From: Candidatus Heimdallarchaeota archaeon
GTDB taxonomy: Archaea > Asgardarchaeota > Heimdallarchaeia > JABLTI01
Reading direction: 5' to 3'
Assembly: GCA_019058275.1 (NCBI GenBank)
Contig: JAHLVW010000103.1
Location: forward strand, 66,186-130,185
DNA length: 64,000 bases
Both the position numbers and the translations under genes were made by a program. The notes below the pieces were generated by a model. It saw only the letters and a program-made list of their open reading frames with translations. It searched no databases and was not told the DNA's origin. Below, in pieces: positions 1-64,000 of the stretch; the first letter of the stretch is position 1; each line of letters starts with the position of its first letter.

Positions 1-21
1 AGAAATGGCTTGCTTGTTTGA

Positions 22-531
22 CGATTAAATAAAATTCTTGCCATTATCCAAGATAGAATTCAAATTATACCTGGGGAAAATAGAGAGATACCATTTGTTT
101 GGAGTGTAATGAACATGTATTCGACAATGCAATTAGCAAAACTAATAGCTCTAAAGAGAGGATTAGATCCAGAATTAGCTGCTTTAACATGTGCGTTTCA
201 TGACATCTTTACACTACAAACAGGAAATCATACTGATCATGGAATTAAAGCTGAGAAAATTATAAGGGAAATTATTGAAGAATATAATAAAAAACATCAA
301 GAGAGTCTACCAGTAATAACTGAAAAGGAGATTTCTTTAATCATAAAAACCGTTGCAATACACAGTGATATAACAACAACAACAGAGAATCCCTATGAAG
401 AACTACTAAAAGATGTTGATAGTATAGATAGTTTTCTACACTGAATGATACCCGGAAGAACATCTGGTAGAATTCCAAGAGCAAATGGAATACTAGAAGC
501 GCTAAACATAAAATTCGAAGTTATAAAATAA
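22..531 (+). pseudogene. HD-domain phosphohydrolase, interrupted
   Basis: ORF 109-444 has AFHDI and LKDVD motifs; the frame stays open past an in-frame TGA (442-444) to TAA at 529-531. Confidence 0.6.
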
Positions 532-604
532 TAAATAAACTAACTTTACTATTTATATCATAAGTAACATATTCCTAATGAGAATAGGATAGGAGATTCA
601 TTTC

Positions 605-1930
605 TTGAAGAAGAAAAGAACACTATTTAGCTTTTTGGTATTGAGCTTACTTGCTCTGCCAGTCATCACAAACTTTGAACCTGAAACTGAATCTTACCCC
701 AGTGCATATCCAGGAGGTTTACATTCATTCTTGATTTGGGATGCACTAATGTTACTATATTATGATAGCATCAATGGCTCTTCCTATTATGATATTTGTA
801 GAGATGAGATTGTTGATTTTTCGACTAAATACTATGATGACATGTATCGAGCTCAAGATGATTATGATGCCAATCTACTATTACAATGGGGTCATTACTG
901 GGATCCATATGATAGAGAGGGTTTTTCAGGCAATGTTGGTGCTCCCCAGCATGCTCAAGATTATTTTGAAGAAGCAGTGAAATATTATCTTGGACAAGAT
1001 GGTTACACTGTGGATAAAAATGAAGCCTATTATAACTTAGGTTATGCCATCCATCTTATGCAAGACCTAACAGTTCCACATCATGCTCAAAATAATCCCT
1101 TAGGTAAACACACTGACTATGAAACATTTTGCTTCAGTCAATATGTTTATAGGAATTTTACCAAACCTCAAAACGGAATTTACACCCCTCCAAGAGATTG
1201 GAATGGACGAGTAAATGCAAAAGGGTGGGTGCATGAAGCAGCGAAAATTAGTGCTCGATATCACAGAACAATAGAAAATAATCACTATGATTTTGATACT
1301 TGGTTGGAAATTTCCCAAATATTAATGGAAAAAGCAATTCAATTTACTGCTGGATTCATCTTTCATTTTTGGCAATTAGTTCAAAATATTGATTTTGATA
1401 ATGATACACTTACAGCAGACGTTGAAAATCAATATAGTATAGATTATACAAATAACGACACTGATGGAGACAAAATTACCGATCCAGAAGAGATTGTTGT
1501 AGGAGCTGATGGTTACATAACAAATCCTCGTAAAGTAGACTCAGATGGAGATAGTTATGATGACTATTCAGAAATATATATTCATCATACTGATCCGACG
1601 GATCCTCTAGATAGTATCTTTTACAGCGTTCCTCACTTTTGTCCTTATTTTAGAGCTTTAAGTGATGGTATTTACCGTCTTACATTTAGTTGGAGTCAAC
1701 CCAATAATTTTCTAGATGGTTGGTACTTCAAAGTCTTTGTATTGAATGGAAATACTGAATCATATATTTACATGGGCTCTGTTCGAACCTTTGACTATAA
1801 TCCTCCTGATGCATCGACATTCTATTCTTACCGTTTATATTGTTATAAAACAGCAGATAACAGGGGAATATACTCTCAATGGTCTTGTGATATATTTTAT
1901 GGAAATGCAGAAGAGAGGGTTCCAGGTTAG
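605..1930 (+). CDS. Secreted zinc-dependent phospholipase C/P1-nuclease family protein with Ca-binding DxDxD repeats
   Basis: Signal peptide; HYWDP, LGYAIHLMQDLTVPHH, HTDYE; DTDGD and DSDGD repeats. Confidence 0.75.
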   Translation: MKKKRTLFSFLVLSLLALPVITNFEPETESYPSAYPGGLHSFLIWDALMLLYYDSINGSSYYDICRDEIVDFSTKYYDDMYRAQDDYDANLLLQWGHYWDPYDREGFSGNVGAPQHAQDYFEEAVKYYLGQDGYTVDKNEAYYNLGYAIHLMQDLTVPHHAQNNPLGKHTDYETFCFSQYVYRNFTKPQNGIYTPPRDWNGRVNAKGWVHEAAKISARYHRTIENNHYDFDTWLEISQILMEKAIQFTAGFIFHFWQLVQNIDFDNDTLTADVENQYSIDYTNNDTDGDKITDPEEIVVGADGYITNPRKVDSDGDSYDDYSEIYIHHTDPTDPLDSIFYSVPHFCPYFRALSDGIYRLTFSWSQPNNFLDGWYFKVFVLNGNTESYIYMGSVRTFDYNPPDASTFYSYRLYCYKTADNRGIYSQWSCDIFYGNAEERVPG

Positions 1931-2000
1931 AAGTAGCTTTATTCGAGTTATTTCTTGATTTAACATTTATTTTATAATTTAGAAGAGCTTAGAAAATCTT

Positions 2001-2759
2001 ATGACCAAAAAGGAAACTATCCAATTCTATCAAGAATTATCAACTAATGCTTGGCCACCAAAAAGTAGCATCCTATTGAGTGGTTGGATATTAAGAATAT
2101 CTGAAGGGATTACAAAAAGGGCTAATAGTGTTCTTCCTTTATCCTATTTTGGTGAAAATCTCTTAGTAGATATTGAGCAGGTTGAGAAGCTCTTTCAAGA
2201 GACTGACTTACCAATTATCTTTCAGCTCTCTGATTATTTTGAACCAAAGAACTTACTGGAACAGCTTCTCGAGTTAAACTATGAAATAATTGATGAATCA
2301 TTACTGATGATAGCTGAGATTGAGAAGATTAATGAAATTTCGTTAAATAAATCGTTTCTATATAGTCATATTATAGAGGAATCTACATCATGGTTTGATG
2401 CTTATAGTATGTTAACCAAATGTTCACCTGAACGAATGATAGGTAATAAAGCAATAATTGATAGAATTAAGTTTCCAAAAGGGTTTTTCTTTGCAAAACA
2501 CAATGATCAAATTGTAGGTATAGCATTAGCTGTAATCGAACGTGAGAATATTGGATCATATGATATGATAGTTCATTCTGATTATCGACGACAAGAGATT
2601 GCGCAATCACTAATCAAGAAAATTTTTGATTGGGGGAAGGAACTGTATGTAAAAGGAGCTTACCTACAAGTACAAGGTGATAATTCCGGAGCAATTTCCC
2701 TTTATAAAAAAGTTGGCTACAAAGAATGCTATCGCTACCGTTATCTCATTAAAAGATAG
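2001..2759 (+). CDS. GNAT family N-acetyltransferase
   Basis: KRANS N-terminus; VHSDYRRQEIA, YLQV..DN..AI.LY.KVGY. Confidence 0.85.
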   Translation: MTKKETIQFYQELSTNAWPPKSSILLSGWILRISEGITKRANSVLPLSYFGENLLVDIEQVEKLFQETDLPIIFQLSDYFEPKNLLEQLLELNYEIIDESLLMIAEIEKINEISLNKSFLYSHIIEESTSWFDAYSMLTKCSPERMIGNKAIIDRIKFPKGFFFAKHNDQIVGIALAVIERENIGSYDMIVHSDYRRQEIAQSLIKKIFDWGKELYVKGAYLQVQGDNSGAISLYKKVGYKECYRYRYLIKR

Positions 2760-2838
2760 GAAAAGATTATGTATCTACATCTATTTTGATATTATAGGAA
2801 TATAATAACTAAAAAAACTAATTCAAAGTGCTTTCCAA

Positions 2839-3198
2839 ATGAATGATGTTAAGGATTATTATGTTCAATTAGGTGTGGCACACCGAATTCCTATAGCATT
2901 CGAAAGATTCTGTGACAAGACTTATTCTCTTGAAAAATTGTTTCCAGAAGGAATTGATGACTCATCTGAGGATTACAAAATAAAAGTAGTTTTTAATGTT
3001 CTAAACGAACAGAAAGAAAAAGTTGCTACTTTTCAACCTGATGGGAAATATGAATATTTTAGTGATTCCTTTAAGCCAATTTTCGATAAAATTGTAGAAG
3101 AACTTGGATATGCAGCTTATCGTGCTCTAAAAGCTCAAGAAGAACTTGATAAGAAAATCTTAGAAAGATTTGATGATGATTTATATCTTGATGGTTGA
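2839..3198 (+). CDS. Hypothetical protein
   Basis: 119 aa ORF between co-oriented genes. Confidence 0.6.
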   Translation: MNDVKDYYVQLGVAHRIPIAFERFCDKTYSLEKLFPEGIDDSSEDYKIKVVFNVLNEQKEKVATFQPDGKYEYFSDSFKPIFDKIVEELGYAAYRALKAQEELDKKILERFDDDLYLDG

Positions 3199-3330
3199 CA
3201 AATTTTTTTTAATATCTTATCTAAACACTAAGACCACGAATTATGTTTTTATATGTGGTTATCCAATAATTGGTTAATTGCTATCTATGAGTCATTCAAA
3301 GACTCTGTATCTATAACAACTATAACAGTG

Positions 3331-4203
3331 ATGAAAATGAGTAAGGTAACTATTTTAATAGATGGGGGTAGTGGTCTCACAAACGAGATCATTAAGAAAT
3401 ATAATATCACTATCATTCCCTATAGAATTATTTTTGGTGATGATATCTACTATACCTTTGGGAATGATAATACGACAATTACTAGAGATGCATTTTATAA
3501 AAGATTAGCTAATTGTAGCAAAGATGATTTGCCACATACTTCTGTTCCTTCACCAGGACACTTTCATAAAGGTTATACAAAAGCATTAGAAAAATCTGAT
3601 TCTGTGTTAGCTATTTTACTTTCAAAAGAACAGTCTGGAACAGTAGAAAGTGCTCAAAGAGTAAAGGATAACCAGTTTCCTGACAAGGACATAACTATTT
3701 TCGATTCAAATCAAATCATGTCTGGAATTGGCGTTCAAGCTTTGCATGCAGCAAAATTAGATCATGAAGGAAAAAGCAAAGAGGAAATAATCTCTAGTTT
3801 GAAAGAGTTGAGACCAAAAGTTCGAACTATTTTTGTATTTCAGAATCTACAATACTTGTACTTACAAGGAAGAATTGGTCATGCAAAGAAGCTTATGGCT
3901 ACAGCATTAAACATGAATCCTGTTTTACATGTTAATAATGGAGTGATTGATCCTTTAGGTGTGTTGACTAAGGGCAAGCTTTTAAATCAATTGAAAAAAT
4001 ATGCTGTTAAAGCTGTAGCAAATACTGAAACAGAAGACCTGTTTTTCTGGCATACAAGAAATGATGAGATTGCTCATGAAATCTATGAAGCAATGAAGAA
4101 TGCAAACACAAAGGGAATAAATATCCACTTTCAAGAAGCAAGCCCATTACCTGCTGTGTATGGAGGTCCAAATGCATTATCGATTTCTTACATTGGAGAT
4201 TAG
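3331..4203 (+). CDS. DegV family fatty-acid-binding protein
   Basis: PHTSVPSPG, LS..QSGT, FDS, L.YL..QGRIG; start moved to the MKMS ATG. Confidence 0.9.
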   Translation: MKMSKVTILIDGGSGLTNEIIKKYNITIIPYRIIFGDDIYYTFGNDNTTITRDAFYKRLANCSKDDLPHTSVPSPGHFHKGYTKALEKSDSVLAILLSKEQSGTVESAQRVKDNQFPDKDITIFDSNQIMSGIGVQALHAAKLDHEGKSKEEIISSLKELRPKVRTIFVFQNLQYLYLQGRIGHAKKLMATALNMNPVLHVNNGVIDPLGVLTKGKLLNQLKKYAVKAVANTETEDLFFWHTRNDEIAHEIYEAMKNANTKGINIHFQEASPLPAVYGGPNALSISYIGD

Positions 4204-4396
4204 GATAAAAGCTGGCTAATGAATTCATAATTGAAATGGAATTCCTTCAACTAGGAATTCCAGCTAATATTTTTTCACTAAAAAGCTCAAAAAACGCTTC
4301 TCTGCATAAAGAGAAAGTATTATCAATTGTAAAATCAGAGGGAGTATTCGAATAGCTATAAAGGGGTTATATTATAATTCCTTTTTAGTTCTTTAA

Positions 4397-5221
4397 TTGA
4401 AGATGGTTTATATGTCAGAATCAAATAGCAATGATCTTACTATTCATGAAATCACAATTACAAAAGACATTACATTATCCTATTACTTTTCCAAAGGAAC
4501 AACTGATTTCACCATAGTATTGATACATGGTTTAGGTGCAACTAAAGAAGATTTCTTATCAATTTTTAATTATGAGGAGTTAAGTACTTATAATATTCTC
4601 TTTGCTGATCTTGTTGGTTATGGTAATTCAACCAAACCATCAGATTTTTCCTATAAGATGGATGATCAAGCTGAAATACTATACGAGTTATTGAAGAAAC
4701 TCAAGATTGAGGGAGAAATAGTCATCCTTGCTCATTCGATGGGTGGACCAATCAGCATTGAATTAGCTAATCTTTTAGGGGATCGAGTTGCTGGAATGAT
4801 TTATGCTGAAGGTAACCTTGATGAAGGAGATTGCTTCTTTTCAAAACAAATCGTTACTCGTTATACATTAGATGAATGGATCAGTAATGGATTTAATGAG
4901 ATTTTAACTAAGCTTCAGGAAGATCCTGCATCCACAAGTTATGCGGAATCTTTTGCTAAAGCTGAAGTACATGCTATCTACAAATCTTCTGAAGATCTAT
5001 ATCAAATATCGATTGCTAATTTACTCGAGAAGAAATTAAAGCAATTGTCAGTACCTGTATTAGCAATTTTTGGTGAGAAAAATAAAGGACGATTTTCATC
5101 AGAAAGTAAGTTAGCTGCCGAATTTCCTGTATGTTATATATCTGAAGCAGAACATGCTATGATGTATGATAATCCAGATGACTTTTATCAAGCAATCATT
5201 GATTTTTTAAAACAATTCTGA
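4397..5221 (+). CDS. Alpha/beta hydrolase
   Basis: IHGLG, DLVGYGNS, HSMGG nucleophile elbow, AEH. Confidence 0.9.
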   Translation: MKMVYMSESNSNDLTIHEITITKDITLSYYFSKGTTDFTIVLIHGLGATKEDFLSIFNYEELSTYNILFADLVGYGNSTKPSDFSYKMDDQAEILYELLKKLKIEGEIVILAHSMGGPISIELANLLGDRVAGMIYAEGNLDEGDCFFSKQIVTRYTLDEWISNGFNEILTKLQEDPASTSYAESFAKAEVHAIYKSSEDLYQISIANLLEKKLKQLSVPVLAIFGEKNKGRFSSESKLAAEFPVCYISEAEHAMMYDNPDDFYQAIIDFLKQF

Positions 5222-5491
5222 AAAATAACCATATAATCTAGTAAATCCCTCCGCAAGTATTGGTGATTTCTGAAGGTCTGACCCATCGACAAAATCAGTG
5301 TGATGAGAACTTTAAAAATGAAACGTAGAACTGTAAGAATTGCAATTTCACAATTCTAATTCAAGGGATTGAATTTGCAAATCTTAAATATGGTACTTGT
5401 ACCATAAGTTAATTGGGTTGAAATTAGAGATAACCAGCTCCGAGGTTAAAAAATTCACTCAACTTAAGACAGAGGGCAAAGTTGAATTAAA

Positions 5492-5875
5492 ATGGCTACA
5501 AAAGAAGCTAAAAAATTAAAAATAATGATAGTCGAAGATGATCCACTAATTAGACAACTCTATGAAGAAATTCTTAACCAGAAGGGTTATCGAGTAATTT
5601 GTGTTGCATCAGATGGAGAAAAAGCAATCGAATTATATCATGAACTACCAGAAAAACCTGATCTAATTATTCTTGATTTTCGTATGCCAAAGAAAAATGG
5701 TGCTGAGGTTTCGCAAGAGATTCTTGCATATAACTCAACGACTAATATTTTAATGATAAGTGGTGATCCACTTTTTGACAGAAAAGCTGTTATTAGTCGA
5801 GGAGTTAATGTCATGCAAAAACCAGTGAACATAACTCAATTACTAAATGAAATAAGTGCTATTGGTGGTTATTAG
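5492..5875 (+). CDS. Stand-alone response regulator receiver protein
   Basis: VEDD, PDLIILDFRMP, ISG, KP. Confidence 0.92.
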   Translation: MATKEAKKLKIMIVEDDPLIRQLYEEILNQKGYRVICVASDGEKAIELYHELPEKPDLIILDFRMPKKNGAEVSQEILAYNSTTNILMISGDPLFDRKAVISRGVNVMQKPVNITQLLNEISAIGGY

Positions 5876-5940
5876 GGAATTTAACTTGTGGATTGTTTTA
5901 TTGGTGCAAAAGATAATAGGGATAAAAGAAGGCTAGTAGG

Positions 5941-6432
5941 TTATGAACTAGCTTTATCAATAATATTCTTAGTCCATGTTTTAGCTTTCTGAACATATGA
6001 CTCAGTGTCATTTTTTAAGGGTTCAATGAATTTCACATCACCAAGAATCTCATTACCTTCGAGGTGTTTTTTCATTTCTTCAATAATTGAATCACAACTG
6101 CCAGCACAACAACAGAATAATCCTATCTTTTTATTTTTGATTTTGGCTGATTTTAAGAATGCTCGTGTTGCAGGATTTAAATTCCAAGCCCATACAGGAG
6201 TTCCAATAAAAATCAAATCGTAATCATCTATGCTGATATCACTTTGTTTTAATTTCGGAACTCTTTTGGTCATCGATTCAAATCCTCCCCTAAAATATAA
6301 CATAAAACCTTTTGACTTGATGTCTTTCTCTCTCTGGATTTCAAAAATATCTGCTTTAGCTTCATCTGCTATTTTTTCAGCCATATATTTAGTATTACCT
6401 GTTTTTGAATAATAAATCACAAGTGTTTTCAT
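5941..6432 (-). CDS. Flavodoxin family protein
   Basis: MKTLVIYYSKTGNT, IFIGTPVW. Confidence 0.9.
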   Translation of the reverse strand: MKTLVIYYSKTGNTKYMAEKIADEAKADIFEIQREKDIKSKGFMLYFRGGFESMTKRVPKLKQSDISIDDYDLIFIGTPVWAWNLNPATRAFLKSAKIKNKKIGLFCCCAGSCDSIIEEMKKHLEGNEILGDVKFIEPLKNDTESYVQKAKTWTKNIIDKASS

Positions 6433-6558
6433 TTTTGACTGCCACTTTTGTTTTAAACCTATTTGGAAAATCATAGAATATAAATTATAACTTCGGAAAT
6501 TTTTATTATTGAATTTACTATTCTTTTCTAACTAATATAGAAAATTGGAGAATATATA

Positions 6559-6870
6559 GTGCATGGTATAGATAGTGTTTTCTTGGAATTACCCTGGACG
6601 AATCATGCATTTGACATTGTGAAAAATGGACTTGGAAGACAATTGATATTCCAATATATGAGTCAATTCCTTGTCTGGGCTTTAACTAAAAGAACAATAG
6701 ATGAAATAGAACAGCTGGTTGAAGAACAAAATCTGAAAGATGTTTTCTCAAAAGAGAAACTGCGACTTCTAACAGAGATTAAGAAAGGTAAATCAAATGA
6801 GGATTTAAAACAAATTTTTATTAACATAGCAGAACTTTCAACAAAATATCAATCTGGAAAGAAATTATGA
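6559..6870 (+). pseudogene. C-terminal remnant of a hydrolase paralogous to 6955-8424
   Basis: LELPWTNHAFD...QYMSQFLVW matches LDLPWANHGFD...KYLSQFLVW; catalytic core absent. Confidence 0.7.
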
Positions 6871-6954
6871 AATCTACTCATCAATAGAATTAGTGTTAAA
6901 GTTAATATTTACAAAATTGCAAAGTATAGAAGAGAGCAAGTAGGGATAAAATCA

Positions 6955-8424
6955 ATGGATATGTTGGCATTAAGTTTCCTAATAGTAGCTTCTGTTTTTT
7001 TCCTCGTCTTTGTACTCATTTCTGCTACTTTTATTGGACTTTGGTTGTCAGAGATTGGCTTATGGGTTTCTTGGATACCAATCTTTCTAGTAATTGCTTC
7101 AGTATATTTCCTAATTAGAGATTATCTAGTTCCATTTGATATTCTAAGTGTTGTTTTCATAGGAATTAGTATAGGATTAAACATCTTCACGACACTGAGA
7201 TTATTTGTTCCTTTTGTTGAGGTTTATGCCACAAATAACTATCTAAAAAAAGCAATGGAAAACAGTCTAGGAAAAGATTACTTAGAATACGTTGATCCAT
7301 TTATTAGCTCACGTTTCTCAAAAAATGTTAGATTCCGGTTATCTCACTATTTTATTGGTGTAAGAACTAAAGCATTGGAAAAAAGGGTTGGAACAATAAA
7401 GGACGTTGTTTATAAAAAAGAAGACAACCAACAATTGAAGTTAAACATCCATTATCCAAAACGTAATGGCAAGTTTTCAACATTAATTTTCATACATGGG
7501 GGTGGATTTGTCATTGGTTCTAAGGATAATCCTAAAAGTGATAGGATTTGCAAATTATTAGCTAATTATGGTTACGTTGTTTTTAATGTCGATTATCGCT
7601 TAGCACCATTAAGCTTTATCAAGAAAGAAACCTCCCTAATTGAGGATCTGATAATTTGCGATATGGTTTCAGATATTAGAGCTTCAATAGTTTTCGCAAG
7701 TAAAAATACAGAAACTTATAATGGTATTCCAGAAGAATTGTTCTTGTTTGGCAGATCAGCTGGGGGACATCTTGCTCTCATAACAGCATTTAGTTGCTTA
7801 GGGAAATTCTTCGAATTGAAGGATTCTGATGGGTCAATTAAGGAGCATGAAATTCTTGGAGTAGTTGCTTTTTATCCTATAACTAATTTCACTAAACTTT
7901 ATGACTACTATGGTAAACAAAATCTATTGAAGTATCTGTTGTATAAGGGAGCAGGTGGAACGCCAGAAGAATTTCAGTATCTATATCAAGTATTTTCACC
8001 AATCTCCTATTTATCTGAGATAAATTGTAAAGAAATACCTCCCGTTTTTCTAGCAACTGGTGAGAAGGATAAATTGGTTGCACCTGAACAATCAAAGTTA
8101 CTATATTCCAAATTACAAACATTGGGAGTTGAGAGCGTTATGCTAGATTTACCATGGGCTAATCATGGTTTTGATACTGTGCTAAATGGTCCCGGAGGAC
8201 AATTGGCTCTAAAGTACCTTTCTCAATTCTTGGTTTGGGTTCTCACAAAATACAAACTAAGAAAGATAGAAGAACTAGCAAAGAAGAGAGGATTAGGGAA
8301 TATAGTATCAAAAGAAAAATATCGAATGTTGCATAAGCTAAAGAAACAAAATTTTGATAAAGAACAAGATATGAATCAGTTTCTACCATTTATCGAGTAC
8401 TTTTATGAAGAAACTGATGAATAG
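6955..8424 (+). CDS. Membrane-anchored alpha/beta hydrolase (HSL/esterase type)
   Basis: N-terminal TM helices; HGGG, DYRLAP, GRSAGG, D.LV, HGF. Confidence 0.88.
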   Translation: MDMLALSFLIVASVFFLVFVLISATFIGLWLSEIGLWVSWIPIFLVIASVYFLIRDYLVPFDILSVVFIGISIGLNIFTTLRLFVPFVEVYATNNYLKKAMENSLGKDYLEYVDPFISSRFSKNVRFRLSHYFIGVRTKALEKRVGTIKDVVYKKEDNQQLKLNIHYPKRNGKFSTLIFIHGGGFVIGSKDNPKSDRICKLLANYGYVVFNVDYRLAPLSFIKKETSLIEDLIICDMVSDIRASIVFASKNTETYNGIPEELFLFGRSAGGHLALITAFSCLGKFFELKDSDGSIKEHEILGVVAFYPITNFTKLYDYYGKQNLLKYLLYKGAGGTPEEFQYLYQVFSPISYLSEINCKEIPPVFLATGEKDKLVAPEQSKLLYSKLQTLGVESVMLDLPWANHGFDTVLNGPGGQLALKYLSQFLVWVLTKYKLRKIEELAKKRGLGNIVSKEKYRMLHKLKKQNFDKEQDMNQFLPFIEYFYEETDE

Positions 8425-8447
8425 TAAATCATCGGTGGGAAAATCAT

Positions 8448-9017
8448 ATGGTAAAAAGATGCGAATGGAGCGGAACAGATAAACTATATTGCGATTACCA
8501 TGACAAAGAGTGGGGTGTTCCAGTTTATGATGATCAAGTGCTATTTGAATACCTAATTTTGGAGGGTGCGCAAGCAGGATTAAGCTGGAGAACTATACTC
8601 AAGAAACGTGAAAATTACCGAGAAGCATTTGACAATTTTGACTATCAGAAAGTAGCAAAATACCACGAAAAGAAAGTTGAGGAATTATTACAGAACAGTG
8701 GTATAGTGAGAAATAGATTGAAAGTTAATTCAGCTATCAAAAATGCAAAAGCACTGTTACAAATAAGAGAAGAATTCGGTACCTTTGACAAATACATCTG
8801 GAATTATGTTGCTAATAAACCAATACAAAATGCTTGGAAATCTCTTAGAGAGATTCCTGCTAAGACCGATTTATCTGAGCAAATTAGTAAAGACTTGAAA
8901 AAAAGAGGTTTTAATTTTATAGGACCAACCATCATTTATGCTTTTATGCAAGCAGTTGGTATGGTTAATGATCATACAATAGATTGTTTTCGTTATAAAG
9001 AATTGAAAGAACTATAA
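8448..9017 (+). CDS. tag: DNA-3-methyladenine glycosylase I
   Basis: RC.W, YHD.EWG.P, LEGAQAGLSW, MQAVGMVNDH..DC. Confidence 0.96.
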   Translation: MVKRCEWSGTDKLYCDYHDKEWGVPVYDDQVLFEYLILEGAQAGLSWRTILKKRENYREAFDNFDYQKVAKYHEKKVEELLQNSGIVRNRLKVNSAIKNAKALLQIREEFGTFDKYIWNYVANKPIQNAWKSLREIPAKTDLSEQISKDLKKRGFNFIGPTIIYAFMQAVGMVNDHTIDCFRYKELKEL

Positions 9018-9079
9018 CAAGCTAAAAATCATCAGAAGAGCTATTTCTTTATAATCAATTTACTTATGGGTGAAAGAAA

Positions 9080-9577
9080 ATGGACTTGACAAATTATGCT
9101 AATTATCATGAATGGGCTGGAGATAAAATCAGAGCTATTCTAAAAACATTAACAGAAGAAGAGTTCACTAGAGATCTTGGAGATTTCTTTAGCTATAACA
9201 CAATAAGGGATATTTGTCAGCACATGTTGTTAGCTCTGGAATTTGGTACATCATTGGCAAGTAATATCGAACCAGATGTTTTCAACGCAGAAGTAGAAAA
9301 AATAGTAAAGATGACAGATGAGGAACTAATAGATAGATGGAAAAAAACTGATCATAAATATGCTCAAATGCTCCAAGGAGATATTTCAGGACAGGTAGTT
9401 GTTCCACCATTCTTAGGACATGAATTTACTCTTGAAAAGTATGATTTCCTTCTGCAATATATCACCCATACAACCTTTCATAGAGGACAAATCATAATTG
9501 CTCTGAAAAAACTTGGAAAAGAAGTAAAAGGAACTAACTATTTACATTATCTGTATGAAATTAGATCCCAAAAATGA
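9080..9577 (+). CDS. DinB family protein
   Basis: YH.WA, H...FHRGQI. Confidence 0.85.
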   Translation: MDLTNYANYHEWAGDKIRAILKTLTEEEFTRDLGDFFSYNTIRDICQHMLLALEFGTSLASNIEPDVFNAEVEKIVKMTDEELIDRWKKTDHKYAQMLQGDISGQVVVPPFLGHEFTLEKYDFLLQYITHTTFHRGQIIIALKKLGKEVKGTNYLHYLYEIRSQK

Positions 9578-9657
9578 AAGAAATTTGTCTTTTTTTCTGC
9601 AATAATTTTATTATCTTACAAGTTAAAGATATATGAAATCAAACAATAATCAGCATT

Positions 9658-10566
9658 TTGGGAGAAGCTTTTTTGCAAAAAGTAGCAATTGTAACTGATG
9701 GAAGTTGTGACTTACCAAAAGAGCTGATTGAAAAATATAACATCTTTGTTGTTCCTTTTCAAGTAATTCTTGACAAAAAAGTTTACAAGATGTATGGCGA
9801 TTATGGAACTATTTCCAAGGATGAGTTCTACAATCGTCTCGAGAAAAACAAAGATTTACCTACAACTTCATTACCACCGCCAAAATTCTTCGTGGATACT
9901 TATCGAGCTGCAGCAGATTTATCAAAAACAATTGTAGGTATTATTCTCTCAGGAGAATTATCTGCTACCTTGCATACAGCTAGAATGGCATTACCATATG
10001 TTGAAGATCTTGATGTTACTTTAATTGATTCAAAAGTTGCAGCTTCTACATTAGGTACATTAGTTATAGAAGCAGCTAAAATGGCTAAAGATGGTAAAAG
10101 CAAAGAAGAGATAATTAAAAGAATAGAAGCATTAATCCCCAAAGCAAGGTTAGCTGGGATAATGGACAACGTAGAAGCAACCTATAGAAGTGGTAGAATC
10201 TCTTGGGGTAAGAAATTCTTAGCTCAAACATTTCAAATCAAACCAGTTGTTGGTTTTGAAAACGGATTAATAATTTCTTACGGTTCAGTAAGGGGAGGTC
10301 GAAATGAAGTCATGAAAAGGATGATGCACATGGCTACATTGGTACCAAAATATGCTGAAACTGATACTATTTTCATTTGGCATGTCAGATGTCCAGAAGA
10401 TGCTCAAGCACTAATGGAAATTATGGAAGACTATAATCCAACGAAAAAGGATATAATAATCCAAGAAGCAGGTCCTGTTATTGGAACACATGTTGGTCTA
10501 TATGCACTAGCCTATATGTACATAGGGCATTTCGATAAAGATTGGTTAATAAAAATGAAAGAATAA
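9658..10566 (+). CDS. DegV family protein
   Basis: IVTDGSCDLP, PTTS, LS..LS.T, IDS, GPVIGTHVG. Confidence 0.92.
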   Translation: MGEAFLQKVAIVTDGSCDLPKELIEKYNIFVVPFQVILDKKVYKMYGDYGTISKDEFYNRLEKNKDLPTTSLPPPKFFVDTYRAAADLSKTIVGIILSGELSATLHTARMALPYVEDLDVTLIDSKVAASTLGTLVIEAAKMAKDGKSKEEIIKRIEALIPKARLAGIMDNVEATYRSGRISWGKKFLAQTFQIKPVVGFENGLIISYGSVRGGRNEVMKRMMHMATLVPKYAETDTIFIWHVRCPEDAQALMEIMEDYNPTKKDIIIQEAGPVIGTHVGLYALAYMYIGHFDKDWLIKMKE

Positions 10567-10579
10567 AAAAAAAGAGAAA

Positions 10580-11071
10580 TTAGATTCTAGTTCTTTTCCA
10601 GGTACCAAGTAAATATTTCAATTGACCAAGATGTTCAGTTTCATGACTAAAATTCAACAGATACTTATCAAAAGCGATTTCTAAATCCACTTCGTTAGTA
10701 GAATCACTACCATTAATAGTGTCATCAAGGAATTTAATAGATACGTTCTGAGTTTCATTCAGTAATTTAATAGCCTCTTCCACATTCATAAGCTCTTTTT
10801 TCTTAAACACATAACCATCCACTGCTGGTTTATATTTTTCAATGTCTTCTTGTGTTATAAATCGCTTAAATTTGTACCCTTTGATTTTATCCGTAACCAT
10901 AACCTTCTCGAAAGCAACAATGTGTGGAACTATCCATGCAACAGAATTTGATTTATCAGTTGGTTGGTAGTAATAACTATCGTCATTAAATTTCCCAAGA
11001 TAATTTATTACAGAACTTCTCAACCTGAGATAATTTGCTTTTATTAATTCAAAATCTTTCAAAGATATCAT
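10580..11071 (-). CDS. DinB-like protein
   Basis: NSVAWIVPHI, HETEHLGQ. Confidence 0.75.
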   Translation of the reverse strand: MISLKDFELIKANYLRLRSSVINYLGKFNDDSYYYQPTDKSNSVAWIVPHIVAFEKVMVTDKIKGYKFKRFITQEDIEKYKPAVDGYVFKKKELMNVEEAIKLLNETQNVSIKFLDDTINGSDSTNEVDLEIAFDKYLLNFSHETEHLGQLKYLLGTWKRTRI

Positions 11072-11194
11072 TTCCCTTGGTTTGGTTGTACTAAAAGAGA
11101 ATTATATCCTTATTAAGGTTTAATTGGATAAGTTAATTTGTCTTAAAGAATTTAAGTAAAATAGTTCATAAAAAAATATGATTGCGGTTAGTTT

Positions 11195-11893
11195 GTGAAA
11201 AAAATGGTTGTATTGAAAATATTGGGATTATCTGATCTTCATTCAAGTGGAGATTTAGATGTAAGTTCATTATCTAAAATTGTAGAGAAAGAGCAAATCG
11301 ATCTGATTATTGTTTCTGGTGATCTTACAACATTCGGAACTAAAAGCATTGTAAAAAATGTCTTAGTAAAATTAAATCAAATCAATAAACCAGTTTTTTA
11401 TATTCCCGGAAACATGGATTCTAGAAATTCTAGTGATTTTACTTTCGAAAATATCACTCCTTTACATGGTCGAGTTATTAATTATTTAGGATTTAATTTT
11501 CTTGGATTGGGTGCTTCTAATCCTACCTCATTTATGACTCCATATGAATTATCTGAAGAAGAACTTAAAGAGATATTAGACCAAGCACTAAATGAGCTGA
11601 GTAGTGCTGATCCACTAATTTTTATTAGTCACACACCTCCTTTGAATTCCGAAGCTGATATCATTAGGAATGGGAAACATGTGGGAAGTTCAGTGGTAAG
11701 AGCATTTGTGGAGAAGGAAAAACCTGTTGTAATTTTATGTGGTCATATACATGAATCAAAATCAATAGCAAAAATAGCTGACACTTTATGTATAAATCCT
11801 GGAGCAGCAAGACATAGAGATGCAACAATAATTGAAATTGAAAAAGATAGCAAAGGAAATGCTCAAGCAAATGGGCGATTAATAACCTTTTAA
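11195..11893 (+). CDS. Metallophosphoesterase (Icc-like)
   Basis: SDLH, GD, GNMD, HTPP, CGHIHE, NPG. Confidence 0.92.
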   Translation: MKKMVVLKILGLSDLHSSGDLDVSSLSKIVEKEQIDLIIVSGDLTTFGTKSIVKNVLVKLNQINKPVFYIPGNMDSRNSSDFTFENITPLHGRVINYLGFNFLGLGASNPTSFMTPYELSEEELKEILDQALNELSSADPLIFISHTPPLNSEADIIRNGKHVGSSVVRAFVEKEKPVVILCGHIHESKSIAKIADTLCINPGAARHRDATIIEIEKDSKGNAQANGRLITF

Positions 11894-11938
11894 TCAAAAA
11901 AGAGAAAGGGAAAGGGTTTTCTAAAGTGAATTAACAAA

Positions 11939-12509
11939 TTAGAAAATTAAATGAGAAATTGTGAGTAATGAAGCCATTGCCATGCATATGAATGCATTGC
12001 TTAACAACCACCACTCTGTTCCTTTAACGTCTAATGTTCTTCTTGTCTTTCCCTTTCTATCCTTGTAAATAAATGGTACATGCATTAGAAAAGTTCCTTT
12101 CTTCTGCCCAATTCTTAATTTGCCATCTTTTAGCTTTCTAAGATCAATATTTGCGAAGTAGTCTAAGAATAAATGTGAAGCATAACCAATTAAGTATGGA
12201 ATAAAGACGCTAATTAAAGGATCAAATACAATATTATATTGAGCAATTCTCCAATAGATCGTTACTCCAAATACAATTCCTGGGTAGAAAGCTGAATGAG
12301 AGACAATGTCACGATGACTCATAAAACTAAAGTTGATCGAAATCAGGACCTTTCGAACCTATAATAGCCAACAAAAATCCAATGATGTAGAAGAACCACG
12401 TGTCTTTTGGTTGTAAACCAAAATTTCCGTTAATAAGAATAATATCTATTGGAATAAATGCTGCAGCTAAAAGAGCTCCAAATGTAACATGCGCTGTTCT
12501 GTTTGCTAT
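11939..12509 (-). pseudogene. Membrane-bound metal-dependent hydrolase (YdjM-like), frameshifted
   Basis: Upstream frame reads NRTAHVTFG...GPDFD; ORF 11939-12322 has HR..SHS and SHL.LD. Confidence 0.65.
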
Positions 12510-12931
12510 TCAAAACACATCCAAATGTTTAACCTAAAGAACCAATGGTTATAATCATCTAATACAAAAAAGAATTTCGTCTTTACTTTACGACAAAAAT
12601 CTGCGGATAGCTTTACTAAATCTAATGAATTGTGGGACTATATTCACTGAATTTTTTTTCTATTACGCTTTAATAGGTTGTTACTCATATATAGTACCAT
12701 GTCACAAGCGTAATATTGGTCGGATAGCACAATTGGGTTTTTTGAACCATTTTATGATTCACCTAAAAGTGAGAGGTTTTTCGAGCTTTCCTCTCACTCT
12801 CTTTTTCAATTTTCTTCATTTCTAAGTATTTTCGAAGTAAAATCTTCATCTATTAAATTAATATGACTTTATCAAAAGTTCGTGAATTTACTCTTAGTTA
12901 AAAAAATTATTTTAAAATTGAAGGTGATACA

Positions 12932-13459
12932 ACGACTAAAAAAAGTAAAACTAACTCAACAAAACTACCAGTAGTTTTGGCGATAATTGGTCTATTTTTA
13001 GGTGGAGTTGGAGCGGGTTTAGGGGAATATGTGTTTATAACAAATATGCTTTCAAGTGATTACAAAACAACAGCAATTTACTATGTAGAAAAAGCTCACG
13101 CTGTATATCTGGAAGGTGGATTGATAGAAGAATTCATTCCAGATTTATTTATTCCATTTGACATTACAAAAGATGATGCTGTTTACATACAATTTGATGG
13201 TAACATTGTTTTAGGTTCAGCTGACACAAATTCGGTCATAATTAGCTTAAAAATCGATGGAATAGCAATAGATAGATATGTCATGCCAAGAGCAGAAAGG
13301 GGTATAATTGTTTCAGTTTTTCCAGTTAGTCTGCAATATTATAATGATTCCTCGACTGTTGAGGAACATGCAGTCTCTGTTTATGCAACATCAAATGGAG
13401 GATCAAATGAAAACTACATTTTCATGAGTACATTGCTCGTGCAAATAATCAAGAATTAG
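12932..13459 (+). CDS. Hypothetical protein with N-terminal membrane anchor
   Basis: ORF 12977-13459 is open back to an ACG at 12932 following a GGTGAT SD-like motif. Confidence 0.5.
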   Translation, partial: TTKKSKTNSTKLPVVLAIIGLFLGGVGAGLGEYVFITNMLSSDYKTTAIYYVEKAHAVYLEGGLIEEFIPDLFIPFDITKDDAVYIQFDGNIVLGSADTNSVIISLKIDGIAIDRYVMPRAERGIIVSVFPVSLQYYNDSSTVEEHAVSVYATSNGGSNENYIFMSTLLVQIIKN

Positions 13460-13500
13460 ATAGAACAATTACAAAAAAACAGAAAGAAGAGATCTATTCC

Positions 13501-14391
13501 TTAGATCTCTTTTTCATAATAATCAATTTTACCAACTCTTGAAAAACCAAAGGATTGATACTTTTCCTCTAAAGGTAAGGTTTCTCCAGATAGAAAGAGA
13601 CTGGCTTTTTCAGCACCTAACTTCTTCATCTTACTTATGGCAAATGCTGCTAGTGAACTCATGTGCTCTTCATCTTCGTAATAGAAGTTACCAAAATTGA
13701 ATTCTTTAGGATCATTTTGACTTCGATAGGCTAAAACACGACCGACAATCTTGTCATCTTTGCGAATAACTGCATGAATTGGGAATGTCTCCTTTTCTTT
13801 GGTAATTCGCTCAAAGTTACTCTTGGCATATTCTTCTGTTGAACCAAGTTTTTCGACAAAGATTTGAATCATTTGTTCAAGATCTCGGGATTCATCAAAT
13901 TCCAAAACTTCAACATCTGCCTTGCTTTCAACAGAAAAATCTTTCACTTTTCCTTCCATTAAAATGTAAAGATCTCGAGAATAATTGTAACCCCAATCAT
14001 TTGCCTTTTCCAAAGTTCCTTTATACACTTCTCCAACTCGAGTTTGCACTTTCTTAACGTCTTTTTTCTTCAGATTTTCAATAGCTTTTTCGAATAGCAT
14101 TTCAGCACAATCTTCATGTCCTTTAAGTGTTAACGGAAATTCAAGATTCGCACGTTTAATGCCATCTTCACTTTCTGGTACTATCTTTGATGTAAGAAAA
14201 CCAACTAATTTATCACCTTCAAAAGCATAGAGCTTAGTTTCGGGATCAAAATCATCTTGCGAATAAATTTGTTTCAATTGTGCAGCTGGTGTTTGACCAA
14301 AATCTTGCCAATCTTTTGTGGCTTCAGTGCCTACTTTTTCCTGTGCTTCCAAGAATTCCTCTTGGTAGCTCTTAATCTCATACTTAGGCAT
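13501..14391 (-). CDS. Tandem GNAT-fold protein
   Basis: AFEGDKLVGF and Y..FGF motifs, two-domain size; start placed at MPKY. Confidence 0.65.
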   Translation of the reverse strand: MPKYEIKSYQEEFLEAQEKVGTEATKDWQDFGQTPAAQLKQIYSQDDFDPETKLYAFEGDKLVGFLTSKIVPESEDGIKRANLEFPLTLKGHEDCAEMLFEKAIENLKKKDVKKVQTRVGEVYKGTLEKANDWGYNYSRDLYILMEGKVKDFSVESKADVEVLEFDESRDLEQMIQIFVEKLGSTEEYAKSNFERITKEKETFPIHAVIRKDDKIVGRVLAYRSQNDPKEFNFGNFYYEDEEHMSSLAAFAISKMKKLGAEKASLFLSGETLPLEEKYQSFGFSRVGKIDYYEKEI

Positions 14392-14516
14392 GAATAGACT
14401 ATTTATAACGAATAATATTAAGGTTAGCTCTAATGTTAAAAAATGAATAATGCTCCTCTGAACCCAAGCAAAACTAGATAAATAAGAAATAATTAAACGA
14501 AATCGAGGATCGCTAT

Positions 14517-15497
14517 TTGACAGCTGAAGAAGACAAAAAAAATACCAAAGGTTTTGAAACAATACAATTCAAATATAATGGACCAAAATGGGATGCTCAC
14601 GTTCATCTCTATCAAATAGCTGATACAGCTGATCTAGTGAAATATGCTAAAGAATACAATATCCAAAAATTCACTGCAATTGTAAGACAAGATTGGGAAC
14701 TATATGAAGAAAAGTTTCCGGATTATTTTGTCTATGCTAGGTTTATAATGTCTCAGAATTTCTTTACAGGAGATCTTCAATCTGTTCTTGATGACATTCA
14801 GAAAATTCATGATGAGGGGTATCCTATCGCAAAATTCTGGTACGCACCTCGGTGGAGAAAGTATATTGAAGATCAATATAAGGTTAAAATTAAAGGTTTC
14901 AGAATTGATGATCCAAAATTAAATCCTGTTTTTAGCAAAATAGAAGATCTTGGCTTAATGATGATTTTTCATATAGCTGATCCAGATATTTTTTACGAAA
15001 CAAAATACCAACCAGCAAGCTTCTATGGAACAAAGAAACAACACTTACAAGAACTAGAGAATATACTCTCTCGTCATCCTAACTTAAAAATCCAAGTGGC
15101 TCATATGGCAGGGCAACCTGAGAATTTACCTAATCTCGGAAAATGGTTGGATAAACATCCTAATTTATATATTGATACATCCTCAGCAAAATGGATGGCT
15201 AGAGAGTTTTCCTATAAACCTGATGATGTTACAGAATTTTTCAAACAATATCAAGATCGAATCCTTTTTGGTACAGATATTGTGACTGGTCGATCAGATA
15301 GAGAACCGATACCAGGCTACTACTATTTACGTTATCTTTCATTACTTGCATTATTAGAAACTGATGCCAGAAATCTACCATTACCTCTAGAAGATCCTGA
15401 AAACAATAATCAAACAGTTATTAATGGTTTGAATTTACCATTGAAGGTTTTAAGGAAAATCTACTGGGATAACAGCAAGAAACTCTTCCAGAAATAA
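14517..15497 (+). CDS. Amidohydrolase family 2 protein
   Basis: DAHVH, H.AD, AHM, YIDTS, RILFGTD. Confidence 0.88.
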   Translation: MTAEEDKKNTKGFETIQFKYNGPKWDAHVHLYQIADTADLVKYAKEYNIQKFTAIVRQDWELYEEKFPDYFVYARFIMSQNFFTGDLQSVLDDIQKIHDEGYPIAKFWYAPRWRKYIEDQYKVKIKGFRIDDPKLNPVFSKIEDLGLMMIFHIADPDIFYETKYQPASFYGTKKQHLQELENILSRHPNLKIQVAHMAGQPENLPNLGKWLDKHPNLYIDTSSAKWMAREFSYKPDDVTEFFKQYQDRILFGTDIVTGRSDREPIPGYYYLRYLSLLALLETDARNLPLPLEDPENNNQTVINGLNLPLKVLRKIYWDNSKKLFQK

Positions 15498-15675
15498 TTA
15501 TTCTTTTAATTGTAGAAATTCCAAAGGTTAATACTATAAATATAAGATATTTATTGATGGTTTGCTAATGAAATAGCAAATGATATATCAGAGTCATTTC
15601 CCCCTTATCCAAAACCATATACAATAAAAGGAGAATTCTATAGACTGAGAGAGAAGAGAAAGAAAGAGCTAGAGA

Positions 15676-16725
15676 TTAATCAATAATAGGTATTTTTTCT
15701 GAACATGAAGGACAACAATGATTTTTTGTTAATATATTGCTTACAAAACGACTTTGATTGCGTGTGATTACCTTCTCTTTACAACTAGGACAATAAGTAT
15801 TGAGAGCTGGATGTCCTAGAATATTGCCAATATACACAAATCTCAAGCCTTCTTCCATTGCAATAGAACGAGCTTTTTCTAAAATAGCTAAAGATGTTCG
15901 AGGTTTATGGTAATTGTATGCAGGATAGTAAGCATTGAAATGAATGGGAACATCTTCATGGCAATCCTCAACAATTTTCTTCGTAATAAACCTAAAGAAA
16001 TCAATTGAATCGCTTATTTCAGTAATAACAAGAACAACAATTTCAATGTGGATTTTTCTCTCGAGAGCAATTGAGATATTCTCAAAAATATGATTGATAT
16101 TTGCATCACAATATTTTTTCATATTTTCTTTCCCACCTTTTATACCTACAACCATGGCAGATAATTTAGCTGTAGTAAGCTCCTCTAGAACATCCAATGA
16201 CATATACCCATTAGTTACGAAATTGCTGTAGAGGTTTGAATTGTTCTTCTTTAGAATGTTCAAAACATCAATAGCATAGTCAACTAGAAGTGTAGGTTCA
16301 TTAAAAGAAAAAGAAATGCCAGATGATCTTGGTTTTTTTAATATTGATTGGTATAGCTCTTCAGGTGAAAGTATTTCTTTAATGCCTTTTTTCGTAGGAA
16401 ATGTCTTGGTGATTGTGTAATTTTGACACCATGGACAAGTAAAATTACATGACCAAGAACCAACTGTAGTTGCGAATGTTCCAGGATAGAAATGATAGAA
16501 TGGTTTTTTCTCTATTGGATTAACTGACATTGATGAAATATTCCCATAATTCAAGGATCGAATATTATATTTCGAATTGATTCTTGTTTTACACTTACCA
16601 AATGAATTATCAGAGAGAATACAACCATGACGACAAGTAGTACATTTGATTTTCTGATCTGATATCCTTTTCTGGAATCTAGTAATAGTTAAATCATTAA
16701 GAGATTGTGAATTCATCTGGATCAT
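15676..16725 (-). CDS. amrS: AmmeMemoRadiSam system radical SAM enzyme
   Basis: C..C.H.C N-terminus, PIEKKP.YHF.PG, CNFTCPWCQN, NEPT, T.CP.C. Confidence 0.9.
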   Translation of the reverse strand: MIQMNSQSLNDLTITRFQKRISDQKIKCTTCRHGCILSDNSFGKCKTRINSKYNIRSLNYGNISSMSVNPIEKKPFYHFYPGTFATTVGSWSCNFTCPWCQNYTITKTFPTKKGIKEILSPEELYQSILKKPRSSGISFSFNEPTLLVDYAIDVLNILKKNNSNLYSNFVTNGYMSLDVLEELTTAKLSAMVVGIKGGKENMKKYCDANINHIFENISIALERKIHIEIVVLVITEISDSIDFFRFITKKIVEDCHEDVPIHFNAYYPAYNYHKPRTSLAILEKARSIAMEEGLRFVYIGNILGHPALNTYCPSCKEKVITRNQSRFVSNILTKNHCCPSCSEKIPIID

Positions 16726-16835
16726 TACTACAGAAGTTATATCTTATAGTAATGTATGAACAAAACATCAATTTTAAGTTTACATAGAAATTTCCAGTTT
16801 CAAATATAAGAAAAAGAGAAAAGGAAAATCTTCAC

Positions 16836-17033
16836 TTACCTGTTAGCACGATAAGCATATCTCATACGATTGTGATAACCGTAACCATAACCATTGCTAC
16901 ATCGAATGAAACCTTTCTTTAAAATAGTTTCACCGCAAATTTCACAAGAATAGAAATTTTGGTAGTATTTGTGTTCCTTAAGTTTAAGAGTAACTAATTG
17001 ACAACAATTAGGACAGAAACGAAGTGTTTTCAA
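16836..17033 (-). CDS. Small zinc-ribbon protein
   Basis: CPNC...CEIC. Confidence 0.5.
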   Translation of the reverse strand: MKTLRFCPNCCQLVTLKLKEHKYYQNFYSCEICGETILKKGFIRCSNGYGYGYHNRMRYAYRANR

Positions 17034-17309
17034 TTCTTCCTTTGCTTCTCTTCACCAATCTATTAACATATCTTTATCAAAATACTCATCTTTTAGCATG
17101 GTCTCCACTCTGCTGCAATCTAAGTTTGTTTTTTACAAACAAACCTCAATAGCAACTACTCTAAATGATATTTAAGAAAGAAAAGAAAGGAACTCGTTTC
17201 TTGAATGACCGTTTTCTGTGAGTTAATTTTGATTGGAATCCCAGATAAGAATACCAAATTAAAATAAAAAAAGAAGGAAATAGATATTTCCTCAGTAATA
17301 GTTAGAATT

Positions 17310-17561
17310 CTATTTCTTGCCTTCTAAACCGTAGATACAGAAGTACCCACCTTCAAGGTCATCTCGTTTGAAAATAGGACACCCAAAACAAGTACAACCT
17401 TTGTCAACTATTTTTTCAGCAATTTCTGATTTTCCACGAGCACAAAAGAGAGCGTGTGGTGGTGACTCTTTCAATTTATTTTCCTTAAAAGTAGGACATA
17501 TTCCGCAAAAATCTTTGCAGATCATCATGTTTTCTTTATTATCTTCAACGGATTTTGCCAT
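17310..17561 (-). CDS. DUF2769-like Cys-rich protein
   Basis: C..CPT, LFCARGKS, GC.C..CP, YFC..G. Confidence 0.75.
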   Translation of the reverse strand: MAKSVEDNKENMMICKDFCGICPTFKENKLKESPPHALFCARGKSEIAEKIVDKGCTCFGCPIFKRDDLEGGYFCIYGLEGKK

Positions 17562-17699
17562 AATTCACTACCCACCTAGTTATAGGGATTTTTCAATTCT
17601 ATTAAGTATGTTTCTTAATAAATTAAAGAAATTTTATCCAGAGCTAGCGATAATACTCTTTTTTTACCTTAGATTCAAAAGTTGAAAGAAAATATAAAG

Positions 17700-18728
17700 T
17701 CATTTTCTTTTTCTTACAATATAACTGATGATTATACATAAGGCTAGACTAGAAAAAAGTAAAGGAATACTAATTGCTAAATTGCTACTATTACCAAAAA
17801 TAAAGCTGAAAAGATTTAGATGCTCAGCGATATTTCCAAGAATGTCCTCTACAATTATGATAATACTATAATTTCCATCAGGGATTTGATGAATTGATCC
17901 TCTAAATGTATTATCTTCTAGGTTCTCAGTTAATTCAAATTTAAATGCTGATTCATATTGTGATAATTTTGAATTGTATTTATCTAGCTCGATTTTTACT
18001 GCTGCTACACCAAAATAATCAGATGCATTAACAATTATGTATAGAGAATTATTGGAACCCGATTGGACTACTTCAATGTTATAACTATGCAAAATGGGTG
18101 GGTCTGTTTCAAATAATCCTAAAGCTTTTACAATTCCTTGCTGGGCAATAGTATAAACAAAAACAACATCACATGTGACAAAAGGATCATCAATAACAAT
18201 TTCATCTGGAATGAAATTAGCACCAGCTTGCATAATTTCAGTCCTTACACCAATATTACCACTGATATTCCTACCGGATATTATATCAGCAAAAGCAAAT
18301 ACAACAGGTCCAGCACAAATTGCTGCCATGATTAGACCACTGTTATAAGCTTCAACTACCAATTCTAATGCATCAGGATTATCTATTACATTCCCAACAC
18401 CTACACCTCCAGGTGTATATAGGAATTCATACCTAGAGACATTATTAATATTATTAATTAAAATATCAACTTCTATCATAGGACCTCCACCTGAAATAAC
18501 AGTATAATTGGGTCCTACAACAGTTATTTTACATCCAAGATCTTCTAATATTTCCTTAGGAATTTGAAACTCTCGATAATCTGAATAATCAGCAACTAAG
18601 AATATCCCTTGAACATTATCAAGAGGTTTAGATACAGTAGCTGATTTGGTATGATAAGTAAAAGAAATGATTAATTGGAGAAATAAGAATAACACGATAA
18701 GAGTTACTTTTAATTCCTTTTTTACCAA
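17700..18728 (-). CDS. DJ-1/PfpI family protein, secreted and membrane-anchored
   Basis: Signal peptide; PGG, AAICAGP; C-terminal TM followed by RKRK. Confidence 0.85.
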   Translation of the reverse strand: MVKKELKVTLIVLFLFLQLIISFTYHTKSATVSKPLDNVQGIFLVADYSDYREFQIPKEILEDLGCKITVVGPNYTVISGGGPMIEVDILINNINNVSRYEFLYTPGGVGVGNVIDNPDALELVVEAYNSGLIMAAICAGPVVFAFADIISGRNISGNIGVRTEIMQAGANFIPDEIVIDDPFVTCDVVFVYTIAQQGIVKALGLFETDPPILHSYNIEVVQSGSNNSLYIIVNASDYFGVAAVKIELDKYNSKLSQYESAFKFELTENLEDNTFRGSIHQIPDGNYSIIIIVEDILGNIAEHLNLFSFIFGNSSNLAISIPLLFSSLALCIIISYIVRKRK

Positions 18729-18836
18729 TCAAATCCCCTTGTAATGTTTCTATATACTGGGGAATTAAAAAGAAATTCATAAGTCCAGAATTTTTCCTAA
18801 ACTAAAAGAAGGAAAAGGAATAAGGGATTTTAATCC

Positions 18837-20141
18837 CTAGTTCATTTCTTTACAAACTTTAGCAAAGATAGCTAACCCTTTGTCGACGTGTTCTTCATCT
18901 AAACAGAGAGGAGGTCTAAATCGAATTGATTTTTCGCCAGAAGATAAAATCAGTATTTTATTGTTAAAAAGCTCTTTTCTCATTTTATCTCTGAATTCTG
19001 TTGATGGTAAATCAAAAGCGCACATCAAACCTCTACCTCGAGCATTAGTCATTATTTCCTTTGAATCTTCACAAGTATCAGTTAGTGCTTTCTTAAGATA
19101 TTCGCCACCCTTATGAGCATTATCGACTAGCTTGTCCTCTTTGATGATTTCCAAGTATTTAGTAGAACGAACCATATCAACAAGATTGCCACCCCAAGTA
19201 GAGTTTATTCTGCTTGATTCATGAAAGACATTGTCTTTGACTTCATCAACACGTTTGTTAACCATAATACCACAAACTTGTGCTTTCTTACCAAAAGCAA
19301 CAATGTCTGGTTTAACAAAATGTTCATAGGCCCACATTTTACCTGTGAGACCAATACCGGTTTGTACTTCATCAAAAATTAGCATGATGTCATTTTGGTC
19401 GCATATTTTTCTTAATGCTCTGAAGAATTCAGGTCGGAAATGATTATCCCCACCCTCACCTTGAATTGGTTCAATTATTAGTGAAGCAATATCTTGTGGA
19501 TTTTTAGCTATTGCGTTATCAATCTTATGTAGTGAATTCTCTTCTAGTTCCTTTACCTCCTCCAAGTGTTTTTCCAGAGGAAAAGTTATCATTGGGGCAG
19601 GAATTCTTGGCCATTTAAATTTTGGGAAGTAAGCTATTTTTCGAGGGTCAAAAGTATTAGTTAAAGACAGTGTATAACCTGTTCGCCCATGAAATGCTTT
19701 TTGGAAATGAATTACCTGTTGACCTAACATATCCTTGTGGTTTAATTCATAGTTCTTTCTTACTTTCCAATCAAAAGCAGTTTTCAAAGCGTTTTCTACA
19801 GCAAGCGCTCCTCCTGAAATTAGAAACAAATATTGAAAGTCACCCTTCATACTTATTTTGCTAAAAGTGTCAACAAATTCAGCCATGCTCTCAGTATAAC
19901 TATCAGAGCTTGTTGGTTTATTAACAGCAGCTTTTGCTAGTATATCCATAAATTCTTTGGTACGAACTTTAGGATGATTGCAACCTAGAGGTGCAGAAGC
20001 AAAGAAGGTATAAAAGTCAAGATATTTGTCACCTATTAATTTGTCATGAACGTAAAAAGGAGTGCTCTTTTCCAGATCAAATATTATCTCATAGCCATCA
20101 ATTAGCATATGTTTCCGTAGAATATCTAATGCAGGTTCCAT
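18837..20141 (-). CDS. lat: L-lysine 6-transaminase (class III PLP aminotransferase)
   Basis: GGALAVENALK.AFDWK, FHGRTGY.LSLTN, EPIQGEGGD, DEVQTG, FGKK.QVCG, SRINSTWGG. Confidence 0.93.
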   Translation of the reverse strand: MEPALDILRKHMLIDGYEIIFDLEKSTPFYVHDKLIGDKYLDFYTFFASAPLGCNHPKVRTKEFMDILAKAAVNKPTSSDSYTESMAEFVDTFSKISMKGDFQYLFLISGGALAVENALKTAFDWKVRKNYELNHKDMLGQQVIHFQKAFHGRTGYTLSLTNTFDPRKIAYFPKFKWPRIPAPMITFPLEKHLEEVKELEENSLHKIDNAIAKNPQDIASLIIEPIQGEGGDNHFRPEFFRALRKICDQNDIMLIFDEVQTGIGLTGKMWAYEHFVKPDIVAFGKKAQVCGIMVNKRVDEVKDNVFHESSRINSTWGGNLVDMVRSTKYLEIIKEDKLVDNAHKGGEYLKKALTDTCEDSKEIMTNARGRGLMCAFDLPSTEFRDKMRKELFNNKILILSSGEKSIRFRPPLCLDEEHVDKGLAIFAKVCKEMN

Positions 20142-20220
20142 GGTTATCGACCTTAGCAATTGGATTTTACCAGTTGTTTATAATTTATATTATAGCTATT
20201 CGATAGCTATTTATTACTTG

Positions 20221-20892
20221 TTGATTCATAAACATCGAGGGAAGTTATTCATATCAGTTGCTGAAGAGGAAACCAGATGGTTTCAATCATGGACTTGGAA
20301 AACTGCTGGTTGGGCATTTATATGCTTTCTGATTTTATCTTGTATAACTAGTCTGTTTTCGTTTTTGATTGATGTACTTTTATTTGAGAATAAATTCGGT
20401 TATGGATATGCTTACTTTGCTATGATATTCTATACAATAACCCTCTAATTCTTCTATACAAAATTCAAAGCTAACTGGTTTGGATTGTTTGGTTTTGGAT
20501 TATCGGTGATCATTGGTATACCTATAGAATTGTGGCTCGAATATTATCGAAATCCTGTCCTAAAAGGAGCTTGGGCTGCGGTTGCTTGGGGAGGAATATA
20601 TATTCTCTATGGACTGGTAGCAGATCTCTCTATTCTACTAGTAAAAATAATCAAAAAAGAACTAGTAGCAGTTCTTCTATCAGCGCTTGTCTTTTCAGCG
20701 TTGTTTCTTATGATTAATATTATACCACTAAAACTATTTTACATTGAAAGCACACCAGTTGAAGGAGCAAAGGACTATCTACTAGACGGATACTTCCTAA
20801 TACCGTTAGCTATTATTGAAGGAGTAATTGGTGCATACGTTGGTTATTATCTAGCAAAGGATATTAAATCAAAAAAGAAAATTGAATACTAA
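20221..20892 (+). pseudogene. Multi-pass membrane protein with in-frame stop
   Basis: ORFs 20140-20448 and 20485-20892 share a frame, split by TAA; start uncertain. Confidence 0.55.
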
Positions 20893-20991
20893 TTATTAAA
20901 AAATAGCGAAATCCTTCATTTTTTCCTTACTTTCCAAATAGAATAAACTATTTACTTAAACAATAACTATAAATTAGAGAATAAAAAATAA

Positions 20992-21363
20992 GTGCTTAAG
21001 ATGAGTGAAATAACGGAAATACCAGAATTGAAGAAGGCAATATTCGATAAATGGGCAGATGAGTTACTTTCACAATATAATATCTCTGAAGATGAAACTT
21101 TAGAAAACATAACTCAATATGTTGCTGAATACTTTAACAAGTTGTTTAAGAATTATCAGATATCATTTACAGATTTACATCCAGATGGTATTTTTCCATT
21201 TGCAATAAATCGACTTGACAAGAAACCAACCTATGCTGATGAAGAGTTTTATGATGAATTATTCAAAGTAGAGAATCATTTGCGTTGGACCTACACAAGT
21301 GTCCTAACAAAGCTTTATCGAGAGAGAGAATGTCCTTTTGATACTGTTGAATGCCCATACTAG
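20992..21363 (+). CDS. Hypothetical protein
   Basis: 123 aa ORF. Confidence 0.55.
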   Translation: MLKMSEITEIPELKKAIFDKWADELLSQYNISEDETLENITQYVAEYFNKLFKNYQISFTDLHPDGIFPFAINRLDKKPTYADEEFYDELFKVENHLRWTYTSVLTKLYRERECPFDTVECPY

Positions 21364-21401
21364 TTTCGCTTAAAGTTTTGCCAATGAATTTCAATGATTT
21401 A

Positions 21402-21848
21402 CTACCATAATCCAATGCTCAGAAATCTCTTCAATATCAACAATACAATCCACAACACAATGGCTATAATTCCCAGAGCTAAACCAGCTATTGCCATGTT
21501 TCTCTTTGGTTCTTTACCTATTCCTATTCCACCACAAACAATTGAAACAATAGCGCAAATAAGTGCAAGCCAGTTACTAAATGGTAATAATGCTGCTAAA
21601 ATTACTGCTCCAATCCCACACCCAATCGCAACATATGCAAATACACTGGTATCACTAGGTTTTACAGGAGTCACAACTACTTGTGGTGTATCTGTATAAG
21701 AAAAATCAGTTGGTTGCTGAACAGCTGCTACTGGCGTAGGTTCTGGTGTCTCTTCCATACTAGCTCCACAATTATTGCAAAAAATATCTCCCTCTTTGAT
21801 TGACGATCCACAAAAAGGGCAATACTGTTCTGAGGACATAATGCACAC
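21402..21848 (-). CDS. Zinc-ribbon membrane protein (DUF4190-like)
   Basis: CPFCG...FCNNCG, three TM segments, MAIAGL.LG. Confidence 0.8.
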   Translation of the reverse strand: MCIMSSEQYCPFCGSSIKEGDIFCNNCGASMEETPEPTPVAAVQQPTDFSYTDTPQVVVTPVKPSDTSVFAYVAIGCGIGAVILAALLPFSNWLALICAIVSIVCGGIGIGKEPKRNMAIAGLALGIIAIVLWIVLLILKRFLSIGLW

Positions 21849-21908
21849 CTTTTGATATATTAAATTACTGTTTTGTAGTAATTTTTTAAAATTTAGTATA
21901 CTAGTTTG

Positions 21909-22010
21909 TACTATTTAGAATATTTGTTATTAAAGGTTCTTTTTTGAAAATTTACCGTTTTTTTCCTCAAAATTTATTTATGTTCAAGTTGAAAAGGGTT
22001 TGATATTCAT
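21909..22010 (+). repeat. Direct repeat, copy 1 (partner 22977-23067)
   Basis: TACTATTTAGAA...CAAAATTTATTTAT..TCAAGTTGAAAAGGGT.TGATATTCAT shared. Confidence 0.8.
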
Positions 22011-22915
22011 AAATCAAATATTTTTGCTGCATTTCCTCCAAGAATTTTGTTTTTTTCCTCTTCATTAAATTCAGGTAACCTCCTTAATTTAAGTGGTGAC
22101 GGTAATTCCATTTCTTTTATCCCTTTTACCCATCGCTCTAGCGATAATATTGGAGAAAATAAAGGCCAATCTGTACCAAATAAAATTTTATCTATTCCAC
22201 ATGTCATCTTTGCCTTAACCAGCGTTTGGAAAAAATCAAATGGTGCAAATTTAAAAATTGATTCCCATGCTGAAATATCAATATACACATTAGGATTTTT
22301 TCCTGCTACTGTTATAGCCTCGTTTGTCCAGGGTTCACCCATATGTGCCATTATAATTTTGATTTTGGGAAAATCTACAGCAACAGTATCTACGTATGCA
22401 GGTCTACAATGTTTAAGATATGTCTTTTGTGGACCAGAACCAGTATGGCATAAAATTACAGCTCCAAGCTCTTCTACGCGCTCGTAAAAGGGATAAAATT
22501 TGGGATCATCAGGATAAAATCCCATTAAAGGCCAAAGCTTGACTCCTGCGAATCCGAGTTCTCCTATACTCCTCTCAAGCTCTTGAATGGCTTCTTTTCC
22601 TCTTCTTGGATCAATACCAGCAAGACCAATTAATCTATCGGGAAAATCCTTTACATACCCCGCAACCTTATCATTATATTCCTTGTAACTCATATGTCCT
22701 CGGAAAAGATACTCATAATCTAAAGCAAGTATTACTGCTTTGTCTATTCCCGCTTCATCCATTTCTTTTATTAATCTATCCGGAGTCGCATTCAAAATTA
22801 GACTCAAATCAAAATTAAATTTCTCTGCTGTTGCAATAAGGATACCTCGAAGCTCATCAGATATGGTTTCCTCATCCCAAACATGACAATGCGTATCAAT
22901 TATCATTTTCCTCAT
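22007..22915 (-). CDS. Amidohydrolase family 2 protein
   Basis: IIDTHCH, GVKL, HTG, AHMG, DIS, ILFGTDWP, ILGGNA. Confidence 0.92.
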   Translation of the reverse strand: MRKMIIDTHCHVWDEETISDELRGILIATAEKFNFDLSLILNATPDRLIKEMDEAGIDKAVILALDYEYLFRGHMSYKEYNDKVAGYVKDFPDRLIGLAGIDPRRGKEAIQELERSIGELGFAGVKLWPLMGFYPDDPKFYPFYERVEELGAVILCHTGSGPQKTYLKHCRPAYVDTVAVDFPKIKIIMAHMGEPWTNEAITVAGKNPNVYIDISAWESIFKFAPFDFFQTLVKAKMTCGIDKILFGTDWPLFSPILSLERWVKGIKEMELPSPLKLRRLPEFNEEEKNKILGGNAAKIFDL

Positions 22916-22976
22916 CCTTTAATATCAAAAATTACTGATTTAAAGTAATTTTTCTGTAAATATATATTACAGCTAA

Positions 22977-23067
22977 TACTATTTAGAACATTTGCAAAAA
23001 TGACTATTTTTTCTTCCTTTTCCCCAAAATTTATTTATTCTCAAGTTGAAAAGGGTATGATATTCAT
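22977..23067 (+). repeat. Direct repeat, copy 2
   Basis: Matches 21909-22010; lies just upstream of ORF 23088. Confidence 0.8.
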
Positions 23068-23087
23068 TAAAAGGAAAGGTATGACAT

Positions 23088-23330
23088 ATGAGACCTCCAG
23101 TCTGCGGTATATGCGATCATGATTTAGAAGAAAAAGAAGGCGGAGTCATCTATTTTAAAAAACGTTTTTCAGATAAAGTATGGGACAGGACAATGAAGAG
23201 AATACATGGAACCGGTAACCCTCCGAATGCAGAATGGTTCTGTAACAAGCATTACACTAGAGCTAAAGAGCTACAAGAACTAACGATCGATAAAGCAATG
23301 GCACTTATGAGAGAGGAAGAACAAAAATAA
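23088..23330 (+). CDS. Small putative Zn-binding protein
   Basis: MRPPVCGIC...WFC..H. Confidence 0.65.
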   Translation: MRPPVCGICDHDLEEKEGGVIYFKKRFSDKVWDRTMKRIHGTGNPPNAEWFCNKHYTRAKELQELTIDKAMALMREEEQK

Positions 23331-23343
23331 TTTGCTCAAAATC

Positions 23344-25761
23344 TTATTTTTTCTCTTTAATTTTTTTCGTTTCTTTAGGAGTAACTTTTGGACTGATTCT
23401 TAATACCAAACAATCATTCTTCTTTATCTTAAATCTCAATCCTGATTCTTTCAATTCTTCGAGAGTGGATGTTTCTTTGAAAATTTCAGATTTATTGTAA
23501 GAATAAAGCATTTCAACTTTTAGTGGTTGATTTTTAGGTAGATGAGTTTTTGCTGGGATTAATATCTTGAAGGTTCCCTCTTTTTTCTTCCCTCTGTTTA
23601 GAAGGAAAATAATTAAGGATTTTTTCTCTTTATTAAATCGTCCAACAATTTCTATCTCTTCATCAACATCAAATGTCTTTTGAACACCATGTTTAGCTAT
23701 AAGATTGTCAATAAATTCTTTATTTTGGTTTTTGATAAACTTAGGATCGTAATAGAAAGCATCAATAACATACCTAGCACCTAAAGGTGTTCCAAAAACA
23801 GTGTTTGTTCCTTTGCCCAAAGTATACCTATATCCTATTGTTTTGTTTCTTAGTTTAAGAACAGATTCAATATCCTCATCCTGCTGCCACATAAACTCTC
23901 GAGCAAGATAATCAACATGTAATTTATTGCCATTTTCAGTACTGGCAAAAGGTCCCCAAGGACGCCATGATCGAAGTATATTTTGACGTTCTGATTTTTC
24001 AAGATGGAATAAAGCATATTCATTATATTTGCGAAGTCTTCCTATCTGTAATCGGAAATTCAAATAGGAACTAATTAACTTGAGCAAATTAGCACTTTTT
24101 CCGAAAGTCTTCTGTTTAGTAACAACTGCTGGATAAAGTTTCTGAGTATTCATAGGAAAACCATGTTCATTCATAACTGGAAAGTTTGGTCCGGTTACTA
24201 GATTACCTCCTCCTTTTACATAATCCAGGAGTTTAGTGTAATCAGATTTGATGATTGCTCCTCGATTGTGGAAGAAAACCATTTTACTTTTGCGCATCTC
24301 TTTTAGAGCAATCTTCTCAAGAGAAAATGGTTTTGGATTATAACCATTAGCTAATAACATTCCAAGAATACCGTATTCTGCCTGCATGTTGATAATCTTA
24401 ATTGGACGAATAATTTTCCCTGTAGAATCAAAATCGCCTGGAATGATGCGGTGATTCATTGCATATGTTGCAAAAGCAATTTCATCATAGATTTCTTCTG
24501 ATTTCGTTAATTCCTCTCCCATTTTCTCAATAAATTCATATACCTTTTGAACAGCTGAAAATCGTTTTACTTTCTCTCCTTTGTGGTTTATCATTCCCTT
24601 GAAATAGTATTTGTTACCTTCTATATCAGTACCATCTCGAGTAATATATAAGCTCATACCTTTTGCACCATGAGCAATAGAGCCCATCATTGATTGAATT
24701 GTAGAGATATTGGATACTTTTACTCGAGGATCAAACCAACCACAGCTTATCTCTGACGCAAAGAGTGCTTGGTATTCAGATTGGAGATACCCTTTGAATA
24801 TTGTGGGAGTAATTGAATTACCAAAAGGAATATCTAGAGTTGCTCCAGTTCTAGCGGTTTTTAAAGCAACACTATAGCCATAGATTTCTGCTATTGGAGC
24901 TTTTTTGACTGGATTTGAAGGATTGAAATAGTTGCTTTGTTCATTAATAGCAAATAGTAAAGGAATATCAAGTTCCATGACCATTTCTCTCAATTGCTCA
25001 AGAAAAGTAACAACCCAGTCCTCAAAGAATGATTGCCAGATCATAGACTTGGCTACATTTAATCCATCTTTAGGAGGACTAACATCTTCAAAACAAAGAT
25101 AACTTTCAACACAGTATACACTTAATGTTTGAGGATCACCAAATTCCTCCTCAAGCCATTGGTGGAAATATTTGACAGTATACTCATTAAAGTCAATCTG
25201 ACCAACATTGAAATTATACATCAAACCTGTTTCATTATCAAGTTGGAAGACTACAATGGGATCCTCAAAGTAAGAACCAAGCTCTTCCTTTATTTTTGAA
25301 AACCATTTCCAAACTAATTCAATGTATTTAGGATGATTTAAACTAACATTAAAATGATTAGGACTTTTATCAAGAGTTCCATCAGCTTTTTTAACAACAA
25401 CTTCTGGGTAGAGTTCTCCAATCCAAAGAGGAATGCCAAAACCTTGATACTCTGAATAAATAAATGGACCAGGACGGAATATAACAGGTAGTTTTAGTTT
25501 CTTACAAATATTGAGAAATTTCTTTATATTATTGCGAGGGTGTGCTTTGCCATCAAAATCAAAATAATCTTCATAAATTTCATGAAAAATCCAAGGAACA
25601 TAGGTGGATATGGTGTTTATTCTTCCTTCCTTCTTTAATAACCGAAGATCCTTTTCCCAATGCTCAGGGTCTACTCTGAAGTAATGGTATTCACCTGCAC
25701 GAACAAACACTTCCTTACCATCAAGTTGGAATCTACCATCAAACGAAGTTAGTTGAAACAC
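23344..25761 (-). CDS. Beta-galactosidase family protein (GH35-like catalytic domain)
   Basis: GEYHYFR, TYVPW..HE, FRPGPFI.SE..G.GIP.W, QLDNE. Confidence 0.88.
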   Translation of the reverse strand: MFQLTSFDGRFQLDGKEVFVRAGEYHYFRVDPEHWEKDLRLLKKEGRINTISTYVPWIFHEIYEDYFDFDGKAHPRNNIKKFLNICKKLKLPVIFRPGPFIYSEYQGFGIPLWIGELYPEVVVKKADGTLDKSPNHFNVSLNHPKYIELVWKWFSKIKEELGSYFEDPIVVFQLDNETGLMYNFNVGQIDFNEYTVKYFHQWLEEEFGDPQTLSVYCVESYLCFEDVSPPKDGLNVAKSMIWQSFFEDWVVTFLEQLREMVMELDIPLLFAINEQSNYFNPSNPVKKAPIAEIYGYSVALKTARTGATLDIPFGNSITPTIFKGYLQSEYQALFASEISCGWFDPRVKVSNISTIQSMMGSIAHGAKGMSLYITRDGTDIEGNKYYFKGMINHKGEKVKRFSAVQKVYEFIEKMGEELTKSEEIYDEIAFATYAMNHRIIPGDFDSTGKIIRPIKIINMQAEYGILGMLLANGYNPKPFSLEKIALKEMRKSKMVFFHNRGAIIKSDYTKLLDYVKGGGNLVTGPNFPVMNEHGFPMNTQKLYPAVVTKQKTFGKSANLLKLISSYLNFRLQIGRLRKYNEYALFHLEKSERQNILRSWRPWGPFASTENGNKLHVDYLAREFMWQQDEDIESVLKLRNKTIGYRYTLGKGTNTVFGTPLGARYVIDAFYYDPKFIKNQNKEFIDNLIAKHGVQKTFDVDEEIEIVGRFNKEKKSLIIFLLNRGKKKEGTFKILIPAKTHLPKNQPLKVEMLYSYNKSEIFKETSTLEELKESGLRFKIKKNDCLVLRISPKVTPKETKKIKEKK

Positions 25762-25929
25762 TTACATAGATACCTCCGAATTTTTCACGAAAGACTCATT
25801 ATTTATATATAAAATGCTTTAATTATCAAATTAAAAGTATTATCATTAAAAAGATTCTATAATTGAAAAGAAAAAACTTTTTGATTAAATTTTTTATTAT
25901 TCTATAATTCAAATAGAAGGTTAGACTCA

Positions 25930-27794
25930 TACCATCAGTTTCACAGGTACTATCTTAAGAATTGATTTGTCTCAAGAGAAGATAACTCGAGAGCACCCAG
26001 AGAAGAATTTCTATCGTAGATATCTCGGTGGAGAAGGATTTGTTGCTTACTATTTACTAAAAGAATTACTAGCAAATACCGATCCTTTGAGTCAAGAGAA
26101 TCTCTTAATTTTCGCTGCTGGACCAATAACCGGAACAACAGTATCTGGAAGTAGTTGTAGTAGTGTTGGAGCAAAATCCCCCCCTAACAAATGGGTTTGG
26201 TGAATCAGAAGTAGGGGGTTTTTGGGGCGTAGAACTAAAGAAAGCAGGCTATGATGATATAGTAATTACAGGGAAAGCAAAGAAACCAATTTACCTATGG
26301 ATTCATAACGAACAAGTAGAAATTCGAGATGCCAACAAATTATGGGGAAAAGAAACAGGTGAAGTCCAACAACTACTGAAAAAAGAGTTGAATGATAAAC
26401 AAGTAAGAATGGCTCTAATAGGTCAAGCTGGAGAGAATCTTGTAAGATATGCTTGTATTATGCATGATCTGAGAAATGCTGCAGGGAGAACAGGCATGGG
26501 TGCAGTAATGGGTTCAAAGAATCTGAAAGCAGTTGTTGTTCGTGGAACCAAACGACCTGAAGTTGCGGATAATAAGAAAATCAATGAATTTAGAAAAATC
26601 ATGAATGATGTTTACCTAAAGAATCTCGAACATTTTTCACTTCTGGGAACTGGTGGAGATAGAATGGAATCCTTCATCTGGACTGGTAATCTGCCAATCC
26701 ATAATTTCAGAGATGGTGAATTTCCAACTAGAAACAATATTGATCCTCGAACGATGAGGAAAACAATTGGATTGAAAACGGAAGGATGTTATGCTTGTCC
26801 TATTCACTGTAAAAAAGTTGTTGAATTCAAAGAACCGTGGGAAGTAAGCTCAAATTATGGAGGTCCAGAATACGAAGCATTAGGTGCTCTAGGGTCAAAC
26901 TGTGGAGTTGATGATCTAAAAGCAGTTTGCAAAGCAAATGAATTATGTAATGGATATTCAATGGATGTAATTTCTGTAGGAGTAACAATAGGTTTTGCCA
27001 TGTAGTGTTATGAAAAGGGACTTCTCACAAACGAAGAAACCGATGGGTTAGAGTTAACCTTTGGAAATGGAAAAGCCTTAGTTGAAATAGTTGAGAAAAT
27101 AGCTAAAAGGGAAGGCTTGGGTGATTTGCTAGCTGAAGGAGTAAAGCGAGCAGCAGAAAAAATAGGTAAAGGTGCAGAAGAGCTTGCAGTTAATGTTAAA
27201 GGTCTAGAAGTTTCTATGCATGATCCAAGATTAAAGAAAGCTTTAGGATTAGGTTATGCAGTTTCACCTACAGGAGCAGATCACATGCACAATCTTAATG
27301 ATCAATATTTAACAAACGAAACTGCTATAGAGAGATTTGCTCCTCTAGCTATTTATGAAACAATACCCCTTGAAGACATGGGAGCAAAGAAGCTTCGAGC
27401 TCTAATTTACCAAACAAATTGGCGAGTAGTTTACAATTACCTGTTGATGTGTATGTTTCAACCATGGAATTATCGAGAAATAACGGATATTACTCGAGCA
27501 GTAACGGGATGGAACACATCCTTGTGGGAATTAGTGAAAGTAGGAGAACGAGTAACAAATATGGCTCGAGCATTCAATATTAGAGAAGAATTCACAAAGA
27601 AAGATGATTGGTTACATCCAAGATTTTTCCATCCAAAAACCTCCGGTGAGTTATCAGAAACTTCAGTAAATCCTAAGCAATTCGAAATTGCTCGAGATAT
27701 TTATTATAAAATGATGGGCTGGGATGAAAATGGCATCCCAACTAAAACAATACTTGAAGAATTAGATATTAATTGGGTTATAGAGCTATTATAA
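25930..27794 (+). pseudogene. aor: Tungsten aldehyde:ferredoxin oxidoreductase, interrupted
   Basis: ILRIDLS, KSP(L)T, GR.GMGAVMGSKNLKA, C..CP..C, GPEYE; frameshift in C-run ~26178-26184 and TAG at 27003-27005. Confidence 0.88.
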
Positions 27795-27797
27795 AAA

Positions 27798-29165
27798 ATG
27801 GTGATTGTTGTGAAAAGCAACCGTTTGAGAATTTCATTGATAAATCTACTACTAATCAGTTTGATAATTGGTTTGTTAGTAAACGATCACAATGGCATAT
27901 CAACATCACCAATCAAAACGACATGTAATGATTATAGTATTATTTTAATGATTGGTGATGGTATGGGTTTCAATCATGTTAAGTTGGCAAGGTACATAGA
28001 AGTTGGTAAAGATCAAAGATTAACAATGGAGAATCTTCAGCTTAATTTCTCAGTTATGACTCACAATGTTCAGCAACTTGTTACAGATTCTGCTGCAGCA
28101 GCAACTGCAATGGCAACAGGATACAAAACAATTAATGGAAAAATAGCTATATTGCCAAATGGCATTAGTCTTCCAACCATATTGGAATTAGCACAAGAAA
28201 TGGATAAAGCAACAGGTCTTGTGACCACTACATCAATTCTTCATGCAACTCCAGCAAGTTTTATGACTCATGTAGACAGCAGGAATGACTACAACGAAAT
28301 AACCAGACAAATAGTAGAAGAAGTAGAAGTTGATATTTTACTAGGAGGGGGAAAAAAGTATTTTTCATCCGTACACCTAGAAACAATGGAAAACAAGGGT
28401 TACTCAATTGTTGAAAATAAATCTGCTTTATTAGCACATACCTCTAGAAAACTTCTGGGTTTATTTGCAGATTCTCATATGGATTATGAAATCACTAGAA
28501 ATTATGAATTAACTCCATCTTTAGCTGATATGACACAAAAAGCAATTAAAATTTTAGATCAAAACCCTAATGGTTTCTTCTTAATGGTTGAAGGCGGGAG
28601 AATAGATCATGGGAGTCATGATAACGAGAAAGATTTAGCAGCTTTAGAAGCAATTGAATTTGAATTAGCTGTAAGAAAAGCAGTAAGTTATGTAAAAAAA
28701 CACTCAAACACAATCCTAATTATAACTGCTGATCACGAGACAGGTGGACTAACAATTGTTAGTGATAATCTTAATGAAACAATACCTCAGAGTAGTTTTA
28801 CTGAAGAACAAAATCGAACAATAAGAATCAATCGAGTGAATCAAATTGAAGTAGCTTGGAGTACTGGTGGTCATACAAATCAAACTGTTCCCTTCTTTGC
28901 CCTTGGCGAACCCTTTGAAAACTTAACAAGTAATTTACTAATAGATAATACTGACATTTTTACGATTATGCATGATTATTATCTCGAGAAGGAAATAGTA
29001 ATTATAGGTAGAACATTGGTGGTAGTATCTCCAATTAAAGCAAGTACTATAATCATCTCAATTTCAATTGTAACATCATGCATAATTTGGATAAGAACTA
29101 AAAGAAAAACTAAACAACAGGCTTGTATTTTTTCTCAGCAGCAACGCCACAATGAGTCTCTTTGA
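27798..29165 (+). CDS. phoA: Alkaline phosphatase, membrane-anchored
   Basis: IGDGMG, TDSAAAATA, HATPA, VEGGRIDH..H, TADHETGG, HT. Confidence 0.93.
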   Translation: MVIVVKSNRLRISLINLLLISLIIGLLVNDHNGISTSPIKTTCNDYSIILMIGDGMGFNHVKLARYIEVGKDQRLTMENLQLNFSVMTHNVQQLVTDSAAAATAMATGYKTINGKIAILPNGISLPTILELAQEMDKATGLVTTTSILHATPASFMTHVDSRNDYNEITRQIVEEVEVDILLGGGKKYFSSVHLETMENKGYSIVENKSALLAHTSRKLLGLFADSHMDYEITRNYELTPSLADMTQKAIKILDQNPNGFFLMVEGGRIDHGSHDNEKDLAALEAIEFELAVRKAVSYVKKHSNTILIITADHETGGLTIVSDNLNETIPQSSFTEEQNRTIRINRVNQIEVAWSTGGHTNQTVPFFALGEPFENLTSNLLIDNTDIFTIMHDYYLEKEIVIIGRTLVVVSPIKASTIIISISIVTSCIIWIRTKRKTKQQACIFSQQQRHNESL

Positions 29166-29421
29166 GCTGCTTTTGTAAAAGTTTGCCAGTAGGACCAATA
29201 GCAGCACTACCAACGAGAATGTGAGTCTTATCATTTTTGGAGAAGCCATCTTCATTGAACATGTATTCAAAAGAAACTGTCCGAGTACCATCCCTATCTT
29301 CAATCATTTCCATAACAGTGAGTTCTTCTATCTCATAATGTGGTTGAAGGGGGGTCCCCCAGCCTGTTTCCTCGTGAATGTAATCGAGGATAATAGACCT
29401 GACATCTTCATATTGAATAAT
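29110..29421 (-). CDS. Hypothetical protein
   Basis: ORF 29110-29313 is open back to ATT codons following GGAGG. Confidence 0.45.
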   Translation of the reverse strand: MIQYEDVRSIILDYIHEETGWGTPLQPHYEIEELTVMEMIEDRDGTRTVSFEYMFNEDGFSKNDKTHILVGSAAIGPTGKLLQKQLKETHCGVAAEKKYKPVV

Positions 29422-29571
29422 AATTCCTCCTCAATTATACAGAAAGCTTATTTCTATTATAATCTTATCTAAATGACAAAAATAAGCTTATGGTTCATCC
29501 TTTATAGGTTTGTAAGTAAATGTAAGTACTGCTTCATTTGTTCAATAAAATTTTCCGGTGCCATACTTTCG

Positions 29572-30731
29572 TCAATAATTTAGAACTAAAATAGTTTTAT
29601 TTATTTTCCTAAAAGAAATTATTTTGTAAGAATAACCCCACTGTTCAATGGTAAATCGCCAACGACTAGCAATCTCTTGTCTTAGATCATCACTTAGAGT
29701 ATGAATATTCGTTTGAAAGTTTTGTTGGGAATACAAATAAGCATTGAAATTTTCAACATTTTCATTGAAGCCAGACAAGTTAAATGTTTGATAGATCTTT
29801 TGTAAGTGAGCAAAAGGGTCTCGGATGAAATCCTCATATTTCATTTCAATGAGATTGCCTTCTGGGATAAGCTCCTTTTCAGCAAAAAACTTCTCATACA
29901 TTTCTTGGTAAACATAGAAGATAATTTCCTTTCTTTCATCATAAGAGAAAGGTCTTTGTAAGATAGTATATGGACTTAATTTTTCGTAAAGAAGATCAGT
30001 GGAAGGAAAGACATCGAAGGGGTTTCGGTAGAGATGGATGAGAATTTTGCTTCAGGAAACATCTCGAGAAGAATCTTAATACGGCAAGTGTGTGAGGGAT
30101 TTTTAAGAAGTAATTGTCTGCCATCGGAACAGTAAGTTAGTTTCTTAAGAAAATTAAGATAGATTTTTTTCCATTTTTTAAGTGATTTCTCTGAAAGAGT
30201 ATTAAGGGTATTAAAGCGAGAATAATGTAGTATTTTCCGGGGAAAGATTAATCCGAGATAAAAAGTATAACGAGAAAGATTGATCATGGCGTGTTCTTCC
30301 TCTTGAGGTTTGTAAACACCCATAGGAATATTATCCATCCTTCTAGTTTTTGGCAAATAACGTTTCAAAACTCGTTTTACTAATCTATCACTACAAAGAT
30401 AGTAGTGGGGCATTAAAGCTTGGTATAGGGAAATATAAGCGAATTGTTTGTCTTGAATCATTAGCGACTGTAAGTAGGTCGTACCACCACGCCAATGACC
30501 TATGATTATGATAGGTGGGTACTTGAGCTCTGTTTTCTTTATCTTCCGACTGTAACGAATCCTTTCAAAAATAATAAGAGGAAAAGTCAAGAAAGTTATT
30601 AGAGTGACAAGAAGTGCTCAAGAGAGATAGCGCCAGCTAATTCGAAAGCGATTCTCAAAGAGTAAAGCTAACCAATTAGTTAGACTTGTACCTGTAATAA
30701 CTTGCTCTGTAATTTTACGATTTTCTTCCAA
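29572..30731 (-). pseudogene. Sulfotransferase family protein, interrupted
   Basis: GHWRGGTT, LLKNPSHT.RI, YRNP, YEDF; TGA at 30618-30620 and frameshift ~30040. Confidence 0.85.
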
Positions 30732-31080
30732 GACAATCTACCCTCCGATGTAACTGAAGAAGCTATAGTTAATTATTAACCTATAAACAATAATCAAATC
30801 TGGTCGCAATACATTAGGGAAGTCTAGTCTAAAAAGTTTCTTTTCTATTAATTGCAAAATAAACTGAAGAATGCATATTAGATACTGTGGTTCGGTCGTT
30901 AGATGACAACAAAAATTAATTAATTATTTGAACCTACTATTAAGCAAGCTAATGAACTATTACTAAAATAAAACTTGCCAACAAGAACTATAACATTTGT
31001 AAATTGGGAGGGCATGATGCTGAATCAAAAGAGAAAACATAATAGTACATCTAAAGGGAAAATTAGTCAAATGGAGGGGG

Positions 31081-31767
31081 ATGATTTCAGTGAATGAAGT
31101 ACTAAAAGTGCTACTTGCTTTTTTACCGCTTATTTTTGTGATAGCACAATTAAGAATTATTAAAAGAATAAAATCAATGAAGAAATATAAAGAAGCGATC
31201 CCCGGTGAATTATTTTTAGCAGAAGCATTAGAAGGATTTTGCGTGTGCTTGCAATGTTGTGGGGAAATTTTTGGTGATATGTCAATTGACATGTATATTG
31301 ATGCAAGTACTGATTCAGATTATTTTAAAATAGATGAAGAGAAGAAAAAGAAAGCTATTAGAGAAAATAAAGAAGATGTTAGACAATCCAAACGAGCAGA
31401 GGAGAGAGCAGAAAGAGGGTACATAGTAAAAGAAGAAGATGAAAACAAAGTAAGAAAATTGATAGATAGGAGACAAAAGACAAGATTACTGTGGATAACT
31501 AATGTAACAAAGATACCTATGGATAGAGTAATCGAGATAATATCAATGAATCCAGAGTTTATGATTGAAGGGGAATATGTGATAAACAAGAGACTGCAAA
31601 CAGCAGAAGAAGAAGCAATAGAGCGATGGGAAAGAAAAGAAAGAACACAAGAAATAGAGGATAGGAAGAAGAGAATAACAGAAGGATTTTGCCCAGAATG
31701 TGATAATCCCCTCAAACCTGATTATGAATATTCCTCAGTATGTGGATGTGATTTAGTAAACCTCTAA
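31081..31767 (+). CDS. Hypothetical protein, N-terminal TM and C-terminal zinc ribbon
   Basis: TM segment; FCPECD...VCG. Confidence 0.65.
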   Translation: MISVNEVLKVLLAFLPLIFVIAQLRIIKRIKSMKKYKEAIPGELFLAEALEGFCVCLQCCGEIFGDMSIDMYIDASTDSDYFKIDEEKKKKAIRENKEDVRQSKRAEERAERGYIVKEEDENKVRKLIDRRQKTRLLWITNVTKIPMDRVIEIISMNPEFMIEGEYVINKRLQTAEEEAIERWERKERTQEIEDRKKRITEGFCPECDNPLKPDYEYSSVCGCDLVNL

Positions 31768-32255
31768 GTGTGGTTGAAAAAGGAACAAGGAAACGAAGAA
31801 AAATAGCAATTAACAGCAAAATGTTAATTCCAATACAAACAAAGAATACAAATTAACACTTCCAAGCTCAGACAAAGTATAAATAGAAAAATGAGTACTA
31901 ATAACTTTGCAGTAGGTGTAATCTTTACAATAGGAAGATTTAAAACAGTTACATGCAAAAACAAAACGCTCGTATAGAGCAAAGAAATGCCAAGAAAAAA
32001 TGCTGAAAGAATAAAACTAATTCATCGGTAAGTTTTTAAAAGCAAAAAAATAAGCAAGAAAAGTGCTGTTGGAAGTTTTAGCAAGAAACGACCAAAAAGC
32101 AATTATTAACGAGAAAAAAATTAATTCATTATTGATGCGCTTGGCGAAAATTGAAGGCTCGCTGAGTAAGAGGTAAGAACGACGAGTGCCTCTGACTATG
32201 GGAATCAATAAAAAGAGACCTTAGGTCAGATGCTAATTTTTGTCGTCTTCTTTAC

Positions 32256-32290
32256 TGTAGAAGGCCACACTTCTTCAAGTGAAATCTAGA
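32256..32290 (+). promoter_or_regulatory. 5' arm of the 23S pre-rRNA processing stem
   Basis: TGTAGAA-GGC-CACACTTCTTC-AAGTGAAA-TCTAGA; CACACTTCTTC and TCTAGA pair with TCTAGA-CCTTAAA-GAAGAAGTGTG at 36596-36619 (BHB-like). Confidence 0.8.
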
Positions 32291-34338
32291 TCTCCATAGT
32301 AGGTTCCGACACGCAAACGCCATCTGGTGGATGGATAGGCTTGAGTGCCGATGAAGGCCGTGGCTAGCTGCGATATGCGCGGGGGAGTGGCATGCACACA
32401 TAGATCCCGCGATAGCCGAATAGGAATTCCCCATACGGACCAATAAGCTGTATGACTCCGAAAGGAGAGGGAACGCACCGGACGGAAACATCCAAGTAGG
32501 TGCAGGAAAAGAAATCAACTGAGATGCCCTTAAGTAACGGCGAGTGAAATGGGCAAAGGTCAAACTGAATCCTTGCATGTGAATGTGAGGAGATGTGGTG
32601 TTATGGACTCTTATTAAATTCTACGATGTAAAGCCGAATTTCCTGGAAAGTTAAGCGATACAAGGTGATAGCCCTGTAGGCGAAATAGATCCTAGAAGGA
32701 AAGAGTATCCCGAATAGCGGGGGCTGGAAATCTCTCGTGAATGGGGCACAACGAGCTCCAAACCTAAATACAACTCAAGACCGATAGCGCAATAGTAACG
32801 TGAGTGAAAGCTGAAAAGTAACCCGAAAGGGTAGTGAAAAGTGCCTGAAACCAGATGGTTATAGACGTTTGTGGTCCGAAAGGGTAGATTCTGGATGAAG
32901 TGAGAGCCGGTGACGGCAGGAACGAGTTCAGAGGACCGGGATCACAAGATCCGTCTAGAAACACGGGCCAGGGAGTTTATTCTTGTGGCGAGCTTAAGGG
33001 TTTCTTAGACCCGAAGGCGGAGCGAAAGCAACAAGTCCGCAGCTTGCAAGGGACGTCGTCTGAAAGGGCGAGGAGTCACAGGAGTAAGACCCGAAACTGG
33101 ACGATCTATCCGTGGGCAGGCTGAAGCCTAGGGAAACCTGGGTGGAGGGCCGAACAAGTGTTGACGTGCAATTCACGTTTGTTGACTTGCGGATAGGGGC
33201 AAAAGACCAATCTAGTCCAGTGATAGCTGGTTCCCAACGAAGTGGACATAGGCCAGCCTGATTAGAGATGGTGTGTTTGGTAGAGCAAGGATTTATGGTC
33301 ATGGGGAGTAAAATCCTCACCCATGAGTCAAACTACGAACAGACACATATCATAGAAGATCAGAGTCGGGCGTGCGTGCGTAAGGCACGTGGCCGAAAGG
33401 GGAATAACCCAAACTAAGGTTAAGGACCCTAAATCTCGACTAAATGCTAAAAGAGGAAGGACGTCCTTGCACAAAGACAGTTAGGCGGTAGGCTTAGAAA
33501 CAGCCATCCGCTAAGCAACACGTAACAGTGGACTAACCGAGTGCTTGGGCTCCGAGAATGGACGGGGCTAAGTCGAGTTCCGATACCTCAGGGCACATTG
33601 AAAGATGTGATCCGGTAGTTGGGCGATCTGGTTGGGCGGAAGCAGGGTAGTGATGTCCTGTGGACCGGCCAGATTTGCAGATCCTGGCGGTAGTAACAGC
33701 AAAGAGAGGTGAGAATCCTCTCCGCCGAAAGGGCAAGGTTTTCACGGCAACGTTCGTCAGCCGTGAGTTAGTCGATCCTAAGAGCACTCTTACCTGATGT
33801 GCTCGAAAGGGAAACAGGTTTATATTCCTGTACTGCGTGGATACGTCAGAAGCGGTGACGCAAAGACTGTTTTTTGACGCGACTGGATAGGCTCGGTGAG
33901 GCCATCGCCTCACTTAACTATATAACCCTCCGAAGTACCGTGACGGTGAGAAGGAGGTGAAGGTAGGAATAGGCTACCAATAGTGGTGGCTCGAGTTGTT
34001 TCCACTCGCCCATGAAAAAGAAAATAGTAAGGATTCCACGTAATCGTACCCAGAACTGACACAGGTGTCCCAAGGTGAGAAGCCTAAGGCGTGTTCGGTC
34101 AAAGATGGTGAGGGAAATCGGCAAATTCGCCCTGTAACTTCGGGATAAAGGGTGCCTGTTGGCTTGAAAGGGCTAGCAGGTCGCAGTGACAAGGGGGGGG
34201 CAACTGTTCAATGCAAACATAGCAAACTGCAAGAGCGAAAGCTTGTGAACAGTTTGTGAATCCTGCTCAATGCCAGTAAGTGAATGCCGGGTACAACCGG
34301 TTCAAGCTCTGGTCAATAGCGGGAGTAACTATGACTCT

Positions 34339-35186
34339 TAGCTAAAAAGAAAAATCCTAATCGGGAGTCGTTAAATCTGGCTATATGCGGGAACACCGCT
34401 GAAAAGCACTCCTCAGAAAGGAAAAATGTTCTTTCCAATAGCGACAATCCGCAGGAAATCTGAACAGTCCCCTATCTTAACACAAAAAGAATTTAGAAGA
34501 ATGACCAAAAAAAGAAAGAGATGAAAAAACCATGTTACGAAGAGCAAGAAATCAATCAGCAAAAAACACTTATCTCTGCGGTCTGATCGATGGTGAAGGA
34601 TCATTCAGCATCAGTATCAAACCACACAACACAACAAGATTTGGATGGGTAATAGATCCAACATTCAGCGTAACATTAGAACAAGAAGCAGAGCACGTGC
34701 TCAGAGCACTGCAACAAGCACTAACATGTGGAAGAATAATAACCAAACCTGGACAACCAAACTGCAAACTCTTCATAGAAGAAAGTAGAAGAAACATAGC
34801 AGAAAAAATCATCCCATTCTTCGAACGATACCCTCTAGAAATAAAAACAAAAAGTTTCAAACATTTCAAAGAAGTAGTCGAAAGACTAGAAAACAAAGAA
34901 CACAGAGAAGCAGAAACATTCCTAAGACTAGCAGTATATGCATTCAGTCATAAGGAACACAAAGGAACAAGAAAATACACAATAGAAGACATCCTAGAAA
35001 CCATGAAAAAAAAACCAGAGAACGCAGAAGAAATAGTAAGAAAAGAAATGGAAAAAATAGCGAGAAAAAAACAAGATAGTAGGACATAAGAGATCCCCAG
35101 AGACTATACGCCAGACACCAAACAACTGGTGAGAAACCATGCGCGGTGAAGATATAGTCCGGCGATAATTAATTGAAATATCGTTG
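34339..35186 (+). mobile_element. Group I intron at L1923 (E. coli numbering)
   Basis: Exons rejoin as GACTCT|CTGAAGGTAGCC; IGS GGAGTC; P3 TCTGGC/GCCAGA; P ATGCGGGAA, Q AATCCGCAG, R CAGAGACTATA, S AAGATATAGTCC; terminal G. Confidence 0.9.
34532..35089 (+). CDS. Single-motif LAGLIDADG homing endonuclease (I-CeuI-like)
   Basis: YLCGLIDGEGSF and FGWVIDPTFSVT; IIPFFE.YPL..K; lies between intron elements Q and R. Confidence 0.92.
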   Translation: MLRRARNQSAKNTYLCGLIDGEGSFSISIKPHNTTRFGWVIDPTFSVTLEQEAEHVLRALQQALTCGRIITKPGQPNCKLFIEESRRNIAEKIIPFFERYPLEIKTKSFKHFKEVVERLENKEHREAETFLRLAVYAFSHKEHKGTRKYTIEDILETMKKKPENAEEIVRKEMEKIARKKQDSRT

Positions 35187-35701
35187 CTGAAGGTAGCCAA
35201 ATGCCTTGTCAGATAAGTACTGACGTGCATGAACGGATCAATGACCTCCCCACTGTCCCCACCGTCTACCGAGTGAACCCACTAGCCAGCGAACAGTCTG
35301 GCACCAACCAGCGGGAAGAGAAGACCCCGTGGAGTTTTACTGCAGCCTGTGCCTGTTTTACGGGTAACGATACATAGTGTAGCCAGGAGCGTCGAACCAA
35401 ATTCTCAGGGATTTGGGAAGCAAAAATGAAACACTGGCTTTCGCAGCTTGTATGACTAACTCCTTTCGAGGAGGACAAGTATTGGTGGGCAGTTTAGCTG
35501 GGGCGGCTGCGCTTGAAAAGATATCGAGCGTGTCCAAAGGTTAGCTCAGGGGGGACAGAAACCCTCCGTAGAGTACAAGAATAAAAGCTAGCTTGACAGG
35601 ATTCTTTCCCATAGGGAATTCTGGAACGAAAGTTTGGTCTAGCGATCTGTCGAGACTTCTCGTTGAGGTCCGGCAGCGGCAGAAAAATTACCCCGGGGGT
35701 A

Positions 35702-35890
35702 AGGAGTGATACTAGTGCACGACAGAAATAATATGAAATATTATTATGAAATTCTTTGGGAATAATCAATTAATTACTGATTACCACAGGATTGCTATTT
35801 GTTGGGTAAATTAACTAGCTATTTCTAACATAAAGTAGAATAGTTTGGCGACAGCAAGAAGCATCCAAAGCACTAATACACTCTCCCCAA
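35702..35890 (+). other. BHB-type rRNA intron between positions 2450/2451 (189 nt)
   Basis: Exons rejoin as GGGGGTA|ACAGAGTCGTC; GGGG/CCCC helix with TAA and AAA bulges; inner stem GGAGTG/CACTCT and TAGTGC/GCACTA. Confidence 0.85.
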
Positions 35891-35917
35891 ACAGAGTCGT
35901 CGCAGGCGAGAGCTCAC

Positions 35918-35986
35918 CAGCTCTCCAGAAACATGTTACCGCTGATTAAAGAAACGATCTAGGTTCACGTTCTGGAGGCAGAGTAT
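35918..35986 (+). other. BHB-type rRNA intron after position ~2477 (69 nt)
   Basis: Exons rejoin as GAGAGCTCAC|ATCGACCC; GCTC/GAGT helix with ACC and ATA bulges; stem CTCCAGAA/TTCTGGAG. Confidence 0.82.
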
Positions 35987-36074
35987 ATCGACCCTGCGGC
36001 TTGCTACCTCGATGTCGGCTCTTCCTCTCCTGGCGCCGCACAAGACGCCTAGGGTAGGGTTGTACGCCCATTAA

Positions 36075-36117
<43 letters not shown>

Positions 36118-36168
36118 ATTCTTTCTACTGGTTGTGCTGGGAAATTGAGGGTAGGGCCGGGTCGGTAC

Positions 36169-36230
36169 ATCGTACGAGGTGTACGCTCAGAAGCTACAAG
36201 CAATAGTTTAGTAGCCTCTTACGAGCCAAA
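36169..36230 (+). other. BHB-like rRNA intron in the sarcin-ricin loop (2658/2659, 62 nt)
   Basis: Exons rejoin as GGTAC|GAGAGGACC; stem TCGTACGAGG/CCTCTTACGA; ACA and AAG bulges. Confidence 0.82.
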
Positions 36231-36357
36231 GAGAGGACCCCCCCGTCGGCGCCTCTAGTCTACCGGTTGTCTGATAAGGCATCGCCGGGCAGCCACGCGC
36301 CAAGCGATAACAGCTGAAAGCATCTAAGCTGGAAGCGCGTCCTGAAACGAATTTCCC

Positions 36358-36479
36358 ACTCTGGCGACAATTTGGAAAGGTTTGGATTCGCATGCTGAGC
36401 GAATCTGTTTTACAATCACTATGTTTCGTTGGACTTTTCCATGCATGGGGCTGGTGACAGCAACGTGTCGTCGTTAGAC
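36358..36479 (+). other. Enlarged expansion segment ES39 (H98 region)
   Basis: ~120 nt between TTTCCC and GAAGG; closing stem TCTGGCGAC/GTCGTTAGA; internal hairpin GGATTCGC/GCGAATCT. Confidence 0.75.
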
Positions 36480-36579
36480 GAAGGTACGGATACAAGATCC
36501 GTTTGAAAGGCCTGTGGTGTACGCGTCGAGTCTTCGGGCGAGATGCTCAGCCAGCAGGTACTTAACACCTAAGCGTGTC

Positions 36580-36619
36580 ATTACCGAAATGGACTTCTAG
36601 ACCTTAAAGAAGAAGTGTG
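36580..36619 (+). promoter_or_regulatory. 23S 3' trailer with processing-stem arm (resident copy of the array repeat)
   Basis: ATTACCGAAATGGACTTCTAGACCTTAAAGAAGAAGTGTG pairs with 32266-32290. Confidence 0.85.
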
Positions 36620-36666
36620 AGTCCGAGCATCAATCATGTTTATAAAACTAGGGGGAAAAAATTCGT

Positions 36667-37407
36667 TTGACTACTGTAGAAGTTAAACAAGAACTGGGAT
36701 TAAGAAATAATCGAATTTTAGAAATCAAAATTGGATTTATCTTACTTGTTGTTTTCACTTGTTTATCTGTTATCTCTGCTATTCTATTCATCAATCATTT
36801 ATGGTCTTCGAATATTGATTTACAATATAGTGTTGTATTTGTCTTTGAACTTATCAAATTAATTCTCATTACTGTTGTTGCTTTTATGTTTTATTTAGGC
36901 TTTTCTAAAATTATCCATCTATTTCAAAAGAAATCCAAACATACAATTCTTTTCCTTAAGATAACCTTTTCAATTTATCTAGTCGTATACTTTGTTCTTT
37001 CTTTTATCTATCTTATTTATTCCTTTGATAATATTTCCAGTGAGAATGTTGCAAATCTCTTAGGTAAGGATCTTGTTTCCATGCTTGTTTTGATTATCCT
37101 TTTCCTTTTGCTTAGTATTCTACTCCAGAGAGAATTCAGAACTCTTAAATCCCGTCTTTTTCTTTCTTTCCAATCACTTCTTACTTTCTTAATCATCCCT
37201 GCCACTTTTGCTTGTATTTTTCTCTTTACATATAATGACTATGCTCGACAGATAAATGATAATTGGCACTTGTACTTTATCATTGAAACTCAAATTGGTT
37301 TGTCTTTCTTCTTCTTTTATTCCCTTGTCGTTGTTGTTTCTTCAATTATCTTTTTATTCTTCCTCAATCGTGTATCGGAACAAGTTTCTCCTTATTCGGA
37401 CTTCTAG
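36667..37407 (+). CDS. Multi-pass membrane protein (cassette 1)
   Basis: About six TM segments; the stop TAG lies inside the following repeat. Confidence 0.75.
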   Translation: MTTVEVKQELGLRNNRILEIKIGFILLVVFTCLSVISAILFINHLWSSNIDLQYSVVFVFELIKLILITVVAFMFYLGFSKIIHLFQKKSKHTILFLKITFSIYLVVYFVLSFIYLIYSFDNISSENVANLLGKDLVSMLVLIILFLLLSILLQREFRTLKSRLFLSFQSLLTFLIIPATFACIFLFTYNDYARQINDNWHLYFIIETQIGLSFFFFYSLVVVVSSIIFLFFLNRVSEQVSPYSDF

Positions 37408-37448
37408 CCCTTAAAGAGGAAGTGTGTGCAGAGATTCTACATTTTTTT
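37398..37448 (+). repeat. 23S 3'-trailer repeat
   Basis: GGACTTCTAGCCCTTAAAGAGGAAGTGTGTGCAGAGATTCTACATTTTTTT. Confidence 0.92.
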
Positions 37449-37559
37449 GTTATTTTACTTTGTTAAACTAAAATTAATTTGAGAAGAAATTTTAGTAATT
37501 TACTTTTCATTGAAAAACTAATAAACATTGAAAACGTAATAATATTGGAGAGGTTAATT

Positions 37560-38108
37560 TTGAGTAATGAAAATCAGTTTACACATAAAAGTAAACCTAC
37601 ACGAGTTATAAATAAACCATTTGTTTATTTGAATTCTGCAGCAATAACTCTTAGTTTATTTGCAATGATTTGTCTTCCACTTTTTGCTTTTGCTTATTGG
37701 GCGCATCCTCCAGGTGAAATTCATCCTGATGTAATTGTAGAATTTAAATTGCATTTTGGATCATCCTCCTGGACTTCTTTAGCATTACTATTCTTATTCC
37801 TCACATTTTTGCTTTGTTTAATAATATCAATTATCTTATTATTACATTCTATAGGAATACTCTTTCTTCGATTTCCTCCAAAGAAAAATAGCTTGTTAGG
37901 ATTCATACCATCATATACAGCTTTAACCATAACAGTGACTTTCACAATAGTTTTTGCACAATATTCTGTAATTGTACCTTGGCATCTATCTTTTTGCTTT
38001 TATTCTTCCTTAATTTGTTCTCTAGTGCTTATGCTTCTCTTTCTTCTCCAAATGACCAAAAAACCTATTTTCAAGACTTCTGCGAACATTCCCCGAATTA
38101 TTAATTAG
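37560..38108 (+). CDS. Four-TM membrane protein, paralog of 56969-57526
   Basis: PFVYLNS, LRFPPKK, LLGFIPS, PW.LSFCFYSSLICSL; TTG start after GGAGAGG. Confidence 0.8.
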   Translation: MSNENQFTHKSKPTRVINKPFVYLNSAAITLSLFAMICLPLFAFAYWAHPPGEIHPDVIVEFKLHFGSSSWTSLALLFLFLTFLLCLIISIILLLHSIGILFLRFPPKKNSLLGFIPSYTALTITVTFTIVFAQYSVIVPWHLSFCFYSSLICSLVLMLLFLLQMTKKPIFKTSANIPRIIN

Positions 38109-38130
38109 CTTAGTTTGTCTGATTATTTTC

Positions 38131-38172
38131 ACCTTAAAGAAGAAGTGTGTGCAGTGATTCTACATTTTTTTT
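38131..38172 (+). repeat. 23S 3'-trailer repeat
   Basis: ACCTTAAAGAAGAAGTGTGTGCAGTGATTCTACATTTTTTTT. Confidence 0.92.
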
Positions 38173-38174
38173 CA

Positions 38175-38656
38175 TTATTTTGTATAAGTTTCAAATAGAT
38201 TCCAAAAAACTTCTCTTGCTTTTTTCAATCCCTTATCAAAATAAACAGCACCAATTATTGCTTCTAAGCAATCAACATACAATTCATCGGATATTAACCA
38301 CTGACTGGTTGTAAGTCGATTTTTACTCCAAATACATAATCTGCTAAATTTATTTTTTTAGCTATTTTAACTAGATTTTCATTGTCAGTATATTTTTTCT
38401 TGAATTTTTTCATTTCATGTTTTGTTTTCAAATCTTCTTGATAACCTCTTTCTATTGCTAAAAAACCAATTAATGCATTACCAACTTTTTCTAAAGAATC
38501 TTGATTAATTCCATTCCATTTGAAATCTACATCTGAACAATCTTTTGTTAGAAGAGCTTTCATAAGTAAAACTCTATTCTTGAATTTGCAATCAATTTTT
38601 GTCATTAACTCATCCATTTTTCCTAATCTATCTTCTAAAATCATTGTTTTCGCCAT
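38175..38656 (-). pseudogene. RNase III catalytic-domain protein (no dsRBD), frameshifted
   Basis: F.N..LL.KAL, NQDSLEKVGN, N.NL..IA..INL.DY; shifted frame gives DCLEAIIGAVYFDKG; the shift is in a T-run. Confidence 0.75.
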
Positions 38657-38693
38657 TTTTTGTTATTTATATATTAAATTCATAATTACTAAT

Positions 38694-39458
38694 TCACACC
38701 CCTCTAATATTGTAAGGAGGTTTATAATTCATAATGCCCATACCATGATCGAATAAAACTACCATGTATTTTTGTGCAGGATAATTTGCTTTTCCCCAAT
38801 CAATGAAATCTTCCAATGTTTCTTGTGCACCCATGTTCAATTCACCTTTATTTATGCGGGTTACCTGTTAATTTGCTCCATAATAGCAATATTTGGAGGT
38901 GGCATCTGATAGATCTAAAAGAGAAATAAATTGCACATTTGTATTACTACCAAGGTTCTTTAGTATATTATCTTTGAATACTGCCCCTTCATGAACCACT
39001 GGATCTGAATCTCCATCCAAATAGAACATGATTGTCCATTGAGGAAGAGCTTTTACATTTACATAAGCAGTGTCATATTTATAACCATAAGAATCAGAGC
39101 TTTTACATTTGATCGAATAAGTTCCAGCAATATTTCGTGAAAAATCATAATATAGTGCTTGTCTATTTGACCAGTAAGAATATGATTTTACCAAAACTCC
39201 ATTAACATAGATATATGCTCTCCGAGAAGATGTGCTAGCACAAGAATAAGCAGTCCATGTTATTCTTACAGTCTCTCCAGTATACACAGTTTTATCTGAA
39301 GGTTTAGATAAAAATACTGGCCCAGGTGGAACATCAGGTGGGTCAATAATTATTCTACCATTTATTTTTATTGTACTCCATCCAACACTTAGACTTATAG
39401 TAGATAAGCAGATAACTAAAAAAATCAACTTTTTTTGTTTGTTTACCACAAATTTCAC
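38694..39458 (-). pseudogene. Secreted clostripain-like (C11) peptidase, truncated
   Basis: WTIMFYLDGD; past TAA 38868-38870 reads ELNMG..ETL.DFI.W...NYPA.KY...LFDHG then ends. Confidence 0.75.
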
Positions 39459-39814
39459 CTTCCTTTGTTAAAAAAATAGTTTCTTTAAAAATAATAAATA
39501 CAATACTGCTTGTATAAGAATTCCCGCAAATAGTGTTTGATGATTAGTTAAAATTCCACAATTAGAAAGTTTTTAATGTATTTAATCTACCATATTTTTA
39601 TAACATTGTTGGGGTTTATTTTATGGAATCAAGTAAAAAATTCTGCCTTTTTTGTGGTCAAGAAAATTATTCAATGATTTGACAATATTTAATTTCTTTT
39701 ATTTACTTTTTCTTTTCACTTCTCATGCCTTGGGATTTTCTTTAGTTAATGCTTTTCTGGAGTTATGTCACTATTACTAATGGTTAATTTTCTATAAAAA
39801 AATGAAGAAGGAAG

Positions 39815-40513
39815 TTAGATTACAACACAACTTCCACCTACAAACCAAGCTCCTGGGGGTAGGTATACAGTGCAATATTCCTCAGTATAATAATTGAACA
39901 CACAATAATAATAGTAATCAAAGTCATCCTGTCCAAATCCATTAGTATATGGTCCATAGGTGTTTTGATTCACAGTTGCTCGCAATCTTCCTCCACATAA
40001 TGATGATCCTGTTATTGTACAAATTCCTCCTTCAATTCCCATAACTTGTCCTGATGGATACATTCCCCAGTCACTCCCTGTTGCGGTATAATGATACAAA
40101 TCACCTTCAGTTGTTTTGGTCACAATCGTTTCGAAATATCTCCAACCTCCAGTATAAACATGTGTTACAAAGTTATAACCTAACCCAAAAGCATCAACAG
40201 TTTCTTTATAGCGATAAAGCTCCATATTTGATTCATAGAATATAAGATAAACTTCAGTTGTAGGATTGTATTTCTCGATCATTGAGAAATATACTTTGAA
40301 ATCATAATCTTCTGGTTCTGAACCTGTATCATAATTTTTCAAATATATATCCCATCTTCTAAGAGTTTGATAATAATTACTACCACCACCGCCACCACCT
40401 GGTCCTGGGTCTAGTAAAATGGGACCACTCTGAACGATAGTAATTAAACTACCTAGAAAAAATCCAATAATAAATATTGAAAATAGAAATCCTTTTCTAC
40501 TACTTTTTTTCAA
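39815..40513 (-). CDS. Secreted hypothetical protein
   Basis: Signal peptide, PGPGGGGG linker, Tyr/Gly-rich. Confidence 0.65.
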   Translation of the reverse strand: MKKSSRKGFLFSIFIIGFFLGSLITIVQSGPILLDPGPGGGGGGSNYYQTLRRWDIYLKNYDTGSEPEDYDFKVYFSMIEKYNPTTEVYLIFYESNMELYRYKETVDAFGLGYNFVTHVYTGGWRYFETIVTKTTEGDLYHYTATGSDWGMYPSGQVMGIEGGICTITGSSLCGGRLRATVNQNTYGPYTNGFGQDDFDYYYYCVFNYYTEEYCTVYLPPGAWFVGGSCVVI

Positions 40514-40794
40514 ATGTTATCTTCCTCCTTCTTTTTTTATATTAAAAGACAATTCCTATCTGTGGAAGATTTTATGAAATCACAAATGACAAAAGTGATG
40601 GAATAAATAGAATCCAAAATTTGATTATATAAATTTCTTTTTTTAGAAAATTTATTTTTCACACCCTCTGGCTAGCTTTTTCTAATTTCCACTTTCTAAG
40701 AAGAGCCTTAAGAATAAAATTTTCAATTAAACTATTAAATTTATTGTAAAAAATCACATTTGTTATATTGAAAAAATTCTCAACCAAAATACTA

Positions 40795-40816
40795 TAGACC
40801 TTCAAGAGGAAGTGTG
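40795..40816 (+). repeat. 23S 3'-trailer repeat (core only)
   Basis: TAGACCTTCAAGAGGAAGTGTG. Confidence 0.8.
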
Positions 40817-40878
40817 GGTTAAAGGAATAATTATTAAGAGATACGCAAGAAAGAACCTCATTATCTCGATATATTTCA

Positions 40879-42189
40879 TTATTTGTGTTTAGATTTATGA
40901 CGTTTTCTGGCAACAAGAAGCATTAGTATTGTAAAGCTAGAAATTGAAACAAAGAAAGTAAATCTTGGTGTCGCTTCATATTCTAGAAGATCATATTCAT
41001 GGACATACTCTCGAAGAAGTTCGCATATTGTGTAGCATGCGTCCCTACCTTCATCCATGCCTTGATTCAAAAATGTGATTACTCCATAAGGAACAGATGT
41101 ATTTCCATCATAAAAACCATACGCTTTTGTGTGATAAGCCCAGGAATCCCCTTCTGTACCTCCCCAACCACCCCATTGTATAAGTGGATCCCATGGTGCG
41201 AGCCATGCAGTTTGCAGCTCAACCATTATTTGTAAGGTCTCTTCTTCTAAGATTCGTGTTCCGTTAGAAACGCCATTATGTAAGAATACAAGTAAAAATT
41301 TCGCTAAATCAAAAATATTGGATCGTAATCCACCACATCCATAATTTATCTGATTATAATGAGGATAGGCTTTATTTCCAGTGGATCCTGGATCTAGTTC
41401 AAACATGTAAATGTAAGGAATAGCAAGTTGAGTTAGCTCAAAATCAGTATAATTATACCCAGTATTATCCATCCCCAAAGGATCATAGATGTTGTGTTGT
41501 AAATATTCCCAGATTGGTTCTTCTGAGATTAGTTGTATTAGGTAACCTAAAACATCATAACCAAAATTAGAATAGACTCGAGTAGTCCCGGGTTCGTAAG
41601 GAGTCCAGACAACTGGGTCGTATAATGATCCATTAGGTGTAAGATATCCCTCTATCCAATTAGGATAAGGTAACCAATCAAATGGATTTTCCCACCCTAA
41701 CTCTTGGAGTACTTCCTCCATTACTCCAAACCAATACATGTCTGAATCTTTACTTAATCCGGATGTATGTTGTAGAAGCATTTTGATGGTTATTGGAGTA
41801 TTTGTGTAGTTGGGATGTCGGAAAGAAAATGGCAAATAATCATTAACGTCATCCTCTAATTGAATCACTCCTTGGTCATACAGCTGGAAAATAGCTGTTG
41901 CAGTAAAGGTTTTAGTAACGGAACCAATCATGTAAATAAGATCAAGTTCTTGTTGCTCTCCATATCCCTTAGCCCAGATAATTGAATTATTTCTAATAAC
42001 AGCAGAAGTAACAGACGGAATATAGGTTTGTTCCATAATATCTAATATTTGATCATCCACTTGGGGGTCAAATACCGGTAAGCAAGTTTCTTCACTTGAA
42101 CCATTTGAATTAGTAATTGGTTTTATCAAAATACTTGTTAGAATAAGCAATAGAAATAGAATCGGGCTCTTTTTTCTCATTTCTCTCAA
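40879..42189 (-). CDS. Serine hydrolase, beta-lactamase family, membrane-anchored
   Basis: GSVTK (SxxK), LL.HTSG, YSN, C-terminal TM. Confidence 0.9.
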   Translation of the reverse strand: MREMRKKSPILFLLLILTSILIKPITNSNGSSEETCLPVFDPQVDDQILDIMEQTYIPSVTSAVIRNNSIIWAKGYGEQQELDLIYMIGSVTKTFTATAIFQLYDQGVIQLEDDVNDYLPFSFRHPNYTNTPITIKMLLQHTSGLSKDSDMYWFGVMEEVLQELGWENPFDWLPYPNWIEGYLTPNGSLYDPVVWTPYEPGTTRVYSNFGYDVLGYLIQLISEEPIWEYLQHNIYDPLGMDNTGYNYTDFELTQLAIPYIYMFELDPGSTGNKAYPHYNQINYGCGGLRSNIFDLAKFLLVFLHNGVSNGTRILEEETLQIMVELQTAWLAPWDPLIQWGGWGGTEGDSWAYHTKAYGFYDGNTSVPYGVITFLNQGMDEGRDACYTICELLREYVHEYDLLEYEATPRFTFFVSISSFTILMLLVARKRHKSKHK

Positions 42190-42317
42190 TTCCTGTTAGA
42201 TTAATAATGCCAATTAATCCTATTTTTCAATAGCACAAAAACCAATATAAACATTCTCAAATTCGTGAGAATCAATTCTGAAAAACTATTTTTTCTTCTA
42301 ATCCGTTTATCCTTATA

Positions 42318-42390
42318 CTTCAGCGTGTCCTTCCCGAATCGTACTTCTAGCCCTTAAAGAAGAAGTGTGTGCAGGGATTCTACATTTTTT
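42318..42390 (+). repeat. 23S 3'-end/trailer repeat
   Basis: CTTCAGCGTGTCCTTCCCGAATCGTACTTCTAGCCCTTAAAGAAGAAGTGTGTGCAGGGATTCTACATTTTTT. Confidence 0.93.
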
Positions 42391-42540
42391 GACAAGTTAC
42401 ACTTTATTATACATGATATAGAAATATGAGTAATTAATTTTTTAATGAATAAAAAATATATTTGATATAGAAAGTGTGAACTCAAGTATCATTTCTTTAA
42501 TTGCTTGTGTTCGATTCTTTTCTGATGAGGAGTTAAAATT

Positions 42541-44328
42541 ATGAAAAGTGATAAGGGATTATGTACAAAATGTGACAAGGAGCTATGGGCTTCAAAAAAC
42601 GAATTGATTTGTCCAAACTGTAATAATTGGATTGATATTTCTGATGAAAAAATAGAACATTTTCAAAATTCAATAGATCTAACAAAACAAGAAATGAGAA
42701 AATTATTTAATGAAATTAGTTTCAATTTATTGTTAAAAAAATCAATAGACAAATTGGAATATGCAGCTAAGCGATTTTTGCTATCAAAAAACAATCTGGA
42801 GAATAGTTTATATTTAGTTAATGAATGGATCAAATTTTCATTAAATTTATTTTTAATATTTGATTTTCAAAAATCAACAAATTACTCGTTTCCAAATAGT
42901 GATACCAATTTGTTATTTTATTTTATTGAACTTGATAAATTTGCTAAGGAGTTCATTAAATTATGTAAACTTCATAAAAAAAATTTACATATCTTTAAAG
43001 ATGGAAATAAAGAAATTTCTTTAGTTCCTCCATCAAAACCAATCTTTACAACACCCCTATCAGTTCTCCAAATTCAAGCTCTTAATGCTGATTTAAATGT
43101 AGATATTCAATCATTAAAATCAATTACTAATTATTATTCTTTAATTGATACTAACTATTTTCCAACTCAATTTTTTAGACTAATTGGTATTTATTTATCA
43201 AATGGAATAGGTTTAGCAAAATACCTTATCACTAACAATAAAAATGAAGCAATAAAATTAATAGATTTATATTCTAAACTTCACAAAAAACTTGCTAAAT
43301 TACCTATAAAAAATACACATGTATTCACAAAAGAGAATTTTATAAAGCTATTTAGTAAAAAGACTTTAGAAGAAATGCTATTCTTTAGCAAAAAAGCAAA
43401 GTTTTCCTATAAAAATAGCATTAATTTTATACCAAACATTTTCCTAGAACTCTCTAAAAATCATGAAAAATCAATTCTTCCATTATTTTTTTCAAATAGA
43501 TTATTTGAAGAAATTCTACAAGCCAAAACTGATACTAAAATAATAGGAGAAGTTGCTACATTAAAAGGAATTTCTTTTGAGGATGAATTGTTTGGTTATT
43601 GTGAAACTCTAAATGTTGAAGGTGAATTTAATGGGCAGAAATTACTTCGTATTTCTAATCCAAATAAATCCTCAAAAATAAAAGAACTTGCAGATATGAT
43701 ATTTATTGGTAATAAAACTGGTTTTATCTATATAATTTCTGCAAAGTCACATACTGTTCTAACATTGAAATCATTGCACAAAGAACTTATTAAATATCAT
43801 CAAGAACAAAATCAAATTGAAGTAGGCTTAAAACATCTAGGTATCGATAATGATAAAATTCAATGGCTATTCATAACACCATTAACTTGGATACCATCAT
43901 TTAGAAACATTAAGATTTTTGATGTTATTCAAATGCTTGGTTTTTTAGCTAGTAAGGAAGGAATAAAAAAAATAAATTTGCACAATAAAGATGAAACATT
44001 AAAGCTTGATAATTTCGATAAATATGATCATTTCAATATTGAAAATAGAAGATTTTGTATTGAAATATGTAAAATTATTGACATAGATAAGAATGAATTG
44101 AAATTATGGATACAAAAACCTCAAATATATTTCGCGGAAATAAATGTAATAGTTCCTGATTTCTTAGATACTAATCATTTAAAAGTTGGTCAATGGATTA
44201 AGATTTTATTTGAATATAGAACTAAATACAGTAAACAAATTATATCTTATCATGAAGCAGAAATTTTATCTGAAGCTAAAGCATATAGTATTTTATTGAA
44301 AAGAAAAATTCTACCACCATATCCTTAA
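42541..44328 (+). CDS. Hypothetical protein: Zn ribbon plus possible PD-(D/E)XK/NERD-like domain
   Basis: CTKC...CPNC; G..FE..L, ELADMI, IISAKS. Confidence 0.55.
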   Translation: MKSDKGLCTKCDKELWASKNELICPNCNNWIDISDEKIEHFQNSIDLTKQEMRKLFNEISFNLLLKKSIDKLEYAAKRFLLSKNNLENSLYLVNEWIKFSLNLFLIFDFQKSTNYSFPNSDTNLLFYFIELDKFAKEFIKLCKLHKKNLHIFKDGNKEISLVPPSKPIFTTPLSVLQIQALNADLNVDIQSLKSITNYYSLIDTNYFPTQFFRLIGIYLSNGIGLAKYLITNNKNEAIKLIDLYSKLHKKLAKLPIKNTHVFTKENFIKLFSKKTLEEMLFFSKKAKFSYKNSINFIPNIFLELSKNHEKSILPLFFSNRLFEEILQAKTDTKIIGEVATLKGISFEDELFGYCETLNVEGEFNGQKLLRISNPNKSSKIKELADMIFIGNKTGFIYIISAKSHTVLTLKSLHKELIKYHQEQNQIEVGLKHLGIDNDKIQWLFITPLTWIPSFRNIKIFDVIQMLGFLASKEGIKKINLHNKDETLKLDNFDKYDHFNIENRRFCIEICKIIDIDKNELKLWIQKPQIYFAEINVIVPDFLDTNHLKVGQWIKILFEYRTKYSKQIISYHEAEILSEAKAYSILLKRKILPPYP

Positions 44329-44375
44329 TTTTTAGCTTTGAATCTTTTTTAAATGTATTTCATTGCCAAAATAAC

Positions 44376-44418
44376 CTCCTAAACTTTAAAGAAATGTATG
44401 CAGAGATTCCACATTTTT
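44376..44418 (+). repeat. Degenerate 23S trailer repeat
   Basis: CTTTAAAGAAATGTATGCAGAGATTCCACATTTTT. Confidence 0.7.
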
Positions 44419-44495
44419 CGTTTTTTTATACCTAGTTGTTGTTAGGTTTATTTGAAGAAAAACAAAAAGAAGAACATTACAAAAAATAGATTCTA

Positions 44496-45437
44496 CTAAC
44501 TACTATTCTTTCTAATCTTATCACTTAATTTTTTTATAATAGATCTAATGTCCTTTTTGAAAATTTCAGATGATATTTCTTTGAACATTCTAAACATTAT
44601 TTCATTAACCAGATCAAAGGATTTGTTAACGTAAGAAGAAGTAATTGGAAATCTATCATTTTTCTCATAATTTGTTTCCACTTTTGATTTGAATTTGTTG
44701 TCTATAATACCAAAATTGTGGACTATAATATTCCTCACTTCAATATTTTCTCTTAGCAGTTTTATTTGTTCTTGCGTGAATAAATTTTTAACTTCAGTCT
44801 TTAGTTTTTTACAAATGGATTCCATTAGAGTGTATATATTCCGAGAAACATTTTGTTCAATATGCTTTTCAAGAACCTGTTCTTCAGTTAATTTTTCTTT
44901 AATTTCAAGATAGTTCAATCTAACATGTTTTTTTTGCCATTGCGTAGGTTTTACTTTGTAAATATAGAATAAACAGTCTCTTAAATAAGAATCAAAATAT
45001 GAGAACAGCATTACAAAAGCTTCCAAATTTGATGTCTCTATTAATTCTTTCGAAATTGTATCTCTAAACTTCAAAACCTCTTTTCCATTTACTTTTTTGG
45101 CATCTAAAAAGATAATTGCACTACTTAGCTCTACAGGAGCTATCAGCTTTTCTTCCAATTTTGTTTTACTATCTCCTAATAATTCTAAAATAAACTCATT
45201 TCCTTTAGTCTTCTTAATTTTATATTCTCTCTCAACTATTCCTTGAAATAACTTTGGGATATATTCCAATGGTAATTTCACATCTTCAGAAAGATTCTTT
45301 GGAAAATCAGTGAAGAAATGAGTTGATAGAATTTTTATAAAAAGTAGTTTGTTTATAGCTGATAAGTAATTATTGACTTTAAGAATAAAATCATCATGTA
45401 TCTTATCAGTGTTAATTGTTATGTTATTTGATTCCAA
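44496..45437 (-). CDS. HEPN-like protein
   Basis: RNIIVHN (Rx4H) in a helical domain; upstream FSYFDSYL. Confidence 0.65.
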   Translation of the reverse strand: MESNNITINTDKIHDDFILKVNNYLSAINKLLFIKILSTHFFTDFPKNLSEDVKLPLEYIPKLFQGIVEREYKIKKTKGNEFILELLGDSKTKLEEKLIAPVELSSAIIFLDAKKVNGKEVLKFRDTISKELIETSNLEAFVMLFSYFDSYLRDCLFYIYKVKPTQWQKKHVRLNYLEIKEKLTEEQVLEKHIEQNVSRNIYTLMESICKKLKTEVKNLFTQEQIKLLRENIEVRNIIVHNFGIIDNKFKSKVETNYEKNDRFPITSSYVNKSFDLVNEIMFRMFKEISSEIFKKDIRSIIKKLSDKIRKNSS

Positions 45438-45559
45438 ATAATCACCTCTCCCATGAACAATCTCATAGAGTAAAATAAGCGTTTCTTTTTTCTCTTCAAT
45501 AATTTCCTTTCCTTCTATAATCTATTTAAAAATTATAATTGGATCATTAACAATTCCTT

Positions 45560-46489
45560 TTATGGTGGTAATACTCCTGTTGATAACAATCCTACAAAAA
45601 TTAAACTAACTGTTGAAACTAGACCAAAAACAATAGCTAGAATTGCTACCCATGTTCTCATTGAGTTCTGAACACCAGTAATCCTTTGATTCGTTATATC
45701 AATTTGTTTTTGCAATCCTTCTTTTCTTTCATCAGTAATCAAAAGATCAGATTCTTGTATTCGTTTCATAATCTCATTATATTTCCTCTCAGCGATACTT
45801 GTACTTAGTTTAATTCTTTCATCAAAATCTGTTTTTAATGAATCCAAATGTATTTGTAATTCATCCATTCCAACAGATTGAAACTTCTGTTGTAGATTTT
45901 GGAATTCACCCTCAATTTTATACTTTAATGATAACTCAGCAAATCTTTCTTCTTCTAATGAAGTTAGTTTATAATTTTCTTTCATTTTTGAAAGAATTAT
46001 AAGAGCTTTACTTTCTCTTCCCTCAATTACCAATAATTTAAGCAGTATTTTTACTGAAAGGATGTTTTCATGTTCCCATAGTTGTTCTCTAAAATCCTCT
46101 AAGAATTCTTCCCCAACATTCTCTAGCAATCTTAATGCAAAATAGCAGTAATCAGCTTCCTTCATTAAATTAATTGACGCTTGAATTGTTTCCTTTTTTT
46201 CTAGTAATAATCTATTCTGATTTGGATTATCAATTTCATCTTCAGGAATGTCTTTTGTTAATACTTTGTATACAGCTTCTTCTGATAATGATTTTTTGAT
46301 AAAACTAGCAATAATTGTATTTGTTAAACTCATTTTCTTTTCTTCTTTATCTAAAGGATGTACAACAAGTAGTGCTTTACCCTTTGAATAATTTAAAAGC
46401 ACATATTTCCTTTTTTCGTCAATAATTTTCTTGATTAAATTAATTCGTACTTCAACATCAGACATTTCCTTTTCCTCAAAAAACAACAC
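45560..46489 (-). CDS. Coiled-coil protein with C-terminal TM
   Basis: Charged helical body, hydrophobic C-terminus. Confidence 0.6.
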   Translation of the reverse strand: MLFFEEKEMSDVEVRINLIKKIIDEKRKYVLLNYSKGKALLVVHPLDKEEKKMSLTNTIIASFIKKSLSEEAVYKVLTKDIPEDEIDNPNQNRLLLEKKETIQASINLMKEADYCYFALRLLENVGEEFLEDFREQLWEHENILSVKILLKLLVIEGRESKALIILSKMKENYKLTSLEEERFAELSLKYKIEGEFQNLQQKFQSVGMDELQIHLDSLKTDFDERIKLSTSIAERKYNEIMKRIQESDLLITDERKEGLQKQIDITNQRITGVQNSMRTWVAILAIVFGLVSTVSLIFVGLLSTGVLPP

Positions 46490-46804
46490 TATTAATTCTA
46501 AATAAGTATTTCTTTTTCTTATTATCTGATTATTCTCTTTAGGTTGATATTGTTTTCCAAGATTTTTTGCTGTTTATATACAAAATTCAATATTACTAAT
46601 TAGAACATTATAAATTTGTAAGGTAAATTTACTTTCAGTACACTCCCTACGAAAAGTACTTTTAGCTAAAAACGTGTCTCCGTTCTTTTCTTCTGCCATT
46701 TGTCCTTGCTTCCAGCTAGTGTTCTCTAAACACTAATCTATTAGTCACGACAAAATAAAAAGACCACAAAAAAATAAATAATGAAAATCTAGTATGTTAA
46801 ATGG

Positions 46805-47353
46805 GTGATTTTTATGGAGTGGGATCTATTTCTGGATATAGAAACTACAGGACTAAATAGCAAAGATGAAATTATATTAATTAGTTTGCAAAATGGAATA
46901 AATGGCAATCATGAGAAGCTTCTTTCTTGGGAGTCAAACGAGAAGGTTATATTGGAGGAATTATTACAAAGAATCATTGCATTTCCATCTAGTGGTAATA
47001 AAAAACCACAAATAATTGGTTACAACACCTTAAAATTTGATATTCCCTTTATTATCTGTAGGTGTATCTATTACAAAATCCGTTACTATAGTGAACTATA
47101 TACGATTTTTTATCGAGATTGTTGGCATATTGATCTCTTACAAGTCTTTATGTCAAGAAACAATTTCTTTTATCAAAAATGGAATAACATCCTCAAAGCA
47201 TATGGTTTTCCTGCTACAAAAGGCAGAGGTAGTGATATACCAGATTGGTATAAGAATCAGGAATTTGACAAAATTCTTACTTATGTAGATAGTGAGTTTA
47301 AATATATGCCTTCTATATTTAGCAGATTGAAATCAGGAGATTTTCGCATTTGA
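46805..47353 (+). CDS. DEDD 3'-5' exonuclease (DnaQ/PolB exo, RNase_H_2-like)
   Basis: LDIETTG, GYN..KFDIPFI, HIDL, Y...E. Confidence 0.85.
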   Translation: MIFMEWDLFLDIETTGLNSKDEIILISLQNGINGNHEKLLSWESNEKVILEELLQRIIAFPSSGNKKPQIIGYNTLKFDIPFIICRCIYYKIRYYSELYTIFYRDCWHIDLLQVFMSRNNFFYQKWNNILKAYGFPATKGRGSDIPDWYKNQEFDKILTYVDSEFKYMPSIFSRLKSGDFRI

Positions 47354-47566
47354 TTCATATTATAATGAAGTGGAAGATTAATTTCAATTGAAAATAGAAG
47401 AGAAATGCCATTTAAAACAATGAATAAATATTGGATTCATGAGCATCATTTAAAGTTAGTGGATTTACTTCATATCAATTAGACACTAATAATTACGATG
47501 ATTTTTTTCTACTTCTAATTTAATACTCAATGCTGATAGAATCAGGGATTTATTAGTTTAAAATTA

Positions 47567-48664
47567 TCAGATATTCTTTAATGGTGAAATTTGACAAATC
47601 TCGAAAAATTCACATGATTTACATTTCCATTTTTTAGGTGCTATTGGTAATTCTCTATCAATTTTTTCGAATTTTAATAACAGGTCATTAACATTTTCTT
47701 TATTGATTTCCTCTTCCCATGTTTTTGTTAGACCACTATCTCTTAAATAAATTTGAACTCTTTTATTATTTCTATTGAAGAAAAATCCATATAAATCTGC
47801 TTGTGTAGAAGCAACAGGTTTTACATAGTGTGAAAGAAATTCTGAACCAGTTGTTTTGAATTCATAAACAAATTCATTTGCTATCCCATCAGGTACTCCA
47901 ACTAATACAAAATCTTTCCATTCAAAATTCCATCTAATTGTTGAATATTTTTCAGCTTTAGTTGTTTCTACCATTTCCCCTAAAATTAGTGGATGTTTTT
48001 CTGCATCTATTATTTCAATGTTATTTGATTTTGCTTCTTCAATAATGAATTTCTTTTCATTCTCATCTAAATTTGGATTTACTACTATTTTTTCCACACC
48101 ATTTTCAACAATTATGTTATGAGTTGTTATAATATTAATGTTCTTTTCCACTACATTTCTTTTGTGTAAAATTTTTTCAATATCTTTTAGTGATATTTGA
48201 GAACCAATTTCAAGTAATTCAATAGGATTTTTAGGGATCTTTTTTATATAATCTAATTGAAGTGCATACATTATTCTATCTACTAAATAAGCACCAAAAA
48301 ACATCTCTTCCCCTTCTTTGGATTTGTAATATGATTTCATAGCACACCAGTAGTAGTTTGCTAAATTAGCCATTCCCAGGAATACAAGTTTATTGGCTTT
48401 AAGATTTCTTCTTTTCTTTTCAATCATTAGTAGTTCTAGTAATTTTATTTCAATTGGATTTTTTAGTAAGGATATATCTTGATATGCTAAAGCAATGAAA
48501 AATTTAATTGGATTTTTCCTGAATTGACTAATGAATTCATGGATAATTTCTTTTCTTACATTAAATTTTTCTTCTACGTTTCTAAATGATTCTTTTTCAA
48601 AAAAATATGATATCCAATTACTAATTTGTTTCAAATTAAAATTAATACTCATTTTTATCCCCAC
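47567..48664 (-). CDS. Cas4-like PD-(D/E)XK nuclease with Fe-S cysteines
   Basis: YYWC; GVPDG, EFKT, Q...Y; CKSCEFFEIC. Confidence 0.8.
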   Translation of the reverse strand: MGIKMSINFNLKQISNWISYFFEKESFRNVEEKFNVRKEIIHEFISQFRKNPIKFFIALAYQDISLLKNPIEIKLLELLMIEKKRRNLKANKLVFLGMANLANYYWCAMKSYYKSKEGEEMFFGAYLVDRIMYALQLDYIKKIPKNPIELLEIGSQISLKDIEKILHKRNVVEKNINIITTHNIIVENGVEKIVVNPNLDENEKKFIIEEAKSNNIEIIDAEKHPLILGEMVETTKAEKYSTIRWNFEWKDFVLVGVPDGIANEFVYEFKTTGSEFLSHYVKPVASTQADLYGFFFNRNNKRVQIYLRDSGLTKTWEEEINKENVNDLLLKFEKIDRELPIAPKKWKCKSCEFFEICQISPLKNI

Positions 48665-49201
48665 TTTTAAAATAAAAAAATTATGTAATAAATATTATTG
48701 ATTTAATGTTTATCTGATGTTCTTTATCTTATTTCTCATTCTTTAAGGATGTTCAAAATCTACTTTCTCTACGAAATTATTAATATTATTTTTTCAATCA
48801 ATGTACAATTAATCTATTTTTGTTGGATCTTTTGGTTTACAAATTATTGATTATTCCAAGATTTTAAAAAATAAATTCAATCAAAAAAAATAATGAAATT
48901 GATTAAATACTCTAGACATTCGATAATTGAAAATCCAATTTGGGATTCTTAATAATATCTGAATTAAGCAATAAAAAATAGTTATTTGTTTACCATCCAA
49001 AAAAAACATGAATAAAAACCTTAAACTAACAATTTTTTTCATTTAGATATAAATTATGTTAGTAGATTCATTATGAAATCAATATCCATCTATGATCTTA
49101 ATGAGAGCTCATCTATCTGAAAACATATTTTAGTAAATCTAAGACAACAACACAAATATAAAGCTAAATACACAAAGATAATTTTCAACCAAAGTTATTA
49201 G

Positions 49202-49591
49202 TTGAGAGAAATGATGCCTAGGGAGATAAGAGAACTTGAACCAAAAAAGAAATGTCTTTTATTAATAGATATGATAAGAAATTTTCATAGTTATACTGAA
49301 CAAAACGAGTTAACTACATCAAATGAAAATGAAAACTTTACTGAAAGATTAATAGAAAAATTTGATGATATAGAGAAAGTATTTATTAAATTACAACGTT
49401 CAATCGTAAAAGATTTTCAAAATTTAATTAAAGAAGATGAAATAGTGATTCCTCTTGTTTTTACTGATAGAATAGCAGAAGCATATTATACTAGTAATCG
49501 GCAATTTGATTTTATATCATTCCGAGAAAAAATATATAAAAGCATTTATAATCAATATAGAAAAAATTTGAAAGAACTTGACCGTGTATAA
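49202..49591 (+). CDS. Hypothetical protein
   Basis: 129 aa ORF. Confidence 0.45.
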   Translation: MREMMPREIRELEPKKKCLLLIDMIRNFHSYTEQNELTTSNENENFTERLIEKFDDIEKVFIKLQRSIVKDFQNLIKEDEIVIPLVFTDRIAEAYYTSNRQFDFISFREKIYKSIYNQYRKNLKELDRV

Positions 49592-49819
49592 TAAACATAA
49601 TTCTTCACTATTTAATTCATTTATGATTAAGTTCTCAACAAGAAGATGCATTTAAATTATGATTTTTATAATTTTTTAATATTTTAAATCATTTCCCATT
49701 TTATTATATACACTTGATATATTAAATTAAAAAATTCTATAATTATTGAATGCCTTATATATACTCCAACAAAAAGTACTTTTAGTCGTTTAAAATAATT
49801 TGAATTAGGTGCATTTTTA

Positions 49820-52660
49820 TTGCAAGAAAAGGAAATAACTATGATTTTTAGAAAAATTAGAAATGGTTATTGGGAAAAAGATGAGAGTAATGTAATAGAT
49901 GGTGAAATAGCAGATAAACTACTAGATCGAATAAAAGAAGAATTAGAAGATTATAAACTTGATTTCAAACAGATTTTACCAAATGAACCATATAAGACTG
50001 GTAAACTAATTTCTGCTATATCAAATGAGGGTGGTGGTGTAATTCTATATGGAATTTCAAATGACAAAGAAATTATTGGAATAAAAGATTTAGAATCAAC
50101 ATCAGAGAGGATAATTAGGATTGTAAGAGACAAATGCTTTCCAATTCCAGAAATCAGATCATTGAGGATTATCACAACTGAAAACAAACAGATTTTAGCT
50201 ATACTTATACCTCAACAAAAGGAATTAGTTGCTTATGATAATGAATATTATAAGCGATATGGTGACTCAACAGAAAAAATGAATAATCAAGAAATAAAAC
50301 AAAGAAAGGCTATTTTATCTAAGATTATCAAAAATTACTCAGTAATTTGGGAAAGTTCAACTGATTTAACATCAAATGAAGTTCTAGGAAGAGAAAGAGG
50401 TTTACCAAAAGGAGGTTTTAGAGAGTTTTATTATTCAAGAGATGAAGATATTAAATTAAATGAAATTCTGAAAAAAAACCTTAATTTGGAAGCTAAAGAA
50501 AAATCAAAACACATTATGGTAACTGGTCCACCTTTATCAGGAAAATCACGAATAATATATGAATGGTTTAAAAAAGTGAAAAACATCGATATTTTAATTC
50601 CTAGAAAAGAACTATCAGATATTGGTTTTAATTTACCTCATAACTCTAAAGTATCAAACAAAAAAATATTATATCTAGACGATTTCAATTTGTATATAAA
50701 GAATAAAGATTTTATTCCTTATTTTGAATCTGTAATTTCATTAAATGATATAACAATTTTATCTGCTTGTAGATCTGGCTACGAATTTAAAAATACTACT
50801 AATTTACTACTTAAAGAACAACAAATTGATATTGAAAATATATTTGATTTTATTAAAATCGAAAAAATAGATGACAAATTAGCCAAGGAGATTGCTGATA
50901 AATTAAACATCGATTGGAAAGACATTGAATTTAATGGTACTATTGGTTCTATTCTATTAAAATTAAATGAAATGCGAAGACGTTTTAATCATGAGCTTAG
51001 TATGTTAGGTAAGACTTTGCTAGAAATATTGAAGTATATCTATTTGACTGGGTTGTTTATTTTTACAGATTTATATCAAATATCTATAATAAAACAAATC
51101 AGTACTTTAGACCAATTTGAAATTAATTTTAAATCATACGAATTAGATAAATGTGTTGAAGAACTAGAAAAATGGGAATTTGTGTCAAGATATGATAAAG
51201 ATTTTCTATTAATTGATTCTGTTTATTTTGAATCAATAATTGCTCCTGAGATGAAAATTAGTATTTTTGATTATAGAAAATTGATAGAGCTTTTCAATAA
51301 TGATATTTCAATTTTAAATCTAATTGCATTAAGACTAGAAAACAAAAGTAATTATGATTTAGAAAATAAAGTTAATCTACTGAAAGAAGCTGTATCTATT
51401 TATTCCACTATATTGAATAAAGTATCAAAAACTGAAAATAGAGATTATATTGAATCAATTAATAAAGAATTAGGAGATATCTATTTTAAGTTAGCTAAAC
51501 TTATTGATACTAAAGAAAATTGTAAAAAATCAATAGATTTCTATAAAAAAACACTTGACTTTTACAGTGTTGATGATTATCCTCATTTTTATGCAATGAT
51601 AAATTTTAGTTTAAGCAATACATATGAATTACTTGGTACTATTGAAGATTACAAGGAAAACATCAATAAATCAATAGATTATGCAAAAATAGCAATTAAC
51701 ATTTTCAAAAATGTTAACAATTTATATAGTTATTCTCTAGCAAATATAAAATTAGGTAACTCTTATTCTTTGTTTGCAGAAGTGTTTTATGAAAATGTAC
51801 TAGATTATAGTAAATTATCAATTAAAGCATTTGAAAAAGCATTAGAATATTTTAATGAAGAGGACTTTCCAGAAAAATATGCATTGATTTGTTACAGTTT
51901 AGGATCAGTATATAGCATTTTAACAGAGATCAAGGATACAGAAGATAATTTTGAGAAATCTAAAGATTATTATCTTGAATCAATTAAAATTAGAACTAAA
52001 GAAACTCATCCATCTGAATTTAATTCTACACATTATAATTTAGGAATATTATATAATGGATATTCACAGATTGGTCCAATATCAATTTCTAAAAAATCAC
52101 AAGCATATGTTTTAAAGAAAGCTATTGAGCATTTTAAAGAATCATTAAAATTTCGAAAGAAAAATAGTTTGCCTTTAGCATATGCAAAAACCATGGCTAA
52201 TCTTTCAAGCACTTATTTTGCATTATCTGATAAAGAAAATCAGATTGAAAATCTTGAAAAGAGTATTTCACATGCAAAAGAAGCAATGGAAATCTATGAA
52301 AAGAGTGATTATCCTTTGCAATATGCAATAACAAATAATAATTTGGCAAATGGTTATTCAAATCTAGCAGAAATAGGTTTGGAACCAATAAAAAATCTTA
52401 ATCTAGCAATACAAATATACGAAGAAATTTTAACTCTAAATTTAGAAGATAGTAAAATACTATCAAAATATGATATTATGAATAATTTAGGTTTATCATA
52501 TTTTGAATTAGCTAAATATGAAAACAAAGAAAAAAACTGTAAAAAAGCTATCAAATATCTAGAAATATCTTTGAGCTTTTATCAATCACTAAATATTTTT
52601 ATTAAGATATTTGTAACTAGAAGAAATTTAAATGATGTAAAAGAATTCTGTAATAGTTAG
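49820..52660 (+). CDS. AlbA_2/Schlafen-like domain + P-loop NTPase + TPR repeats
   Basis: E...LDFK, ISAISNEGGG.ILYGI, YYKR.G; GPPLSGKS, LYLDD; repeated YP..YA....NL...Y TPRs. Confidence 0.85.
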   Translation: MQEKEITMIFRKIRNGYWEKDESNVIDGEIADKLLDRIKEELEDYKLDFKQILPNEPYKTGKLISAISNEGGGVILYGISNDKEIIGIKDLESTSERIIRIVRDKCFPIPEIRSLRIITTENKQILAILIPQQKELVAYDNEYYKRYGDSTEKMNNQEIKQRKAILSKIIKNYSVIWESSTDLTSNEVLGRERGLPKGGFREFYYSRDEDIKLNEILKKNLNLEAKEKSKHIMVTGPPLSGKSRIIYEWFKKVKNIDILIPRKELSDIGFNLPHNSKVSNKKILYLDDFNLYIKNKDFIPYFESVISLNDITILSACRSGYEFKNTTNLLLKEQQIDIENIFDFIKIEKIDDKLAKEIADKLNIDWKDIEFNGTIGSILLKLNEMRRRFNHELSMLGKTLLEILKYIYLTGLFIFTDLYQISIIKQISTLDQFEINFKSYELDKCVEELEKWEFVSRYDKDFLLIDSVYFESIIAPEMKISIFDYRKLIELFNNDISILNLIALRLENKSNYDLENKVNLLKEAVSIYSTILNKVSKTENRDYIESINKELGDIYFKLAKLIDTKENCKKSIDFYKKTLDFYSVDDYPHFYAMINFSLSNTYELLGTIEDYKENINKSIDYAKIAINIFKNVNNLYSYSLANIKLGNSYSLFAEVFYENVLDYSKLSIKAFEKALEYFNEEDFPEKYALICYSLGSVYSILTEIKDTEDNFEKSKDYYLESIKIRTKETHPSEFNSTHYNLGILYNGYSQIGPISISKKSQAYVLKKAIEHFKESLKFRKKNSLPLAYAKTMANLSSTYFALSDKENQIENLEKSISHAKEAMEIYEKSDYPLQYAITNNNLANGYSNLAEIGLEPIKNLNLAIQIYEEILTLNLEDSKILSKYDIMNNLGLSYFELAKYENKEKNCKKAIKYLEISLSFYQSLNIFIKIFVTRRNLNDVKEFCNS

Positions 52661-52726
52661 TAATCTTTTGTTACAATTACATAATTATCACTAAAAAATA
52701 GTTCTATCTAGAAATTAAATCATACT

Positions 52727-52843
52727 TTTGAAAGGCCTGTGGTGTACGTTTCGAGTCTTCGGGTGAGATGTTCAGCCGGTAGGTACTTACCACCTAAGCG
52801 TGTCCTTCCGAACGGGACTTCTGACTATGAAAGATAAAGTCTG
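52727..52843 (+). repeat. 23S 3'-end repeat (~117 bp)
   Basis: TTTGAAAGGCCTGTGGTGTACG...CACCTAAGCGTGTC...GGACTTCT aligns to 36502-36619. Confidence 0.95.
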
Positions 52844-53013
52844 CTACTTATAAGATTGATGATTTTATAATGAATCAATTAAATAAAGTAATTAATTTGA
52901 GCATAGAAAATATGAAGAACAATCCTTTTGTCTGTTTCTAATTCACATAAGATTTTTTAATTTCAAATACTATACCTAATTGATAACATCAAAAGGGAGG
53001 AAAGGATCCTATT

Positions 53014-53780
53014 TTGATAAGAAAAGGAAAATGGAGGTACTATATTCTCTTAAGTGTAATAATTATTATTAGTACTCCGTTTTTATTTAAAAAAGATAAT
53101 TCAGTGAAAGCACTAACAGCTTCAGATACCCTGTACTTTGGTGATTATCACTATTTCTATTGGACAACTCAAAAAGGTCCACCTCAATATGTAGATTGGT
53201 ATTTTAGTGGGAGTAATAGCTATGTTGGTATAGAAGTTTGGCTCTTAAATGACGAAGGTTTTGCTGATTTTCAATCATTGTCAAGTTTTTCGGGTTATCA
53301 GCTTTCTGATGGAGGATATTATCGTGCTGATGGGGTATACGATCTACCATATGAAGATTATTGGTACGTTGTTTTTGGCATAATGATGAGGATATTTTTG
53401 CAAGCAGTACAGTTACAATGACTGTAGAACTTATTACACCTATTACATCTTATATGTATCCAGGAAATACTTTGGAAGGTTGGGCTATTGCTCTTATTGT
53501 TATTGGTTCAATAATCTGTGTAAATACACTATTATCATTTATTATTGTAGCTTTATGGAAGAGGAATAGGAAACTTCGCACAGCTCAAGTATTGCCATCA
53601 ACTGAAGCTATACAAGCACCACAACAGCAACATACTGTTGATGAACACTTTCACTCGCCTGATGATTTGCAAAAGCAAATTTCTCAAAGTGAGACAATTT
53701 ACTGTTCAACTTGTGGATCTCCCAATCCTAAAGGAAAGAATTACTGTGGTGATTGTGGAGAATCTCTTCAAAAAAATTAA
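53014..53780 (+). pseudogene. Secreted/TM protein with C-terminal zinc ribbon, frameshift in a T-run
   Basis: Two overlapping ORFs join as WYVVFWHNDED; CSTCG...YCGDCG. Confidence 0.7.
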
Positions 53781-53817
53781 TGGTTTAGAAACATCCAACT
53801 CAATTTGGTTTTTGTCT

Positions 53818-53920
53818 AGATATGCTCGGTCCGCATGTGCTTACCACCTAAACATGTCCTCCCCGAACCGGACTTCTAGACCTTCAAGAAGAAGTGTGTG
53901 CAGTGATTCTACCTTTTTTT
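53818..53920 (+). repeat. 23S 3'-end/trailer repeat
   Basis: CTTACCACCTAAACATGTCC...GGACTTCTAGACCTTCAAGAAGAAGTGTGTGCAGTGATTCTACCTTTTTTT. Confidence 0.93.
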
Positions 53921-53978
53921 GCGAAAAGTAGATTAATTTCAAAGCAATAATATACTATGCCTTCGGGGTGGGTGCTAA

Positions 53979-64000: not shown

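Follow-up and report, generated by a model that had tools for sequence, protein, structure and literature searches.

A strand of the pre-23S rRNA processing stem as the probable common joint of a cassette array in a Heimdallarchaeota genome

Eukaryotes have their closest known relatives in the Heimdall-group Asgard archaea, and to our knowledge little is known about how these gain genes. The window analysed here, a stretch of 64,000 nucleotides, carries a single 23S rRNA gene followed by spare copies of its own tail. Its features are as follows.

32230 to 32262, + strand: distal leader with GATGCT (32230-35) and TGTAGAA (32256-62), from cofolding
32266 to 32297, + strand: single-copy 5' strand of the pre-23S processing stem, with distal helix CACACTTCTTC (32266-76), AAG.G, AAA (32282-84) and TCTAGA (32285-90)
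32303 to 36584, + strand: the only 23S rRNA gene, with introns (Rfam RF02540, 2339.8 bits)
36589 to 36619, + strand: resident 3' stem strand with inner helix TCTAGA, AAA (36606-36608) and core (36603-36619)
36620 to 36640, + strand: resident tail of class B (AGTCCGAGCATCAATCATG) with eroded T-run, the putative 5' end of cassette 1
36667 to 37407, + strand: ORF of cassette 1, 246 aa
37398 to 37448, + strand: first spare junction; arm with two changes, core, class A tail TGCAGAGATTCTACA and T7
38133 to 38171, + strand: spare junction whose core is perfect and whose 23S-like left part has decayed; class A tail and T8
40800 to 40816, + strand: spare core (CTTCAAGAGGAAGTGTG) with a tail of no class
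42294 to 42390, + strand: spare junction; 23S-like part, arm, class A tail
44391 to 44418, + strand: degenerate core and class A tail
52721 to 52843, + strand: about 110 nt of 23S-like sequence, decayed arm and core, no recognisable tail
53823 to 53919, + strand: spare junction; 23S-like part, CTTCAAG-variant arm, class A tail
56262 to 56299, + strand: spare core and class A tail, inner arm decayed
56883 to 56899, + strand: spare core with its own tail (GGAACAGCTCC), conserved with the downstream cas2-family cassette
57546 to 57645, + strand: spare junction with class B-like tail and T6; 81 nt match the resident copy at 96% identity
58469 to 58638, + strand: longest spare copy, with ~150 nt of 23S-like sequence before arm and class A tail
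61888 to 61984, + strand: spare junction with class A tail
62542 to 62638, + strand: spare junction with shortened class A-like tail

The genome contains one full 23S gene, with no second full copy detected by nhmmer, and the leader arm is also single copy genome-wide. The repeat unit is a copy of the 23S 3' end together with the 3' arm of the processing stem. A window scan with the 29-nt arm GGACTTCTAGACCTTAAAGAAGAAGTGTG returned eight matches with three or fewer mismatches, against none expected, and a looser core retrieved 13 copies in the window and at least 53 in the genome, where there are also further decayed copies. The genomic copies sit on contigs C98, C35, C38, C75, C80 and C99 and are co-oriented within each array; the sole exception, on the opposite strand, lies on C98 at a position before the window. 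The spare copies align to the last 50 to 170 nt of 23S plus the trailer, and the more than 50 units are spaced at 0.4 to 10 kb, so that partial 3'-end copies of a stable-RNA gene lie there as direct repeats. The preliminary description of this DNA had identified the leader-pairing arm as the best-kept part of the repeat. This was confirmed and could be narrowed to the distal half of the arm, CCTTAAAGAAGAAGTGTG, with an information content of ~1.7 bits per position compared to 1.15 for GGACTTCTAGACC, 0.6 for the tail and 0.44 for the 23S part. Among copies retrieved via the 23S part alone, and hence sampled without regard to the core, divergence from the resident copy was 0.09 in the core, 0.13 in the inner arm and 0.18 to 0.25 in the 23S part. 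Some cores are perfect next to a decayed 23S-like part, as at 38149.

The core is followed by tails of two recurrent classes. Class A consists of TTCTAC(A) and an oligo-T, and its TTCTACA is indeed complementary to leader TGTAGAA at 32256-32262, as described before. The statement that most repeats continue in this way holds in the window (9 of 13 spare copies) but not genome-wide (23 of 52). The resident tail had been taken for unrelated sequence, but AGTCCGAGCATCAAT (36620-36634) belongs to the recurrent class B, whose consensus is AGTCCTGAGCATCA followed by T-rich sequence. Class B stands behind 17 to ~23 spare copies here, is the resident tail of the sister species G009, and prevails in G005, G007, G004 and G003. 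One of these spare copies is that at 57546, which had also been called unrelated along with those at 40795 and 56877; the latter two tails do fall in no class. In the cas2-family cassette, the tail is conserved with the cassette and a conserved promoter-like block lies ahead. A T run of at least five within 45 nt was found in 34 of 52 tails. The resident copy lacks an oligo-T, as originally noted: no T run of five or more occurs for 538 nt past the core, and the first T7 is at 37442. The T-run of the resident class B tail has eroded.

The resident trailers of the genus are of TTCTAC type in G008 and G010 and of class B in G000 and G009. The leaders of G008 and G010 carry compensatory changes matching their TTCTAC-type trailers, and a compensatory A-U to U-A swap was found between leader CCACAC/CCTCAC and trailer GTGTG/GCGAGG. 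The spare copies follow the helix version of their host, with CGAG in 16 of 18 copies in G010 and TGTG in 18 of 22 in G005. Tail classes assort freely with left-part types. Hybrid tails joining classes A and B (GCCGAGCATTCTACGG in G009 and GCCCGAGTATTCTACAG in G000) suggest, as far as sequence can tell, that the two may be alleles of one trailer; if the hybrids are taken so, the notion of a displaced ancestral tail may be oversimple.

The resident arm and the leader can form a bulge-helix-bulge (BHB). In the BHB register, AAA at 32282-84 and AAA at 36606-08 flank a central AAG.G/CCTT helix with one extra U. This register has an energy of -29.1 kcal/mol, compared to a minimum of -30.6 in another register, and its geometry is near-canonical, not canonical. 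The leader GTAGAA is kept in five of six leaders of the genus, with a shifted compensatory pairing in G010, and cofolding indicated leader GATGCT (32230-35) as a possible partner of class B AGCATC. The ligated form, ...GGACTTCTAGACCTT-AAA-TCTAGATCTCC..., was found in eight JGI records, which stem from congeners, not from this genome, and are 87 to 90% identical to this 23S. They read GACCTT-AAA-TCTAGA, without introns, and the 23S 3' end is fused to the 5' end exactly at both AAA bulges. The cut and join site of the 5' strand is upheld by these records. No match to the ligated form was found in 185,579 species genomes or in the DNA of this genome; since it is absent from the genome assemblies searched, the premise of a BHB ring holds. 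The genome also encodes two EndA-family proteins (PF01974; C96 and C11) and one RtcB (PF01139; C48).

We then compared 152 units in 46 array stretches from nine genomes of the genus. Pairs of shared cassettes (at least 80% identity) were few and partly non-independent (triplets). At their upstream junction (n=7), identity was 0.37 in the left part, 0.95 in the core and 0.82 in the tail, whereas at their downstream junction (n=16) it was 0.76, 0.91 and 0.44, respectively; in random unit pairs, identity of the left part and the tail was 0.52 and 0.40. Tails thus accompany the cassette that follows them and 23S-like parts the cassette that precedes them, with the switch point inside AAGAAGAAG(TGTG). 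Whole cassettes are exchanged at a core shared by the repeats, as in integrons. The earlier suggestion that GAAGTGTG marks a junction is therefore supported by a switch inside the core; that class A preceded class B at the resident site is tentative. Because tails are linked to the downstream cassette, the resident tail is best interpreted as the 5' end of cassette 1. This cassette lacks homologues, and its ownership of the tail is thus an extrapolation. Other breakpoints lie in the 23S-like part at about -45 to -55, in the T-run or away from any unit, and these are more in keeping with general homologous recombination or gene conversion than with a strict site.

We consider it probable that the repeats are composite junctions of a cassette array behind the single 23S gene, that exchange occurs inside the core, and that the resident arm alone is needed. 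The observed parts of this reading are the anatomy, the linkage pattern and, in congeners, the ring junction. Each junction would comprise the 3' end of the upstream cassette, a decaying 23S-like piece of variable length; a 13-17-bp core, (CTTA)AAGAAGAAGTGTG, corresponding to the distal 3' strand of the pre-23S processing stem directly 3' of the BHB cut; and a class A or class B 'replacement trailer', which forms the 5' end of the downstream cassette. The class A trailer would lengthen the stem by pairing with leader GTAGAA. At each insertion at the resident site, DNA exchange inside the core would keep the 23S gene and the stem strand; 23S would gain the tail of the incoming cassette, and the former tail would shift one place downstream. 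In this genome, the resident tail would be the class B one brought by cassette 1 and the displaced tail the class A one at 37427-37448, the latter being best read as a putative former occupant of the resident site. At the RNA level, the resident arm and the leader would form the BHB, and 23S would be cut in both AAA bulges and ligated. We infer this direction and order of insertions, and also that tails stay trailer-like because they must serve 23S when first. The exchange could be performed by a recombinase in trans or by short-homology recombination. Pfam scans of the array ORFs and of the ORFs upstream of the leader revealed no recombinase on the array contigs or beside the leader, which weighs against the reading.

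With the resident terminator eroded, the sequence makes it possible, if rather doubtful, that 23S transcription reads through and expresses cassette 1 in the manner of an integron Pc promoter, as previously proposed. The cassette 1 ORF encodes a membrane-like protein of 246 aa with no Pfam family, and its TAG stop falls inside the next arm. The 538 nt free of longer T runs are consistent with readthrough, since elsewhere T6 to T8 occur within 20 to 45 nt (G008, G009, G010 and behind most spare copies). So are GGGGG 10 nt before the TTG start and the position of the sole TATA-like element, TTTATAAAA (36639-47), too close for a Shine-Dalgarno-led mRNA; this element, however, could drive a leaderless mRNA from the TTG. 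Several T4 runs, beginning 97 nt downstream, are a further point against readthrough. Readthrough is plausible, on this reading of the sequence, for cassette 1 only. A general Pc-like mechanism fails on the terminator-like T runs of 34 of 52 tails and on the antisense third of the flanking genes; 29 of 42 downstream genes are co-oriented, and the array is not a set of promoterless co-oriented cassettes behind one upstream promoter.

Classical island accretion is an improbable alternative to the composite-junction reading. Large integrase-bearing elements would have entered the 23S 3' end one after another and duplicated the entire trailer each time; the small cassettes would be decayed remnants, classes A and B mere alleles, and the core without present function. 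Direct repeats of the 3' end of a stable-RNA gene, a hallmark of such islands (tycheposons, 10.1101/2020.12.28.424599), are present. The variable left boundaries of the 23S-like part and the hybrid tails linking A and B also agree with accretion, as do six tyrosine and two serine recombinase genes elsewhere in the genome. However, none of the six PF00589 matches in the genome lies on C98, C35, C38, C75, C80 or C99, and no integrase or integrase fragment was found in ~112 kb of arrays. Neither an IntI-type tyrosine recombinase beside the array nor a tycheposon-type element-encoded integrase beside the attachment site was seen. Accretion also sits poorly with more than 50 units only 0.4 to 10 kb apart, with a core better kept than its flanks, and with the recurrence of the same cassettes beside different neighbours, switching in the core.

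It is very unlikely that the spare arms act at the RNA level, pairing with the leader by readthrough or in trans to give alternative BHBs, 23S+cassette rings or cassette RNA ends, and hardly more credible is the corollary that such use would keep the core conserved. All 11 distal pairs with the leader are kept in 11 of 11 intact spare arms of the window, eight of which retain at least five of six inner pairs, and three class A-tailed copies cofold with the leader at -37 kcal/mol compared to -35.9 for the resident. Many spare arms could thus pair as well as the resident one, but there is no sign of use. The BHB pathway operates in the genus, and the spares carry the host's helix variant, although a need for recombining sites to match would predict host-specific cores equally well. 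The ring premise of the preliminary description stands, but its alternative rings were not seen, because all eight joined records have the resident-type arm, with TAGACC and AAA, whereas about one third of the array arms read TAGCCC or TAGTCC and many CAA; the four records with long upstream sequence run into genuine 23S. Since assemblies drop rare forms, this absence is weak evidence. Of the 52 spare copies, 11 mismatch at four or more of the 12 inner-helix positions needed for a BHB and only 7 have an exact arm throughout; the T runs of five or more on 34 of 52 tails also speak against such use. Extra 23S+cassette rings are structurally possible but unsupported here, and a core far better kept than the inner helix calls for no BHB function in the spares. 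Were cassette or readthrough RNAs with a spare arm to pair with the unique 23S leader and be cut and circularised by EndA, accessory RNA would be tied to rRNA synthesis, which we think most improbable; the same low likelihood attaches to such pairing in cis or with an excised leader fragment made once per ribosome. If true, the overlap of DNA exchange core and RNA stem strand would be functional.

If the composite-junction reading is correct, the more than 50 cassettes of an array with no linked integrase are all joined through a strand of the rRNA processing stem, and each of them seems to supply the rRNA gene with a trailer and terminator in reserve. This would be a new landing-site logic, in which the anchor is protected because the ribosome needs it. 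The array further offers a natural experiment in how rRNA matures, in which a single leader faces dozens of competent partner strands. As contigs of such genomes break at the 23S tail, there is a practical warning for their assembly.

Archaeal BHB pre-rRNA stems (PMC7038931, PMC7714728, PMC12918454) share with this locus the EndA and RtcB genes, a leader-trailer helix with two 3-nt bulges (here predicted and near-canonical) and, in congeners, 23S ligated exactly at the bulges. In contrast to them, the central helix has one extra U, and spare genomic copies, more than 50 in number, exist of the 3' strand but not of the 5' strand, a combination that we did not find described in the literature searched. 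Integron arrays, including sedentary chromosomal integrons, integrase-less CALINs and archaeal integrons (Ghaly et al. 2022, PMC9668308), are similar in their long one-directional series of small accessory-gene cassettes, which recur beside different neighbours, and in the composite junction of a cassette end and the next start around a common core. However, the site here is a copy of the 23S tail and stem strand rather than an attC hairpin; three units folded as DNA on both strands gave z of -0.2 to +0.9 against shuffles. IntI is missing, the anchor is an rRNA gene instead of attI and Pc, one third of the genes are antisense, and most junctions bear terminators. In tycheposons and related islands at tRNA and tmRNA genes (10.1101/2020.12.28.424599), serial 3'-end insertion likewise leaves partial copies as direct repeats, and newer arrivals push older ones outward. 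Here, by contrast, the target is the 23S rRNA gene, the units are single cassettes with no element-borne integrase, and exchange would take place outside the mature RNA, in the trailer stem strand. The tails go with the incoming cassette and resemble trailers with terminators, and the part replaced, outside mature 23S, would be the trailer and terminator.

The genome (4.1 Mb, 32% GC, Heimdall-group Asgard archaeon) has a single 23S rRNA gene, and nhmmer found no second full copy:

32303-36584, sole 23S rRNA gene of the genome

Behind this gene lie many same-strand copies of its last 50-170 nt plus the 3' processing-stem strand. The 29-nt arm has 8 matches in the window at three or fewer mismatches, against 0 expected. 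Cores (the 13-17-nt distal 3' stem strand) number 13 in the window, the end of which is the contig end, and 53 in the genome, on the window contig (C98) and five others; extra decayed copies exist beyond this catalogue. The cores are co-oriented within each array, except for a single copy on the opposite strand, which lies before the window. The leader (5') stem strand is single-copy in the genome. Two minus-strand units with TTCTAC-type (class A) tails were also located at 55120-55190 and 56990-57040 of C98, ~11 and ~9 kb ahead of the window. Separated by 1.85 kb, they precede the 23S gene by ~45 kb, and one adjoins the end of a gene with homology to cassette ends on another array contig (C38) and in a congeneric genome (G005); the pair is either a detached small array or a piece that was transposed.

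The best-kept stretch of the 52 spare copies, a catalogue built with the core pattern, was CCTTAAAGAAGAAGTGTG, with ~1.7 bits per position, compared to 1.15 for the inner arm, 0.6 for the tail and 0.44 for the 23S part. Conservation was rechecked on 16 copies found via the 23S part only, and their divergence from the resident copy attached to the 23S gene was 0.09 in the core, 0.13 in the inner arm and 0.18-0.25 in the 23S part. At 38149, the core is perfect although the adjoining 23S-like part has decayed. Across the genus, spare copies often carry a CTTCAAG variant, with C as the first base of the bulge (~12 of 17 in G010 and about half in G005; 53882-53888 and 40800-40806 are examples in the window), which none of the five resident copies and none of the eight ligated RNA junctions shows. 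The variant could be a sign of sites borne by cassettes, or it could disarm the bulge-helix-bulge (BHB). The resident-type unit (36598-36620) also carries stop codons in every one of the three frames, namely TAG in TCTAGA, TAA in CTTAAAG and TGA at the joint of core and class B tail, and the cassette 1 ORF (36667-37407) terminates at the TAG of the following arm.

Two recurrent classes of tail follow the core. Class A, TGCAGTGATTCTACA plus T6-8, stands behind 23 of the 52 spare copies genome-wide and 9 of the 13 in the window, and its TTCTACA is complementary to TGTAGAA of the leader. Class B, which leads into T-rich sequence, stands behind 17 to ~23 spare copies here and is dominant in several sister species; the resident tails of this genome and of G009 belong to it. 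The preliminary description had the resident copy lacking the tail and switching to unrelated sequence. A terminator is missing, as no run of at least five T occurs for 538 nt after this copy, but the tail, AGTCCGAGCATCAAT, is a class B member and not unrelated. T6-8 lies within 20-45 nt in other class B tails and in the resident trailers of G008, G009 and G010. In the G008 and G010 trailers TTCTAC faces GTAGAA of the leader, and the G010 pairing is shifted and compensated: leader CCTCAC and trailer GCGAGG, versus CCACAC and GTGTG here, represent a U-A to A-U swap. The host helix variant is also found in the spare copies (16 of 18 in G010, 18 of 22 in G005). In G003, GTAGAA has been lost from the leader and the spare copies have B-like tails. 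Hybrid tails connect the two classes, either of which may be ancestral. We infer that the tail of the first-placed cassette becomes the 23S trailer and terminator, which would keep tails trailer-like.

A division of the classes into terminator and promoter modules was rejected, since the two do not differ in the strands of their flanking genes. A pairing partner of class B was too weak to claim, the only match being 6 bp (GATGCT/AGCATC) and common to this genome and G009. A small hairpin is present in many long tails, followed 55-150 nt on by another core-like motif of degenerate sequence (CTTGAAGAAG..GTG); examples are found at 7768-7840 of contig C80 of this genome, in the G009 resident trailer (L003) and in the G008 and G010 trailers (L002, L004 and L016). 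One shared-cassette breakpoint in G010 coincides with this second motif.

Linkage was examined with cassettes occurring in more than one context, drawn from 152 units in 46 array stretches of nine genomes of the genus. The shared-cassette pairs are modest in number, and some are related to each other.

Identity of unit parts at the junctions of shared cassettes
Upstream junction of shared cassette (n=7): left part 0.37; core 0.95; tail 0.82
Downstream junction of shared cassette (n=16): left part 0.76; core 0.91; tail 0.44
Random unit pairs: left part 0.52; tail 0.40

These identities indicate that the tail belongs to the following cassette and the 23S-like piece to the preceding one, which places the putative exchange point inside AAGAAGAAG(TGTG), the distal stem strand immediately 3' of the RNA cut. 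Both cassette ends would accordingly be predicted within AAGAAGAAGTGTG. The earlier proposal that this motif marks a junction is thus supported by linkage, with the junction lying inside the motif instead of after it. Also in keeping with it are the perfect core at 38149, the free assortment of tail classes with left-part types, and the lack of attC-like folding described below. Some breakpoints fall outside the core, at the T-run or within 23S-like sequence, which suggests an additional role for ordinary homologous recombination or gene conversion. The mutual information of species and base at each unit position increases only rightward of GAAGAAG; it could not place the junction, because resident left parts are identical between species. 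The cas2 family, with its own degenerate upstream unit and ambiguous tail linkage, was replaced as evidence by the larger pair set. The cassette 1 and cassette 2 proteins had no encoding contigs on record.

The array contigs yielded neither a tyrosine or serine recombinase nor a Y1 transposase, and no recombinase was found beside the leader. A 228-aa ORF just upstream of the leader was discarded as a linked enzyme, because relatives do not keep it at this position. None of the units tested folds into an attC-like hairpin. Exchange may proceed by an enzyme or else by short-homology recombination.

Pairing between the leader and the resident trailer can form three helices: a distal one of 11 bp, a short central one and an inner one of 6 bp (TCTAGA/TCTAGA). 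One register leaves an AAA bulge on each strand (32282-84 and 36606-08); this BHB register has -29.1 kcal/mol versus -30.6 for the MFE, and the central helix has one extra U. The predicted ligated product, ...GGACTTCTAGACCTT-AAA-TCTAGATCTCC..., was present in eight public metagenome records 87-90% identical to this 23S, in which the 23S 3' domain runs directly into its 5' end. This pattern was absent from 185,579 species genomes and from the DNA of this genome; the best reading of the joined records is therefore 23S of congeners, derived from RNA after splicing and circularisation. They agree with the circular 23S known in archaea, including Asgard (PMC12918454, PMC7038931). All eight are without 34338-35186, 35703-35986 (bar a 26-nt piece) and 36169-36230. 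The missing stretches fit a group I intron, a pair of BHB introns flanking a micro-exon, and the intron of 62 nt in the preliminary description, although intron-less relatives could also be the source of the records. This genome has two EndA genes and one RtcB gene. Cutting at the AAA bulges, as previously suggested, thus holds for the genus, as judged from congeners.

Readthrough from the 23S gene into cassette 1 is plausible from its context: an eroded terminator, an SD-led ORF with little promoter space, and the next T7 at 37442. As a general mode of expression readthrough was rejected, given a run of at least five T in 34 of 52 tails and about one third of neighbouring genes antisense. Alternative RNA rings of 23S plus cassettes had also been proposed, and structure permits them: in the window the distal helix is retained by all 11 intact spare arms, and several match the resident arm in folds with the leader. 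However, a resident-type arm is used in every one of the eight joined records, which continue into genuine 23S where long enough; one fifth of the spare copies have a decayed form of the inner helix that a BHB needs; and the conservation pattern contains nothing that would require these copies to function as RNA. These observations weigh against such rings.

The largest block between repeats, 42391-52660, contains defence-like genes:

38294-38656, RNase III-like ORF just upstream of the block
40879-42189, beta-lactamase-fold protein just upstream of the block
46805-47353, DEDD/RNase H-fold exonuclease, defence-like
49820-52660, Schlafen/AlbA_2-TPR protein, defence-like

An aldehyde:ferredoxin oxidoreductase gene (26163-27794) and a sulfotransferase gene (29572-30590) each appear to be split into two adjacent ORFs, which could reflect frameshifts, pseudogenes or assembly errors.

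The array layout works like that of integrons, described in archaea (PMC9668308), and of tRNA-gene islands or tycheposons (10.1101/2020.12.28.424599), but the defining features of either system failed here. No description of such an arrangement was found in the literature searched. This analysis adds a linkage test within the genus, the division of tails into two classes with the resident one assigned to B, and the records of ligated junctions.
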